From NCBI GenBank assembly GCA_036630325.1, contig CP142737.1:744001-808000 (forward strand): 64,000 nt of DNA, read 5' to 3'. Positions 1 through 64,000 of this stretch are shown here, piece by piece (within the stretch, counting starts at the first letter, position 1; each line of letters starts with the position of its first letter). The notes below the pieces were generated by a model. It made no database searches, had not been told where the DNA came from, and saw nothing but the letters and a program-made list of their open reading frames with translations. The translations under genes were made by a program, and so were the position numbers. This stretch comes from Vairimorpha necatrix (taxonomy: Eukaryota).

Positions 1-1557
1 TGTAGTGATTGTAGTGAAGATGCAGTAGTACTAGAAGGGCATCAAGGATACAAATACCTTTGAATAACAGAGGATGCCTCTAGTGCTGTCAAAAGAGAGA
101 CTTTTGAAAAAGTAAGAAATGAGATCCTACAGAGGGTTGAAAAACTGTGCAAGACTCAATTAAATGGTAAGAATATGATTCGAGCTATAAACGAGCGTGC
201 AATAATAGTAACAAACTATCATGTAGAATTAAAATTAGAACCAATAGATTTCAAAAATCTTGATTTTGATATCCGACTGGTATGTATTAAGTACAAGTTT
301 TATCTACAGCCATTTTGCAAGGAAAGAACATGCATACTCTTATCCGAAAAAGAAAAACCCTTTATAATTATAAGAGAAAAGCGAAAATATGCTTCTGAAT
401 ATTTATAAAACATTAGAGGGGTCTAGAAATAGCACACTAAGGCGGGCAGCGATACTTAAAGTAGAGGCGAAAGCAAATCCCACTTGTTTACAATTAACGA
501 GCATCTAAGGATTAGGTATAGCTTTGTAGGAGAGATAACCCAGAAGATGCTAATCGAATTCCAAAATGAAGCGCGTTACAACAAAATTAACATAAGGACA
601 AACCATGGAAAGTTGTCTGAAGCTAGGGACAATGATTTAGTAAGCTTTAGGGAGTTTCTACCTTTCTGGTTAAAGGAAACAATCAGGCTAGATTCGAAGC
701 AATTTATTGCTTCCTACAGGATAAAAATATCTTCTGTGGACAAGAGGGGTAATGTCCATATTGCGGATCTCACAGGAAGACCGTATATCATTTAGCTACC
801 AAGTGCGATCGAATGCTGGGTTTTGATTATATGAAAAGACACAATGAGGTAGTTAGATGCATTCATCTCTTACTATGTATTAAATATGGGGTTAAGAAGA
901 CAAAGAAAATACGTGGACACTTAGTACAAGAGATCATGGAAAATGATCGTGCAGAAATAAGAGTAGATACTAGAATATTCACTAGTATAAAGGTGATCCA
1001 TGAGAAGCCATGATATTCTTGTGTTTGACAAGAATAAGAAAGAAATTTTAATAGTTGAAGTTGGTATAACCAACCAGGGTCGACTTACTATAGTTGAGAA
1101 TAAAAAACTAAGAAAATATGACCTTTTTGCAAATGAACTGGGACTAATACATAAATTCCGGACTAGAATAGTTCCTTATGTAATGACATGGGATGGAGTA
1201 GGGGCGAAATATCACAGAAAGTACATCAGGGAGCTAGAAATCCAACCCTACCTGGAAGCATACATCCAGTCTATTGTGATGAAGAAGACTCTAGAGTCCA
1301 TCTCTTTGGAACGACGACGAGGATACGATCAGGAGGATGCAGGAGAAGAAGAAGTGGCCAGAGCTGTAGCCGCACTAGCAAATATGGCGACTGTTAAAGA
1401 AATGGTGTCGGCAAAGGGGAATGAAGCTGAAAAAGTAAAGTTTGAAAACATTAATAATTCCACAGAAACCAAAGTCTATGAAGAGCTAAATCCCATGAGC
1501 GATACCGGGGAAAGCTGTGCTATAATATCTAATTTTAATGACAAATTAACTCAATAA
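1..1557 (+). mobile_element. Degenerate non-LTR retrotransposon of the restriction-like endonuclease (RLE) type, C-terminal part; runs off the window's left edge
   Basis: Frameshifted ORFs 175-1557 join up to a post-RT region, a CCHC knuckle (CPYCGSHRKTVYHLATKC, ~752-806), the YMKRHN motif and a PD-(D/E)xK nuclease (KP/DILVFDKNKKEILIVEVG...KLRKY...IVPYVMTWDG). Confidence 0.85.
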
Positions 1558-1939
1558 ATCTTTTATATTATCTAGAAAATGCATTATTATGCAATCTTGA
1601 AATAAATTAAAAAAGAAAAGAAATTTAACAATTATGTGGTAGAATATCACATCAAGATAGCAAAAAGAAACGATAAACATCAACCCTATCATAACTGAAG
1701 GATTGGAAATCTTGACGACGCAATCGTGCTCTTAATTATGCTTCTAACATGGCTTATCGAGCGATATCAAATTCGTTCCACTTTTATAGCCATGCGTATC
1801 TTTTTTTGTAAGTAAAAGAAGATGAGGTTTTTTGATACAATGCAGAAGTTTTTATGTACAGAGTTTTCCTCTAACTGATATTCCAAGATCTTACCCATCT
1901 AAACATCATTTATAAATATAAAATATTTTATTTGGGCAT

Positions 1940-2210
1940 AATAATATCTTACTTACTAAGCACTTTTCACAAGATGTCTTACACGTCTCGTCTTACAGTT
2001 TTCGGAGTTTCTTCTTGAATTCCTGCAATGGACTCTCAAATACTCCTTGCTGATCAGTATCGAGCCCATGTCTGACTGACATAGCCGGGCTTTCTAAAGT
2101 CATTTTAAGGACTGAAGTTTGTATATAAGCTTCAGTTCTGGGTTCTGATATGATTTATGAAATTAATTATTTCATTCAAGTCTTGCGTATCAGTTCTAAC
2201 CTCGCCGTTG
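1940..2210 (-). mobile_element. RLE non-LTR retrotransposon 3' fragment (subfamily B)
   Basis: Reverse complement reads TAAAATGACTTTAGAAAGCCCGGCTATGTCAGTCAGACATGGGCTCGATACTGATCAG..., matching 19405-19550 and 56881-57020. Confidence 0.75.
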
Positions 2211-5200
2211 AAAAACAATTAGTACCAATACTCATATGTTGATACAACTATAGACTGCGTATATATTTTTGCCGCGACGTAAATGATTCGATTAGAGTTA
2301 TTATCTACATACAGAGCGTACTCGCCTTCTTCTCGCGCATACTCGTTAAGGCTCCCATAATCTACGTTTTATGTACTGAATTTGACACTAAATCTTATTA
2401 AATTTCTGCCGGTGTTCGCAAAATCGTGTAGAATAGTTTTCCTGGTATTCCGCTTGCACTTAGTCTAATACACAAGTTAAGTCGCTGATTTTTTTTTGGT
2501 GCAATGCCAAAGGTCTTTTATAACCTAAATTGTATTTACATTCATTGTAGTAGTAAAGAATTTACAATTTTTGGATTTAATTGTGTTTAAACAAAAAGTT
2601 GCCTTTAAGACTGAACGCATACAATTTAATGTACAAACGCTGTGATGTATATTACTACATCACATAGGCAGCTGTCAAAACGATCAGAGGTCAAGACTAT
2701 CAACCGGCGAAATACTCAATTGGCCTGTAAAAAAGAGTTACACAAACATCCAAACAAACGAAAGTTGCATGGTCGATACTACATTCATAAGTACGCCAAT
2801 GTTTGTGTTTAGTGTTGACAAAAAATAATAAATTAAAAATAAAATATAAAAGAAAACTTTCAAATAAGAGTACGCAAAAGTGAACAAAATCGACCTTTAA
2901 ATAATCACAGCAAAGATTATAATAAACATAATTAAAGTAATTACATAAAAAACGATATAAAGTTTTACTATAAAATTGGCCATGTGCCCCGGATACATGA
3001 CAACGTATATACATTTTTTTCATTCTAAAGTACAAACTTCCTAGTCGTAAAAAAATGAATTATGCTTGTCAGTTATCAAGCCCGTTATTTGTATTATATT
3101 AAATTGAGAACACTAAGTCGGCGTTTTAATCTACCATAAATAGTTTATATTGCTTTTTTCCAAATCACCAGGCAAATTGTAATGCGTTTTGTGTTTTAAG
3201 ATGAAATGCTATTTGAAATATAGCATTAGTGTTTTGCTTTTTTTCTGTGCTTATTCTTTACGCCTTAAATATTGTCGTTTCTTCGATGATTTTTTTTACA
3301 AATATATTTCCAAATTGTAAGCTATCTTATTTTTCATGGGATACTATTATAAATAGCTATTTTATGGATCTTTGTATCTATACAGATGAACAACGAACTA
3401 TCTCATAAAATTTAATGAAGTGTTAAGTTAATTCTTGTATATTAATTTTAGTTTAGAATAAACAATTCTAGTTTTGTAGTAATAGTCCTAATATAACGCA
3501 CGATAGTTATAAAATACTATTTCAGATGTCGAAATTTTAAATAAAAATGGAATATATGATATGATATAGTCTTCTAATATTATCCCGCATTTTGTAAAGT
3601 TATACTATTGGCAATTAAATATGTATCGGCAATCTCTGTTTTTTGGCGCACAACAAACAACCTCCCATAATGCTTTAACTTTTCCGCTGTCTAGACGTAT
3701 AAAAATTATAAAATTTATTGTAAAACTACATATTTCTAATATAATTTATTAATGGTTGCTTTCCCTCGTCTTACGTGTTACTAAATGGACTTATATATCC
3801 TCTGTCATGCGTTTTTGGTTCTTCATGTCTGATCAAAAGCTACCTTTTCTTAATACCTGTCACATTAACATTTATTAAACGCCTTATATAGTAAGTGTAT
3901 TTAACTCTTACTGTTTTAATTTAACCAAGTTCAATTTGTCACTTTATCATAAAGATTGCATGTAAAAATATATTTTTTTTAAATATAATCACAACATCAA
4001 CAATAAATTAAAAAATTATAAAAAACTAATGAAGTTTTTTATTTTTTGTTAAGATTATTGTTTCAAATATTGACTTTGAAAAATAAAATCATTTTCTTAT
4101 TTTTTTTCTAAAATTAATTTTTTAACGAGAAGGAAATGATGACACGCAGAGGAAAATGGAAACCTTATTTGAGGTTTTAAACTATACAAAATTTGATTTC
4201 GGCCGCATGTTGAAGAAGTTTTTTGCAAGAAAAACACCATTATAAAAAACAAAGTAAAGAGTATATTCGGGATTTTTATGATTTTTTCATAATACATCAA
4301 ATACATATAAAAATAATTTTAGAATACTATATACTAGATATTTTCTTTCTGTTTTGTCTAGATATCACCAGATATGCATTGCGTAAGTTATAATCTTTTT
4401 TATTCAAAAAAGAAATTTAAATGCGTCTAATTTAAAATAATTTAAAAATAGAAAAAAACTTATCTTTAAAATGAATTTACTAGACAGTTAAACTGTAAAA
4501 AAATGTTAATGAAATAATTATATAAATATATGTGGTTGAAAACTAAATCGTTGCACCGTTGTCAAAAGGAAATAATATGTGCACATATTGCTATTAGTTA
4601 AAGTTCAAAAATAATTTATGAGAAACTATGGCTTTTGCTTTAGTATTGCATATGAATTAGCTTAAAATTTGCGAAATAAAAGGTAATATCTAGTTGGAAA
4701 GTTTTTCTACACGGAGTACAACGCCGTGTAGATGTTACTTTATTTAAATTTAAAGAACGGATAAAAATTTTTCGACTTTTATTGAAGAAATCAAGTAAAT
4801 TAAAAAAGCAATTTGAAGCTTGCTAACAGCTATCACTAAAACATGTGATTTATATATTTTTAAAGGCTTATGTATTTTTTACGTACCTATAGTTTTACAA
4901 TCAAAAACTCTAAACATTTAGATAATTGTATAGAAATACAATTGAAATCATGAAACACTAGAAAAGGTAATTACAAAGAATCATTGAACAAAATATAACA
5001 GAATAATTCTAGTACGTATTATGTTTCAACAAATTAGAATGTTTTTTGATATCACAATATTAGCATATAGTCTGTAGAACTTCTTCAAAAAGACTATTCA
5101 TTTATAAGACAAAAAATTAAGCCACTAAGTATTGAAAATATAAAAAAAATGTATATATATTGCATAAAAACTTTTGTATAAAAACAATTTGAAGACTACA

Positions 5201-6869
5201 GCAGCAGTGAATTTTAAAATATGGGCAAATTTAAACTTTCCACAAAATTCGAACATAAAGATTGAAGATATATTTGTTGGGAACAAATAAAAAAAGTAGT
5301 ATACGTCTAAAGGCGGCGCTTTACAAATAATAAAAGTCAGAACGCCTATTGCAAATAGTTTATTTTACAGGGAATGAGCAAGTGAGCACCAGAAAGTCTT
5401 TTGTCAATTTGTCCAAAATAAACAGACATCTATATCCTAGCAATTTATTGCTATATATATATGATGAAAATCTTTGCTGTGTCCAAAGGGACAATTTTCC
5501 TACCATGGGTACCTGAATAAGACAGCTGATAATTCAGATAGCTAGAATATCAAATATGAAAATAAGATAATATGAAAAGAGACAATGTAGTATAAGAAAA
5601 TTTTCCCCTTATATTATGTATTAGATATGGCCATGAAGTTTAAAATATACGCTGACACATAGTGCAGGAAAACATGGTCATAATTAGATAAGGTGAGATA
5701 GACGGGCGCAACAGTCTGGCCCGGACTTTTTTTCTCACAAAAAATGCGTCAAAAGAAAATAAAATATTTTATAACAAACTCATTTAAAAAACTATAATTA
5801 AATGAAAAAGTATCTATAACTCTAGATATTTTATAAAATGCAAATAAAAACGGCATTTAACTCTTAAAAAAATATCGGTATATTATATTCTCAGACATTT
5901 TTTACGTACACAATTCACATTAAGATGTGATCGGACTCATTCTATTAAATTAGTAGTTTTTCCTCTATGTTTTCATAACCTTTATCAAAACAACGCGGCG
6001 CTCGTCTTTGATTGATTCGACTATTTTGGGCTAGAATCAATGACTTCAAAGTCAACAAGTCAAATCATTTTTTTATATATTTTTTAGAAACGTATCATTA
6101 TAAGCATAATACATTCCTATATTATTCCGGTTCTTACTTTCAATGTTCGTGCATCTATTGTCATACTAATCAAGTCAATTTTCAATAATGTCATATCTTC
6201 GGTCGCAAAACTAAAAAATTTTCACTTTTAATTGTCGTTTCGGTGTCCTTTTTCACTTCATACCTCAATTTTTAATTTTTGCTATTTTCTTTTTTTAATG
6301 ATTTGTAGGTTATTTTTAGCTTCGAAGACGTTAGAAGTATCACATATGAAATTTTATAGGTAAATCAAGGGTTTTCTCGATTAAAAAATACAACCTATAC
6401 CCATAAATATCAATAGCTATTCGCTAGTATAGAAATTGTTAAATTAAACCTAAACTTTATTTCTACGTCCTTCCATCCCGAAATTTGTACTTGTAGCATT
6501 CAATTTAAGAATTGTCTGCATTTATATTCTCCGCGATTATTCCGTAAATTTTAATGTTATTTTTTCATTTAATTGTATCAATTCATATTTTACCATCCAT
6601 TTGGTTCTTAGGTATGTTTGACACATTGTCAAGAGATTAGATATACTGTAAGTCGAAGCTCTTTTAAAATATTTAATAACTCAAAAAAAGTTAATTTTGT
6701 GCTGATACAAATCTGTATAATATCGACTTCTAACTATATTATTCGCTAACACTTACTTACATTAGGTTTGTTTTTAGATTTGAAACATAAAAAAATGGGG
6801 AGTCTGGGCTCTGACCGTTGGGAGATGTTTACGATAAATTTTACAAGTATACTAATAAGTTATCATTAG

Positions 6870-7330
6870 GTCAATGCTTTTTTGTTTATGTAAAAATAAA
6901 AGAGAAATGTCGATAGTTGAAGTTACTATAACTAACTGGATCGGCTTATTTTATTCGAGAAGAAAAGCTCGCACGTGAAATTTTTGCAAACTACGCGGTT
7001 TAATACATAATCCGTACAACAATAGTCCCATATGTAATGATATAGAACAAATTAGAGACCAAATACAACAAAAAAAACATTGGTAGCTGTTAAGCCATCG
7101 GACATGTGGCACATAACCAGTCTATTGTGCGGGGAAAGATTTTAGTATCTACTTTTGGAATAAACGACGAAAATTTTATTAGAAGATGCCGGAGAGAAAA
7201 GGCTACCAGATATATAAGTGCATTAGCTTGAAGGCAACTGCAAAAATGGTGTTTGTAGAAGGGGAGACTAGTATATTATAGAGCTTGAAAACACAAAAGA
7301 TACCCACTGACAAAATCTGTGAGGAGCAAA
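6870..7330 (+). mobile_element. Highly decayed RLE non-LTR retrotransposon 3' fragment (subfamily A)
   Basis: Residual IVEVTITN, RTTIVPYVM, QSIV and EDAGE coding pieces colinear with 1050-1400. Confidence 0.6.
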
Positions 7331-7694
7331 ATCCAAGAACGACACCAAAAATATATATGACAATAGTATTAATATAAAAGAAAAAATGGACTTAATAGTG
7401 TATTTAAATAAAACAAAATGGTTGTGGCTATGTTCATATACTTCAAAGTATTTACAAAAAAACGTTTCATATTATGATGGAACACCTCTTGTCTTTTTTC
7501 TTTATCTTCAACTTCGCATTAGCAGCGTAGTCAATGAGATATAAGGGCTTTTAAAAATTTTATCCCTATAAAAATATCTTTAAGCCCATCACATTTATGC
7601 GCAATGGTTAAACTTTATGCTCTATATGTACATGTATCCTAGAATGGGATTTTTCCGCGGCTTAATCTACGTTTTCTGTATATATAGATGGAAG

Positions 7695-7922
7695 TGTGGT
7701 ATTACAACCACATGTAAAATTCCATTTTCCCAAAATGGAATTTCTTAAATATTTTTTTTAAAAAATATTATTTTTCGACCCCAACAAAAAGAAAGAAGTA
7801 GATGCAGAAAAACAACAATAAACATTTTTTAAATAATAAACAAACAAGGCCCAAGGAGCCGTTTACAAGTAGTTTGCTAGAGGCCTACTTTCAACGAGGG
7901 TTCATCCCTCGTGACCACCTCA
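7695..7922 (+). repeat. 5' LTR of element 1
   Basis: Appears identical by eye to 11525-11752. Confidence 0.95.
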
Positions 7923-8764
7923 AGTTGAATTCAACGAGGAAAACTCATATCAAAGATGAAAAGAAAGAAAAAGAACATACAGAATTTGAAAAAAATATAC
8001 AAGGAACTGCAGTTAAGAGCAAAGTAAAAATTTATAACATTTATGATATTCAACAAGATTTAACCATAAATCAACTCCAAAAATTTGAGATGTTAGCTAA
8101 AGCAAATGATTGGAATGACGAACAAATGGCTTTGATTTACATGGATTGTATACACGATCCAAGAAAAGATTATTTACCATCAGATTCTTATATTGCATTA
8201 AGAAAGTCACTGTTGAATTTTATTTATCCACCGGAACAAAAAAGACATGCGATACGTGAATTAGATAATACAAGCCAAATAAGTTATTTTAGTATCAAAG
8301 AATATAAAGAAACAATCGAGGAAAGACTTAACAGTTATTCATATTATAATGATCTAAAAAAAAGAGAAGCCCTGCATAAAATGGAAGAAGTATTTTTAAA
8401 GGGACTAGGAGATTTCACACATTTAGAATTAACAAGACAAAATATGATAAGTAAGGAAATTTATGAAATTTATAATTACCTTGTTCTAATAGAAAATGAA
8501 ATTTTAACTAAAGTCGAGAAACCCAATACCCATTATGAAAAAGAAAATTTTGATTATAACAGAAATACTCAATTTAATAACCCGAAATGGTGCTCACTTC
8601 ATAAGAGTAACTATACTCATGATACCAGGCGTTGTTACGCCTTACAGAATAAAAAAAGATTGCCTGAATTTGCAGATCACAAGGATAAAAATATGATTAT
8701 TAAACAACGTAGCCAATGTCCCGAAGACATTACTGTAATAGGAAAAATAGGTAATAGGATGTGA
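7802..8764 (+). CDS. gag: Gag-like protein
   Basis: 320-aa ORF upstream of pol with a WCSLH...HDTRRC zinc-knuckle variant; starts inside the LTR. Confidence 0.8.
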   Translation: MQKNNNKHFLNNKQTRPKEPFTSSLLEAYFQRGFIPRDHLKLNSTRKTHIKDEKKEKEHTEFEKNIQGTAVKSKVKIYNIYDIQQDLTINQLQKFEMLAKANDWNDEQMALIYMDCIHDPRKDYLPSDSYIALRKSLLNFIYPPEQKRHAIRELDNTSQISYFSIKEYKETIEERLNSYSYYNDLKKREALHKMEEVFLKGLGDFTHLELTRQNMISKEIYEIYNYLVLIENEILTKVEKPNTHYEKENFDYNRNTQFNNPKWCSLHKSNYTHDTRRCYALQNKKRLPEFADHKDKNMIIKQRSQCPEDITVIGKIGNRM

Positions 8765-11514
8765 AAATGCTATTAGATAGCGGATCAAGGAGAAATTATA
8801 TTACTAAAAGCGCAGTTAATGAATTTAATTTAAAGAAAGAAGAATGTGCTAGAATTAAAACCATTTTTGGAAATAATGAAACAGCAGAATCCAATGAAAT
8901 GGTCAATACTGTTGTTACGATAAAAGAAAAACCTTTTGAAGTAAAATTTTGCGTTTTAGAAAAATTACCCGTTAATTTTGTTCTAGGGAACGAATTTCTT
9001 GACATGCATTGTGCAAAGTTAGATTACGCCGAAGGAACGGTAGAATTAGATGGACTACGAATTGACATGGTACATAAAGAGGGAAATGCTGAGGAATTGC
9101 TAGATAAAGAAATAGTTAATAAATTATGTCAGGTTAGCGAAAGCGAAGAATTTAATAAACTATTAGACTTCTATATTAAAGAAAACAAAAAATTTACCTC
9201 TATGAAAACAAACCTAGCTTCGTTTAATGTAATACAACCAGTTTTAAAAACAAAGAAGATTACCTATACAGTTCCATTTAAATATATTGAAAAGGCGAAA
9301 ATGGAAATTAAAAGACTTTTAGATGCAGATATAATTGAAAAGAGTTCTTCTGATATAATAAGCCCTGCATTTTTTATAGAAAAGAAAAATAAAGATTTAC
9401 GTTTAGTAGTAGATTATAGGGAAGTAAATAAAGCTTTACAAGATGACCCATGGATATTGCCCAAAATTGAGGATTGTCTAACAATAATGGGATCTAACAA
9501 ATTTTTTACGCAGATTGATTTAAGTAACGGATTTAATCAGATAAAAATAGATGAACAAAGCAAGAAATATACATCGTTTTTTTTATTAGGACAACAGTGG
9601 CAATACAAGAGAATTCCCTTTGGAATTAAGCCCGGTCCAAAATTATTTCAAAGAAATATTTCAAACATTTTAGGAGATTTCGATAATGTATTTGTTTTCA
9701 TAGATGATATTGTGATTTATAATAAAACAAAAGAAAGTCATTTAATTTCCGTAGAAAAAATACTAGAAACTTTATATAGCAAAAATGTCCAAATAAATTT
9801 CGAAAAATCGAAGTTTTTTCAACCAGAAATTGAAGTTTTGGGTTACAAAATAAATCACGAAGGAATTTTTCCAAAAACTAATTATTTAAATAATAGAATA
9901 TTCGAGAAAGAAATAAGAACGAAAAAGGATTTACAAAAACTGTTAGGAGTGATAAACTGGTACAGAAAGTTTATTCCAGATCTTTCGATAAGGATTAATA
10001 AATTAACAGATATGTTAAAAAACAAGAATGAAAATAAAATTAAAATAACGACCGAAATGAGAAAGGAAGTTGACAGAATTAAAGAGTGGATTTTAGGTAA
10101 TCATATGTTATCATTTCCCGATTACAATGGTAAATTTACATTACACGTTGACGCGAGCGAAATAGGTTTAGGAAGTACACTAACACAAAAGGATAAAATC
10201 ATTAGATATTATAGTAAAAAATTTTCTGGTCCAGAATTAAATTACAGTATTGTTGAGAAGGAATTTTTGGCAATTGTTTTATCTATGCTCAATTTTAAAA
10301 ACATAATCCAAGGATCTTATGTAGAGATTTATACTGATAGTAAAAATTGTATCTATGAAAATAAAATAGAAACATCAAGAATCAATAGATGGAAATTGTT
10401 GTTAAATGAATTTAGTTTTTCACTAAATCATATAGATGGTAATAAAAATTGTATGGCAGATAATCTATCAAGAAATTTCATTGGAATCGGAAATAATGAA
10501 AACAATAATCACGAAGAAATTATTAAACTAAACCAAGAATGTTGTCTCAGAGACAAAAACGGTAACTTTATATTTGATAAAGAAAAGCGCTACATAGTTA
10601 AATTTAACCAAGTAAAAAAATTTATATCATTTATGCATGAATTTGGACTTCATAGAGGAATTTCTACCCTATATTACAATATAAAGCGCTATTACTATAT
10701 AAAACGAATCTTTAAAGAAATAAGAAATACCATTAGCCAATGTAAAATTTGTGGAATTTATAAAAATAAGCATCCTAAAAAATATATCACTGGTAATATA
10801 GTAGCACAAAGAAAATTTGAAAAGGTAAGTACCGATATTTTCGGCCCTTTTAGTCTTGATAATTTTATTACTTCAGAAAGGAAAGAGGTAGGATATATCC
10901 TTACCATGACGGATATATATTCCCGATATACTAAACTTTATTTCTTATACACTATAAATTCAGACTCGGTGTTAAGATGTTTTGAAAATTGGATTACAAC
11001 TTTTGGGAAACCAACATCTATAATTTCAGACAATGGACGCCAGTTTATAAGTAACACAACTAAAGATTATTTAATAAAAGAAAAAATACTACATACCTTG
11101 ATACCCTCATACACACCAAGCTCTAATGGTGTATCGGAAGCAATAAATAAAACAATTTCATTCGCCCTGAGCTTCAACAAAGGTTTAAATATACGAGAAG
11201 TCGTTATGAAGGCAGAAAATGCGATTAATTTCAATTATAATAGAACGATAAAATCTTCTCCATTTTCAATCATTAATGGATTTAATATTTATGACCCATT
11301 ACAGAGAGATTACAATCATATTAGTGTCTTAAAAGAAGAAAAAATCTATTTGGTAAAAGTTGGAGACATTTGTAGGGAAAGAATATATAATGCTAAAAAA
11401 TTAGGACCAAAATGGAGCAAGAGGAAGAAGGTATTATGTGTTGGCAATAAAGGGTACTGGATTAAACTGAAGGGAAATAGTGGATGGACGCATATTAAGA
11501 ACATTAAACTCTAA
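8761..11514 (+). CDS. pol: Pol polyprotein (PR, RT, RNase H, integrase)
   Basis: LLDSGS protease, FIDD RT, DAS...EKE...YTD RNase H, HHCC and D..D-NG..E integrase motifs. Confidence 0.95.
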   Translation: MKMLLDSGSRRNYITKSAVNEFNLKKEECARIKTIFGNNETAESNEMVNTVVTIKEKPFEVKFCVLEKLPVNFVLGNEFLDMHCAKLDYAEGTVELDGLRIDMVHKEGNAEELLDKEIVNKLCQVSESEEFNKLLDFYIKENKKFTSMKTNLASFNVIQPVLKTKKITYTVPFKYIEKAKMEIKRLLDADIIEKSSSDIISPAFFIEKKNKDLRLVVDYREVNKALQDDPWILPKIEDCLTIMGSNKFFTQIDLSNGFNQIKIDEQSKKYTSFFLLGQQWQYKRIPFGIKPGPKLFQRNISNILGDFDNVFVFIDDIVIYNKTKESHLISVEKILETLYSKNVQINFEKSKFFQPEIEVLGYKINHEGIFPKTNYLNNRIFEKEIRTKKDLQKLLGVINWYRKFIPDLSIRINKLTDMLKNKNENKIKITTEMRKEVDRIKEWILGNHMLSFPDYNGKFTLHVDASEIGLGSTLTQKDKIIRYYSKKFSGPELNYSIVEKEFLAIVLSMLNFKNIIQGSYVEIYTDSKNCIYENKIETSRINRWKLLLNEFSFSLNHIDGNKNCMADNLSRNFIGIGNNENNNHEEIIKLNQECCLRDKNGNFIFDKEKRYIVKFNQVKKFISFMHEFGLHRGISTLYYNIKRYYYIKRIFKEIRNTISQCKICGIYKNKHPKKYITGNIVAQRKFEKVSTDIFGPFSLDNFITSERKEVGYILTMTDIYSRYTKLYFLYTINSDSVLRCFENWITTFGKPTSIISDNGRQFISNTTKDYLIKEKILHTLIPSYTPSSNGVSEAINKTISFALSFNKGLNIREVVMKAENAINFNYNRTIKSSPFSIINGFNIYDPLQRDYNHISVLKEEKIYLVKVGDICRERIYNAKKLGPKWSKRKKVLCVGNKGYWIKLKGNSGWTHIKNIKL

Positions 11515-11524
11515 GGGGGCAGAA

Positions 11525-11752
11525 TGTGGTATTACAACCACATGTAAAATTCCATTTTCCCAAAATGGAATTTCTTAAATATTTTTTTTAAAAAATATTA
11601 TTTTTCGACCCCAACAAAAAGAAAGAAGTAGATGCAGAAAAACAACAATAAACATTTTTTAAATAATAAACAAACAAGGCCCAAGGAGCCGTTTACAAGT
11701 AGTTTGCTAGAGGCCTACTTTCAACGAGGGTTCATCCCTCGTGACCACCTCA
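11525..11752 (+). repeat. 3' LTR of element 1
   Basis: Direct repeat of 7695-7922 following the PPT. Confidence 0.95.
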
Positions 11753-14700
11753 GGAAGTTATAGTAAATTTATAACGTGTAAAAAATCCTTGTTAATAGTA
11801 AATCCTTAGATAAATTGTGATTGAATATTTTGCAAAAATAGCACATTAATAATTAAAATAATAATAATTTAATTTGAATATGAAAGATTAAATTCATTAC
11901 GAGATGAAATTCTCAAATATAGCGCTAAATTATATTATTGTTTGGAGGTTTATGTCAACGAGTAATTTATCTCTTTTATTAAATTCAGTATCCATATGGG
12001 TACTCATATACTTTGATTTTATAGAACAATTTAAAGATCCTTTAGGCAAATTGAATTTTAATTCTTGTTTTAAATTATCTTAGTTTTATGTATCAAGAGC
12101 ACGTGTTTTGTGCATTACGTATTACCATGTTTGTGTTTATTACTTTATTATTGTAATATCGATCTATGTTTTTTAAAAAACTATTCTTATTATTTAAAAA
12201 AGTCAAATTATAATTTCACCCTCGCCAATAAGATGAACTATTGTGTGTATATGTTAAATATATTTACATAATTATTTAAAGTTTAGTGCAAAAACACCAG
12301 TAAATTTTTTTTGTTCAAGCCTCAATGTTTTTCAATATAAAAATTTTAAAGCCTCAGAGAGCTTATTTTGTAACATCTAGCCTTTTATAATTTTTTGAAG
12401 TTATCAACCACTTGCTCTTAAAAATAGTACAATGGATTAAATATACCAGAAATACAAGCTAATAAGGCAGGAGAAGCCGCTTATAAAAATAAAGTGCGTG
12501 TAGAAAAATCTTTATAAGTTGATGGTGGGAAATAAGCTACAATAAAGTTGATGCTTAAAAAAGTTTTCTATTTTATATGGTAAAGTTTTTTTTTGAATAC
12601 GGTTTAATTAAATGAAAATTAAGGTTTCTTTTACTAAAAAAAATTTGCTATATGTTGTATTTTGGGATTTAGTGATCATGGCGAATTTATATAAAATATT
12701 CGTATTGTATAAAGAAAAGAAAAAAAAAGAGATGTTTAAGTTATGTTTATTTTATTCGTTGTTTTATTTTCCTTAATTGTTTTTTTATCATCTATGTTTT
12801 ATCAAAAAAAGTCAAAAGAGGAAAGAATATGAGATTACTAGATTTTATGAACGAGAGATTGTTTAGAAAACTTATTTTAGCAGACTATTTGGCCAATTTC
12901 TACTCATATTTAACCGTATAATATAGATTTTTTTTACTTTTCTCATGTTAATCGTTGATCGAGACGACTGTAGGGATGAAGGAAGTAGAACTACATAGTA
13001 GAAAATGACCATAATACGAGATAATTTATTTCGATATGTAATGAACATAACAGTAAATATAATTGAAAAAAATTTATTCAAATTTGCATTTCACAGATGC
13101 CTAAATTCAAAAATTATATCTATTTTTTATCTTTGCGTCATTATAATATTATTATTGTAAAAAAGGTTTTTGATTAGATTATGTGGTTTAAAACAGACTT
13201 TGATATGGTTAAAATTATTTTTATAGTATTTACATTAAATCGTCTTCAGAGGAATTCTTGATTTTTATAGACCAATGTTTATAAATAAAATGTTTGTGCT
13301 CTTTCAATCATTCTTAGGCCTTATATTACATCCCCCTTACAAGATTTGTTATGGACTTCCGAAAGCAAATTCCATCACTTTTATAATTGATTTCTTCTTC
13401 ACAATGCCGTTTTAGACAATATAACTTACTAAAAATAATATGCCTAGACCAAGAAGTTAAAGGATGTCATTTCAATTTGAAATTTGGTTTTATGGTTATA
13501 TTGAGTTTTTTTTTGGTTTTCGCACCTTCACATTCTTTCGCTTTGATTTATGAAAAACAGGATTAAAAACAAAAAAATCTAGATTTAAATTAGTAAGCGG
13601 GCTAAAGTAAAAATTATACGTTTTTTGGAATACTGTTTTTAAAAATATTTTTTACGAGCACAAGGTTGTACTATAATTAAAAACGCTTTTAAAAATGTTT
13701 TATGTAAATTTTAAATGGTAAATAGAAATTTGTATGGTGGTTAATTTTACAAATTGTATTGTTTTTCCTCATTTTCTTAAAAACGACCTTTATAAAAAAT
13801 GTTTCATATAACTTCTATGAAAAAATAGGCATTAAACTACATTATATGCAATACTAATCAATCAGATATTAGAACGAATTTTATGTGAGATTGCTCATCG
13901 TCTAGTCTTTTATCCACTTGCTTTATTAAAAAGAAAGAAAAATTCAAAAATTAATTTTTTAAAATGATCGCACAATTCTTTTGTAGATTTTAATATGTCG
14001 AATACGTCATATAATAATTTTATGGCGCTTTTAATTAAACTACTTTTCGTTTTGAAATTATATTTCAAACATAAAGCAATAAACTATAACATAAACAGAA
14101 AATTTTAATTGCAGAGCTGTACCTTTAATATTTAGCATCATTTGAATTATTGACGTGAATATTCCTAAAAAATCTTTCTAAATCTTTTATAGAGCTATAT
14201 AAAAAATTTCACCCCAAAACTTACTTTTTCATATTATTTATTAAATAATGTACGAAAAAATATTTTATTTTAAAATATTCAATATTACCCGATATTTAAT
14301 CAATATTCTTTATAATTATGCAAAAATATCATATAAATTTGTCCTCATGTTGATTCATTTCTTTATTTTAAGTTTATAAAATTTAAAGAAGTTTCTGAAC
14401 AGGATGAATTAAATTTAGATATATCAGAAATACAAGGAACTAAAAAAGAAATCGCTCTTCACAAGCTACAAAGTGCTTTTGAATTGCATCATGACAGGCG
14501 GAATTTGATTGATGATACTAGTATTGAAATTGGCGGGTTAAATGGATACTTGGTCCATTTGCGAAATAATTTTCTAATATTTGGTTAGATAGCATTAAAA
14601 ACATTTGCAAAAGGTCGGAAGAGGATCCGTAATTAGTTGTGTTATTAGACTTGGTAATAAAAGCCGAGGAGTGTACAAACTATTCGTTAAAGATGCAAAA

Positions 14701-15369
14701 GGAAAGATAATATCAGAAAACAACAATGGCGAAGTCGAGTTTTATGTTTTGGTCGTATTTTTTGTCCTGATGCGTATACTAAGCCATTTGATGATATGAA
14801 CACTGAATTAAAAAACAAAATAAGTCATAGGTGAGCAGCAATTAAAAGTTACAAGATTTTCTAAAAGAAAATATATTTAATTAAACTCGTTCTAATTTTT
14901 TTACACGATTTGACAATAGTTTTTGAAATAATTTCAATAACTTTACACTTTTTCGCAAAATCTCAAAATTTTTATATTTTCACTACATGCACATTTACAA
15001 AAATTTATAGACATACACAACACATGATTCCAATGCATTCTTAAAGCAAAATCTTCTCTTAATATTAACATAAAGCATGATTTAGATAGTATTGATGGTT
15101 TAGAAAATAAGTCAAGCGAGGTCTAAATCTTGTTCTATTTGAAAAAAGATGTAAAGAAATAAATGATTCATAGAAAGTTATTTTATGTTACAATAACTTT
15201 AAAAAAGTTGAAAAAAATATGATTTTTTTTCTTAATTAAAGAAATTATCACGACGACAGATTGTTGTTTTGTATTTATGTGACAATATATGCATCAAATA
15301 AGATTTAAAAAATATTTAATCCTATTCGCATTCTAAGTCCCTTTTTAGGTAAAAATGCTAAAAATTAAA

Positions 15370-15417
15370 TGTATTTATTTATCATAATGGAGGTAAAAAT
15401 TATCAAAATATATAACA
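15370..15417 (-). repeat. 3' LTR of element 2 (48 bp)
   Basis: Identical to 18499-18546 and directly adjacent to the PPT. Confidence 0.92.
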
Positions 15418-15440
15418 TCCCCCCTCCAAGACGGTTAGTC

Positions 15441-15770
15441 TCACTTTATCCTTAACCCAAGCAGACTTTTTAGATCATAGTGCCTTTTCTTTACATATCT
15501 TCCATTTACTAACTTAACTATATAAGAATCATTGCCACATCTCTCTATAATTTTCCCACTCTCTAAAAACCTACCTTTCGAATATTTATCCGCACCTTTC
15601 AAGTTTTCCTTCTTAGCTACTCTCACGTACTCACCTACTTTAAATTTTTCCCGTTTCCCCATGTTAAACAGTTTTCCATATTTCCCCTGTGGGCTATTTT
15701 CAATCATTACATGTCCAGTTTTATCCTCTGTCGCTTCTATTGGTGTACATTTTAGTGCCGTGTGGTAAAA
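15441..15770 (-). CDS. Integrase C-terminal part of element 2, split off by a frameshift
   Basis: Shifting frame at the A4 run 15767-15770 gives YNMS/YHTALKCTP... continuing into FKVGEYVRV (ORF 15441-15707). Confidence 0.8.
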   Translation of the reverse strand, partial: FYHTALKCTPIEATEDKTGHVMIENSPQGKYGKLFNMGKREKFKVGEYVRVAKKENLKGADKYSKGRFLESGKIIERCGNDSYIVKLVNGRYVKKRHYDLKSLLGLRIK

Positions 15771-18499
15771 CTCATATTATATTTTTCAATGCTTCCCATG
15801 ACCTTCTCTGCAAATGTACCTTCTTTAGTCTTCAGAATGCTCTCTCGCAGCGTACCTATAACCCTCTCGACTCTGCCATTACTCCTGTGTGATTCGACAC
15901 TTACTTTTCTATGTTTAATTTCTAGTCTGTTACACAACTCTCTAAACCCCTCATTGATAAATTCTCGCCCATTATCCGTTATAATCTCTTCGGGCTTTTT
16001 TCCTTGTTCACACAACTTACTTAAAAATTCTGTCACATTCTTTCCAGTCTTGTTCTCCATTACCGTGCCCCATACTCTTCGAGTGTAATAATCTATCGCA
16101 ACCAATACGTATTTACCTGCGTCTCTAAAATCAATGAGATCCAAGGCAACCTTTTCTAAATAACGTGTAGTATCTACAAACTCACATCCACCGAGTCTTT
16201 TTCTATTATATATTTGACATTGTACACACTTTCGAATTGTCTCATTTATGTCCTTCTTTATTCCGGGCCAAGAAAATCTTTCCCGCATCGCGTAATATAC
16301 ACTTGTCATACATCTATGTCCAACTTTTTCGTGGTATTCCTGCATCAAACTTTCCCTTGACTCTTCTGGTGGTATCTCGACTTTCCGTCCTGAATCAAAT
16401 CTCCAATATTTTTTTCCTTCTGCGTCATCGACGTGCGCTTTCCATTTACCCTCTATCTGCTTGGCGGTCCTTTCTCTGATTTTCTTTTTCTTTTCATCGT
16501 CTTCCATATGTATCCTGCTTAACGCGTCAGCCACCACCATTTCTTCTGGTTTCTTATATTCTATGGTGAAGTCAAATTCCTGGATCTTTTCAATCCATCT
16601 ATTTATTCTATTGTTATTAAAACACGGTTTATTTCTAATCTCAACCAAGGCTTTATGGTCCGTCTCGATTTTAAACTTCCTACCGCGCAACTCGTATTCA
16701 AATCTTTTTATCCCCCAAAATACCGCGTACATTTCTTTCTCCGATATAGTATATCTGGTCTCTGTAGGTGTTAACTTTTTTGAACTCCATTGGATTGCTA
16801 CCCATTTATCTTTATCGTTCTTCTGAAGTAACACGGCTCCTATCCCTACATTGCTCGCGTCCGTTCTCAATATAAATTCCTTCCTATAATCAGGCAATCT
16901 AAGTTTCCCCATCGCTCTCAAAACATCTTTCAGCTCTAAAAACTCTCTATTCATTTCAACCGTCCATTCCCACTTCTTATCTTTACCTCTCAAGCTATCT
17001 GTCAGATGAATAGTTAATCCCGCGTAATTCTTTATAAAGTTCCTAAACCATCCTGTCATTCCTAGGAATCTTCGTGTTTCACTTACACTTGTCGGCTGCG
17101 GGAATTCCAACGCCTCGTTCTTCTTTATTTCATTCGCTTCAATATCTGTACCATTCAATGTGACTCCTAAGAGCTTAACTAACTGTTGGCTAAACTGTAT
17201 CTTCTCAATATTTAATCTCATTTTATGTCTTTTTAATCTTTCCAATGCTTCTATAACTAGCTTGTCATGCCTTCTTTTAGTTCTAGCGTGTATAACGATG
17301 TCGTCCATATATACCTCCACTCCTTCTCCTTGTAAATCTTCAAATATTTGGTTCATTATTCGTTGTAAAATCTGCGGGGAATTTTTATATCCCATTACCA
17401 TACTGTTCCATTCATATACCTTTCTGTTAAATTCAAAGGCCGTTTTGTGCTTATCCTCTTCTTCAATCTCTACGTGGTAAAAGCCTTCCTTCAGATCTAT
17501 AACGGTAAACCATTTAGACCCCTGTGTGGCTCTAACGATGTCCCTAATATTTGACAACTCATACGGATCTTTTTCAACTAAGTCATTTAAACTCATTAGA
17601 TTACTTACAAGCCTTACTCCTCCGTTAGGTTTTACTATAGCTCTAATTGGGTTCCTCCACTCGGATGTTGATCTTCTTATAATCTTTCTTTCTTCCAAAC
17701 TTTTTATATATTTTTCAGTTTTTTCCATCAACGCCTGTGGGATAGTTTGTCCTCTTTTAACTACTTTTTTCCCTGGTGGCGTCTCAATTTTACATTTCTC
17801 TATCTTACAGTGTACGATCTCTTCCTGCTGCAAGTCAAAAATTTCTCTAAACTTCGCTTTTATATCTTCAATGACAAGGCCCTCTTCTATTCTATCCTCT
17901 CTCATTCCTCTCCTTTTTGAATTTTGTTTACGTTTTGCTTCTCCGCATTTCCTATATTCTTGTGCGCTAAGTTCTGTGCTTGTAGATCCACTCTCTTCAT
18001 GAACAATTAAATACTTGTTAAAATGTTTATTTTTATTATCTTCTTCTTTCCTCTTCCTTACGAAGCAATCTCTTGCCATGTGCCCAAATCTACCACAGTA
18101 AAAACAATCTCTACTTCTTACTCTCGTAGTTTCTTCCCTTATTTTTCTTAATGTTCCTCTGTTTGCCAGCTCCTCTCGAACTGTTCCTCTAACCGACTCT
18201 GCAATTATTTCCATCATCTTACTTTTGTCTTCTTCTTCCTTCTTTTTTAATTCGTCCTTTCTAACCTCCTTTTCCATTTCTTCAATAATTAAGGACCAAC
18301 TATCTTCTTTTTTAATTCTTTCTACCATAAAGTTCTTTACTTCTTCCGAACCCATTTCATAAATTCTTGCCTTCCATAGAGACTCATCTACTCCATCCAA
18401 CTCTAGCTTATAAACTATTCTTTTAATTTCTTGTAACATTATTCTGGCCTCTTGACCACAGCCATCACTTGTTGACTCTCGATTTGGTATCGCCCCCAT
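15752..18499 (-). CDS. Gag-Pol polyprotein (short Gag with CCHC, RT, RNase H, integrase; no visible protease)
   Basis: CFYCGRFGHMARDC, YMDD, TDAS, ETDH, H..H..C..C, LDLID..TDNG..ER; start could be 18499 or 18514. Confidence 0.9.
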   Translation of the reverse strand: MGAIPNRESTSDGCGQEARIMLQEIKRIVYKLELDGVDESLWKARIYEMGSEEVKNFMVERIKKEDSWSLIIEEMEKEVRKDELKKKEEEDKSKMMEIIAESVRGTVREELANRGTLRKIREETTRVRSRDCFYCGRFGHMARDCFVRKRKEEDNKNKHFNKYLIVHEESGSTSTELSAQEYRKCGEAKRKQNSKRRGMREDRIEEGLVIEDIKAKFREIFDLQQEEIVHCKIEKCKIETPPGKKVVKRGQTIPQALMEKTEKYIKSLEERKIIRRSTSEWRNPIRAIVKPNGGVRLVSNLMSLNDLVEKDPYELSNIRDIVRATQGSKWFTVIDLKEGFYHVEIEEEDKHKTAFEFNRKVYEWNSMVMGYKNSPQILQRIMNQIFEDLQGEGVEVYMDDIVIHARTKRRHDKLVIEALERLKRHKMRLNIEKIQFSQQLVKLLGVTLNGTDIEANEIKKNEALEFPQPTSVSETRRFLGMTGWFRNFIKNYAGLTIHLTDSLRGKDKKWEWTVEMNREFLELKDVLRAMGKLRLPDYRKEFILRTDASNVGIGAVLLQKNDKDKWVAIQWSSKKLTPTETRYTISEKEMYAVFWGIKRFEYELRGRKFKIETDHKALVEIRNKPCFNNNRINRWIEKIQEFDFTIEYKKPEEMVVADALSRIHMEDDEKKKKIRERTAKQIEGKWKAHVDDAEGKKYWRFDSGRKVEIPPEESRESLMQEYHEKVGHRCMTSVYYAMRERFSWPGIKKDINETIRKCVQCQIYNRKRLGGCEFVDTTRYLEKVALDLIDFRDAGKYVLVAIDYYTRRVWGTVMENKTGKNVTEFLSKLCEQGKKPEEIITDNGREFINEGFRELCNRLEIKHRKVSVESHRSNGRVERVIGTLRESILKTKEGTFAEKVMGSIEKYNMSFTTRH

Positions 18500-18546
18500 G
18501 TATTTATTTATCATAATGGAGGTAAAAATTATCAAAATATATAACA
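18499..18546 (-). repeat. 5' LTR of element 2 (48 bp)
   Basis: TGTTATATATTTTGATAATTTTTACCTCCATTATGATAAATAAATACA immediately followed by a TGG PBS. Confidence 0.92.
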
Positions 18547-18904
18547 TTAAATGCCAAAAACAAAGACGCCATGCGACTGCCGATGCGTTTTAAATTAGGT
18601 TAAATACATAAAATAACATTATGTAACATGTATTTTTATCAATCAGTGACAGAACAATCACATGTTTTGAGGATGTTTTTTACTTTTTAATTTTTTTTGT
18701 CAGTCGAACATCCAATAAAAATTTCAATAAGTTTTTACCACCTTTTAACATAAAAACATTACCAATTTAAATATTTTTTCAATATAACTACTAGTGAAGA
18801 CGACATTAGCAGGTGTCAGGCATGAATAATAATAGGTTTAGAGAAGTTATATCTCTATAAAGCACTTACAGAAATATTTTTTATAGAATTAATTTTTTTT
18901 TAAA

Positions 18905-19560
18905 TAATTAGATCATATGGCCACACAATGTGATCGTATGCTTTCACATGATTACATGAGATGGCAGAATGAGGCACTGCGATGCATCCACCTGCAGTAG
19001 TGTAAGACGTATGGTCTATCCCATGCCAAAAGAATTAGAAATCATTCAGTCCAGGAATGTGTAGCTAATGAGTATGTTGAGATACGAGTCGATAGTAGGA
19101 TACATTCAAGTATTAAAATAAAGTATAACAAGCCTGATATACTAATTGTAGACAAGTTGAGGAAAGAAGTGATCGTTGTAGAAGTTGAAATCACAATTTT
19201 TAACAACCTCCATGCTGTAGAAACAGAAAAGAAACATAAATACGACTTGCTCGCAAATCATGTGGCTTCTTTCTACAAATAAAAGCCGAAAATTATTTCT
19301 TATGTGATGACGTGGGATGGAATAGTAACTAATTTTCACCGTACGCATATCAAAGTGCTCAGATTAGAACCCTGAACGGAAGCATATATACAGTCAAGAG
19401 TCCTTAAAATGACTCTAGAAAGACTAACTATGTCAGCCAGACATGGGCTTGATACAGATCAGGAAGGGGTTTTCGAGAGCCCAATGAGTGAATCTCAGAA
19501 GGAAGTCCTGGAACTGCCAGATGAGACTGCAAGCGTATCTTGTGAAAAGTAATTAATAAG
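18905..19560 (+). mobile_element. Degenerate 5'-truncated RLE non-LTR retrotransposon (subfamily B)
   Basis: Interrupted translation LDHMATQCDRMLSHDYMR..NEALRCIHL, IRVD, KPDILIVD, VEVEI, YVMTWDG, YIQS, homologous to 780-1330. Confidence 0.85.
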
Positions 19561-19795
19561 CCGAATATTATACCCAAATAAATTATTTATCATTTTTTAA
19601 ATAATTAATGTTCCATATGAAAGGATTAATTTATCTTAAACAATCAATGTTTCTAAAAATTATTAATTTTTCTTAAATAATCAATAATTCTTATGTAATA
19701 ATTAATTTTTAAACAATCAATGTTCTTATAAAAATTTTTAATTTTATAAACAAATGATAATTTTCTCTATACTAAATGTTTCTTATTAAATTTTT

Positions 19796-20722
19796 TTAAT
19801 TATTTTTTTGTTTGATATATTTTAGTGCATTTTTCCCTGCCACACATCCAGATGCTGCCGCTGTCACTGCTTGCCTATATTTTTTATCAAACACATCTCC
19901 ACACGCATAAATCCCTTCTTCTTCAGTTTGACATTTTTCATCCACTTTTATATATTTATCATCACTTAAAATATTTGAAAAGTTTTCCTCTATAAATTGG
20001 GTATTGGGCGTATGCCCAATACCAAAGAATAACCCGTCTAGTTCTATTTTTTTATTATTGTCTAATAAAATATATTCTAATTTATCTGTACCATGGGCAG
20101 ATTTCAAATTATACGGAGTTAATATTTTTATATTGTCAGTATTTTTCACTTCTTGTAGTTTATCAGGTCTACATCTAAATTCTTCTCTCCTGTGTATTAA
20201 ATAAACCTTTTTACATATTTTTGATAAAAATAAGACTTCTTCCATGGCCGAGTCTCCTCCTCCAATTACACAAGTTATTTTGTCTTTATAGAAATATCCA
20301 TCACATACGGCGCATGCACTAATTCCTTTTTGCCATAGTTCATTGTCTCCTGTTCCTTCCACATAGAGTCTTTTTGCTGACGCCCCAGTGCTTATTATTA
20401 TACATTCTGTTTTGTAAGTAATCTTCTTAGTCTTGACTAAGAAGATCCCTTCTTCTTTTTGTATATTGATGACTGTCCTGTCTATTTGTCTTATTCCTAG
20501 TTTTTCTACTTGTTCGTACATTGTAGTCATGAGATCTGGTCCTTGTACTCCTTTAGGGTACCCTGGGTAATTATCAACATGTGTTGTAGTAGTGAGTTGC
20601 CCTCCTGGTCCTATGCTGCCTATGAATCCACCTCTTAACATTAGTGGGTTCATTTCTTGTGTGTAGATTGCGGCGGAGTATGCAGCTGGTCCACTGCCAA
20701 TTATTATTATTTTTTCGATCAT
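19796..20722 (-). CDS. TRR1: Thioredoxin reductase (low-molecular-weight, fungal/bacterial type)
   Basis: GSGPA FAD motif, CAVC redox centre, GGGDSAMEE NADPH motif, GD..YRQA. Confidence 0.97.
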   Translation of the reverse strand: MIEKIIIIGSGPAAYSAAIYTQEMNPLMLRGGFIGSIGPGGQLTTTTHVDNYPGYPKGVQGPDLMTTMYEQVEKLGIRQIDRTVINIQKEEGIFLVKTKKITYKTECIIISTGASAKRLYVEGTGDNELWQKGISACAVCDGYFYKDKITCVIGGGDSAMEEVLFLSKICKKVYLIHRREEFRCRPDKLQEVKNTDNIKILTPYNLKSAHGTDKLEYILLDNNKKIELDGLFFGIGHTPNTQFIEENFSNILSDDKYIKVDEKCQTEEEGIYACGDVFDKKYRQAVTAAASGCVAGKNALKYIKQKNN

Positions 20723-21011
20723 ATTAGGGTAAGAAAAATATTTTAATTGTTTATTAATGAGTTTTACATTTTATTAGTTTTCATATGAATTTGTTTGCAC
20801 TACCTATAAAATCGTATACAAATGAAAACCTCGAATATATAAAAACTCATACACATATAAATTATATTTACAAACTCATACACATATAATTTATATTTAC
20901 ATAATACATCAAATACATATGTTTAAAATATGCATTAAATACATATATCTAAAATATACATATAGTTAAATATGATGAAATATTTTAGAAGTTTTTAAAA
21001 TATTTTGTTTA

Positions 21012-21668
21012 TTATTCAATCCTCTTTAAATGTTCATCCGTCTTTTTTATTACTTTCTCACTCTCTTCTGTTACTTTATTTATATCTTTTATTACTGACT
21101 TCTGTTTCTTTGCTTCTTTACTCTGTGACTCCGCCTCTTGTTTTATTCCTCTTACTGTATTCAATATATTTACTAATTCTTTATCCGTCTTATTCTGTCC
21201 TGGTACTAATTCGTCTATTTCTTTATATTCCTCATTTTGTATTTCTTCATTTTCTTCTACTTCATATTTCTTATTTTTAATTTCTTCTACTTCTTTACTC
21301 CCATTATCTTTTTTAAACCATTTACATATTGTTTCTATACATGCGAATCTACAAGTGAATATTGACCCTTCTCTTTCTATTTCGTCTGCTAGTTCTTCTC
21401 CTTTTTTCGCTTCTTTATGAATATTCACTGCACTTGTTTTTGCATTTTCTAGTACTTCTCCTTGTCTTTTAAATTCTTCTGATGCTTGTTTCTGGTCTAT
21501 TGCTGCTTGTCCAAGTTGTTGTCTTATATCTTTTGCTTGTTCGTAGTTTTCATCTTTTATTCGTCTTGCTTCTTCTACTATACTGTTGTCATCTTCTTGT
21601 AGATTCTTTTCTTCTTGTTTCTTCTGTTTTTGTTTCTGTGCTTTTGTAGTGTCGTAGATGTCGCCCAT
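21012..21668 (-). CDS. SNAP-25/Sec9-like Qbc SNARE
   Basis: Two heptad coiled-coil regions with central Q (FKRQGEVL, AKKQKSVI) flanking a Cys cluster CRFACIETICKW. Confidence 0.65.
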   Translation of the reverse strand: MGDIYDTTKAQKQKQKKQEEKNLQEDDNSIVEEARRIKDENYEQAKDIRQQLGQAAIDQKQASEEFKRQGEVLENAKTSAVNIHKEAKKGEELADEIEREGSIFTCRFACIETICKWFKKDNGSKEVEEIKNKKYEVEENEEIQNEEYKEIDELVPGQNKTDKELVNILNTVRGIKQEAESQSKEAKKQKSVIKDINKVTEESEKVIKKTDEHLKRIE

Positions 21669-21883
21669 AAAAAAACAAAAAAAAATCCAAAAAATATTAT
21701 AAATCCTAAATAATAAAAATATGTATAAAGTATGAATATTATAAAGTGTAAATATTATATGTATAAAGTGTGAATATTATATATTGTATACAATGAATCA
21801 ATATGTACAATACAATAAATCATTGTATACAATATATAATATTATACAATAAATCATATTTTACAATAAATCTTCATTACACT

Positions 21884-23254
21884 TTATATCTTTGATAATA
21901 TTATTATTAATTCGTCTAAGTCACAGTGTCTTAAAATATCATCCCCTTTCTTGACATAATTAATCTTCTTTATAAATTCCTTTACATCTTCCCTTAATTC
22001 TATCCTCATCCCAAATGAAAATATCTTCTTACTGATCTCATAAGGACTTACTGCCTCTTTATCTTCTTTGATCTTTTTATCTTCTTCTTTCTCTGTCTTC
22101 TTAGTATTCAGAAGATTAAAGAAATCTTCCCCGTATTTAAATTCATATTTCAAGATCTCTTCGTCTCCTACTTCATATTTCTTGACATACATCAGTGCAT
22201 TATTGTAGTCCCCTGTTTTAAGGAGGAAGTTTACTAGTTCTTGTTTCAGATATTTAGAGTCTGTCTCTTCTATACCACTAGTGTATATTTTAGTGACTAT
22301 GTCTTTATTACTGGTGTACTTGTACTCGTAGTCTGCTATATTCTTGTATATGACGTCATTTACTAGACCCTTGATCTTGAGATTTATAAATTCCTTCCTG
22401 AAGGGGATGAGTCCTTGTCTTTTGAGAATTAAAGAGAGGTGATTCATAATGAGGATACTTAAGAAATCAGGGATGTCTTCTCTGTCATTTTTTCTTTTTA
22501 AATTCACCATATCATACTTACTTAATTCTATGTAATCTTGATCTACTAATTCTAAATTAATTAGTTCATTATTTGTTAGTTTATTATTTGTTAGTTCTTT
22601 GTTGTTTATTATTCTATATTGATGATATATCTTAAGAAATATGCCCGTAGTATTTTCTATTCCTAATCTTACTATTTCTCTCGCTTCTTCATATTTATTA
22701 TTCTTTATTAAATATTCACTAAAATTAAAATATGTCTCTTCATCTTTATAATTAAAATATATCGACTCTTTATACAAGAAACATATTCTTTTATGAAACA
22801 TGTCTTCATGAAGCTTAAGTGGATTCTCTAATTCTATTTTCATATCCTTGGCTTTTTTAATATGATGATAAAAAGACAAAGTATTCTGGTACATAAGAAA
22901 TGTCTCTTGTAGGATCTTCTTAGCCTGGGGCTTGTTATATTCCAATTCGAACTCTTCATAGTCGGCGTATAATTCTGGTAGACTGTGCATTGGGACTTGT
23001 AAGATGTGGATGAATGTATTTCTCATTCTTTCTATCTTGGTATTCTCGTCTGATAAATTATTTAGCATTTTGAGATATTTCTTGTAGAGCGGGGCGGAGT
23101 TCTGACTGTAGCCTATTTTTATAAGAATCTTTTCTAGGAGAAATAAGTCCATGGAAGATTGTAAGTAAGACTGGATGATTTTTATATCGTAGACTTCTTG
23201 GATGATATGATCATCTAAGTCATGATCATGGATTGTGTCTTTATTTATGAACAT
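21884..23254 (-). CDS. RNA14: mRNA 3'-end processing factor Rna14/CstF-77 (HAT repeats), reduced
   Basis: Motif MRNTFIHILQVPMHSLPELYADYEEFE...AKKI typical of the Rna14/Suf HAT region; CCCC before ATG. Confidence 0.75.
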   Translation of the reverse strand: MFINKDTIHDHDLDDHIIQEVYDIKIIQSYLQSSMDLFLLEKILIKIGYSQNSAPLYKKYLKMLNNLSDENTKIERMRNTFIHILQVPMHSLPELYADYEEFELEYNKPQAKKILQETFLMYQNTLSFYHHIKKAKDMKIELENPLKLHEDMFHKRICFLYKESIYFNYKDEETYFNFSEYLIKNNKYEEAREIVRLGIENTTGIFLKIYHQYRIINNKELTNNKLTNNELINLELVDQDYIELSKYDMVNLKRKNDREDIPDFLSILIMNHLSLILKRQGLIPFRKEFINLKIKGLVNDVIYKNIADYEYKYTSNKDIVTKIYTSGIEETDSKYLKQELVNFLLKTGDYNNALMYVKKYEVGDEEILKYEFKYGEDFFNLLNTKKTEKEEDKKIKEDKEAVSPYEISKKIFSFGMRIELREDVKEFIKKINYVKKGDDILRHCDLDELIIILSKI

Positions 23255-23407
23255 AAGAGGGGCCTAAAAAGGAAAGTAGAAAATGTCATGATGTATTTTA
23301 AAATGTCTTCTAGAGACATTTAGAAAGCACAAAAGTTAATACATTTGTATGGATAGTAGACATAGTCAATAAAAGGCGAAATAGTCTCGACTTTTTTACC
23401 CCTCTTC

Positions 23408-23737
23408 ATGATCGTGTTTAGAGATCTCTGTGACACTTATTCTCATTTCTCCCCCTCAGATTTATACACTAATTTCATGAAGTACAAGTCCCAGTATATC
23501 CCCTCTTCTGTATCTGACCCCAATATTCTGCTATGTTACAAATACACCTTCTTTTATGTCTTCACTGACTCAAAGGTCAAAATCAAGACATTCTGTGGGG
23601 ACAAAATCAAAGAGAAGATCTTTAAGACTTGTCTCAGGGAAGTGAGGAATAATATGAAGGAATATAAAAAAACAGTGGAGGGGAAAAGTCAAAATGAATT
23701 TACGCCCATTTGTAATTTATATTCTCTCCATAAATGA
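23408..23737 (+). CDS. Hypothetical protein
   Basis: 109-aa ORF, CCCC before ATG, divergent from RNA14 within the gene island. Confidence 0.7.
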   Translation: MIVFRDLCDTYSHFSPSDLYTNFMKYKSQYIPSSVSDPNILLCYKYTFFYVFTDSKVKIKTFCGDKIKEKIFKTCLREVRNNMKEYKKTVEGKSQNEFTPICNLYSLHK

Positions 23738-23914
23738 AATATATCTTGATTCTTAAATATCTTTTGATTAGTCACAATATATCTTAATTTATTATGATCA
23801 GTCATGATATTTATTATATTATTATGATCTATCATATATTTTTATTATATTACTTTGATCTATCATATATTTTTATCTTGGTCTCTTTTTATCTTGATTT
23901 TTTATCCCCTTCTT

Positions 23915-24238
23915 ATGTCGTCCCCTTTGGCTTCCCTCACTACTGACTTTGATAATCTTAAAGATTACTTCATAAAATACAAGAAATACATCACTGGTAT
24001 TCTCGGGTACAAAATAGACCTCAAAGAAGACAAAATAATCCTCAGTTCTTTATACTCATTTGATAGTGAAGACCTCTTAATATTTAATATTAATAAGGAA
24101 AACATAGAATTAGTGAACAATTCATTTGCCAGTCAGTTTAACAATGAAATACAAATTTATCTTGTGAAGGGAGGGAGTGTGCCTGCTTTCTTGTCAGCAG
24201 TGACACTTAACTTGTTCAATCAGAAGACATTCACATAA
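23915..24238 (+). CDS. MAD1: Mad1 C-terminal-domain protein (spindle checkpoint)
   Basis: ILGYKIDL...LSSLYS...VPAFLSAVTLNLF matches the Mad1 CTD pattern; ATG 23915 follows CCCC. Confidence 0.75.
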   Translation: MSSPLASLTTDFDNLKDYFIKYKKYITGILGYKIDLKEDKIILSSLYSFDSEDLLIFNINKENIELVNNSFASQFNNEIQIYLVKGGSVPAFLSAVTLNLFNQKTFT

Positions 24239-24478
24239 TTAAATTATTCATTCTTTTCTAGTTGTAGTATATTAGTAAGCAACATCTTACATATCATATA
24301 AGTAGTATTGTATCTTACTTCTTAAATATTGTAGTATTATATCTTGCATATTATATCTTACATATCATATCTTGCATATATAAGTAGTATTATATCTTGC
24401 ATATATAAGTTGTATTATATCTTACATATATTAGTAGTGTTATATATCATAAAATTTTACTAGCAATGATTATTCTGT

Positions 24479-24814
24479 TTAACAACATTCTTCTACTTCT
24501 TTCTTTCTTGTTATTAGTGTTGATATAAATCTACTTATAATATAACTCCCTATTATATAAACATTCCCAGTCATAGTAAGCATCATCAACAAATATCTAA
24601 ACAAATGACAATACGCAATAAATAAGGAACATCTAAGATCTCTCATAAATCCACTCTTTTTCTTCTTACTAATTCTATATAGAAATATATCATTTATAAT
24701 ACTGAATATTACTATAGTAATATTCAGTATTATAAATCCTAATGGAGATATCGTATTTTTAAAGAAAACATTTCTCATAGAAATATCGGAATTCAATAGG
24801 ATCGAACAATGCAT
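24479..24814 (-). CDS. Ctr-family copper transporter, minimal
   Basis: About three TM segments, YLLMMLTMTGN (MxxxM-T-x-N) motif, C-terminal CC. Confidence 0.7.
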   Translation of the reverse strand: MHCSILLNSDISMRNVFFKNTISPLGFIILNITIVIFSIINDIFLYRISKKKKSGFMRDLRCSLFIAYCHLFRYLLMMLTMTGNVYIIGSYIISRFISTLITRKKEVEECC

Positions 24815-25213
24815 GAATAAATGGAAAAATCTGGTCTATTTATAGTTTTTTGCATAAACAAATTATTTAAGAATTTGTTTGTTTTTACATACAAAAATAA
24901 TTTAAAATAATTCTAAAAAAATTATGGATTTGAAATTGAAAATCAAACATAATATTTTAAAACATGATAAGTCTTAGAAATAAGTACAATAAATTTGCAT
25001 ATTTTTATAAATTAAAAATATATAATCTTTTTTATACATATTTATTTTTTTGAAATTTGCATATTTAATTAGATCAGAAAATGACTATTAATAATTCCCA
25101 TTTTATTTAGAATATTAAATATTTGCTTGTTTTTATGGAGTGACTATAAGACATTCCTATTTTCTTTGACATTTCTTACTGTTAATTTTTTTGCTTATTT
25201 TTTTCCCCCTTAA

Positions 25214-25510
25214 ATGTTTATACCAGGAATCTTCGTATCTCACAGAAGAGCTCTAAGAAGAATTAGACATACTCAAGCACTCATTAAAATCAACAATGTA
25301 GTCAATAAAGAGCAGGCTAAGAATTATATTGGTCATGTAGTGGTCAGTAAAAGATTAAATGATGATAAAACTCCAAGAGATGTAGAAGGAGTAGTCATTG
25401 GAGTACATGGGAATAAAGGACTAGTAAGAGTCAAGTTTGAGAGAAATATGCCGGCTAAAAGTGTTACTAATGTGGTAGAAGTCAGATTAGTAAAAAAAGA
25501 AATAAATTAA
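25214..25510 (+). CDS. RPL35A: 60S ribosomal protein eL33 (L35a)
   Basis: ALIKINNV...YIG...[23 protein letters not shown]35Ae signature. Confidence 0.92.
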
Positions 25511-25605
25511 AAATTTAGTATAAAGATGGTGTTTATTATACTTAATTATGTTAACTTCTAATATAAAATGTAATAAATATATATTTTATAGCTGAAACAT
25601 TTGAA

Positions 25606-25815
25606 AGTTAAGTCTCATTCTAAAATTTACCATATTTAGAACTTACGTCTTATTCTAAATTAGCTATATTTAGAACTTACGTCTTATTCTAAATTGGCCA
25701 TATTTAAAACTCAAGTCTCATTCTAAATTGGCCATATTTAAAACTCAAGTCGTTGTCTAAATGAGCCATATCAGAACTTAAGTCGCCGTCTAAAATGTAC
25801 CATATTCAGAACTTG
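25606..25815. repeat. Minisatellite, about six degenerate 34-bp units
   Basis: Unit like ACTTACGTCTTATTCTAAATTGGCCATATTTAGA repeated in tandem. Confidence 0.85.
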
Positions 25816-26107
25816 TCTAAAAACTGCAGATTTAGAAAGATAAAATCTTCCATATTTAAAATAATGCACGGAATTGTTATTAATGTGTCTATGTTTCATG
25901 ATGTATGCTCTATATTAAATATGAGTACTCGATTGCATTTTTTATTAATTTATAAGCAAATGTAATTTATTTTAGAAGAGACAACGAATCTATTACGATT
26001 TTTTGAAATGTATAAACTTAAATTTTGTATTTCTATAGTTTGCAAATAAAAATTTGTATAAATCTACATCTAAATATACTTTATATGGTACATATATTAT
26101 TATAATA

Positions 26108-26300
26108 TTGACGCAGGAGAATAAGAAGCGGCTAGAGCTGTAAGCGCACTAGAACATTTGGCGACTGCTAAAGAAATGATTCGTTGAAGTTGAATGAAGC
26201 TGAAAATTTGGAGTTAAAAAACGAAAATAATTCTACAGAAACTTAGTCTGTGAAGAGCTGAATTCACTGAGCGATACTGGAACAAGCTGTGCTACAAATA
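26108..26300 (+). mobile_element. RLE non-LTR 3'-end fragment (subfamily A)
   Basis: GACGCAGGAGAA...AGAGCTGTA...GCGACTG...GAGCGATAC aligns with 1336-1525. Confidence 0.8.
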
Positions 26301-27362
26301 ATTAAACTTAAGGAAAAATAAATAAAGTATAATATTGGCACTACTAATATTATTTTACTAAACTAAAATGTCAAAAATGAGCGGAATGGATTTTGGAGCG
26401 TTATGTGTAGAGTGAGCATTTATTAAAATTTTTAAATGAATAAAAAATAAAAACACAAGGGATTGAACAATATTCTCATTATAGGAAAAAAGATACACAT
26501 AAGAAGGTATTACAGTTTTATGTAAAATAACACGAGCTTATAAATTTATTTTTTGAAGAATATAGATTATTAAACGAAAACTATTTTATGATTTAAATTG
26601 TATCGTCGCACGTGATGTAAATAATTGATAATATAAATGTCTTCGCTTATATATTTAAGTCTCTTATAACATTTCTATGCATTATTTAGTCCTCAAGCGG
26701 CCTTTCGTATCCCTAAAAAGACTATTAAAAAATTTAATATATTCGATATAGAGAAAGTTTGTTTATTTGTATCTGATATCAGTTATAAGAGTGATAAAAA
26801 AACCTTGTTTGTAATATTTACATGACCATTGGGGCTTTTTTAATCATTTAATTGTATCACAATTTTTTTTTGTATAAATATTGGTATTTTACTTGCTTGT
26901 GCATGTTTCCGGTCTTTTAAATATCAATCCTAATGTTTTGACATATGATTTTTTTCCAGGTTGAAGAAATAACAATAATTTATTTATTTTTATAAAAAAT
27001 TTGCTTTTCATTGTATAATCAAACTCAACATAAAAAACCATTTCAAAATGATTGTTGTCTGGGAAAAATATATAGAACTAAAGATATATATATCACTTAG
27101 ATATAAATAAATCGAAAGAAATGACGTAATTTAATGTAATAAAAAAACAAACAAACAAAATATAAAATTTAGCTAAAATCTAATAAGATAACAAAAACCT
27201 CGTATAATAAATACCACCGTGGTAACAAAAACTTCCTAAACAAACATAATTTTTTTTTAAGTTTATAATGGCAGAACCGTTAACTATTACAAAATACGCA
27301 GACATTTGAAGATCCACGTATTAATTAATTTTATATAAATATCAATTTCTCATTAATCCCCT

Positions 27363-28217
27363 ATGAATATAAATTTTTTATGTTTTTTAAACATATTACT
27401 GTTAATAAAAACATCTGATGTTTTATCGAAAGAAAACAAGGTCACAGTTAAAACTGATGAGGTTGTAGTTCAAGAAAACAAGGTTGCAGTTGAAAATGAT
27501 GAGGTTCTTGTTCAAGAAGACAAAACCACAGTTAAAAATAATGAGGTTGTAGTTAAGGATGATAAGACCGTAGTTTTAGAAGGAAAAACTGTGTTTAAAG
27601 ATGACAAGTCTCTAATTAAAGCAGCAGAAAAGGTAGAAGAAAATCCATCACAGTTAGTTTCTGACGAAAATCACGAAGATAGAGATGCTTATAATGAAAA
27701 TGTATACGTAACTTTAACTGATTTTGTTGATAAAATATCTAACTTGATGTCTATCCAGTATGACTGGCAAAAAGAAGTGTTAATAATGATATTTACAACT
27801 TTTTATGGGCAAGCCGGTGTTAAGACTCTTCTATACACTGCCGCTGGTTTACATAATACTTCTAATTTTACAGTATTGGTCGATCCTAATGATAGTTCTA
27901 AGTATAGGAGTAGAGGACTACTACAAATTCAACATGAAAGTAATTATCGAACACTTACCTTTTTATCAAATAAAGTGGATTATTTAAGTAACCCGGATCA
28001 ACTCGAAGCCCTTAGTCAATCAGTTATAGGTGACACTGTTAAATTTTATGAGTATATGCTAAGAGATACATATACATTTAGGAATTATGTAAGAGTAATG
28101 GGATTAGGTGATTATGATCACATCAAAGATAGGCCTGATATAGTGAATTTTGAAAAGATTTTTACCAATTTAAAAAAACTCTTTAGAGACGTTCCAGGAG
28201 AAATTAGCAAGGACTGA
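27363..28217 (+). CDS. Secreted GH19 chitinase/lysozyme-like protein with an N-terminal repeat stalk
   Basis: Signal peptide; 14-aa repeats (ENKVxVxxDEVxVQ); LHNT..F and YRSRGLLQI...NY GH19-like motifs. Confidence 0.75.
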   Translation: MNINFLCFLNILLLIKTSDVLSKENKVTVKTDEVVVQENKVAVENDEVLVQEDKTTVKNNEVVVKDDKTVVLEGKTVFKDDKSLIKAAEKVEENPSQLVSDENHEDRDAYNENVYVTLTDFVDKISNLMSIQYDWQKEVLIMIFTTFYGQAGVKTLLYTAAGLHNTSNFTVLVDPNDSSKYRSRGLLQIQHESNYRTLTFLSNKVDYLSNPDQLEALSQSVIGDTVKFYEYMLRDTYTFRNYVRVMGLGDYDHIKDRPDIVNFEKIFTNLKKLFRDVPGEISKD

Positions 28218-28327
28218 ATTAAACTATTATTTTAAATTTTATATAGCAATATTTACTTTTAATATCAATTTATTAAAAAAATCTACATTATTTTGCCCGT
28301 AAGTAGAAGCTGTATCGTAAATGAAAC

Positions 28328-28644
28328 TGTCATGCGGTAAACCTACGCTGACCATCAGAATTCCCAGTCATAATGAATTCTGCATTTGTTTAGCACAAAT
28401 GAGATATTTGACACTTCCAGTAATTTTACAATTATGTTACAAATATGCGTTCTACACATATTTGTACGACTTTTGTTCTATATTTATTTCCCGCCCAAAA
28501 TGGTACATTTTGGAGGGAAACGTTTAGAATGCATATTTAAGCAAATACCCTGAGAAGGGCAGAATGAGTAATAAACGTTTAATTAATAATTCATCTTCTT
28601 TAAGTAAGCCCGCCAAGTATTGTCTAGAGACTAACTCGACAACA
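28328..28644 (+). mobile_element. Solo LTR related to element 3
   Basis: TGTCATGCGG...CGACAACA, 317 bp, with its own TSD GAAAC (28323-28327 and 28645-28649). Confidence 0.93.
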
Positions 28645-28916
28645 GAAACATTTATAATTAAATAAAGGAGATGGATAAATTTTCTTGCTTGATATCGTGT
28701 ATTGTAAGCATAAAAAGAATAAAGACATACACTTATTGATTATGCTACTACAAACCAATGGATTAAATGATCAATAAAAACAATGATTCAATATTTTAGT
28801 TGTTGTAAACATCGTTTATAAAAAATTTGTTTTATATCATTTACTTTTTAAAAAAATTTGATAAAAGAAGAATTAGTAATAACTCATATTCGCATGCATC
28901 TGTCATTTTATGGGTC

Positions 28917-31900
28917 TGTCATGCGGTAAACCCACGCTGACCATTAGAATCCCTAAACCCAAAGACTTTTGACATGCGTTCGGAATAAATTAAATGTTTG
29001 ACACTTTTTGGTGTACAAACATTTATGACGTAAATATGTGTCTTACACATATTTCTACAATTTCTGTTTTCTTTTTATTTCCCTCCAAAATGGAAATATG
29101 TTTAATTAATATTTGCTAAAAAGTATTTAAGCAAATTGCCCCAAGAAGGGCACGATGAGTAATAAACGTTTAATTGATAATTCATCTTCTTTAAGTAAGC
29201 CCGCCAAGTATTGTCTAGAGACTAACTCGACAACAAGTGGCGACAACGGAGAGATTTCAGAAAAAGATTCCCTTGGCCTGGTAATGGAAGGATTGAAGAA
29301 TTTAGCACTAACTGACAAACTGAGTGAATTCAATGGTTATGAGAATGAGGATCCCAAGGCCTTTCTAGATCAATTTCTGGCATTTGAGACAAAATGGGCT
29401 GCAAATTATCTGCACCATAAGATTACGAGTATGCTGAAAGGAAAAGCAAGCCTGTGGTTTAAAGCCCACGAAAAGAAATTGGAAACCTATAAAAAATTTA
29501 TTGAAGGCTTTAAAAAGAGATTCGTCAAGGAAGTAAAAGTTACAGAGAACGCAGAGTTCTTTTGGAGATGTATCCAGGAAGGACCCAAGACCTCAGATGT
29601 AATCTCTTATTACTATAGTTTACGAATTTACGGAGAAGAAAATGAACTTTTATATACAAGAGCTAAGGAAAGAATCGTGGAGTTAGTAGAGGATGAACAT
29701 TTTAGATTTCATCTCAACACGTGTGAAAATTGGGACGAACTTGAAGCCTACCTGGAAGAAAACGAAAAGCCGATGAATAAAAAATTACGTTATTTCGGAA
29801 GAAAGCAAAGCATTACTACATTTCCAAGAAAAGAATTTGCAAAGAGAGATCAACCCGTTAACAAAGTAGTCGCAGAGTCGACAGGGCGATCAATATCCGA
29901 CGGAATGAGGAAAGTCCTTAGTATCTCAGCTAAGGTGAAGAATCAGGAAGATAATAGACCAAGAATTGAGTTGGTCTATGGCGATAATATTGTGAATGCA
30001 CTTTTAGACACAGGAGCTACAGTGACGGTAATTAAAAAAGCAGTAGCGGTACAACTCGACGCTCCCATTCAGAAAGAAGCCGGAGAAATTAAGGGCTTAA
30101 AGGGAGGGCGTCAGATTGTAGGTAGATGTTACCTAAACATAAAAAAGAAAGGTGAAAAACAGCCGAAAGGTTTTAATTTCTTAGTAGTCGAAGATATGGA
30201 GGAATCGATGTTGTTAGGCATTGAGGAGATTCGAAGACTAAATCTATTTTCATATCTTGCTCAGAAGAAGCAAAAAGATAAAATCACAAACAAAAATATT
30301 GTAATGGAAGCTAAGTTTGAAAACGAAGTAATAGAATCCTGTACTGATATTCAAGAATTATTAGAAGACATTGATTGCGACGAAGACAATACCAAACAAG
30401 AATTTAAAGACTTGATATCTGAATTTGGAGGCGTGTTTCAGGATGAAAATAAACAGATAAATATTGATATAGAACATGCAATCGAGCTGATGGAGGGTTC
30501 CAAAATGTCTATATGTCCTAAGTATAAACGATCTCCGGAAGAACATGAGACAATTAGGACAGAGGTTCAGAAATTCCTAACTCAAGGTTTGATTGAAGAA
30601 AGCCAGAGCCCATATGTGTCACCAGTGGTACTAGTAAAAAAAAAGGATGGTGGGTTGAGATTTTGCATCGACTTTAGAAGACTAAATAAAATTACTATAC
30701 CATACGAATATCCGATCCCGCGTATCGACGAAACTTTGGATCAATTGCAAGGCGCAAGAATTTTCAGTGTAATGGATGTAGAAGCAGCTTACAATCAAGT
30801 AACAGTTAAAAAGGAGGACCGATTTAAAACAGCATTTTACACTAGAGAAGGAGTTTTTCAATGGAAAAAGATGCCGTTTGGGCTTATTAACGCCCCCTTT
30901 ACATTTCAAAGAATAATGAATAAATATTTTAAACAGTATATGCATAAATGCGTCATGGTTTATTTGGATGATATTCTAGTATTTTCAAAAGATCACAAAT
31001 CTCACTTAATACATCTGAGACAGATTCTCGAAATTATCAGAAAAATAGGATTTAAGTTAAATAAAAAAAAATGTAAGTTTGTGCAGGAAAAAGTCGAATT
31101 CCTAGGTTATGAGGTAATTAACGGTAAAGTAGAAATACCGTTACAACAAAAAATGAAAACTATGGAATGGAAGACACCGCAGACAAAGAAGGATATCCGG
31201 GCATTTAACGGATTTTCGGCATTCTTCAATAGGTTTATCAAGGATTATGCACAAAAGATGTTACCCCTATATGAATTACTAAAAGGAAAGGAAAAAACTA
31301 AGTTTGTTCTAAGCGAAGAAGCATCAGAAGCTTTTGAGATAATGAAAGCAGAAATAAGAAAGGCGTCGGGATTACTTTTACCTAACTTTGATAAAAGGTT
31401 TTATATCGACACTGATGCATCGAACTTGGCAATAGGAGCCGTATTATCTCAATTGGATGACTACGAAAATAAATTAATGCCTGTAATCTGTTTCTCGTTG
31501 AAGCTTTCAGCTGAAAAAATTAATTATACAGTGACCGAAAAAGAGTGTTTGGCAGTAATTTGGGCGGTTAAAAAGCTTCGAGTATACCTTACTAGAGAAT
31601 TTACCATAAGAACTGATCATCAGGCCTTGAAATGGCTGTTAAATTTGAAAGAAACATCAGGAAGGTTAATGAGGTGGATACTCACTCTTCAAGAATATAA
31701 TTATAAGATCGAATACCTACCAGGAAAGATCAACGTGATCGCAGACGCAATGAGTAGGATAGTGATGAATGTCGCTGAAGAGAGACCCAAGGAAATTTCA
31801 GAGGAAGCTAAATTGGAAGCTATTATGAGAAGTCATAATGACTGTGGACACGGTGGTGTGGATGCCACGTATACCTTATTGAGAAAGGACTTAATCTGGA

Positions 31901-33182
31901 AAGGGATGTATAATGAAGTAAGAGATATTTTAAAATCATGTTCTGTTTGCAATAAATTCTCACGAGGCGTAAAAAATTTACAGAAAATAAGACTCCCTTT
32001 AACTAATCCACTGGACAAAGTTGGAATCGATCTCGTTGGACCTCTCCCAAAATCGGAAAACGGCAATAAATTTATAATTATTGCAACGGATTATATAACG
32101 AGATGGTGTGAAGCTGAGGCGATAAAAACAAAATCGGCGAACGTTATAGCTGAATTTCTTGTAAACAAAATATTTTTACAATATGGCCCTCCAAAAGAAC
32201 TGTTGTCAGACCAAGGAACTGAATTTACCAATTCACTGGTTAAAAGAGTGTGCAACATGATGAGCACCAAGAAATCGTTTACCTCGAGCTACAATCCTAA
32301 ATGTAATGGATTAGCCGAGAGAACAAATCAGACTCTGATAGGAAAACTAGCAAAGATAGTGGACGGGCGTTGGAAAGAATGGGATGAGTACTTACCATAT
32401 GCCGTATACGCATATAGAATATCTCCAAGAAGATCAACGGGACATTCTCCATATGAATTATTATTTGGTAGAGCACCTAATCGGGTTGTTAATGAGAATA
32501 AGTTATTCTCAGAGGTTGAAGAAGATAATAACTTAATTATTGAGCGACTAAATCAATTTCGAGATACATTATTAAACTTAGAACGAGAAATTAGACTGAC
32601 GGAAATGGACAGAGTGAAACCAGAACAAGATTCTGAAGACTTAAAGCTAAACGATTATGTAAGAAGAAGGAAACAACCAAATGAACGTTTAAATAAACTA
32701 GATAACAGGTTCGATGGTTTTTTTAGAATTATTAAAGTTGGAAGAAATGGCAACTATGATATTGAAGACGTTTTAGGAAAAAGATTTTCAGTCAATCGAA
32801 AGGATATCATGAAAGTTGAGGAATCTGATCCAGCAGAGTGGATCACTTCTAAGAGGGGAAGTATGTCATGCGGTAAACCCACGCTGACCATTAGAATCCC
32901 TAAACCCAAAGACTTTTGACATGCGTTCGGAATAAATTAAATGTTTGACACTTTTTGGTGTACAAACATTTATGACGTAAATATGTGTCTTACACATATT
33001 TCTACAATTTCTGTTTTCTTTTTATTTCCCTCCAAAATGGAAATATGTTTAATTAATATTTGCTAAAAAGTATTTAAGCAAATTGCCCCAAGAAGGGCAC
33101 GATGAGTAATAAACGTTTAATTAATAATTCATCTTCTTTAAGTAAGCCCGCCAAGTATTGTCTAGAGACTAACTCGACAACA
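28917..33182 (+). mobile_element. Full-length Ty3/Gypsy LTR retrotransposon (element 3)
   Basis: 319-bp LTRs (28917-29235 and 32864-33182; one mismatch seen, 29176 G vs 33123 A), TSD GGGTC, PBS TGGCGAC, PPT AAGAGGGGAAG. Confidence 0.97.
29155..32919 (+). CDS. Intact single-ORF Gag-Pol polyprotein
   Basis: 1254 aa; LLDTGA, YLDD, TDAS, RTDH, HHCC, IDLVGP..SDQG..ER. Confidence 0.96.
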   Translation: MSNKRLIDNSSSLSKPAKYCLETNSTTSGDNGEISEKDSLGLVMEGLKNLALTDKLSEFNGYENEDPKAFLDQFLAFETKWAANYLHHKITSMLKGKASLWFKAHEKKLETYKKFIEGFKKRFVKEVKVTENAEFFWRCIQEGPKTSDVISYYYSLRIYGEENELLYTRAKERIVELVEDEHFRFHLNTCENWDELEAYLEENEKPMNKKLRYFGRKQSITTFPRKEFAKRDQPVNKVVAESTGRSISDGMRKVLSISAKVKNQEDNRPRIELVYGDNIVNALLDTGATVTVIKKAVAVQLDAPIQKEAGEIKGLKGGRQIVGRCYLNIKKKGEKQPKGFNFLVVEDMEESMLLGIEEIRRLNLFSYLAQKKQKDKITNKNIVMEAKFENEVIESCTDIQELLEDIDCDEDNTKQEFKDLISEFGGVFQDENKQINIDIEHAIELMEGSKMSICPKYKRSPEEHETIRTEVQKFLTQGLIEESQSPYVSPVVLVKKKDGGLRFCIDFRRLNKITIPYEYPIPRIDETLDQLQGARIFSVMDVEAAYNQVTVKKEDRFKTAFYTREGVFQWKKMPFGLINAPFTFQRIMNKYFKQYMHKCVMVYLDDILVFSKDHKSHLIHLRQILEIIRKIGFKLNKKKCKFVQEKVEFLGYEVINGKVEIPLQQKMKTMEWKTPQTKKDIRAFNGFSAFFNRFIKDYAQKMLPLYELLKGKEKTKFVLSEEASEAFEIMKAEIRKASGLLLPNFDKRFYIDTDASNLAIGAVLSQLDDYENKLMPVICFSLKLSAEKINYTVTEKECLAVIWAVKKLRVYLTREFTIRTDHQALKWLLNLKETSGRLMRWILTLQEYNYKIEYLPGKINVIADAMSRIVMNVAEERPKEISEEAKLEAIMRSHNDCGHGGVDATYTLLRKDLIWKGMYNEVRDILKSCSVCNKFSRGVKNLQKIRLPLTNPLDKVGIDLVGPLPKSENGNKFIIIATDYITRWCEAEAIKTKSANVIAEFLVNKIFLQYGPPKELLSDQGTEFTNSLVKRVCNMMSTKKSFTSSYNPKCNGLAERTNQTLIGKLAKIVDGRWKEWDEYLPYAVYAYRISPRRSTGHSPYELLFGRAPNRVVNENKLFSEVEEDNNLIIERLNQFRDTLLNLEREIRLTEMDRVKPEQDSEDLKLNDYVRRRKQPNERLNKLDNRFDGFFRIIKVGRNGNYDIEDVLGKRFSVNRKDIMKVEESDPAEWITSKRGSMSCGKPTLTIRIPKPKDF

Positions 33183-34913
33183 GGGTCAATACCGTAATTT
33201 AAAACCATAATAGAATTGTGAAAATTTTAAATTAGTATTTTTTGTACACAATTCATTAATGTTAATTTTAATTTCAATTTTTTTATACTTAAGTTAAATC
33301 TAAATAATAAATAACAATGTATGGTGATAAAATGATAAAAAATCGAAAAACATATTGCATAGTGCGATTCAAATTTTTTTTTCTAAATTAACTTCTTAAT
33401 CATCTCCATAGTTTTGTTATTGTTAACACGTGTAATGTGGAGTTGTAAGCGTTTGTGAGGAGCTTAAATTATAAGTACGGCCCTAGTTGTAAGTAAATAC
33501 ATTTGTTTTTAACAACATTGTGTATTTTTTATCATTTGCACCCGGTGTAATACACGATTTTATTGTTGTTCTGTTTTTTTATATATTTTGTGTACCCTTC
33601 ATTTATATATTTTTATTGTGAAAAATAAACAATTGATTTTAGAAAGGCAAAAAGCTGTTGTATAAAGAAACATACATACTTTAAACGCGTAGCCTTCGCG
33701 CGGACTCAACAAATATTATATATATTATAAGATACGACCCAACATTGATTTATATCAAAAAAAGAAAGCGGTATTTAAATATCAACGGATGATTGTGATG
33801 ATATAATATAAATAAATATTCAAACAGTGTTATAAAATTACAGTTTTATGTTTTTAAATTTTTTTTTTTGTATTTTCAAAGTAATTTACTTTGCTAAATA
33901 ATAATATCACCTTTCTATTATACTAAGTATGCGAGTTAATTTTCTAATGATAGGCATAAATCTAATTCAAAATTTTTATGGGGTATTTTTCTGAAGTTTT
34001 ATGTCTTCGAAATTTACCTTTTTTATTAAATTTATAATGTTCTGTTTTGGTTTTATGTGAGCGTAAAAAATATTTTATAATTGTTATAGTATATCATTCT
34101 ATATACTTTTTAAAATATTAAGGTAAAAAATTTCCCTTTTAAAAAAAATAATTTGTTTCAGTATATATTTCCACGTTATGTAGACTCTAGTCATTATATA
34201 AGATTAATTGTAATGTAAATGATAGTTTAGGAATTTATTTTAATATTGCATTATTGTGGTTTATAATACAATATACAAGATCAAGCATAAAATTTATTTG
34301 TTTAATGATAATTTCCCTTCTTAATATATTTAAAAAGTATATATTCTTTAATATTAGCCTTAACATACATAAAGTGTTCATATGGAGTTTTTTCTCTAGA
34401 TAATTAAATAATATGTAATAGTTATTAATTATTTTGTTAAAAAAACTATAGAAAGCAAATATAAAATATTTTTTATAATTTCTATACATTTTTGAGCAAA
34501 ATTGGTGTTTTATAGCACATTGTACATAATTTACCCTTATCTTTATCTTTATATTTTTTTATGATAAATTGCAGACTTCATGTTTTTTATATATTTGAGT
34601 ACTCCAGATATTAATATCTTCTAAAATAAACAAATTTTAATGTTTTTTGGTTAACGTGTTCCAATTTATCTACAAATAAACAAAAAGGATTTTAATACAA
34701 AAAAAAATTATGCATAACAAAGAAAATAATATAAATACTACAAAAAACTTTAAGCAAGATTGTTTTATTAAACAAACAAACAAATTGTTTTTTTTTTGTT
34801 GTTGTTGCTAATAAAGTAATCGATGCCAGTTAAAAATGAAATCATTTTTATTAAATTTTGATTTAAATTAATTTCTTATAAATTTAATTTCTCTGTTAAC
34901 CCTCACAATTAAT

Positions 34914-35201
34914 ATGAGACTTTTACCTTTTATTAACATTCTGTTATTAGTAAGGTCATCGAACGTTTCTAAAAATAAAAAAAATGAATATGTTGCTATT
35001 CATAAATCAAATGACACTATAGATACAAACATTGATATTGTAAAAGATGAAAATGTTTTAAAAGAAGCTGAAAATGTTTCCAGAGAAAACTCAGACGATA
35101 AAAAAGAAGGAGGGATTTTAAACTGTCTATATAGGTATTTTGAAGACGAAATTTTGTGGTTTAGATGCATGGGGGAATATTTCTATTCATTTTTCAGATG
35201 A
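34914..35201 (+). CDS. Small putative secreted protein
   Basis: Signal peptide resembling that of 27363 (INILLLVRSSNV vs LNILLLIKTSDV); CCC upstream. Confidence 0.6.
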   Translation: MRLLPFINILLLVRSSNVSKNKKNEYVAIHKSNDTIDTNIDIVKDENVLKEAENVSRENSDDKKEGGILNCLYRYFEDEILWFRCMGEYFYSFFR

Positions 35202-38200
35202 AGCACCAATAATAAAAAAATCCTTATTGACAAACACTATTTATATATTTAACTAAGAATTTAGACAATTATATTTTGTTTACATTTGCACTTCTCTATT
35301 ATGTAACTAACAAAATATATATTTTATCGTTTGTTATGTTAAATTTTTAAGGATAAGTTTAACGAATTATTAATACTTATGAGTACTAGACAAAGTTTTT
35401 TTTTTACAAATTAAGAGATATGTCTTTTTTTGCTAAAAACGAATTTTAATACATTCATTGCAATGCTGCTTTGATTTTATTGCAAGAAGGCAAACGTTTT
35501 CAAAAACATGATTTTTTTAAAGTTTTATTTTTCACATTTTTGAGAATATGTTTGATTCAATTACATTCATCGTTGCGATATTAAATTATGTCTAAATAAT
35601 ATAGTATTCTTGGCCGACGTAGGCGTAAATTATATAAATCTTTTTATAAGTAAAAATGCTGTTGAAAAGGGCACTTACAATACGCGCATTTAGCCCCCGC
35701 TAAAAATTTTAGAAACACGAAATGAGTCAAAAAAATGTGCAATGATTGGGCCCCCAAAACGAACTACACTATTGTGAATCAATAAAGTACCTGCATTAAT
35801 TAAAAGAATATGATGCATCTAAATCAATGTTACTAGCCCCGATCTGTGTTCCCAATTATGGCTTTTTTAGATGTAAACATAATTGGGCGAAAAAAACTAC
35901 GTTGAAAGTTTTTTTATATTGTTAAAATTTCAAACTACTAAATTTATGCAATCACAAATAAAAATAACAAAAAAACAATGTTACCTTAATCAGTTTTAAA
36001 ATTCTTATAACAATTTCACTTGATTTATCGATAGTTTTTGAAAATAACAAGTTTATTCTATAAAAGAACTTGTACGTACTGCGTAATATTTGAATATACT
36101 CTTATAATGTTTAACAAGCCCATTCCATTAAAATTTTTTACAATCCTATTAACGAGACATTATAATATATGATTCATTTAATAATCGCAAATCTACTTCT
36201 TTCTTGTGTGTTCCTAATATTTTTCTATCTATTTGTATGCATAATCGATTTTTTTTTGTCATACTAATTTGTTTAATAGTACAAAAAAAATTCCAAGGTT
36301 GTACTTATTTTTTTTATCAAGACTGTTTGAATTTTATGTTATGAGAAGTTTGTTTCTTTTCACTTACATAAATTATGAACATAGAAAGGAAATGTTAACA
36401 ATACCCTTAAGAACCAAGACCAAAAAAATGGTTTAAAGCCAAAGTTCCCCTTTAAGGGGCCATCCAGTTCTTAAGTTAAATAAAACATATTAAGTTTTGA
36501 AAAAATGTATTTGCACAATATGTGCTACTATGTGTTACACCACTTGTGAATTATGCGGTCCCCCCCTTTTACACAAGACCTTTATTCCACGCTTGATTTT
36601 TCTTCGGAAAGCTCATAATTCAGCTTTATTCAAGTTGCTTTGTGGTATTTTATTTTGTCGAACTAACTTTTATCTGCTCAGGTAATTTGACAATCAGCTG
36701 TATTTAGTATTTTTGTGATCATTTTATAAAAAAGTCTTGTAGTTTTTTTATTTACGTGGACATATAGTTGTATAAATATGCAAATACGACAATAATTGTC
36801 TTTATTTTTATTTTTTGCTCATAAAATAAGATTATGTTAAATAAAAGTATATACATTTACATGTATTACATAAATCTTTGGACAAATTTTTAATAAAATC
36901 TACTTGAAATGTATGAATGATACAAAAAATGACCGCTGGTATCTATTTTTTCTTTTTGCGTCAAGTATTTGTAAAATTTTAGTAATGAAAGAAAAAATGA
37001 ATAATTATGTGGATAAGAAGTTTTGAATTTTCACGGACTGCTTCTGTTTTTATAAAATCGTAGGAAGACAAATATATTTTGCCTTTTAAGCCAAGACAAA
37101 AAGATTATACTGTTTAAAAAAAATAATCAATAAAATCACATAAATTTAGGCATATAGCAAATTGAGACTTTTTGCCCGTAAAATGCGCCGTTCGAAAAAA
37201 AATACCGCTTATAAAGACATATGGGGAGATAAGACGTTTTTATTTTTGTCAAATTAAATTTATGACGATAAAAAAAAGTGTAACCTATGAGTTTTAAAAG
37301 GTTACAAAGGGGTCAATCAAAAAGAACTTAAGTATTAGAACAAGATGTAATGCAGACTATATTGGTCGTAGTTTATATTACGATATCAATTGTGCATAGA
37401 TTTTGTTTAAATATTGTAGATTACGTTGAAAATTCAGAAGATGATTTACTTGATGATAAATTGGCTACACAAAAAAATTAAAATACTCTTTTTTACTGTT
37501 TGAATATTTAATAATACTTTTCACTGAAAACGCAGAAAATCTGATCAAGTCCCACAAAACCATGTCAGATGTATGAAAAATACATGTTTTGGTCGAGTGA
37601 GTTACCTGAACTCGAGAACAGGCAGGACTATGCAATTAAATAATATAAAGGTGGGTAGATCCTATTTTATTGACAAGAGGTATAGTAGGGGGAAAAGATC
37701 AGAGTAAGGAAATTGTTGCCTGGTCATATAATAATTTAAGTCAATCTTCTACCAGGTAAACATTCTCTTTCTTATGTTCAAAGGTTTCATTAGAGAGATA
37801 ACTGACCAATCTAATTCGGAAAATCGTATGATTTGATTAATAATGAAAAGCATATGAGAATTAAATTAACAGCATAATGTATATAGCCCCACTTTATAAA
37901 TTATAAAAAAAATTCAGATCTATATGCTTTAAGAAACTACAACTTTTTTTAATGAATTATCATGATGCTCTATGTATCTATACTCAGACAGCGACTAAAA
38001 GAATGAAATTAAGAAGTATATAGGAAGTGAATTTTACAAGGTATAATTACGTACAGTTGTATTTTACATTTGGGAAGTCATAATGTATCAAAAAATATTC
38101 TCTATTATAACCCTAGTTACATAAATCTATATTGTAACATATCTGTTATATTATAATTTGGTTAAACTTTGTAAATTAATTATATTTAATAAAATACATA

Positions 38201-40398
38201 CTATATATCTCAATTACAGAGTAAATAGTAAGCATTGTAAAATTGTAGTTATAATATCTTCTCAATTTTTTTTTCAACAATTATGTAAATGAAACATAAA
38301 CAAAACAAAAAAATCGGGACTAGTTGTAAACTGTAATTAAGACGAACTATTATGTTTGTATATTGGTATGACATCATTGAAGATGTTTTTTTTTGTTTTT
38401 ACCTCTTGAAATTGACTCTGCTGTCAAGGCACAATTAATTACAATGTAAATAATTTAACGCCTGCGGTTCACTAAAATATGCAGACAAAACATTAACTCA
38501 ATTTAAAATTGATTTTATATACAAATTTATTTCATTTTATTTTATTCTTACTTTTTTTTTCAATAATCAAAAAAAAGATAAAAATGAAGGGCTATATGTG
38601 TCTTGTAGTATATATATGCTCTTCAAGTATTATGTAGTGTATTTATTAAATTTCAGACTCTTTTAATATATTTTGTAAAGTGCTAGGAGCATAGATAAAT
38701 AAAAAAATTTTAAGTATAAAATTTCTGGTTTATAAATGAAAAAAACGGGTGTAATATACAACATTAAAATAAAATGAAACGGATTTAATTCTTAAAACCA
38801 TTCTACTCCACTCACTTCATCCGTTTTAAGTCGTGTATACAACTTTGCAAATCAAAGATCAATATATATTTTCAAGTTATGAGACATATTTGCAAAGTGT
38901 CAAAAAATACGCCGATCAAGTAAATTCATCACCAAATCGAACTTTCTTAAAGTACTATCAAAAAAACAACATATTACCATATCGGATAAGATAGTTTTAA
39001 GTCAATAATGCTATATTAAAATTATCTTGACAAAATATTTAGCGGAAATTTTTTATTCATGAGAAAAAGTTATAAATTTTATTATTTAATAAAAAGACAT
39101 AAATTTACAAGTGTAAACTAAGGAAATTGATGTAATTTTGTACATTTTATTTCAAAGCTATGGAAGAAAATACCTTTGAATCTCCTCACTAACAATTTAA
39201 AATTGTTTTCTCCTTTTTGAGTGTTTCTTTTCATAAAACACACTTAATAGCGAAATAATTGTTACGCCCTATGTCTAAATGTCTAGACCCTTCCTTTTTT
39301 AAGCGAAGGTAATTGAAGTACACGATACCCATAAATGCATTTTGCTTTACAATGATCAGTGTCGAAAAATAAAGTATTATTAATAACCCCTCTGTAAGGC
39401 ACATTCTAATTGTTAGTAATTTTTTCGATTAACTTTTGTACGTTGTATCATATCTAAACCCCCTTGCTAGTAGTTCAATACTAATTAAAAAGAAATTAGG
39501 CATCTAACTAGCTAGTGCAAAATACAGTTAGAGTTTACGAATTGTATTAAAATTTTTATTTTTTGCAAAGACAATTAGTATTTCGAAGGTACAACACAAA
39601 TATGTAAATGTAAGTCAAAGAAAAACTTAAAGTAAGTGTTGCATTTTTATTCCTAAGCTCGAGATGTCGAACCTAAATAATTGTATATAGTATTTTTGCA
39701 CGGAAAAAACTAAAGATATAGGTAAATAGTTACTTTTTCGTTTTTGGTGCTCTTAGTGCGACTAATTGTTAGATTCTCATTATACGAGAAAAATAGTCAA
39801 TTTCATAAAACAGGAGGTTTTAAAGGGTTACGTGCCTATTAAACAGTGGTTCTTTTAAAATGACAAATAATTTGAATGATGAAAGCTCAAAAAATTGTAC
39901 TTTATTTGTATTACCATTGCTACGGGGTAAACCATTAAAAATTTTAGAAATACTAATTCATATTATTCAAACTATGTTTATTTTTTATAAAATATTTTAT
40001 AGGTATTTGTACAACGAAATGAAAATACAACCTTCCTTATAGCAGTATCATATTCGACAAAAATTTATTGTAATCTATGTGAAATATTATGAAATAAAAC
40101 CATAAAAAACTTTTATAACTTGCGGGGTCGATTTGATGCAAATGGGAGGTTTTTTATTTATTAAAGAAAATAAAATACACAATTTTTTAGAAATATTTTT
40201 ATGTCGAAAAAAAATACTAGCTCTTCAAATTTTATAAATTTTTGTAACGTAAGGCAATAAAATAAAAAAAATCAATATTTATTAGTAAAAAAACTCCTAC
40301 ACTAGATTAGCAAAGTTTTTTAAAATGAAATATTAAAAAAAAGTTTTTAAAAAAGATAATCAGAACTTAGATTACACCTTTGTGCAATCAAATATTCC

Positions 40399-40605
40399 TC
40401 ATCTTAAAAATCTCTCTGTATCGTTAATAATCTCAAAATCCTTTTCTTTGATTTCTGGTCTTATTAATATTCCTTGTGGTTTTGTATATTCATCGCTTGG
40501 TTTTACTTTATCATCTTTATTGACATTTACAAGTGTCAAGAATAGATAATATACCGTTAGTAAGATCAGGAATATTATAATAAGACTAAAAGATCTCAAG
40601 ATCAT
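40399..40605 (-). CDS. Small single-TM hypothetical protein
   Basis: N-terminal hydrophobic helix followed by a charged tail; CC just before ATG. Confidence 0.5.
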   Translation of the reverse strand: MILRSFSLIIIFLILLTVYYLFLTLVNVNKDDKVKPSDEYTKPQGILIRPEIKEKDFEIINDTERFLR

Positions 40606-41262
40606 TAGGAAATTTACTTATATTACTTTTAGTTAATAGTTTAGAAACTAACAAATCGACTCCAACTTGTTATGCATGTTACAACTTCTGACATATTAAT
40701 TCTATATTTGAAATTTTATAATTGAAACACAAAATTACAAATTAGATTTTCGGGAATGTAAAAGATTTTTAAAATAAATAGAAGCTACCTTACATCGTCT
40801 ATAAATATTTAAAATATAAAATTACAACAATTTTTGACCAGCTTATGGTATAGTAAGTCAAAAACGAAGTAGATTGTATCAAGAATTACACAAATAAATG
40901 TTTATGTAAAATTTATTTTATTTTTGAATATTAATTTTACAATTTTGAGATTAGTTTCATAAATTTTTCACGTTCTAAAATCTATTAACGGCTGTAATTG
41001 CGTTTCATAATATCATTGATTGAGATGTTTTTGCGAAATCTTATTCTTTAAAATAATAACAAAATAAAAGCCATACAATTGAACATAATATATTTATTGA
41101 TTCACGACCGATGACGTGTCCAAACAAATAAAAAGTTCAAAAAGAACTTATAAAGAGATAAAAAAAATAATCTTGACGTGAAACAGTTTTATATCCTATG
41201 TATTATGTAATTTAACCATTTTCAACAAGTTTAGACATAAAAATCATAACTTTTTTTACCCC

Positions 41263-43288
41263 ATGGTAGCCATAAAATACCTATGTGAACTACTTTTAAA
41301 TCATCCTGATACTTATTATTATTACATAAATGCTCTTATACAGCCCCAAGACATAGTTATATATAATCCCAAACATCATGACGCGATAGATTTATTTTTT
41401 ATCGAATTTGATGAATCTATTTTAATTATAAAAAGAGGCTTTGAACTTGTTAAAACAGTTGAAAGAATCAATTTATCTTTTTCTAGCTTATTATCAATTA
41501 TCGAAAAAGTATTGACAAATATTTTAGATCGAGATTATATAAGATACAGTCGCGTTCTAGTAGTTTTTGATGATACAAAATCAGAGAAACTTAGGGAAGC
41601 TGGATTTCTTATAAGTTTATTTAAAATGATACCATTTTTGGATTCTGTGATCATTCAAGAAACATTCGATGAAAAATGTGATTGGACCACTTCTCATAAA
41701 AAATATAAAATAACAGATTTATCATTGGGACTATGCCTGTTACACTTCATAAATTTTGCTTATATTTTAGATCAAAAATCTACAATAACTGGCACTATTC
41801 GTTTTGCAGATGATGCAGTTTTAGGAGTGAGAGGATTTAAAAATTTTATATCCGCAAATAGAAGTATACATGAGTATGTAAAATGGTTACGAAAATTATT
41901 TGCTGAAGATAGTGAAAATTACGTATTATTTGGCAAAGATGGTACAAAATTTCACGACCTTCTTTGGCAGTTGCAAGAGAATAAATCAATATCCGATGAT
42001 TTTTTTATTGAAATCGTACAATTATTGTATCATATGGAAACAAGTTCCTTTTGCTATAAAAAAGTTGATTTAGAATATCTTGATACTATACAAGTAACAG
42101 ATAATAAGAAGCTAATTGAATATATAAAAACAGGAAAAGTAGATGAAAAGGTATATACATCCGATAAGTTCCATACTATAATCACGGATTGTAACCTTCC
42201 AAACTTCTCAGTAAAAGAAAATGCACAGTGTTTTATGCAATTTAATTGTTGGGCAGAAAAAAAAGGATCTTATGAACATGAATTCAATGATTTCATACCA
42301 TTTTATCGAACCAATCAGAACAAAGGTTTCGACATTTACAAAAAAGTATTCAAGAGTTAGATTTCCGGATCTTAAAACCGAAGATGGTTTGTATGATGGC
42401 GAACCCAAATCCTATGCTATGAGTCTTAAGAAATATAAAAACCTTCTTCAAAACATTTCAGCAAAAGCATTCTACGCAATGGAAGGATGTCTACTTATGA
42501 AAATATTTAATAATTATGAAAATTACGAAAAGAGAAGAGAAGATTTTCGTAGTATTTTTAATGCTGATGGGCCTGAAAAATATTTGATGTACGGCCATCT
42601 AGTAAATGATAGTGTGATTCCGTGTTTCGAGGATTATAGATCACCCCGTCATCAATTAATAAGTGATCCTTGTTATTATCCAAAAAATGCGTCTAGACCT
42701 AGATCATCTAAGAAATACACTTCTAACTCAAGAATTCCAAATGACAATGTCTTAGGAGATTACAAAATGGACATTGATTGGTATATAGAAAATTTTTTAT
42801 TTATATTTATGTATTTTAAATACGAAGGTTTTTACGCTTTGACTGTTTTATTTGCCTTCAATATAATTGATATGCCTTATGATGATATTAAAAGTAAATT
42901 TACGCATTACTTTGATGAAAATGTAATTACGCATTTTTCAAGATTAGAACCTCTTAGAAAAAATAAAGCTTTATATAAAAATCAGGATGGTGTATTAAGT
43001 AATGTGTATACATCAAAGGATTATCAGAAAGTTATTGAATATTTTTGTAATAAAGTAAAAGAGGATTGGATGACTTACGGTGGCCTAGATAAACAGATTT
43101 GTTCACATTTTTATAACGAAACATTTTGTTCTAAGACTATATCTGATACTAAAACCAAAACTGGTTCTCTGGTAGAAACAAGTAAGGGTCGTGTAGTGAA
43201 TATTACAACCCCAAACCATTATACTTTTGAACTTTTAGCTCGTGCAAATGTAAAAATCCCTTATTCTACTATTGGTACTTCCGAATGA
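41263..43288 (+). pseudogene. Unknown ~670-aa protein split by a +1 frameshift (or two overlapping genes)
   Basis: ORFs 41263-42360 and 42221-43288 overlap in different frames; CCCC-ATG only at 41263. Confidence 0.55.
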
Positions 43289-43330
43289 AAATTTTTTATT
43301 TTAAAATTTGATTAATAACTAATTAATAAT

Positions 43331-43969
43331 TTATTTTTCATGATATGCCCACTTAAGTTTTTCATACATGCATCTCCAATTTTGTATATCTAAGTGATTC
43401 GGATTTTCTATCCAACTTTGAATTCTAAAGGATCTCATCATATTGTCAAATGTATAAATTCCTCTAAGTTTTTCTTTCCAGAATTTAATTGTATCACATA
43501 CTGTATCGTATCTTGGTATTGCAAGTAATTTGGGACATTCAATATAATCATTACACGATAATTCAGATAAATAGGCATAATTTTCATATCCTCTAATCAT
43601 CAACAATCCTCTAGATTTATATTTGTCATTGCTACATCTTTCTTCAAATGTCTTATAATAAGAAGTATTATGAAGACTAGAAGCCACAAATAAAGCTAGT
43701 TTGTTTTTATCTTTTCGCCCAATACATTCCCATATATAATAAAGTATACATTTTAATAGTTCGTAATCTGTATATGTGAAATCATATCTGAATGTTTTTA
43801 TCGTCTTCTCGACAAATCTTTCGAAATTCCAACTATAATGACATGGTTTATCGTAGGAATATTCTTTGTATGAGGATTTTTTAGATCTGTTGCAACAATC
43901 TGTATTTAATGCTCTATAATCTCCAAAGTTACTGCATGAAACTAGAGATATCAGTAATAGAGATAACAT
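43331..43969 (-). CDS. Secreted GH19 chitinase-like protein
   Basis: Signal peptide; LALFVASSLHNT...FEE and YKSRGLLMIRGYENY; paralog of 27363. Confidence 0.8.
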   Translation of the reverse strand: MLSLLLISLVSCSNFGDYRALNTDCCNRSKKSSYKEYSYDKPCHYSWNFERFVEKTIKTFRYDFTYTDYELLKCILYYIWECIGRKDKNKLALFVASSLHNTSYYKTFEERCSNDKYKSRGLLMIRGYENYAYLSELSCNDYIECPKLLAIPRYDTVCDTIKFWKEKLRGIYTFDNMMRSFRIQSWIENPNHLDIQNWRCMYEKLKWAYHEK

Positions 43970-45359
43970 AAAATCGAAGAATTTTTTTTCTTTTATACTT
44001 TTAATTTTTAGTTTGTTTGTTTAAACGAACAAACCAACTATTTATGATGAAGAATACTGAACAGTAAATATAAATTTTTTTAGAAAAAAAACTGATGCAA
44101 AAAATATGTTATTTAATTTCAATATTTGTTTTATACAAATATAGTGTATTTTGTTAAAACAACAATATTTGAATTTTTTTTTATCGTGTAATTGTAGGCT
44201 TTGTTACAAAAATAATACTCATTTAAATTTTAAAAAAAATTTAACATTTGCTGTTCTAACTTATGTTTTATTGTTGTAACTTTCTGTATAATGTCCATAC
44301 CTAAAGCAGCTTAAGTTATAGCCATATTAATTCTTTTTGCTTGCAATATTTTCACTTTTTACATTATTTACGGACTTTTAGGTAAATTTTTTTTTATGTT
44401 CTAATTTCTGTTTATCTATATGTACACTTTTTTATTTTAATTTTTGATTGACAAGCCAAAGCATTGACGTTTCATTACGGAATTATGTATATTTTAATAT
44501 TATGCCCCATTATAAATTTTTAAATTTTCACTTAAAGAAAAAAAACAAAATACAAGCTTCATTCATTGTTTATTTTGAAGAAATGGTTTAAATTAGTAGA
44601 GTATTTTTTGGAATGGAAAAAAACAACCTTTTGCATTATGACATCAGTAAAACTGATTTCTAAATTTATGTTAAATTTGTTATTTTCCATTTTTAACTTT
44701 AGGCCATTTAATATTTTTTTGCAATTTTTGACTTTAAAAGAATATAGCTTTGGATTTTTTAATAAAAGACAAAAAATTTAAACCTTATAATTAGAAAAGT
44801 AAATTAAAGAAAAATTAAATATGTGGGGTTAACACATAGCTAATCTAATGATAGTATTAAAATTTTTCATGCAGATCATATTTAATATTGCATAAAAACG
44901 GAAGTATTTAATCATTAAAAAAAAACTATGGAAAAATGACTAAAATTTATAAAAAAATTTCTTATGATCAGGTAAAATAGATTGAGAATTTAAATTGATT
45001 GAAAACAACTACATAAATATCTTTTTGGATAGTCAAAATGTTTTAATACAATAAAGTCAAGTAGATATAGTCTTCTAAGCATTTTATACTTGAAAATCGG
45101 GGCGCTGTGGATTTAAAAATTTTCTTTTAAATATATAATACTAATTGTTTTAATTATAGGCTTCATCTAAATGAGATAAATATTAAGACATAATAAAAGT
45201 TTTAATACTTAGTAATGACTTAGAATATACCAAACATATTATTTTGTGAAATGGTCTTATTTTACAATTCATTTTGCGCATTTAAAAGGTCGATTCGTTT
45301 TCGTTCATTCTTTTTGCTTTTTTCTAAAAAATTTAAAATATATTATTTGTTTTTTTCTT

Positions 45360-45477
45360 AATTACGGCCATATCTACTGTAAAGCACCGGAACTCGTCAG
45401 CTCTCCGAAGTTAAGCCAGTAAGAGCCTTGTAAGTACTGAGATGGGAGACCGCTCGGAAAAGCAGGGTGCTGTAATT
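45360..45477 (+). rRNA. 5S rRNA
   Basis: ~118 nt; terminal helix AATTACGGC/GCTGTAATT, conserved CCGAAGTTAAGC and AGTACT..ATGGGAGACC, oligo-T terminator. Confidence 0.95.
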
Positions 45478-46316
45478 TTTGAAAATTTGATAAGGTGCAA
45501 TTCATTTTATTTGTCCACATATCTTTTTTATTGCATGATAAAATCAAAAAAAATGACCCTTTTGACATTATTCCTCCGTATACATATATTTTTATTTTTG
45601 AAAGTCAAGGTAGTGAAAATAAAATTTATAAAACAAAAACAAGAATTTCATAGGCCTTATATTGAAAATTGACTCAATAATCACAATAACAGTTTATAAT
45701 GATATAAAATTCTTTTAAACAGTGTTTAATATCTCAAAGTATCATATTTTTTACTTGTATTAATATTACACTTGCCAAGGTATAATAAATTTTCATGTTT
45801 TTTAATAATTCACATTTGTATTCTTTCTTCTATTCAAATCTTATACTAAGTTTTTTAATACATATAATTTTACGCACCTTGCCTTATAAACATCTTTAAG
45901 ATGTATAATATCGATTTTGTGAATAGTAAGAAATAAATTCTATTATTAAAGTATATATTTCTAAGATAATTGCACTTACAACATCCCAATAAGTTATAAT
46001 AAATTGATTAAGACTTCTCTTTTTTGCGTATAAAATGTATAATAAAGAGATGTCATGACCTTTTAGGTCGAAGAAAGATTGCAAATAAAAATGTGTTAAA
46101 TTTACCAATATGTTATATTCTTGTAATTTTATTTTATTTTGCTCATCCACATTTTCCACTTAGACTTTCAAAAATTATGCTAAAAATAAAATCTAAAATT
46201 TTTAAAATTGAATATGACCTTGATTCGTGACATTACGCCTTAGAAAAAATATACTACGCACAATTGAGCTTGCTTTTATAAATTTGACTAAAAGAATAAA
46301 AGGTTGCATTTTATAT

Positions 46317-46898
46317 TTATAATACTTTATTAATTGTTTCTACCCCTTCTTTACTTACAATTTTGATTTCTATATTAGAAATATCCACAGAGCATCTTTG
46401 TTTTAAAACATAAAAACATTTCTGTATTATTTTTATTCCGTCTTCTTTGGTTATATTCTTATGATATTCCTTGTCAAGCACACCGTAGCAAAAATAAGTA
46501 GAAATTCCTACAGCCATAAAATCATTCTCATGCAAAGATCCATATAAATCTACGCTGTATAACTCAGGGCCGTCTTGTGACAGTCCACCTACTAAAAAAT
46601 AACAATTTTTAGGATGTGATCTTAAGTTGTCATATAAAGTCTTCTGGATTACATTGGCAGTCACCTTAGGAGTAATTTCTACATTATTCTGTATCTCTTC
46701 GTAAATTAACTTCTCATTGATAAAAGACGAAGTTCTAAAAGCATCTCCTTGGTCGCCCAAGTAGGTAAAAACCACCTTATTGTTTATATTGTAAAATTTA
46801 TCTTCTTCCCTTTTAAGAACTAAATATGAATTCTTTACACTAGAATCAGTTCCTATAATGACAAAATCATTGCCTTTTAGAGCTACAGAAGATTCCAT
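46317..46898 (-). CDS. PRE1: 20S proteasome beta subunit (beta4/PSMB2-like)
   Basis: MESSVALKGNDFVIIGTD...DK...GDQGD...LVGG...GPELYSVD; ATG 46898 follows CCC. Confidence 0.85.
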   Translation of the reverse strand: MESSVALKGNDFVIIGTDSSVKNSYLVLKREEDKFYNINNKVVFTYLGDQGDAFRTSSFINEKLIYEEIQNNVEITPKVTANVIQKTLYDNLRSHPKNCYFLVGGLSQDGPELYSVDLYGSLHENDFMAVGISTYFCYGVLDKEYHKNITKEDGIKIIQKCFYVLKQRCSVDISNIEIKIVSKEGVETINKVL

Positions 46899-47607
46899 TT
46901 TGTTTTTAGGGTAGAAAATAACAAAAAATAGTAAGACGAAAAAAATCAAACTAAGATATGAAATATCCAGTAGTAACACATAAAACAGAAATGATTTATT
47001 AATGAGAATAGAAAAATGTAATATTTGTTTAAATAAATAAATTGAAGAGGCGTCTTTATTGTTTGAGATAGAATATAAAAAAATCTACAAGAGAGTGTAA
47101 TGACTTGAAGACAAAGTAAATGGAGCATTTCCACTTTGTACACCCTACATATATAAATATCAATTTTAGAAAATATCCCTGATTTTCGGAATTCGAGGCG
47201 GACAGAACGAGAAGAAAAAAAATCGAAAAAAATTTATAAAAAAACAACATAATAACTAAAAATAAACAAATTGTATTTTTATTTTACTATCTACTTGATT
47301 AACTCTGTTTTTATTATACATTTATATGTATAATACTAAAAAACATTATTGTATATGTATAATGAACATTTCAACACGACTAAATTTTAATGTTATTAAT
47401 TAAAAATAAGTAAAAAATTTAATAATATTAATAAATGAAATCAACTGTACAGCAGTTTATTTTCTATAGTTTACAATTCCGAATTGCGCGATGTATATAA
47501 ATGATTTAAAAAACATAAAGTAATGTTTAACTTCTTCATTCGTCTGTAAAAACCAATAAATTAACAAAAATACTAATTTTTTATACATAGTCAAAAATAA
47601 TAATAAC

Positions 47608-48326
47608 TGGCTTGGTTTTTTCCCAGGGGCATCAAAATTATTTTAACTTGTTATGATGCAGATGGAACAACTCAGATGATGAAAATGTCCACATTATCAT
47701 TAAATATGATCAATGAAACTTGTGTGCGTCGAGCCACAAGGGAATTGTGCTCTAGTGTTAAATGCTTTTGAGGCTGAAAAAACAGTAATCCTCTCGTAAT
47801 GACTTAATGATACATAAAAGCATCTGATACGTATGGCATGCGCCTTCTAAATTAAGATCATAAGTTGACTAAGAGATCAGACGAAGTAGAGCAGTAGAAA
47901 GTCTTCCGGACCCTATTCTACAAGATTCTTTAGCACGGCGCAGAAAATTATGGGAGAATGGTGATCAACGCAGCCCAATAAAAATGCCGGGCTGGGGATG
48001 TGGTCGTGTAAGGAGCCGTGTGTGCGATACAGATGATTGTAGGGACCTTTGAGTCAGTACGATGATGTCTCTCCTCGGGTTATAGATAACCATGCCCGTT
48101 AAGTATATCGCGCTGTGAGGTCACTCTGGACGCGATTTGAGGTATAAATGGAAAGTGTTCTCCTGTTCAAAGTTCAATGGATACAACGGAGTTTGCTGCA
48201 CAGTCAAGTCATAAAGAAAGTTTTGTGAGTAAGAATCGTACAGTGCTAGTTGGCAAAAAATCACACACAAATATATCTGGACCCTATGTAAGGTTACCCT
48301 CTACCCCTTATTTATAAGAAAAAAAA
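47608..48326 (+). mobile_element. Older, 5'-truncated copy of the tRNA-headed SINE-like element
   Basis: Colinear with ~55783-56530; remnant CCCAGGGGCATCA head and short A tail; no clean TSD. Confidence 0.85.
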
Positions 48327-48541
48327 TATTTATAATAAAATGTGCTATAAACAAATAAAGTTCAAAATTTTTTATACTATAAAAAACATTCTTATTTATA
48401 ATATGTTGTAAATCCAAAGTATGCAGTTTTTAACGACTGCTTTTTTATTACTTCCATTTTAACATGGTCTCAAAAAATTTCATACCTCTTAAATTTTGTT
48501 TACTCTACTTATTTGTTTAAAAAAAAATTTCAACCCCCTGT

Positions 48542-49501
48542 ATGTTCCAATATATACTTTTGATAGTATGTACTAAAAGTATTAATCAAACAACTCAAAT
48601 GAAAAATTTGCATTCGAATATTATGCTACAATATATCAATGAGGAAACTTTATCCAACACAATTACGGATGAGAAAAATCTTCCATTTAAAAAGAGAAAA
48701 GGAATGTTAAATACTAAATTGACGTATAACATGCCCTTTAATACAAGTAATTATCCTTTCAAACGTCCCCATGAACAAAATAAAGATGATTATAGCCCAA
48801 GTGTTAAACGTATATGCAATAAAATTCTTACACATTTAGATGATTCTAATGAGGAAAACGAAAGAAATGCAACCTTTAAGACTGATTATGACTTGTCATT
48901 AAAAGAATTGCAAGATCAAATATGCGACTGGAAACAGAATGACCAAAAAACTATGAGAGAATACGTAACAATAGTACGTGATAAATGCACCGAAGAGTTA
49001 AAAATATACTTCGATAGAAGAATCAAAATTTACCGAATGGTGTCCAAGTTTAGAAGTACCATCAAAAAAGAGATTCTTATAAATAAAATTAAGAAGTATA
49101 TAAAAAGTGTTTCTACAAATGACAAACAAAAAGAACTATTATATTATAATTTCGATATTTATATAAATTGCTATAATTTCATCGCAAGCATGACCCCCAA
49201 CCAAACACAAAGATACCTACACGAAAGTCCTATTGTAATTTCAATATACAAGAAATTAATTAATCGACTTGACATCATATTTAATAAGTTTAAAATATTA
49301 TCATCTTTTGAAAATTTTAAATTAAATTTAGAAAAAATACCTTCGAAACCATTTACTAAAGATGAATTGTTGGGACTTAAGTTCTTGGAGGAAGATTTTA
49401 GGGATTTGTTTAAAAATTTAAGTACTATTTATGAGTACAGCTTAGAAATAATTAAAAGCCTTACAACTTGCAGAGAAAAATATGGAATAAAAATGAAATA
49501 A
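48542..49501 (+). CDS. Hypothetical putative secreted protein with NLS-like motifs
   Basis: 319-aa ORF, CCCCC before ATG, hydrophobic N-terminus, PFKKRK. Confidence 0.7.
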   Translation: MFQYILLIVCTKSINQTTQMKNLHSNIMLQYINEETLSNTITDEKNLPFKKRKGMLNTKLTYNMPFNTSNYPFKRPHEQNKDDYSPSVKRICNKILTHLDDSNEENERNATFKTDYDLSLKELQDQICDWKQNDQKTMREYVTIVRDKCTEELKIYFDRRIKIYRMVSKFRSTIKKEILINKIKKYIKSVSTNDKQKELLYYNFDIYINCYNFIASMTPNQTQRYLHESPIVISIYKKLINRLDIIFNKFKILSSFENFKLNLEKIPSKPFTKDELLGLKFLEEDFRDLFKNLSTIYEYSLEIIKSLTTCREKYGIKMK

Positions 49502-51796
49502 TCTGAAAACATCTTTTACTCTTTATACATATAAATTTCATTGTAAAAAAGCAATTAACGCGAGGTATTATTACTAGTACAAAAAGATTATGTTCATTTT
49601 TTCATAATTTCCATTTTTGGAAATAGGCCATTCGACCGGTATATTCCAAAAATTGAAAATTTATTTAATTTTATTCGTCGCACATACAATTGATAAAATA
49701 AGACGACCTAATAACAATGATTTCTAAAGAAAAACAAACCGACCACTACCCTTGTGACTTAATACCAAGGAAGAGCGATTACACTAGGGATGAATAAATA
49801 TCGCGTATCCATGACCAATGCAGCAAATTAATTTTTAGTAGAGTATTATCATCATTGAATTGTATTTGCTTTGAGGTAGCTCCTCCGCGGTTCTTCAACC
49901 CCATTTAGTTTTTTTAAAACTGCGTTTAAGGTAATATAATAATTAGCCTTTTCTTTTATGACACATAATAGAAACATTTAAACTTCTACGTATACAGATA
50001 GTATAAGCACATTACTAAATAGAAATTTAATATACAAAACCATATAATTATCAACCTAAATAAAATCACAGACAGGGGCAAAATTCAGCAATAACGTATA
50101 AAATATTGGGTAAAATTTTTTAGAAAATTATAAGAATAGGAAATTTCAAAAAACCTAAACTGAAATGTTAAATAAAAATGTTGTTAAATTGATGCCAAAA
50201 TACGTAAAAAATATCAGCAACATATTTAAATACGCTTATAGGGATCTTGACGTCCATTATTTGAAATCATACAGAGAGGTTAATTAGATATTAAAATATA
50301 CCTATGGGAATATGTCCTACACCTAATGAGCATAGAGGCTTCTATGGCCTCACTTTGCTTCGACGGGTTATAGATCCCCATTTTCAATTTTTAAAATGTT
50401 TGGCTGTGATTCGGTGGGTTATAATTCCTATAATAGCCTTTCAAGATAATATAGGTCCTCTACATATCCATTATTATGGTAAGGATTTAAGATGTATATC
50501 CTTCAATAAGATCGAAGGTATTGCATCTTCGTTTCATTTTTAGTAATCACGCTATCCCCTTTTTTGTATTAGTTCTTTCCACTATTACGAAAAGTTAAAA
50601 CCCCTTTGACTAATCATCCTCTATAGTATTAATTTGCACTAATTTTACATTTGTCTATCTTTAATCGATTTAATTGCTCTATATGTTCTAAGTTATTTAA
50701 ATATTTAATTAAGGTAATTTTTCTGATGAACTTCTGACGTTTTGTACGTTACAACTAATCTTTGTTTATATGAGTCACTTTACCCACGCAATATCCAGAA
50801 TATAACAGTTAATAATGTAAGTAAATGATCTATCTTACTATTATATAGTTAGATTTTTTTAAATAAAAAAAATGGCTTGCTTTTTGGAATTGATCATTAA
50901 TAACAAGCAGTTTCGTTTAAACCTTTGAATGAATCTCAACTACAGATTGTACATTTCTATTTCTTGTACGATAACCAGATATAGAATTCTTTATACTCTG
51001 TATTACATAGGTTTCCTTTTATTTTTAAACAAATGACAATTTTTTGAAAAAATTTGATCTTTGTCATTTTTTATACATTAATGCTGATTTGGGCCGGATA
51101 GGCATTTTGTAGACCATTTTAGATTTTATTTGCAAAAGTTATTTATATTTCATTAAAATTCTACGAATTTTATCTTTATGCACTTCAGAAATAACATATT
51201 TAATATCAATAAAAAAATTCTGCCATGATTTAATGAACTGTAATGTGGCAAATTTCAACAAATCCAAGTCTTTTTTTATTGGATATTTAAAATAACATAC
51301 CTGAGATTTGTCTTTCTTAAAGTGCATTCGATAGTTGATATTGTGTATTTGAGAAAATGTTATTCTACTACTTTCTTTTCTGTAAAATATTTGAAAAATG
51401 ATAAATATTTATATATTTAATTTTGATTAAATAGTGTTTCTATTGTTTAAATACGGGGCTTAGACTATCGAGATTTCAATCACAAAATGTAGTTATAGTT
51501 TTTATCATGCAATTATATTAATGTTGCTAGACTTATATTCCCCGCACAAGTTTGATTAAATGATAGTAGTTATAAGGATGCTGGGAGGAATGTCCTTGGA
51601 AAACAAGTAGGAACGATATATTATGTTTGATAAACAGAAAGAAAGAGAAATAAAAGAAAACCATTTTTAATGTCTTGTTGTAGAAAGACATTAAAATAAA
51701 TACAATTTTTATTTATATACATTTTTTATCTGTACTTCATATGTCAGATTAACAATGGCGATTTTCTTTATTCTAACATATAGGCAATTTTAATTT

Positions 51797-52153
51797 TTAA
51801 ATCTTGTTTATATTGTTTTTATCGTTTTGTTGTTCCATTTTATAATCATTTTTAATATTTATTATACATTCCGAATAATATAGACGGGATTGTTGTTTGT
51901 TTTCCTCTTCTGTTATATATATTGTGCATTCAGAATTATACAGAAATATCTCTTGTTCTTTATCCTCATTTGGGTTCATGTTTCTTGCAATTCCCTTTGG
52001 CCTTACAGTTATAACACCATTTCCTATAATATTATTTTCTTTTGTAGTTATATTTACATTCGATACTACTAAATTATTGTTGCCATTAGATGTAGAAGAC
52101 ATATAGGATAAATAATAAAATATTTGACCGACGATTCCGTACAGCAAAAACAT
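51797..52153 (-). CDS. Hypothetical Asn-rich protein with a hydrophobic N-terminus
   Basis: CCCC-ATG at 52153; internal duplication LYNSECTI / LYYSECII. Confidence 0.55.
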   Translation of the reverse strand: MFLLYGIVGQIFYYLSYMSSTSNGNNNLVVSNVNITTKENNIIGNGVITVRPKGIARNMNPNEDKEQEIFLYNSECTIYITEEENKQQSRLYYSECIINIKNDYKMEQQNDKNNINKI

Positions 52154-52412
52154 GGGGTAAAAAATTTGCATCATTATATAAATATAAACAAACAAACGAT
52201 TTATTTCCTTTTTCTTTATAAAAAAGTTGATTATTATTAATTCATATTGTATTAATTTATAACTTAAAATCTGTGTTGTTATTGTTTATACACATTTTTT
52301 TTCTGTTTACTATGCACTAAAAATTTATTCGATAATAATTTCAAAGTAAATACGAAATATTTTGAACAAAGTCTTTTCAAATGAATAATTGATAGAATTC
52401 GATCTATTATTA

Positions 52413-53560
52413 CAGGGTTTTGCATTTCTATATTCCCATAAAAATAAGAAATTTCAATAATAATAAAAAATGTTTAGTAAATAAAATCTTCTCTTGCTCT
52501 TGCCTTTTCTAGCCAGCCTATCATATTTCTGTAAAACGCAGGACACTCACGGTTATAATCTAAACTCAAAACGTTCTCAATAATTGTTTAAATTAGACTT
52601 TCTGATGAATGAAATGATGAAAATCTTGCCTTGAGCATTGAAAAAAACTCTTCAATGGGATATAGTTGTGGTGAATAAGAAGGCAGAAATTTGTGATTAA
52701 TGCCTAGATTATTTAATTTTTGTAAAACTTTCCGCGAATGATGAAAACTGGCATTATCCATTATAAGAACTTCACCTGGATTATTTCTAAAAAACATAAA
52801 AAATTTATTTTTAACAAAGTTTATAAAATTCTCGGAACTATATGCTCCGCGTTTATACTCAAATGCCAATAATCCATTTATAGTAATTACACACATACAG
52901 CTTATATTTTGGCCACTATTTGCTGGCACATTTTTATAGGCTTTAGTATTCTTTTCTGAATATCCGCAACTTAGCATAGTATGAGCGTTAAACGCAGTTT
53001 CATCGAGAAAAACTAGGTTTTCGGCCGAGTACCTACTAATTTCGGAGGCATAAATACTTCTTTGGTTTATTTTGTCCAACGAGTTACGTTCAACAGGAAT
53101 CAAACTGAGCCTTTTTCTTGTTATACCGAGTTTTTGAGTTTTCTCGATATTGAAGATTTTGACAAATTTACATTTGTTCGTATTTTAACTCATTAGAAAT
53201 TTCCTGTAAAGTCATATCGTTTGCACAGTCAACTATGTTTTTAACAACCCGATCTGTATTCGAAAGCATTTCATTTTGATACAACTGCCGGAATAGACCT
53301 TGTAGGTTGATTGTGCTGGTTTCGAATAATAGATGCAACGGTTTTACGATGTAAATCAACCATAGTCGATATTTCGGCTATGGATCGCTTTTCATCTTTT
53401 GCCAATTCGAAAACGATATTATTTAATTCGTTGGTTATTGTTTTCCTTATTTTTCTTACCATTAAGGGGATTAAAAAATTCAAATTTTTATAAGAATATA
53501 GAAATGCAAACATGGGAATATAGAAATGCAAACAGGGGAATATAGAAATGCAAAAACCTG
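52413..53560 (-). mobile_element. IS630-Tc1-mariner DNA transposon (DD34E) with a frameshifted transposase
   Basis: ~25-bp TIRs CAGG(G/T)TTTTGCATTTCTATATTCCC, TA TSD, FLDET / MDNASFH / SPQLYPIE with 34 residues from D to E; ATG at 53462. Confidence 0.92.
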
Positions 53561-54461
53561 TATTCATATCGCTTTCAAAGACCAAATTATCCATCTTTTC
53601 ATTAAATTTTTAAAAACATATTTAAATTAGAGGGATTAGTGATGTTATTATTTGATATTGTTTATAAAATCAATGATATATTTGGACTGAACAATCGAGG
53701 AACCCCAAATTTCTTACACGGTCTTATACAGGTATAAGAATCATCTACGTATATAACGACTATTATATCTTGTCAAGTTAAATATATAAATATTTTATAA
53801 TACTTTCCCAAATAAAAAAATCATTATAATAATTTAGTTACAGATACATTTTGTACTTGTTTTGCTTAGACTTCGTTCTAATATAACTTTTTATCAAACA
53901 AGCAGTTTTGATATTAAAGTGCATTTTAGTCAATTGTAGAACATAAACAGCTATATATAACGAACTTATTGATGTATACAGATTGCAAACATATAAATAT
54001 ATTATTTTTTTTGCGCACTTTAATTGGTACAATTTACGATATACATTGAAAAAAAAATTATTTTTTGTTTATTCTAAGGTTTGATTAGAAATGTGTTATA
54101 TAGGGTTCTAGTTGCTTATAAAATATGACATAACAATCTAAAATACTATTCTTTGTAGACTAATCTTTTTGTAACAAATCTCTTTTAAGCAGTAAGCATT
54201 TTACTTGAATTTTCTTGGTCCGCGGTATTTAAAAGCATTATGTTTTTTATATATTTAATTACAAAAAAAATTCTATAAATTATTCTCAGATTTCAAAGCC
54301 AATTTGTATAATGCGTTCTGTGTTTGTCACGGGAAAATCGTATTCTTTTAAACCAAAAAAACCAATGGTGCCTTAAAATTAAAGACATAATAATAATTAG
54401 AATGTATACAAGAATATGAACCAATTTTCTGTAAATTGAGAGTTTATCGAGAAGTATAATA

Positions 54462-55140
54462 GGTACATGACCGTTTGGAACCCGCTTTGGGAAAATAAAC
54501 TTGCTTTGAAATTTTAAAGGACCCCCTTTAAAAAAATGGCAAAATTGGCAAAAACAATGTTTGTTGAGGCAGATGAGGTTTTTAGTGATGTAATGTATTT
54601 ATACGTGGAATATAAAGAAAAGTTTATTTTGGAAACATTTGATGCTGAATCGGCGTGCGCCTTGCTCGTTTCTGTAACTAGTAGAATACTGCTTTTTCCT
54701 TGAGGTGATACAAGAAAATGTATAACCTGTTTCTATTATGATCTCTAATCAATGGGTAGCATATGATGTCACATTAGCTAAGCAAAGGGATGGAGCACAG
54801 TACTAAGAATCACTCCGTAAATGCCATAACCTCTAACCTCTAGCGATTCCGAGTCACAATATTATATAATTTAGTTGGTTTCGGCTCATTCCTATAAGAG
54901 ATATTTGATCTTAACATAAACAAAGAAGAACACTATGAGTACCTTTTACAGTTTCACCAGGCTTTTCAAATTCCCAAAAATTAACGGATAAATTGTCTTC
55001 TGTCATTTTTTAAAATAAATCATCAAGTCCTTTTTTTATAACTTTTTTTTATTTTTCCCTTTTTTTGAATTTTTCAAAGCGGGTTTATTTTCCCAAAGCG
55101 GGTTCATTTTCCCAAAGCGGGTTCCAAACGGTCATGTACC
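54462..55140 (+). mobile_element. Non-autonomous Merlin (IS1016-like) DNA transposon
   Basis: TIR GGTACATGACCGTTTGGAACCCGCTTTGGGAAAAT, 8-bp TSD GTATAATA, GG/CC termini, decayed KIG..VEADE, W.AY and NHS motifs. Confidence 0.85.
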
Positions 55141-55739
55141 GTATAATACTTAAAAAATGATAAATTATTATTATGTTGTTTCAAAGAACACTTTCACTAT
55201 TTTCTACATTTTTCCTTTATCATTTTTAAAAAGCTTTACTTCTCTAATTTAATTGATCGAGCATTTAGATCTAAAAATCAATGTAAACTCCATTTGTTTA
55301 AATATTTCAAGTCGACAATTTGGAAGCGTTTACTGGCGTCTTGACATTTGAATCCTTCTTTGAGGTAGAAAACTGTGGTGTAATATTTTTTGTAGTTTTT
55401 TATCTATATAAACTTGTCAAGATCTAAGGATGTGATGTTATTTTGAGTTATCCCGAATCAGCCTTTTCAAATAATTTTTGTTATTTGTTGATTTTTCCAA
55501 CCTCGCATTTTAGGATTTCGATTAAAAGAAATATCTAAAATACTATAAATACAGATATTTTTAAAGTAGCCTTGTTTTATACATTGCCTAGTTTTCTATA
55601 TAGTTTATGCTAAACATATACAGCAGAAGATCTATTTTACAGAGTATTGATTACCTACATCTACAGATCATATATATATATATAAGGATTTCCACTTTTG
55701 TTCAGTTGTGTTTTTTGAACATCACGACAATTTATAAAA

Positions 55740-56537
55740 GGTGCCCTTGGCCGAGTGGTCGAAGGGATGTTCTCATTGACCAATGGGCTGGGTTCGAGTC
55801 CCAGGGGCACCAAATTGTTTCTACTTTCTATGATGCAGTTGGAACAACTCAGATGATGAAAATGTCCACGGTAATCATTAAGTTGATTCAATGAAACTTG
55901 TGTGTGTCCAGCCACAAGGGGATTAGCATCTAGTGTAGAAACGCACCTCAAGGCCAAAAAGCAGTATCGCCCTTTGGTGACTTAATAATAAATAAAAGTA
56001 TCTAATAGGTACGGCCTAGTTGGAGCCCATGGCTGGTGACTCTAGAGTAGGATTCTAGAGCTAACTAAGAGACTAGACGAAGTAGAGCAGTAGAAAGTCT
56101 TCCGGACCCTATTCTACAAGATTCTTTAGCACGGCGCAGAAAATTATGGGAGAATGGTGATCAACGCAGCCCAATAAAAATGCCGGGCTGAGGATGTGGT
56201 CGTGTAAGGAGCCGTGTGTGCGATACAGATGATTGTAGGGACCTTTGAGTCAGTACGATGATGTCTCTCCTCGGGTTATAGATAACCATGCCCGTTAAGT
56301 ATATCCGCTGTGAGGTCACTCTGGACGCGATTTGAGGTATAAATGGAAAGTGTTCTCCTGGAGCCAAAGTCCAATGGATACGGCGGAGCTTGCTGCACCG
56401 GCAAGTTATACGGAGGGAGTTTTAGTGAGTAAGAATCTCACAGTACCAGTTGGAAAAGGATCACACCTAAATCCCTCTGGTCCCTATGTAAGGTTTCTCC
56501 CTACCTCTTACTTGCAAAGAAAAAAAAAAAAAAAAAA
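55740..56537 (+). mobile_element. tRNA-derived SINE-like element, full length
   Basis: A box TGGCCGAGTGG, B box GGTTCGAGTCC, paired acceptor and T stems, poly(A) tail, 13-bp TSD GACAATTTATAAA (55726-55738 and 56538-56550). Confidence 0.9.
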
Positions 56538-56877
56538 GACAATTTATAAACTATAGACTATGATTTATTCCTCTATGGTTTTAAAAATTTTAATAAATAT
56601 GCTCCTTACGAATCTTGTATATGATAAAATTTTTATCTACACAATTAAAAAAATTATTTAACATTGTATGTCTTTTCCTTGTGTTTATTGGATGGAAGAT
56701 TTTAAATAATTATTAGTTCTTTCGATTATTCAAGGCATAAAATTTTTTGAACGTGTTTATTTGTTATATCTATTTCTTCGGTGTTGATTCTTTCAATTAC
56801 TTCATTGCCGAATATTATTATAGTTTCTGGGCATTGTCGTATAACAAAAGTTATTACAAAGAAATACAAACAAGAAA

Positions 56878-57050
56878 GTTTAAAATGACTATAGAAAGCC
56901 TAACTATGTCAGTCAGACATGGACTTGATACTGATCAGGAAGGAGTATTTGAGAGTCCATTGCGTGGATTCCTGAAGGAACTCCGGGAACTGCTAGAAGA
57001 GACTGTAAGCGTATCTTGAAAAAAGTTGTTAGTAGGTAAGATATTTTATT
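56878..57050 (+). mobile_element. RLE non-LTR 3'-end fragment (subfamily B)
   Basis: Aligns with 19405-19560. Confidence 0.8.
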
Positions 57051-58060
57051 CATGTTCAAATAAAGGATTTTATTACAAAGAAATGATATATGAAAGCTAT
57101 TTCTACAAAAATCCTTTTATATCCCTAGTGTATTGTTTACGTCAATACTTTACAAAATAATCTACGTTAAACATCAAAATATGAAATAGTTATGTCGCTT
57201 TGAACAAACTATTTTTTTTAAAAATTAAATAGTTTTACGTTCATTTAGACCAGTTACGTCGGCGTTAGTTTTCCTCTATAAATTTTCAAGTCTCCAAGCC
57301 GCATGTTTTATACTTTAATATATATTTATTTTACTTATTTTTCATGTATCTTTATAGACTCTCTCTTAGAAACATAATTAAAATCTATGATCAATCTTAA
57401 ACACTTAAAATATTTAAAATTGTACAAAAAGACTATTTTTTTCGAATTTGTAGGATTTTTTATTTTTATTTGATCTGATAAAAATCATACATCTACAACG
57501 AATTACAAAATGCTTTATTGTTATTGGCGCGCTTTACAATAACAAGTAAATATATTTTTTCGTCTTTATAAATTATACGATATGCTTTTGGTTTGTTATT
57601 GACACTACCCGCTGTTTGAATTTTAGATTTTTTTATTAATTGTATCTAAAAATACACTTTAGATTCCCCTATGTTAGGAAAACAAGTTCAAAACATTTAA
57701 AAATTTATAACTTTGTATTTTACTAATTATTAAAATATTGCTTCATTATTGTCATTTAAATGATCTTAATAAAAAAGTAACTGAACATTTCAATTGTTTT
57801 TTTCGTCACTCGAAGAAAACACATTACTTGGATGTCTATTATCTATTTCTATAAATTAGGCCATGATTCAATACATATTTTTGACGAAAATATCATGTAA
57901 TGCTTAAAATTTTTAGATAAAAGATAATTACAATCACAGGAGTTGTATCCTCATTTGAGCAAACGTCGATAGCAATGTATTACGTCGTTTTATGGGTAAA
58001 AATTAAAAAAAAAGTCAATCAGTTAAATAAACGTTATATATACATTTTTTTAATTACATT

Positions 58061-60430
58061 TTAATTGTTCATAACACTTGATAACCAGTCACGAATAGAT
58101 TGCTTCTTTTTAGGTATCATTCGAACTTCAATTTGAGCAGGTAAAGTAAAAATTTTTATAGTTGGATGCACTGAGGTGTTCGAAGCTTGGCCCTTAGATG
58201 TTTCTTTTGATTCATTAATTACAATAATCTTTTGGGTATTAAGAGACTCTGTCTTTGGTTGTACTAAATTTTTTTCTCTTGATACTTCTGTTGATAAATC
58301 TACAGGTTTTTCCTTTGTATTTTCTACAGGTTTTTTTGTTGGTAACTCTACGGGGTTTTCTGTTGGTAACTCTACAGTCTTTTCTACAGGGATTTCTGTT
58401 GGTAGTTCTACAGGCTTTTCTTTATTACTTTCTACGGTAATTTCTGCTGGTAACCTTGCAGGCTTTTCTGATGATATCTCTTCAGTCTTTTCTTTAGTAA
58501 TTTCTACTGTCTTTTCTGTTGGTAACTCTACGGGGTTTTCTGTTGGTAACTCTACAGTCTTTTCTACAGGGATTTCTGTTGGTAGTTCTACAGGCTTTTC
58601 TTTATTACTTTCTACGGTAATTTCTGCTGGTAACCTTGCAGGCTTTTCTGATGATATCTCTTCAGTCTTTTCTTTAGTAATTTCTACAGTCTTTTCTGTT
58701 GGTAACTCTACGGGGATTTCTGTTAGTAACTCTACAGTCTTTTCTACAGGGATTTCTGTTGGTAGTTCTACAGGCTTTTCTTTATTACTTTCTACGGTAA
58801 TTTCTGCTGGTAACCTTGCAGGCTTTTCTGATGATATCTCTTCAGTCTTTTCTTTAGTAATTTCTACAGTCTTTTCTGTTGGTAACTCTACGGGGATTTC
58901 TGTTGGTAACTCTACAGTCTTTTCTACAGGGATTTCTGTTGGTAGTTCTACAGGCTTTTCTTTATTACTTTCTACGGTAATTTCTGTTGGTAACCTTGCA
59001 GGCTTTTCTGATGATATCTCTTCAGTCTTTTCTTTAGTAATTTCTACAGTCTTTTCTGTTGGTAACTCTACGGGGTTTTCTGTTAGTAACTCTACAGTCT
59101 TTTCTACAGGGATTTCTGTTGGTAGTTCTACGGGCTTTTCTTTGTTACTTTCTACGGTAATTTCTGCTGGTAACCTTGCAGGCTTTTCTGATGATATCTC
59201 TTCAGTCTTTTCTTTAGTATTTTCTACAGTCTTTTCTGTTGGTAACTCTACATTTTTTTCTACAGGCTTTTCTTCTGGTAACTCTACATTTTTTTCTACA
59301 GGCTTTTCTTCTGGTAACTCTACAGTCTCTTCTACAGGTTTTTCTTTAGTAATTTCTACAGGTTTTTCTTTAGTAATTTCTACAGGTTTTTCTTTAGTAA
59401 TTTCTACAGGCTTTTCTTTAGTAATTTCCGCTGGCCTTTCTTTAATAATTTCTACAGGCTTTTCTGATGACAAATCTACAGTCTTTTCTTTAATAATTTC
59501 TACAGGCTTTTCTTTAGTAATTTCTACAGGCTTTTTTGATGGTAACTCTACAGGCTTTTTTGATGGTAACTCTGCCGGCTTTTCTGATAGTAACTCAACA
59601 GGCTTTTTTGATTGGTTTTCTACAGGCTTTTCTTTATTACTTTCTACGGTAATTTCTACTGGTAACTCTACAGGCTTTTCTGATGATATCTCTTCAGTCT
59701 TTTCTTTAGTAATTTCTACAGTCTTTTCTGTTGGTAAATCTGCAGGCTTTTCCTCTGGTAACTCTATAGTCTTTTCTACAGGTTTTTCTTTAGTAATTTC
59801 CACCGGCTTTTCTTTAATAATTTCTACAGGCTTTTCTGATGACAACTCTACAGTCTTTTCTTTAATAATTTCTACAGGCTTTTCTTTAGTAATTTCTACA
59901 GGCTTTTCTGATGGTAACTCTACAGTCTTTTCTTTAGTAATTTCTACAGTCTTTTCTGAGGGTAACGCTACAGTCTTTTCTGCTGGTAACTCTACATTTT
60001 TTTTTACAGTCTTTTCTTCTGGTAACTCTACAGTCTCTTCTACAGTTTTTTCTTTAGTAATTTCTGCCGGCTTTTCTTTAGTAATTTCTACAGGTCTTTC
60101 TTCTGGTAACTCTACAGTCTCTTCTACAGGGTTTTCTGCTGGTAAATCTACAGGCTTTTCTATTGTTAACTCTACAGGCTTTTCTTTATTTATTTCTACG
60201 GGTATTTCTGTCGGTAACTTTACAAGCTTTTCTATTGGTAACTCTACAGGCTTTTCTTTATTATTTTTTTCGGGGATTTCTGTCGGTAACTCTACAGGCT
60301 TTTCAGTTGCTTTTTTTATAACCTTTTCATCCACAATAGTTTTTATGGATTCAGGCGGGCTCCCAGTAGTTGTAGCTTTTACATATGAGTTTAGTGCTAT
60401 GCTAGAAACTATAATTAGATTAAATTTCAT
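58061..60430 (-). CDS. Secreted E/K/P/V/T-rich repetitive protein (candidate spore wall or polar tube component)
   Basis: Signal peptide MKFNLIIVSSIALNSYVKA, CCCC before ATG, 8-aa EKPVE-type repeats. Confidence 0.85.
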   Translation of the reverse strand: MKFNLIIVSSIALNSYVKATTTGSPPESIKTIVDEKVIKKATEKPVELPTEIPEKNNKEKPVELPIEKLVKLPTEIPVEINKEKPVELTIEKPVDLPAENPVEETVELPEERPVEITKEKPAEITKEKTVEETVELPEEKTVKKNVELPAEKTVALPSEKTVEITKEKTVELPSEKPVEITKEKPVEIIKEKTVELSSEKPVEIIKEKPVEITKEKPVEKTIELPEEKPADLPTEKTVEITKEKTEEISSEKPVELPVEITVESNKEKPVENQSKKPVELLSEKPAELPSKKPVELPSKKPVEITKEKPVEIIKEKTVDLSSEKPVEIIKERPAEITKEKPVEITKEKPVEITKEKPVEITKEKPVEETVELPEEKPVEKNVELPEEKPVEKNVELPTEKTVENTKEKTEEISSEKPARLPAEITVESNKEKPVELPTEIPVEKTVELLTENPVELPTEKTVEITKEKTEEISSEKPARLPTEITVESNKEKPVELPTEIPVEKTVELPTEIPVELPTEKTVEITKEKTEEISSEKPARLPAEITVESNKEKPVELPTEIPVEKTVELLTEIPVELPTEKTVEITKEKTEEISSEKPARLPAEITVESNKEKPVELPTEIPVEKTVELPTENPVELPTEKTVEITKEKTEEISSEKPARLPAEITVESNKEKPVELPTEIPVEKTVELPTENPVELPTKKPVENTKEKPVDLSTEVSREKNLVQPKTESLNTQKIIVINESKETSKGQASNTSVHPTIKIFTLPAQIEVRMIPKKKQSIRDWLSSVMNN
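58321..59250. repeat. About five near-identical 180-bp coding tandem repeats
   Basis: Sequence recurs at 58321, 58501, 58681, 58861, 59041 and 59221. Confidence 0.93.
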
Positions 60431-61630
60431 GTGGGGTACGATTTTTTTTTCTTTTATCTACTTTTTAATTTAGCAAACAAACAAAAAAACAAATAATTTT
60501 TTCTTGCTTAAGATATTGTTATTGCATTTATTATATGCTATTGAGAACTTTTCCGTTTTGTTTGTTATGAAATTTGTCATCGTGACGTGTGATATATGAC
60601 AATAAATTATTTTTTTTTGGTTTTTTACAAGAGAAATTTGTGCTTTTTAAAATTTTTGTCGGCTATGATGTTTTACTAAATGCGTCACATAATACTAATT
60701 TTTAAAAATTTAATTTTCTATTCTACTAACGTGTAGTTTTTGTTGAGATCTTTTCTTTTTGTGATATAAGATTCAAAACAAATAGATCTCCTTAATTATT
60801 AAAATATTTTGGATATTATATACATTTACTAAGCTACCATGTTTAATTAAATTTGTATTACTTTTTTTGATAAAATTAAAACATTTAAATCTTTAAGTCT
60901 GTTGTTATTTTATTTGAATTGTACTCATATAAAATTGTAGAAATAAATTTTTTAATTTAATGTATTAAAAATTGACTAAAAATATACAAAACTAATTTTG
61001 TGATTTAAGCATGGTCTCATCTTTAGTTGTTTCGTTTATAAACTACTCGTCTTCTGATACCTGTCATCCAGCAAACGGTAGACATCAGACTTAATCATTA
61101 TTTCCGATATATGTATAATACACAATCCTATAATGATGCCGTCCTTGAGCATTTTTTGGTGTTTGCACGTTTAATAAGATAAATATATTCTATAACTAGA
61201 GTAATTACATTCTTATCATCAAATATCTGAACTTCAGTTTGCATTATATAAATGACTAAAAGCTTTATTGTGTCTTTTTGGTACCTTTAGATTGTATATG
61301 CTTTTATAATATAGAATATAACAAGTGAGTTTGTTTTATTAGCAAACATAAAAGTTAATTTTTAATAATGTTACTACTAATTTAAAAATGGCGTGGTTTA
61401 AATATTTCATAATTATAAGGTTTAGATAAAGTTCTAAAATATAAACTTTGCTTTATAAAATACAAAACAATATTAATAGTTTTTTTATTTTTAAGATCTT
61501 TATTCATAAAATTAAGGGGGAAATATATAAATTTTGAAAGGCACCCGGGGTTTTCGTCCCGGTTTTAGGGGTTAAAAAAATAAAAAAAATAAAAAAAACG
61601 AACTTGTTTATTTTTTTATTTTTTACCCCT

Positions 61631-63010
61631 ATGACCTGGCCAAAAAGGATCATTAAAAGCAACAGGAATATGGATCAAATAATAGATAAAAATCTATATA
61701 TTTATAAAAAAAATAACAAAACTACTAAAAAGTGGCGTTGCAATGTACGAAGCTGTAATGCCAAAGCCTACAGTAGTATTGTTTACGTCAATAATTTCGA
61801 AACATTAATTATTTCTTCTGCTCATAATCATGAACCAAATCCTGAACTGGTCTGTAAGAAGAATAAAATAGATAAAATGAAACGGGAAATTATCGACAAA
61901 GATTCTCCTAGAAACATTCTTTCTGCCTTAAGAGGAGCTGGGGAAGAAACAATCGCCGCAATAGGTCCTATTGAGCCTATTGCAAGGATATTAAGGAATG
62001 CTCGGATGAATTCCTTTAATCCAAAACCATACGCCAACCAAAAATTGGGTTTATGTGTTGATTTTTTTTCAAACATACAGGCGAACAATGGTATCGATAT
62101 GAGCCTGAAAATTACGGGAGTGACGAACCCAATGACAGTATAATAATTTTTTATACAGATTCGGCTATAGTAAAATTGGCTCTATATGACGTGTGGGCGA
62201 TGGATGGGACCTTACGGTGGTTCCAATTTCATATTTTCAACTTTACACAGTAGTTTTATCCGTGATGCGCACGTATTTCCTATAATATTTGCAATTTTGA
62301 AAGAAAAAAGTTTTGAAACCTATTGTTTTTTTTTGTTTCAAATGTTAATGAAAAGGTTTCCAGAGCTCAACCCAAAGTTAATAAACCTGATTTTGAGTAT
62401 GCTGCGATAAGAGCATTTTCTATAGTTTTCCCGAATTGTCAAATTTCAGGTTGTCTTTTTCACTTAGCTCAGGCTATTGTTAGGCGTGTTAAAAGTTCAG
62501 GACTTTCTTCTGTTTACACATGTTTACCTATGATGAAAAAGTTTGTTTTGTCTCTTACGGCACTTGCATATGTTGAATATGACGAAATATTGTCTACTTT
62601 TTTGGAACTAAAACAAGACAGAAATTTTCCTGAATGCTCGACTGAGTTATATTGCTATTTCTTTACAAATTATATTGATTTAGGATGCCGTTTTCGCGAA
62701 TTTGTGGCACACGCGAAATAATATGGATATAGATTTTCCAAGAACGAATAATGCTATTGAAGGTTGGGTAATACCTTTAAAAACACATTTGGTACTAGTC
62801 GCTACAGTTTTTATCAATTAATGAGCAAGTTAAAAAATGAAGAAGATATAGTTAGAATGAAGATATTCCAACAAACAGTTTTAAATCATGTTTTCGAACG
62901 TAAACAAGAATACATAGATAAAAAGATTTAAATAGCTAATTTTTTGAATAAAACTGTGGATGAAGGGTTTGGTGCAGATTTTGTCTTTGAAATTATTGAA
63001 ATATTAAAGT
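61631..63010 (+). mobile_element. Degenerate Mutator (MULE) transposase; termini unresolved
   Basis: FLYWCH/WRKY-like WRC..C..HNH, WAMDG, DFEYAAIRAF..FP..GCLFHLAQA and PRTNNAIEGW across frameshifts. Confidence 0.85.
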
Positions 63011-63310
63011 TTCATTTTTATTTTTTTCGCCACAAGTTTCGTTCCGGTCACCGTTTAATCATCTATACGACAACGATGAAAATATAGTAGCATATTATAA
63101 CTTATTTAACACTATTGATAAAATAGAATCTATATTAATAAGAATTTAATAATTTATAGCTATAAAACACTACTTGACTTCAGAATGAAAACATAAAAAA
63201 TAATAGATTGAAGACAGGAAAATAATATAAAAAGAAGTGCTATGCAAATATTTGATATTTAGTATGAAACATACTACTAGTCTTTGAAACTATACTAATA
63301 TTTGAAAAAA

Positions 63311-63517
63311 CTATACAGATTTATTAAAAGGAGTGTCATTTTCTGAATAAAAACAGCAGTTCTTTCTGTTTCCGGATTTCATCGTGATAACTACAGAAGG
63401 TTGCGATTCTTTTGTATTTTCATTCGTAGTTTCAATAGTATTGTCGCTCTTTGATGCCGAAGAAATAGCAAATACTTGAAGAATAATACTTAACAAAGCA
63501 CCAAATGAAAGTTTCAT
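63311..63517 (-). CDS. Small putative secreted protein
   Basis: CCCC-A-ATG at 63517, signal peptide MKLSFGALLSIILQVFA. Confidence 0.55.
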   Translation of the reverse strand: MKLSFGALLSIILQVFAISSASKSDNTIETTNENTKESQPSVVITMKSGNRKNCCFYSENDTPFNKSV

Positions 63518-64000
63518 TGGGGTAAATTGAATTTTTTCTTTTATAGACAATTAATGTAAACAAACAATCTACTATTAAAAATTTACATCTATTAAAAATA
63601 AGGACAATAAACAGTCAAAAGGTCCTTTACAAAATAACATATTAAAATAAGATAGAAGTAGTAAACAAACAAACAATTTTTTAAAAATTGAAGTAGTAAA
63701 CAAACAAACATCTTTTTGCAAATGTCAAAATTTTTAATAGTATAATCAGGAAGCAAACAATAATTTTTCTTTTTAGATGTCAATTTGACCAATTTCCACT
63801 TTACGCCTCCCTACATATATAAATACCAATTTTTAAAAAATATCCCTTTTTTTGAAAAACCAAAATGTAAAAAAAGGAGGGGAAAATAAATAATTTATAA
63901 AGTAGAAAAAATAGTTTTATTAGGAGAAAGGATACTATTAGCCCACGCATTTAGGGCGCTACGATTTTTTTTCGAACCCCAAAAATGAAGTGCAAAAAAA

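Follow-up and report, generated by a model that had tools for sequence, protein, structure and literature searches.

The window, a stretch of 64,000 nucleotides from Vairimorpha necatrix (contig CP142737.1, positions 744,001 to 808,000), contains an LTR retrotransposon of 3.2 kb on the minus strand at positions 15370-18546. The features of this copy are listed below, from the 5' side of the element to its 3' side.

18547..18551, unstranded: TSD on the 5' side, TTAAA
18499..18546, minus strand: 5' LTR, 48 bp, TG..CA, a length common to 11 of 11 near-identical copies
18518..18522, minus strand: CCC-type host promoter motif, LTR nt 25-29, CCTCC here and CCCCC in most copies; putative role (PMC2803860)
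18512..18514, minus strand: first in-frame ATG, LTR nt 33, at the same place in subfamilies A-E
18503..18508, minus strand: AATAAA, LTR nt 39-44, also coding Asn-Lys; putative poly(A) signal, with the 3' LTR copy at 15374-15379
18486..18498, minus strand: PBS, 13 nt complementary to tRNA-Pro(AGG)+CCA (tRNA gene at L128), in the coding frame
15752..18514, minus strand: Gag-RT-RNaseH-IN ORF, 920 aa here with an early stop after a frameshift near 15770; 1023 aa in uninterrupted copies
18460..18477, minus strand: RNA hairpin 1 inside gag, candidate packaging/dimerisation signal
18445..18458, minus strand: RNA hairpin 2 inside gag, putatively functional
18248..18445, minus strand: helical module, residues ~24-89, similar to one capsid lobe on suggestive evidence only (Z 6.3), with a long helix after it
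18065..18106, minus strand: single CCHC zinc knuckle
17873..18061, minus strand: linker in the protease position, charged, low-confidence model, no D[ST]G
17156..17635, minus strand: RT core, PF00078 (E 6e-33), YMDD at 17300-17311
16574..16891, minus strand: RNase H, PF17917 (E 3e-32)
15441..16372, minus strand: integrase, PF17921 and PF00665, H2C2 and D-D-35-E core, C-terminal part out of frame here
15428..15442, minus strand: 15-nt conserved motif just upstream of the PPT, with self-complementary arms; by eye also in retro L of Anncaliia algerae
15418..15427, minus strand: PPT, G-rich, adjoining the 3' LTR with no spacer
15370..15417, minus strand: 3' LTR, 48 bp, same sequence as the 5' LTR
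15365..15369, unstranded: TSD on the 3' side, TTAAA

The preliminary description of this locus had noted identical 48-bp TG..CA repeats, a TTAAA TSD, and a TGG PBS and PPT abutting the repeats. All of these are present; TGG lies directly inside the 5' LTR, and the exact match of the LTR pair runs one base beyond each end, after which similarity ceases. The entire LTR of the window element is 48 bp, as had been claimed. The counts for the V. necatrix genome are lower bounds, and at least 11 near-identical copies (99% identity) were found with LTRs of 48 bp, one 3' LTR being 49 bp. Their 5-bp TSDs are perfect and all different in 11 of 11 cases, so that the 48-bp termini recur with other TSDs, and none of these copies has LTRs beyond 49 bp. 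The idea of a minimal-LTR lineage, and not one damaged copy, was also upheld by five further families that have 38-49-bp LTRs and TSDs of their own. The LTRs measure 48-49 bp in four sister subfamilies and 38 bp in a sixth family (family F), in which 8 of 10 loci were resolved with 38-bp LTRs and a perfect TSD. Among the paired elements of the genome (at least 51), the 3' LTR was called at 48-49 bp in 49 of 51 and the TSD was perfect in 34 of 51. A degenerate LTR pattern gave at least 161 matches genome-wide, while its reversed control gave none. The supposition that LTR finders miss such a lineage at default settings is supported for LTRharvest, whose default minimum LTR length of 100 would skip it (PMC2253517 Table 1).

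The insertion had also been called recent. The copies do differ little, with a mean of 23 differences per 3175 bp among the 11 (two with none), and this is better evidence of youth than LTR identity, which over 48 bp dates an insertion weakly; dating by LTR identity was dropped because 48 sites are too weak. Copy-private LTR variants occur in both LTRs of one copy (L001, L002 and L007; L201 and L203), as reverse transcription predicts. Mapping of U3/R from the variants common to L002 and L009 failed, as the interiors of both were not close. An uninterrupted ORF of 1023 aa is found in 7 of the 11 copies of this 3175-bp element, and the window copy is probably inactive. Between subfamilies, the RT/IN pN was 0.14-0.26 and synonymous sites were saturated.

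The single ORF begins at nt 33 of the LTR, crosses the PBS and ends 17-23 nt short of the 3' LTR; its domain order by Pfam is RT, RNase H and integrase. The ORF start lies inside the LTR in subfamilies A-C and E and in family F, and also in 19 of 21 TSD-bounded elements with longer LTRs. The N-terminus M-x(1-5)-[HNDY]-M-[AGDEV], the in-frame footprint of ACA|TGG, was present in 16 of 33 full-length homologues, which are related and not independent sequences, compared with 0 of 58 outgroup proteins. Gag before the knuckle comprises only ~130 aa. Residues 24-89 aligned with the Arc C-lobe at Z 6.3 (rmsd 2.4, 64 residues), below the trust level of the tool and behind helical bundles. For the N-terminal module, Foldseek returned weak rows for the Ty1, Arc and PEG10 capsid CTD, none at E<=0.001, and the Atlas leads were PF22909 (0.92) and PF03732 (0.86). 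These models are suggestive of a Gag reduced to about one capsid-like lobe. The second Foldseek match of the modelled protein was Ty3 RT, with 29% identity.

Searches for a protease in the window element gave no Pfam match at E<=0.1, and none at E<=1 among 25 of the 55 families listed, beyond which a weak single-member match is possible. D[ST]G was not found before RT in the element ORF, and the knuckle-RT linker was modelled without a fold. An FDSG string before the integrase was rejected as a protease site, as its middle residue is not conserved. Protease Pfam matches were found in 0 of 53 close homologues versus 20 of 60 distant ones, and the protease motif in 0 of 52 versus 21 of 50 (parsed). 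In a quick RT-RH tree with SH-aLRT only and without copia or BEL outgroups, the protease-less clade had a support of 97 and was sister (99) to protease-bearing families with LTRs of 64-87 bp. The protease labels of this tree were set by regular expression, and the five noPR rows outside the clade are misses (four were picked from PF13975 matches, and P0061 has a protease Pfam); P0013, inside the clade, was labelled PR from a VVDTG string and has no protease Pfam. At the sequence level, the clade lacks an aspartic protease.

The element has Metaviridae traits, namely TG..CA direct repeats with a 4-6-bp TSD (5 bp and AT-rich here), a tRNA PBS with a PPT, and RT-RNase H-IN. The RT of the clade was nested among protease-bearing RT-RH-IN elements in the quick tree without copia/BEL outgroups. 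The element appears to derive from Gypsy and would function in the same manner, although it is no canonical member, having no protease. The likely explanation of the whole locus is an LTR retrotransposon derived from Ty3/Gypsy and recently amplified, belonging to an old clade that has 38-50-bp LTRs and no protease.

An equivalent is already tabulated as retro L in the 2014 Anncaliia supplement. Parisot et al. (2014) classed Aalg retro L of An. algerae as Gypsy, and their supplement gives an LTR of 50 bp, an ORF at 32-3049 starting inside the LTR, and a total of 3127 bp. By eye on its consensus, the LTR begins TGTTATATAT, CCC stands directly before the ATG, the ORF runs through ACA|TGG, the knuckle is followed by RT with no space for a protease, and the same 15-nt pre-PPT motif is present. 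It differs in that the PBS starts TGGCG and AATAAA is upstream of CCC; moreover, retro L is represented by a tabulated consensus and not by individual TSD-bounded copies. In the main text of the 2014 paper, "protease" and "primer binding" have no occurrences, and short LTRs go without discussion in at least 12 of its 16 LTR passages. We found no description of short-LTR or protease-less microsporidian elements in the literature searched, and PMC7313128 and PMC13174016 contain no relevant passage; the Nbr paper, other subscription papers, Repbase and bioRxiv supplements lie outside this search and may describe them. The LTR length outside V. necatrix is known from retro L and one unpaired 38-bp candidate in L196. 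Relatives were found at two loci in metagenome contigs and three loci in genome contigs, none with both LTRs, and none were found among viral contigs.

Protease-bearing microsporidian Ty3/Gypsy elements share the single ORF, usually starting in the LTR after CCC. In An. algerae the ORF starts inside the LTR in 43 of 50 complete consensuses (our own count, Table S1), and the protease-bearing families have LTRs of 45-272 bp. In the protease-bearing sister families of V. necatrix the tRNA PBS likewise adjoins the LTR. However, the protease-bearing elements (L189-L191 and others) keep the D[ST]G protease, have ~165-200 aa of Gag before the knuckle and LTRs of 64-341 bp (21 TSD-bounded elements measured), and are without the pre-PPT motif. 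The Nbr elements of Nosema bombycis are protease-bearing microsporidian Ty3/Gypsy elements. Ty3 of Saccharomyces cerevisiae agrees in its RT-RNaseH-IN order, CCHC nucleocapsid, tRNA priming and 5-bp TSD. Its LTRs measure ~340 bp, its capsid has two lobes, it encodes a protease of its own, and a frameshift links gag and pol, whereas the V. necatrix element has 48-bp LTRs, apparently about one lobe, no protease and one ORF. SMART/TRIM elements are similar in their very short TG..CA LTRs, PBS, PPT and TSD, and the miniature element FRetro129 has 85-bp LTRs, no coding and is non-autonomous (PMC3281118). The LTRs of the present clade are about half as long, and it codes for a conserved RT-IN protein of 1000 aa. 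Membership in TRIM/SMART (no coding, < ~1 kb) was rejected, since this element is 3175 bp long and 7 of its 11 copies hold a 1023-aa ORF.

With a probability a little short of even, the protein would act uncut, as one chain of capsid lobe, NC, RT, RNase H and IN. Nearly as probable is that the element is semi-autonomous: it would provide RT, RNase H and IN itself, while cutting, and perhaps co-packaging, would fall to the protease and capsid of co-resident Gypsy families, or the cutting to a host protease. The genome has at least 146 PF13975 matches above the cut-off, many in open frames of >1200 aa, and linker residues 161-211, modelled with low confidence, are probably disordered and so would be accessible; their sequence, however, is not conserved (pN 0.45-0.54). 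The RNaseH-IN junction was modelled as a continuous helix and hairpin and is ~60 aa long, where three of the four parsed elements with a protease have 25-30; this speaks against cutting in trans. Cutting in trans agrees with the failure of Ty3 protease mutants to transpose. Yet purifying selection acts on the N-terminal module as well as on RT, RNase H and IN, across the subfamilies and distant microsporidia; helper-dependent elements, by contrast, typically lose their coding capacity.

In the LTR, CCC sits 3 nt upstream of the in-frame ATG, and host ORFs have the same layout: CCC was found <=15 nt from 44 of 85 first ATGs versus 14 of 282 internal ATGs, a control that includes leftover transposon ORFs. 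The earlier likening of CCTCC to the host CCC motif fits the other 10 near-identical copies, which have at least CCC and mostly CCCCC, but CCTCC itself is private to the window copy. It had further been proposed that promoter, R and poly(A) signal are all inside the 48 bp. The layout is consistent with the LTR as a host-type promoter, but a full U3-R-U5 is doubtful because AATAAA ends 4 nt before the LTR end and moves among families (it precedes the ATG in family F and CCC in L189). AATAAA is also weak evidence because an A/T 6-mer is cheap in a repeat of 83% AT, and U5 may be absent. We consider it probable that the LTR is built like a host gene start, in which ~29 nt of AT tract and CCC would form the U3/promoter and transcription would begin just before the ATG. 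The chances are about equal that the last 16-20 nt of the LTR are R and code the first residues; cleavage would then occur at or beyond the LTR end, with little or no U5, and minus-strand strong-stop DNA would jump by pairing with those 16-20 nt.

It is unlikely that the 48 bp represent only attachment sites and a strand-transfer repeat, with RNA supplied by read-through from flanking host DNA and CCC and AATAAA incidental or translational. Transcription overrun is frequent in microsporidia (PMC2803860), and the LTR transcription start is deduced from sequence. Since both LTRs of the window copy had CCTCC at insertion, the parent RNA that was copied lacked CCC there, although CCTCC could stem from the parent's 3' LTR or from copying. 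Read-through is further opposed by the order and spacing of AT tract, CCC and ATG, which are kept in the five subfamilies A-E with saturated synonymous sites, family F, the protease-bearing sisters and retro L.

The match between the PBS and tRNA-Pro(AGG) is 13-14 nt, against 8 for the next best of 34 tRNA types compared, and judged by this complementarity it is a priming site for tRNA-Pro(AGG). The PBS of family F matches tRNA-Arg over 13 nt, a tRNA switch. Both observations favour tRNA over self-priming of the Tf1/sushi type, for which the complementary stretch available in the LTR is ~7 nt in most copies and shorter in the window copy. The two hairpins 3' of the PBS showed two-sided change in 6 of 12 pairs (0 of 500 shuffles), in nine sequences of coding DNA from six lineages, the structure being picked after viewing them; they probably exist as RNA structure. 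The pre-PPT element is reported as a conserved motif because folds of lower energy than its hairpin existed in most 48-nt windows. Pairing of this motif with the 5' arm of tRNA-Pro was dropped, as family F and retro L keep it with other PBSs. The hairpins and the motif may carry cis functions (packaging, dimerisation, PPT selection) displaced from the LTR and leader.

That the real LTRs are longer and the window copy is an artefact, truncated or misassembled, or a single deleted copy is hardly credible, and no support for it was found. LTRs of 38-49 bp, flanked by TSDs that differ from those of the window copy, are present in all 11 near-identical copies and likewise in the five further families. 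The layout recurs in the 2014 consensus, which comes from a different genus, and public run X1 yielded a 3101-bp contig that covers the element interior and differs from it at 17 letters, although this contig may depend on the same assembly. No empty-site junction was found in X1, whose coverage of the flanks was mostly absent.

One genome holds a graded LTR series, from 341 to 64 bp with protease and then 49, 48 and 38 bp without it. This series suggests that LTR shrinkage tracked the compact promoters of the host and began before protease loss. It is possible, though somewhat doubtful, that the clade is self-sufficient, combining a polyprotein that stays uncut (one capsid lobe, a coiled coil and a single knuckle, then RT, RNase H and IN) with a 38-49-bp U5-less LTR with coding R, a PBS in the ORF, and packaging and PPT signals in coding sequence. 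If this is true, it would come near the minimum of an LTR element and would also dispense with proteolytic maturation, which is regarded as general in the group. A low bound is set on the required LTR content, and a retrovirus-like element can be stripped far and still spread. These natural, young, multi-copy elements make testable the shortest R for strand transfer and the need for a protease or a two-lobed capsid. The 100-bp minimum LTR in tools would miss these families, and therefore the counts and ages of microsporidian elements may be understated.

The element lies on the minus strand, and its termini are as the preliminary description had them, since the identical TG..CA repeats, the TTAAA target-site duplication (TSD), the TGG and the tract inside the 3' repeat are all present in the window sequence:

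15370-15417 and 18499-18546, minus strand: terminal repeats (LTRs), 48 bp each, identical, TG..CA, from sequence comparison

TTAAA flanks the repeat pair on either side, the 5' repeat is directly followed by TGG, and a G-rich tract adjoins the 3' repeat. A domain search of its single minus-strand frame found, in order, zf-CCHC, RVT_1, RNase H, Integrase_H2C2 and rve; protease families gave no match at E<=0.1. The window copy has a frameshift near 15770, by which the ORF stops at 920 aa and the integrase C-terminus is out of frame, and it alone misses the CCC triplet of the LTR. Close homologues are labelled as from Vairimorpha, Nosema granulosis, Enteropsectra breve and Nematocida minor, indicating that the host is a microsporidian. 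The element appears to work like Ty3/Gypsy elements and to descend from them, but it is a variant and not a canonical member because the protease, one of their defining features, is missing.

A genome DNA search with the window element, scored for the best 40 of 354 candidates, found at least 11 copies that are 99% identical to it, besides many others at 69-95%. The LTRs were 48 bp in 11/11 near-identical copies, one 3' LTR being 49 bp, and these copies had 11 different TSDs, each perfect and of 5 bp; the LTR pair was identical in nine and the 1023-aa ORF intact in seven. The 48 bp are thus the whole LTR of a lineage, as had been proposed. Among 57 loci examined, 55 had a match to the primer-binding site (PBS) and 51 an LTR pair. 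The 3' LTR was called as 48-49 bp in 49 of these 51 (the exceptions measured 44, a degenerate repeat, and 68, a miscall), and the TSD was perfect in 34. A degenerate LTR pattern gave 161 matches genome-wide versus 0 for the reversed control. The length is also below the LTRharvest default minimum of 100 bp (PMC2253517), as expected for an LTR that finders would miss.

Table. LTR and element lengths in the protease-less short-LTR clade
Subfamily A (window copy): LTR 48 bp; element 3175 bp
Subfamily B: LTR 49 bp; element 3219 bp
Subfamily C: LTR 49 bp; element about 3143 bp
Subfamily D: LTR 48 bp
Subfamily E: LTR 49 bp; element 3184 bp; 11 copies measured; same clade as A-D
Family F: LTR 38 bp; element about 3075 bp; no protease; loci L199-L208 (G000 C7:742721 and others), 8/10 resolved; same clade

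Copy-private variants were found in both LTRs of the same copy at five loci (L001, L002, L007, L201 and L203), which fits the paired LTRs that reverse transcription yields. Subfamily A is a young family because its copies differ by 0-35 substitutions (mean 23). This upholds the youth earlier claimed for the insertion, for which identity over 48 LTR sites alone was insufficient. The target sites behind the 44 TSDs of A-E consist nearly entirely of A/T, and position 5 is A in 37 of them, a raw count not corrected for genome composition. In a public sequencing run (X1) compared with window 14300-19600, the element interior was present at ~99.4% identity and depth 20. A flank piece matched at 92% with a depth of 2.5, and nothing covered the direct flanks; coverage could be low, the strain could differ, or the element could be a shared one.

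In the window copy, the 5' LTR is followed by a PBS of 13 nt whose complement is the 3' terminus of tRNA-Pro(AGG) with CCA added (its gene lies at L128), and the second-best of 34 tRNA types matched 8 nt. The PBS of subfamilies B and C matches the same tRNA over 14 nt, that of family F tRNA-Arg over 13 nt, and those of the sister families tRNA-Ala over 11-12 nt. The CA of the 5' LTR adjoins the PBS with zero spacer. Two protease-bearing elements lie in the same window. The one at 7695-11752 (+) has 228-bp LTRs and a 'PBS' that is a perfect 12-bp palindrome; such palindromes (12-14 bp) occupy this position in 14 other measured elements (including L154-L161 and L167-L171), and their carriers sit in one well-supported clade of the RT-RNaseH tree. 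Self-priming through a palindrome is known from Repbase entries. The second, a full Gypsy element at about 28895-33160 (+), has 319-bp LTRs, a 5-bp TSD and an ORF start within the LTR.

The order within the LTR is constant in A-E: TG, AT tract, CCC (nt 25-29), ATG (33-34), AATAAA (39-45) and CA. This ATG is in frame, the ORF reading MINKYMGAIPNR; the second Met straddles the LTR/PBS junction, and in A-C the ORF ends 17-23 nt upstream of the 3' LTR. The start M-x(1-5)-[HNDY]-M-[AGDEV], as required where ACA|TGG is read in frame, was found in 16/33 homologues that are full-length and come from other assemblies, versus 0/58 outgroup proteins; these homologues are related and do not count as 16 independent events. 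In host genes, CCC lies <=15 nt from the first ATG in 44/85, versus 14/282 for internal ATGs, the host set including some transposon ORFs. E. cuniculi is reported to have 5' UTRs of <7 nt, CCC before the start and a loosely recognised AAUAAA (PMC2803860). A thioredoxin-reductase-like gene (PF07992) at 19796-20722 (-) of the window has an upstream T-tract/CCC/ATG close to that of the LTR.

From this layout, LTR nt 1-29 would be U3 and the final 16-20 nt R plus coding sequence. AATAAA stands 4 nt from the LTR end and the usual spacing to cleavage is about 20 nt, so cleavage would take place in the flank and U5 would be absent; against this reading, AATAAA precedes ATG in F and CCC in L189, a protease-bearing microsporidian element. 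Of the promoter and poly(A) signal first placed in the 48 bp, the putative promoter agrees with the CCC-ATG layout of host genes, but a complete U3-R-U5 in this length is doubtful, as AATAAA stands very near the end and shifts in position in related families. A 16-20-nt repeat would still be enough for strand transfer. We propose as the most likely course that Pol II would start near LTR nt 30 and the RNA would be translated from nt 33 into a single protein, with tRNA-Pro annealing inside the ORF. Strong-stop DNA of 16-20 nt would then jump to the 3' LTR, RNase H would leave the PPT, both 48-bp LTRs would be rebuilt, and integrase would insert the element into AT-rich DNA, duplicating 5 bp. 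The sequences show the termini, PBS, PPT, TSD, ORF layout and lack of a protease; the start site, the 3' end, what the hairpins do and how the protein is processed are inferred.

Two predicted hairpins follow the PBS:

18460-18477, minus strand: hairpin 1, 3' of the PBS, in coding sequence
18445-18458, minus strand: hairpin 2, 3' of the PBS, in coding sequence

In an alignment of nine sequences, which represent six lineages, pairing holds in 94% of cells, and 6/12 pairs show two-sided change (0/500 shuffles; slid controls 0-2), in a small sample whose structure was picked from the same sequences tested. RNAalifold predicted the same two helices. A 15-nt motif with self-complementary arms lies upstream of the PPT in 43/51 A-D elements by a strict pattern, and also in E (4-nt loop), F, the contig L196 and, by eye, retro L of An. 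algerae. None of the measured protease-bearing families has it, and its position relative to the stop codon differs in each subfamily. The hairpins and this motif may serve packaging and PPT selection. The contig noted at L196:2713-2762, from a MAG titled Clostridium, encodes a clade member ending with the motif, a PPT and a candidate 38-bp LTR; the contig is probably mis-binned microsporidian DNA.

The knuckle-RT linker is charged, 60-85 aa long and without D[ST]G, with pLDDT <50 in the predicted structure. Protease Pfam families were found in 0/53 close homologues (36-87% identity) versus 20/60 distant matches, and the protease motif in 0/52 versus 21/50 parsed. For 27 aligned clade members the listing covered 25 of 55 families, and no protease was among these 25. 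A quick RT-RNaseH tree (68 rows) places the protease-less elements on a single branch (support 97), one member of which was wrongly labelled by regular expression. The sister group of this branch (support 99) consists of protease-bearing families whose LTRs measure 64, 69 and 87 bp. Between subfamilies, RT and IN show pN of 0.14-0.26 with saturated synonymous sites, indicating purifying selection.

The model of the N-terminal 130 aa has one long helix and three short ones. Residues 24-89 matched the C-lobe of Arc at rank 5 (Z 6.3; 64 residues, rmsd 2.4), and weak Foldseek rows (Ty1, Arc and PEG10 capsid CTDs) and Atlas leads (caulimovirus coat, Retrotrans_gag) were returned, all below trust thresholds; the model suggests that this module may be one capsid lobe. 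The RNaseH-HHCC junction (residues 663-728; window about 16330-16530) measures ~60 aa in the clade, where a helix and a hairpin are conserved, and 25-30 aa in 3/4 parsed protease-bearing elements. At L194:50-2581 and L195, a clade member without LTR pairs is fused, reading frame kept, to the end of an RNase H fragment that belongs to another element, either a nested insertion or a chimera.

We give slightly less than an even chance to a polyprotein that works uncut. Cleavage in trans by another protease is a credible if somewhat doubtful reading, and at least 146 protease matches over cut-off occur in the genome. That the element is self-sufficient, combining an uncut polyprotein with a U5-less, partly coding LTR, is put forward tentatively, with more doubt than trust.

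Other features of the window are a 789-aa ORF (58061-60430, -) that overlies a long tandem array of 24/36-nt units and has a hydrophobic N-terminus, two MITE-like stretches with inverted termini of 33-47 nt (54462-55140 and 52405-53568), whose like also sits upstream of the LTR at locus L054, and a segment duplicated 8.2 kb apart (47609-48326 and 55786-56526) that begins in a tRNA-Met gene (55740-55812).

Parisot et al. (2014, PMC4202319) list An. algerae retro L with a 50-bp LTR and an ORF at 32-3049 of 3127 bp, retro S with a 45-bp LTR and CK with a 73-bp LTR. By our own count from their Table S1, the ORF starts inside the LTR in 43/50 complete consensuses; the main-text passages available to us hold no remark on short LTRs or in-LTR starts. 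SMART elements differ in having 85-bp LTRs and in being non-coding (PMC3281118; PMC10886601). A literature search, with subscription papers, Repbase and bioRxiv supplements outside it, found nothing on short-LTR or protease-less microsporidian elements, and the accessible parts of PMC11358816, PMC7313128 and PMC13174016 added nothing on them.

Among TSD-bounded protease-bearing elements of the same genome, LTR length ranges from 64 to 341 bp and the ORF starts in the LTR in 19/21. Because of this, short LTRs with an in-LTR ORF start appear, from sequence comparison, to be a microsporidian trend that predates the loss of the protease, and the protease-less clade appears to be its extreme.

Follow-up and report, generated by a model that had tools for sequence, protein, structure and literature searches.

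Does a microsporidian genome harbour a SINE family of its own, and is the unit described here one of its members? Microsporidia are the textbook example of eukaryotic genome reduction, yet some of their lineages are rich in transposons. The unit, referred to below as copy A, lies in a 64-kb stretch of DNA (the window), and an earlier note on this stretch had proposed that it is a SINE-like retroelement inserted by target-primed reverse transcription. Its anatomy, together with the many variant contigs found in public sequencing runs, supports that proposal: copy A is a genuine and well-formed SINE-like retroposon that most probably belongs to a large family residing in a microsporidian of the Nosema clade.

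Anatomy of copy A and its target-site duplication

Copy A is a single retroposed unit on the plus strand at 55740–56537, with a length of 798 nt including the tail. It opens with a degenerate tRNA-derived head of 73 nt (55740–55812), recognised by ARAGORN, a sub-threshold Rfam alignment and the promoter boxes, and closes with an A18 tail (56520–56537), which is the sole A run of at least 10 nt within the 64-kb window, as against three T runs of 10–11 nt elsewhere in it. The body between head and A18 is 707 nt long (55813–56519) and comprises a 5' domain (55813–55870), a variable central part (55871–56058), a conserved stretch of 302 nt (56059–56360) and a 3' domain (56361–56519).

According to self-BLAST, the element is flanked by a direct repeat, GACAATTTATAAA, whose 5' copy (55726–55738) and 3' copy (56538–56550), both on the plus strand, match at 13 of 13 positions. 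A single extra A (55739) sits between the 5' duplication copy and the head. Exact 13-mers spaced 300–1500 bp apart amount to 99 k-mer pairs in the window when the tandem array is left out; by our own count, 62 of these come from a single real duplication at 28.3–29.2 kb, and the rest represent about 24 events including that of copy A. The chance that a 13-mer pair abuts both head and tail is approximately 1e-5 (our own arithmetic). As for the insertion site, the primer end at the inferred first nick, beside the GAC that opens the duplication, is not T-rich, and from this one site no target preference is definable.

The A tail and the 13-bp duplication reported in the earlier note are thus present as described. 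Copy A is also short (<1 kb), non-tandem and interspersed, the window holding two dispersed copies 8.2 kb apart, one of which, copy A, carries both marks of retroposition, i.e., a duplication and a 3' tail. Readings of copy A as a solo LTR, a MITE or a coding gene were ruled out, as it has no terminal repeats, combines a 13-bp duplication with an A tail and gives no Pfam match in the scanned ORFs. Because its boxes are intact, its tail long and pure and its duplication perfect, copy A is young.

The tRNA-like head

The head has a 7-bp acceptor stem (GGTGCCC/GGGCACC) and an intact T arm (CTGGG-TTCGAGT-CCCAG), just as the earlier note had read them. ARAGORN reports it as a 73-nt tRNA-Met(CAT), the sole tRNA call in the window. 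In the ARAGORN register three of the five anticodon-stem pairs form (our own reading), and the Rfam tRNA model, aligned over positions 1–71 of 71, scores 20.3 bits on the head versus a gathering threshold of 29; the remark that a proper anticodon arm is lacking is therefore correct. The D arm presumably resembles that of a class II (Leu/Ser) tRNA, and the head ends without CCA. Its fold has a z-score of −4.27 relative to shuffles, the most stable fold being other than a cloverleaf. The best Rfam match is reported for mascRNA-menRNA (RF01684) with 28.6 bits, below the gathering threshold of 42.5, and is treated as generic tRNA-likeness rather than membership.

The A and B boxes that had been claimed were recovered as strict matches at 55748–55758 and 55791–55801, respectively, 32 nt apart, and each occurs exactly once when both strands of the 64-kb window are counted. 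Across 200 shuffles the A box turns up 0.24 times on average and the B box 0.05 times, and no shuffle contains both. The box consensus used for this pattern count is taken from general knowledge. A functional tRNA gene would pass the Rfam threshold and have a proper anticodon arm, and the head does neither. Judged from its letters, it is a decayed tRNA copy that has kept its promoter boxes and not a working tRNA gene.

Composition, coding potential and folding of the body

The body had been described as about 700 nt of non-coding DNA richer in GC than its surroundings, which agrees with the measured 707 nt and 46.4% GC (29.3% and 26.3% in the two 1-kb flanks, 28.9% in the window) and with the lack of a Pfam match in the scanned ORFs. 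The longest ORF overlapping copy A, 106 aa on the minus strand, extends beyond the element. For three of the four longest overlapping ORFs Pfam returned no family at E up to 0.01, and the 86-aa ORF of the conserved 3' domain has no homologue among 5.8 billion proteins. According to these ORF scans, the element is non-autonomous and encodes no protein. The Rfam search for which the earlier note had called reported no described family above threshold anywhere in copy A.

The 780 nt of the element without its tail fold somewhat better than shuffled sequences (z-score −3.0, 20 shuffles). The sole internal T4 lies at 56420, and there is no longer T run. Depletion of T runs as a Pol III signature is not significant, with 1 run observed and 2.5 expected from shuffles (P=0.27). 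The 300 nt that precede the tail contain no AATAAA; the closest one is at 56173.

A 5S rRNA gene at 45360–45478 on the plus strand (96 bits), 2 kb upstream of the second copy of the element, is the one Rfam family that passes its threshold in the window. This sole Pol III gene of the window is followed by T5, which, being one example only, is weakly compatible with Pol III reading through a T4.

Comparison of the two copies in the window

The second copy (copy B), which the earlier note had placed 8 kb away, was located at 47609–48326, with its start given as 47609–47626. It lies on the same (plus) strand 8.2 kb upstream of copy A and is 84.0% identical to it over 733 columns. Copy B is 5'-truncated, has a GC content of 41.5% and ends in A8 (48319–48326). 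It starts within the T arm, so that only the decayed 3' half of this arm is left, the A box is absent and the B box destroyed; nothing in it corresponds to the first 46 nt of the head (38% identity, 12 gaps). As for its target duplication, the longest match between the flanks is 7 nt, which is chance level. Copy B is old and dead.

Identity between the copies varies strongly along the body. In the coordinates of copy A, it equals 89.5% at 55813–55870, the 5' domain, which is also well represented in the run contigs, and falls to 73% at 55871–55960 and 62.5% at 55961–56058, which together make up the variable central part with its 18-nt indel. It then reaches 98.3% at 56059–56360 and is 76.6% at 56361–56519, the 3' domain, where the summed contig depth of run X1 is highest. 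Outside the 98% block, 57 sites have G or C in copy A and A or T in copy B, and 27 sites show the reverse, a bias that fits an older copy B drifting toward the composition of a 29%-GC genome.

Within the 98% block, the letters at 56086–56191 (47890–47995 in copy B) are common to both window copies and absent from nearly all run contigs. This suggests, as far as two copies can indicate, that the block arose by local gene conversion across the 8 kb between the copies, or marks a recombinant subfamily to which both belong, rather than reflecting selection. The segment 56223–56407, in turn, varies little across the family.

Related contigs in public sequencing runs

The run index lists 15 runs, 11 of which hold part of the stretch and none of which is on record as RNA, which carries no information on expression. 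Four of them (X1–X4) were aligned, and their contigs were placed on the element at a likeness of at least 80%. Related contigs were found in all four. The largest set, 404 distinct contigs, comes from X1, with 120 of them at ≥99% identity, 97 at 95–99%, 79 at 90–95% and 108 below 90%, followed by X2 with 259 contigs, the bat gut metagenome X3 with 19, and the freshwater metagenome X4 with 8 short contigs, the best being 128 nt long with 15 differences and 2 gaps. Since X2 also covers part of the left flank with few differences, it is probably a related strain. X1 may be the very sample from which the window was assembled and therefore does not count as independent support. Small shares of the element are held by the further runs X5–X11, which include bovine, freshwater and root metagenomes and one named organism; no claim about habitat is drawn from them.

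The unique right flank (56552–56843) is covered in X1 by one contig with 0 differences and a depth of 48.2. Summed contig depth in X1 starts at 7,186 in the bin of the head, rises to about 50,000 immediately behind it, drops to 2,293 at 56114–56164 and ends at 214,215 in the last bin. The element thus has 150–4,400 times the depth of the flank, a summed contig depth that is not to be equated with copy number. In X2 the low head and the dip at 56114–56164 are seen as in X1, but the rise toward the 3' end is not. The left flank at 55400–55705 is without cover in X1, a gap that proves nothing.

Loose contig ends at 55812 (10 contigs in X1 and 12 in X2) were read as diverged T arms, and those at 55786 (3 in X2 and 2 in X3) as diverged T arms or anticodon regions. 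Hence, heads belong to the family, and other copies carry them. Many contig joints skip or replace central segments, and such joints appear to point to subfamilies. Taken together, the run contigs are those of a large and diverse repeat family with a modular body; we infer its copy number and its residence mostly in the parasite genome.

Two motifs of the element were also searched in public genome contigs and in viral contigs, with 0 matches in either set. One motif, when searched in metagenome contigs, led to a single locus, which was rejected as a chance match: the alignment spans only 23 nt and the surrounding DNA has a GC content of about 57%.

Genomic context and partner reverse transcriptase

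The window encodes a protein with a DUF5089 domain, which to our knowledge is specific to microsporidia. It has 8 relatives at E up to 1e-5, and the best named one belongs to Nosema granulosis (58% identity). The window is microsporidian, and its nearest named relative is Nosema granulosis. The other eukaryotic genes, all without visible introns, are thioredoxin-reductase-like, a proteasome subunit, Suf and L35Ae. The mobile DNA of the window includes three Ty3/gypsy-type polyproteins as well as Tc1/mariner and MULE remnants.

RT domains were found in 3 ORFs only, all of them of the LTR type with RNase H and integrase. No non-LTR RT or endonuclease domain is present in the scanned ORF translations of the 64-kb window; among ORFs of 55–99 aa the scan covered 103 of 152, the rest lying inside LTR elements and known genes. 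Apart from copy B, the 3' end of copy A has no match elsewhere in the window according to self-BLAST. A partner LINE is thus not seen within the window. The earlier note had spoken of the tails of RLE elements in the window, but neither RLE nor any other non-LTR element was found there; it had named no partner RT, and none emerged from the window ORFs scanned.

Several other repeats were observed. The three LTR retrotransposons of Ty3/gypsy type, each with RT, RNase H and integrase, lie at 7695–11752, 15369–18547 and 28914–33160. The LTRs of the first one are 228 nt long and 100% identical, and those of the third are about 300 nt long and 99% identical; such near-identical terminal repeats suggest recent insertion. 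DNA-transposon remnants occupy 52588–53609 (minus strand) and 61538–62721 (plus strand), with a DDE_3 (Tc1/mariner-type) transposase fragment (E 9e-25), an adjoining weak HTH-like ORF (E 0.04–0.15) and weak FLYWCH and MULE fragments. Just upstream of copy A, at 54462–55140, two 47-nt inverted repeats that are 94% complementary and separated by 585 nt resemble a MITE or the remnant of a small DNA transposon. An unclassified dispersed repeat of 140–170 nt occurs in mixed orientation at 1985–2153, 19359–19527 and 56864–57003 with 78–82% identity, the last of these being 300 nt downstream of copy A. Finally, a 24-nt (8-residue) unit repeated in tandem, with a higher-order period near 180 nt, makes up almost all of a 789-aa ORF at 58061–60430 on the minus strand; Pfam assigns no family to this ORF, and the opposite strand also reads open.

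Origin of the element

The reading that we prefer, with a probability of roughly three in four, is that copy A is a recently inserted full-length member, and copy B an older 5'-truncated member, of a tRNA-derived SINE family in a Nosema/Vairimorpha-clade microsporidian. A head with A and B boxes, a body without Pfam match, an A tail, a 13-bp duplication and many variant contigs argue for a tRNA-derived SINE spread by target-primed reverse transcription. From these features we infer Pol III transcription and a LINE partner. RNA polymerase III, driven by the internal A and B boxes, would start at or next to 55739/55740 and read on through the body of about 700 nt and the templated A tail. An endonuclease and reverse transcriptase encoded by a LINE would then act in trans, nicking the target and copying the RNA by target-primed reverse transcription. 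Staggered nicks would give the 13-bp duplication, and incomplete reverse transcription would yield 5'-truncated copies such as copy B. Counting against this reading are the duplication found at only one of the two copies, the one internal T4, the length of 780 nt without the tail, the window ORFs scanned with no non-LTR RT or endonuclease domain among them, the 3' end with no match elsewhere in the window, the 3' rise in depth that X1 shows and X2 does not, and the 46% GC in a 29%-GC genome, with which the family could come from elsewhere.

The last point bears on where the family has its home. That home may be the animal host or another sampled organism, in which case the window copies would be recent horizontal arrivals or host SINE RNA retrocopied in the parasite. 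We regard this as unlikely, although several observations agree with it: the GC content of the element (46.4% versus 28.9% in the window), its depth in X1 of 150–4,400 times that of the flank, the element-to-flank ratio that differs between X1 and X2, and the element parts seen in bat gut, freshwater, bovine and root metagenome runs. Microsporidian transposons with metazoan relatives are, moreover, documented (PMC4202319, PMC3614468). If one young SINE family were indeed common to the microsporidian and its animal host or hosts, either by cross-kingdom horizontal transfer or because a parasite LINE reverse-transcribes host SINE RNA, the 46% GC, a contig depth far above that of the parasite flank and the traces in unrelated metagenomes would all be explained; the odds of such sharing appear low to us. 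Two insertions of differing age lie within 64 kb of a parasite contig of 992,507 bp, and the AT shift already seen in copy B implies that it has resided there for long. Two copies per 64 kb would alone scale to hundreds per genome, and low-level parasite DNA in metagenomes would reveal high-copy repeats first.

Still less probable is an origin without a dedicated Pol III SINE, with a LINE having retrocopied a cellular transcript, non-coding or made by Pol II, that carries a tRNA-like 5' module, or with template switching onto a tRNA having produced a chimera. For a Pol III transcript, about 800 nt would be an unusual length, an internal T4 is present, mascRNA-menRNA outscores tRNA on the head (28.6 and 20.3 bits, both sub-threshold), and A and B boxes indicate a SINE and are no proof of one, as the SINEBase paper states (PMC3531059). 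Hundreds of variant contigs in several identity classes, with diverged heads among them, argue instead for a self-propagating family, and the 300 nt upstream of the tail are free of AATAAA. Retrocopies of capped RNA commonly have an extra G, whereas the base between duplication and head is an A; in addition, a mature tRNA is ruled out as the template of the head by the lack of CCA. That the resemblance is due to chance, or the unit to faulty assembly, is hardly credible. About 23 other 13-mer direct-repeat events at 300–1500 bp do exist in this AT-rich window (our own count), but head, both boxes, tail and duplication coincide at exact junctions, a second copy is present and the family recurs in independent runs.

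Implications

A SINE family in this position would imply that microsporidian genomes contain active LINE machinery and parasitic transcription driven by Pol III. If high in copy number and, as it appears, recently active, it would add a class of mobile DNA for which published microsporidian surveys give either an automatic total (0.18% in N. bombycis) or nothing. The presence or absence of insertions could provide markers with which Nosema-like parasites of insects and crustaceans can be typed to strain and placed in phylogenies. Were the family shared with hosts, parasite and host would clearly have exchanged a non-autonomous retroposon.

Comparison with known elements

In vertebrates, mascRNA/MEN-beta structures sit at the 3' ends of long non-coding RNAs, and RNase P cuts them out. 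Like the head of copy A, they (RF01684) have an acceptor stem, a T arm and a short hairpin in place of the normal anticodon arm. The head of copy A, in contrast, stands at the front of a retroposed unit.

A full-text literature search returned no characterised microsporidian SINE, and within the reach of that search the earlier note, which knew of none, was right. In Pan et al. 2013, the repeat table of N. bombycis lists 28,669 bp (0.18%) as SINE and 1.04% as Dong-R4 LINEs (PMC3614468, Table 2). This is a Nosema-clade genome with an automatic SINE class, and LINEs of the Dong-R4 type could serve as partners. The SINE row itself is an automatic class total that comes, in this table, without sequence, structure or family description (PMC3614468). 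The word SINE is absent from the main text of Parisot et al. 2014 (PMC4202319) and from that of de Albuquerque et al. 2020 (PMC7313128). For Microsporidia sp. MB one analysis reports zero SINEs (PMC11585130), and a 2026 Glugea paper uses SINE solely as a RepeatMasker class (PMC13702014).

According to SINEBase (PMC3531059), SINEs are interspersed elements of <1 kb that have at least 100 copies and match a tRNA at 60% identity or more across 60 nt or more, the boxes being an indication. The same paper gives a range of 75–662 nt for 175 families and names head–body–tail as the commonest layout (41% of families). Copy A shares with the tRNA-derived SINEs of SINEBase the modules of head, body and tail. 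Internal deletions or replacements are typical of SINE subfamilies there (PMC3531059), and similar joints are seen in the run contigs. The 780 nt of head and body in copy A exceed the SINEBase range just given, and the earlier note had named 100–600 nt as typical. The length is less exceptional than the note implied, however, because elements of 700–900 bp are listed as fungal SINEs (PMC5063351).

Microsporidia are relatives of fungi, and the closest parallels by description are elements listed as SINEs in filamentous fungi. The introduction of that paper lists Foxy from Fusarium oxysporum, mgsr1 (800 bp) and Mg-SINE (472 bp) from Magnaporthe grisea, and Egr1 (700 bp) and EGH24 (900 bp) from Erysiphe/Blumeria graminis, describes Foxy and Mg-SINE as tRNA-derived and gives copy numbers of 11–160 (PMC5063351). 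By description, copy A is likewise non-coding and dispersed, and its length lies in the same range of 470–900 bp. Unlike those listed elements, the one described here resides in an AT-rich intracellular parasite, and the run contigs suggest that its family is larger and more diverse than the fungal ones.

Follow-up and report, generated by a model that had tools for sequence, protein, structure and literature searches.

A near-identical tract in two neighbouring SINE copies of Vairimorpha necatrix, probably left by short-range gene conversion

Two copies of a SINE in the genome of Vairimorpha necatrix, a microsporidian parasite of Lepidoptera, share a near-identical tract of about 286 nt between diverged flanks. 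The tract is most likely the product of a one-off, short-range conversion between neighbouring SINE copies, an event of a known kind in a host for which it has no prior description. Specifically, the sequences suggest, with a probability of roughly 0.6, that recent ectopic gene conversion copied a tract of the type carried by one copy (B) into an old copy (A) 8.2 kb away. An earlier note on this DNA had offered three readings of the tract: a selected functional RNA module, module swapping between subfamilies and recent gene conversion. The last of these fits best, given a tract lying inside diverged flanks, a young copy B and a decayed copy A.

Anatomy of the two SINE copies

Both copies lie on the same strand of the 64-kb stretch of DNA analysed here (the window), 8,196 nt apart with copy A upstream, and a blastn search with a word size of 7 found no copies within the window beyond these two. 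The parts of copy B, which is the complete one, are as follows.

55726-55738 (no strand): left target-site duplication of copy B, GACAATTTATAAA, an exact 13-nt match to 56538-56550 (by script and by reading)
55740-56537 (+): SINE copy B, with a tRNA-like head, a non-coding body and a poly(A) tail
55740-55812 (+): tRNA-like head, the presumed Pol III promoter, called by ARAGORN as tRNA-Met with anticodon CAT
55813-56074 (+): 5′ body, 71% identical to copy A (MAFFT)
56075-56360 (+): near-identical tract (the core), presumed donor type, with one substitution and one indel relative to 47879-48165; GC 47%
56361-56519 (+): 3′ body, 77% identical to copy A
56520-56537 (+): tail of 18 uninterrupted A, read from the sequence
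56538-56550 (no strand): right target-site duplication, the perfect 13-nt partner of 55726-55738

The element has the tRNA-like 5′ head, the A-rich tail with target-site duplication, the non-coding body and the many copies that define a SINE, and in each of these it resembles the tRNA-derived SINEs (SINE2/tRNA class). It differs from them in its unusual length (~0.8 kb) and in its GC content, which ranges from 40 to 62% among its parts and is high for a genome of 29% GC. The head reaches 62% GC and the body 40-48%, compared with 27-28% in the flanking DNA, and CpG is undepleted in the core (15 observed, 15.3 expected). No partner LINE is present within the 64-kb window. We take the head to fit the A-box and B-box consensus; in Rfam it gives a match to the tRNA-like mascRNA model (28.6 bits, E 0.016) that lies below the gathering threshold. 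A coding reading of the core was ruled out by the stops found in all six frames. With its intact tRNA-like head, its tail of 18 A and its perfect 13-base target duplication, copy B looks like a young insertion.

Copy A is more eroded, and comprises the following parts.

47609-48326 (+): SINE copy A, the apparently older partner of copy B
47609-47878 (+): 5′ part, starting inside the decayed T-arm of the head and AT-shifted (repeat search, family D8; MAFFT; blastn)
47879-48165 (+): near-identical tract, presumed recipient (MAFFT columns 347-633)
48166-48326 (+): 3′ part with a run of 8 A at 48319-48326 (by reading and alignment)

Since copy A begins inside the decayed T-arm, it is 5′-truncated. 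It has no clear target duplication, the longest match between its flanks found by script being 7 nt in AT-rich DNA. The GC content of its 5′ part is 36%, against 40.5% in copy B. At 59 sites in the SINE sequence flanking the tract, copy B has G or C and copy A has A or T, while the reverse holds at 29 (binomial p 0.0018); this AT shift is in the direction expected of decay, because the genome is 28-29% GC.

The near-identical tract

Aligned with MAFFT (55730-56530 against 47600-48330), the two copies agree almost perfectly over columns 347-633, which correspond to 56075-56360 in copy B and 47879-48165 in copy A. The earlier note's count of one substitution and one 1-bp indel, made by eye, is borne out by the column counts: position 56191 is A in copy B and G in copy A, and copy A has one extra G after TATATC. 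In the 5′ flank, 187 columns are identical, 77 are mismatched and 21 contain a gap; the corresponding counts for the 3′ flank are 121, 36 and 5. If mismatches occurred in the tract at the rate of the flanks (0.268), the probability of finding at most one in 286 columns would be about 1.6e-37. The edges are as sharp as had been claimed for these diverged flanks, which are 71-77% identical: the last flank differences directly adjoin the tract on both sides, at columns 345-346 and 634-637. An independent repeat search recovered the same pair (family D3, 98% over 247 nt). Segmental duplication was considered as an origin for the pair and rejected, as the similarity stops at the edges of the element and copy B has a target duplication of its own.

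The SINE family in public sequencing contigs

Six public runs contain part of 55000-57500; none is RNA, and they are therefore uninformative about expression. Logan contigs of four public runs were aligned to 55500-56800 at 80% likeness. One run (X1) is assigned to the same species because the unique right flank of the element, 56552-56800, is present in it with 0 differences at a depth of 48. The others come from another organism (X2), a bat gut metagenome (X3) and a freshwater metagenome (X4), the last of which gave 6 short pieces that were left out of the comparison. On the element itself lie 404 contig pieces in X1, 258 in X2 and 19 in X3. Summed depth over the element in X1 ranges from 1,374 to 269,126, compared with 48 on the unique right flank, although depth is not equivalent to copy number. 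Depth peaks in the 3′ tail for X1 (56336-56511: 122,540 to 269,126) and in the 5′ body for X2. In both runs it is lowest in a bin of the core, 56116-56159 (1,580 in X1, 91.9 in X2).

Contigs lose rare variants, and the variant counts given here refer to the 40 positions listed, beside which there are 46 further rows. The 286-nt core accounts for 24 of these 40 variable positions, the 5′ body for 11 and the 3′ body for 5. The most variable part of the family is the first third of the core, some 85 bases. Within it, between 56086 and 56160, copies A and B share 16 departures from the family majority among the listed positions; 15 of them oppose 73-100% of the X1 depth, and the remaining one, 56154, opposes 98% of the X2 depth. 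At 56103 the letter of the window has no support at all (0/5171.5 of the depth in X1, 0/199.5 in X2 and 0/5.69 in X3). The core shared by A and B is thus a rare version rather than a family-wide invariant. The window's version of 56086-56160 is absent from the X1 contigs, even though the right flank is present there without differences. X1 contigs give no cover of the left flank, 55500-55719, and a gap in contigs carries no proof.

Elsewhere copy B stays close to the family majority. Over 56160-56360, some 200 bases at the end of the core, it has the majority letter at almost every listed position, with high contig depth, and the same agreement with the majority holds for the whole of copy B outside 56086-56160, 3′ body included; the 5′ body is near the majority with exceptions at 55987, 55991, 56007, 56036, 56049 and 56054. 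At 56191 copy A keeps the family-majority G (98% of the X1 depth), so that the A of copy B is private. As no high-support insertion row exists at the indel site, the extra G of copy A is probably private as well. Of the 113 flank mismatches of copy A to copy B, only 4 (55871, 55987, 55991 and 56468) coincide with a listed family variant, which suggests that the flank differences of copy A are mostly private and not visibly subfamily-diagnostic. Together with the AT shift, the truncation and the weak tail, these mostly private differences point towards a copy A that may be older than its tract, as judged from the two window copies and the listed family variants.

The family also appears modular. 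At the junction of head and body, 55812, contigs continue upstream into different tRNA-like heads (10 loose ends in X1 and 12 in X2, among those listed, with an agreement of only 0.64 and 0.5), so that the family may carry several heads on one body. Within the body, variable segments between 55940 and 56160 differ among family copies. One X1 contig skips 56089-56383, near the limits of the tract; it is 1 of 36 joints, 15 of them listed, which we treated as unreliable because their sides are short (21-40 nt, at 80% likeness).

The bat gut metagenome X3 contains near-identical pieces of the SINE, one with 4 differences in 216 nt and one with 11+2 in 304 nt. An exact-pattern scan with a 22-mer of the core gave 0 matches in viral, metagenome and genome contigs, and a degenerate pattern of the tail gave 0 in genome contigs and 0 in viral contigs. 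A 20-mer of the 5′ body did hit four loci in metagenome contigs (L001-L004); these have only a 21-22-nt seed in common with the element and were set aside as chance matches.

The core as a functional RNA

The reading of the core as a selected structured RNA module, RNase P/MRP-like or other, held constant by selection between drifting flanks, is exceedingly improbable. Its starting point is a motif near the start of the core.

56094-56109: 'P4-like' motif GAAAGTCTTCCGGACC, inside the core of copy B

The motif is taken to resemble the 5′ strand of P4 in RNase MRP/P RNA, a likeness drawn in the earlier note. Two features of the core would suit a structured RNA, namely its GC content of 47% in a 29% GC window and the closeness of 56160-56360 to the family majority at almost every listed position, with high contig depth. 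However, a search of 47300-56800 with all 4227 Rfam models, at E up to 10, found no match in the core of A or B. With the laxest filters, the 361 nt of 56040-56400 gave five matches at chance level (E 3.3-5.8), to three snoRNA models, one lncRNA and one IRES. Neither search, at E up to 10, returned an RNase P, MRP, telomerase or ribozyme model, and at gathering thresholds the whole window yields a 5S rRNA gene and nothing else. The core does not fold better than expected either: shuffled sequences average -78.1 kcal/mol against a minimum free energy of -73.5 for the core (z +0.93), and 165 of 200 of them are at least as stable. The whole element, tRNA head included, gives an unremarkable z of -1.86 on the basis of only 20 shuffles. 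The motif is predicted to fold back on itself as a small local hairpin, and no 3′ partner strand for it was found by the earlier note or by any model.

Comparison with the family argues in the same direction. At four of the 16 positions of the motif, 56096 and 56101-56103, 97-100% of the family depth in X1 and X2 carries a different letter. The core holds the lowest depth bin and 24 of the 40 listed variable positions, and its longest X1 pieces are 11-21% different (54+6/328, 25+1/130, 61+10/360, 37/177 and 27+4/238), much as pieces of the flanks are (14-15%: 25+2/167 and 32+5/225). Moreover, the decay of a copy after its insertion is neutral, and the middle of one old copy cannot therefore be preserved by selection acting on a source gene. 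The functional RNA reading is therefore largely refuted: as far as the contigs allow, the core is no more conserved than its flanks and it has no covariance-model match. The suggested kinship with P4 (strands CR-I and CR-V) falls with it, there being no RNase P or MRP match and a quarter of the motif positions replaced across the family, as does the idea of a selected module of some other kind, in view of the lack of excess fold stability. What is shared with RNase P/MRP RNA (P4 helix, CR-I) is only the 16-base resemblance drawn in the earlier note; the differences are the missing covariance-model match, the missing partner strand and a motif unconserved among family copies.

Gene conversion and its alternatives

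The simplest explanation for a young, B-type middle within an old, decayed copy A is that the middle was replaced in place. Copy B, or another copy of the B type, would have served as template for the overwriting of some 286 internal bases of copy A, either during repair of a break in copy A or by repair of a heteroduplex. Since the transfer each copy would have acquired one private change, the A at 56191 in copy B and probably the extra G in copy A. That copy A carries the majority G at 56191 fits a change in copy B after the transfer. The features expected of partial ectopic conversion are present, namely a sharp-edged tract of near-identity in diverged, close paralogues on the same strand. 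Gene conversion between Alu elements acts within about 10 kb and declines with distance, and partial conversion yields hybrid elements, of which 69 partial cases are reported (PMC8230782). The spacing of A and B and the pattern of the tract fit those reported for Alu. As context, recombination has been described in Nosema between dispersed variants of rDNA (PMC3566094).

Several points weigh on the conversion reading. Homologous repair between sequences that are ~25% diverged is strongly disfavoured and expected to be rare. If the old core of copy A was as decayed as its flanks, conversion would have had to proceed via short homology anchors only. Further, with the window's version of 56086-56160 absent from the X1 contigs, its assignment to the subfamily of copy B is presumed.

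These points, along with the contig that skips 56089-56383, are the reason why we keep as an unlikely alternative a mosaic made before or during insertion. Copy A would then belong to a recombinant subfamily, or be a chimera of two SINE subfamilies produced by two template jumps of the reverse transcriptase, and the shared core would be a module exchanged between source elements instead of a change in situ. The modularity of the family, with recurrent contig breaks at 55812 leading into different heads and with 55940-56160 variable among copies, speaks for such exchange, and the skipping contig might hint at a swappable module, even if it belongs to the 36 short-sided joints. Modular SINEs with shared central domains are known (PMC4758252, PMC5499810), as are double template jumps in a fungus (PMC2104539). 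However, the flanks of copy A look aged rather than subfamily-like, given their AT shift (59 against 29) and the mere 4 of 113 differences that match listed variants. Copy A also lacks the hallmarks of a young insertion, yet its core is 99% identical to that of a young copy. The 3′ edge of the tract, 56360, falls in a well-covered part of the family, and no recurrent junction is seen there among the loose ends listed (283 further exist). Two template jumps, finally, are rarer than one conversion. Module swapping between subfamilies, as the earlier note had it, thus stands as a weaker rival, backed by the modular contigs of the family and opposed by the age-like flanks of copy A.

The assembly itself could have produced the tract, if reads of copy B or of another haplotype homogenised 286 bases of copy A during assembly or polishing. 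The published V. necatrix assembly is of a tetraploid genome with 50% repeats and was polished with Flye (PMC10759460), conditions under which such errors might arise. Set against this, the HiFi reads of that assembly, if the window derives from it, have an N50 of 13.7 kb (PMC10759460) and span a 0.8-kb repeat along with its unique flanks, so that misplaced reads are unlikely, and the two tracts still differ at two positions. We regard an artefact as very unlikely.

Comparison with known systems and implications

The closest parallel to the conversion proposed here is partial conversion among Alu elements, in which a tract in one SINE copy is replaced by that of another, giving an old/young hybrid, between neighbours within about 10 kb (PMC8230782). 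The Alu pairs differ in being 7SL-derived elements of a primate host, in contrast to the tRNA-headed, ~0.8-kb element of a microsporidian, and their flanks are typically far less diverged than the ~27% mismatches found here. Proof in the Alu study came from the orthologous unconverted locus (PMC8230782); the present case is built on the two window copies and the contigs of one alignment at 80% likeness, and no unconverted allele of copy A is among them.

A conserved middle between diverged ends, here in the two window copies alone, also recalls the CORE, V and Deu SINEs and the 'jigsaw' SINEs of molluscs (PMC4758252, PMC5499810). In those elements, by contrast, conservation of the centre extends to many copies, families and species (PMC4758252, PMC5499810). 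Unlike in the CORE, V and Deu SINEs, the first third of the tract is the most variable part of the element, and the version carried by A and B is absent from the contigs of three samples. In the contigs, the core of the V. necatrix SINE is no more conserved than the rest of the element, and the family accordingly does not group with the superfamilies defined by a conserved central domain.

SINEs have barely been described in microsporidia, and the word SINE is absent from the V. necatrix genome paper (PMC10759460). Should the conversion reading be correct, it would mean concerted evolution between dispersed retroposons in a microsporidian, and the dating of repeat copies by divergence could mislead in a repeat-rich genome. 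The tract otherwise represents ordinary biology and opens no long-standing question. It also offers a caution, in that a functional RNA should not be read from an 'invariant core' in two copies before the whole family has been compared. Two bolder possibilities, taken together, seem improbable: either short-range conversion of old retroposons across ~25% diverged flanks is routine, or the last ~200 bases of the core and the tail form the handle for a partner reverse transcriptase. Routine conversion would imply an unusually weak homology barrier and would make divergence-based ages unreliable for repeats, which amount to half of the genome.

Genomic setting

The V. necatrix genome is described as tetraploid, with 28.3% GC and 50% repeats, and was assembled from HiFi reads (PMC10759460). 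The window has a G+C content of 28.9% and contains intron-less housekeeping ORFs along with several Ty3/gypsy-type polyproteins. Over 76% of its length, one of the ORFs, 46317-47084 (-), shares 99% identity with a V. necatrix protein named proteasome subunit beta type-4; its next matches are 74% and 66% identical, the latter to a protein named for V. bombi. These matches assign the DNA to V. necatrix or to a species very close to it. About 2.1 kb upstream of copy A lies a 5S rRNA gene at 45360-45478 (+) (Rfam RF00001, 96 bits, E 1.3e-19). The 5S copies of V. necatrix are dispersed, with about half of them on one chromosome (PMC10759460).

Three Ty3/gypsy-type polyprotein ORFs, with protease, reverse transcriptase, RNase H and integrase, are found at 7695-11752, 28914-33160 and 15752-18589 (-). 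Two of the three carry terminal direct repeats, one pair being 228 nt long with 100% identity and the other 300 nt long with 99%, which marks both as young insertions. A nested tandem array at 58262-60400 has periods of 12, 24, 36, 72, 180 and 360, its 180-nt unit being repeated 5.4 times at 96%. The array is open on both strands, with ORFs of 778 aa (+) and 798 aa (-) that have no Pfam match, and may be a gene for a repeat protein. Upstream of copy B, 55070-55125 holds three tandem copies of a ~20-nt unit (ttttcccaaagcgggtt...). Finally, a dispersed repeat of 140-169 nt, with copies of 78-82% identity in inverted orientation, occurs at 1985-2153, 19359-19527 and 56864-57003, the last of these some 0.3 kb downstream of SINE copy B.
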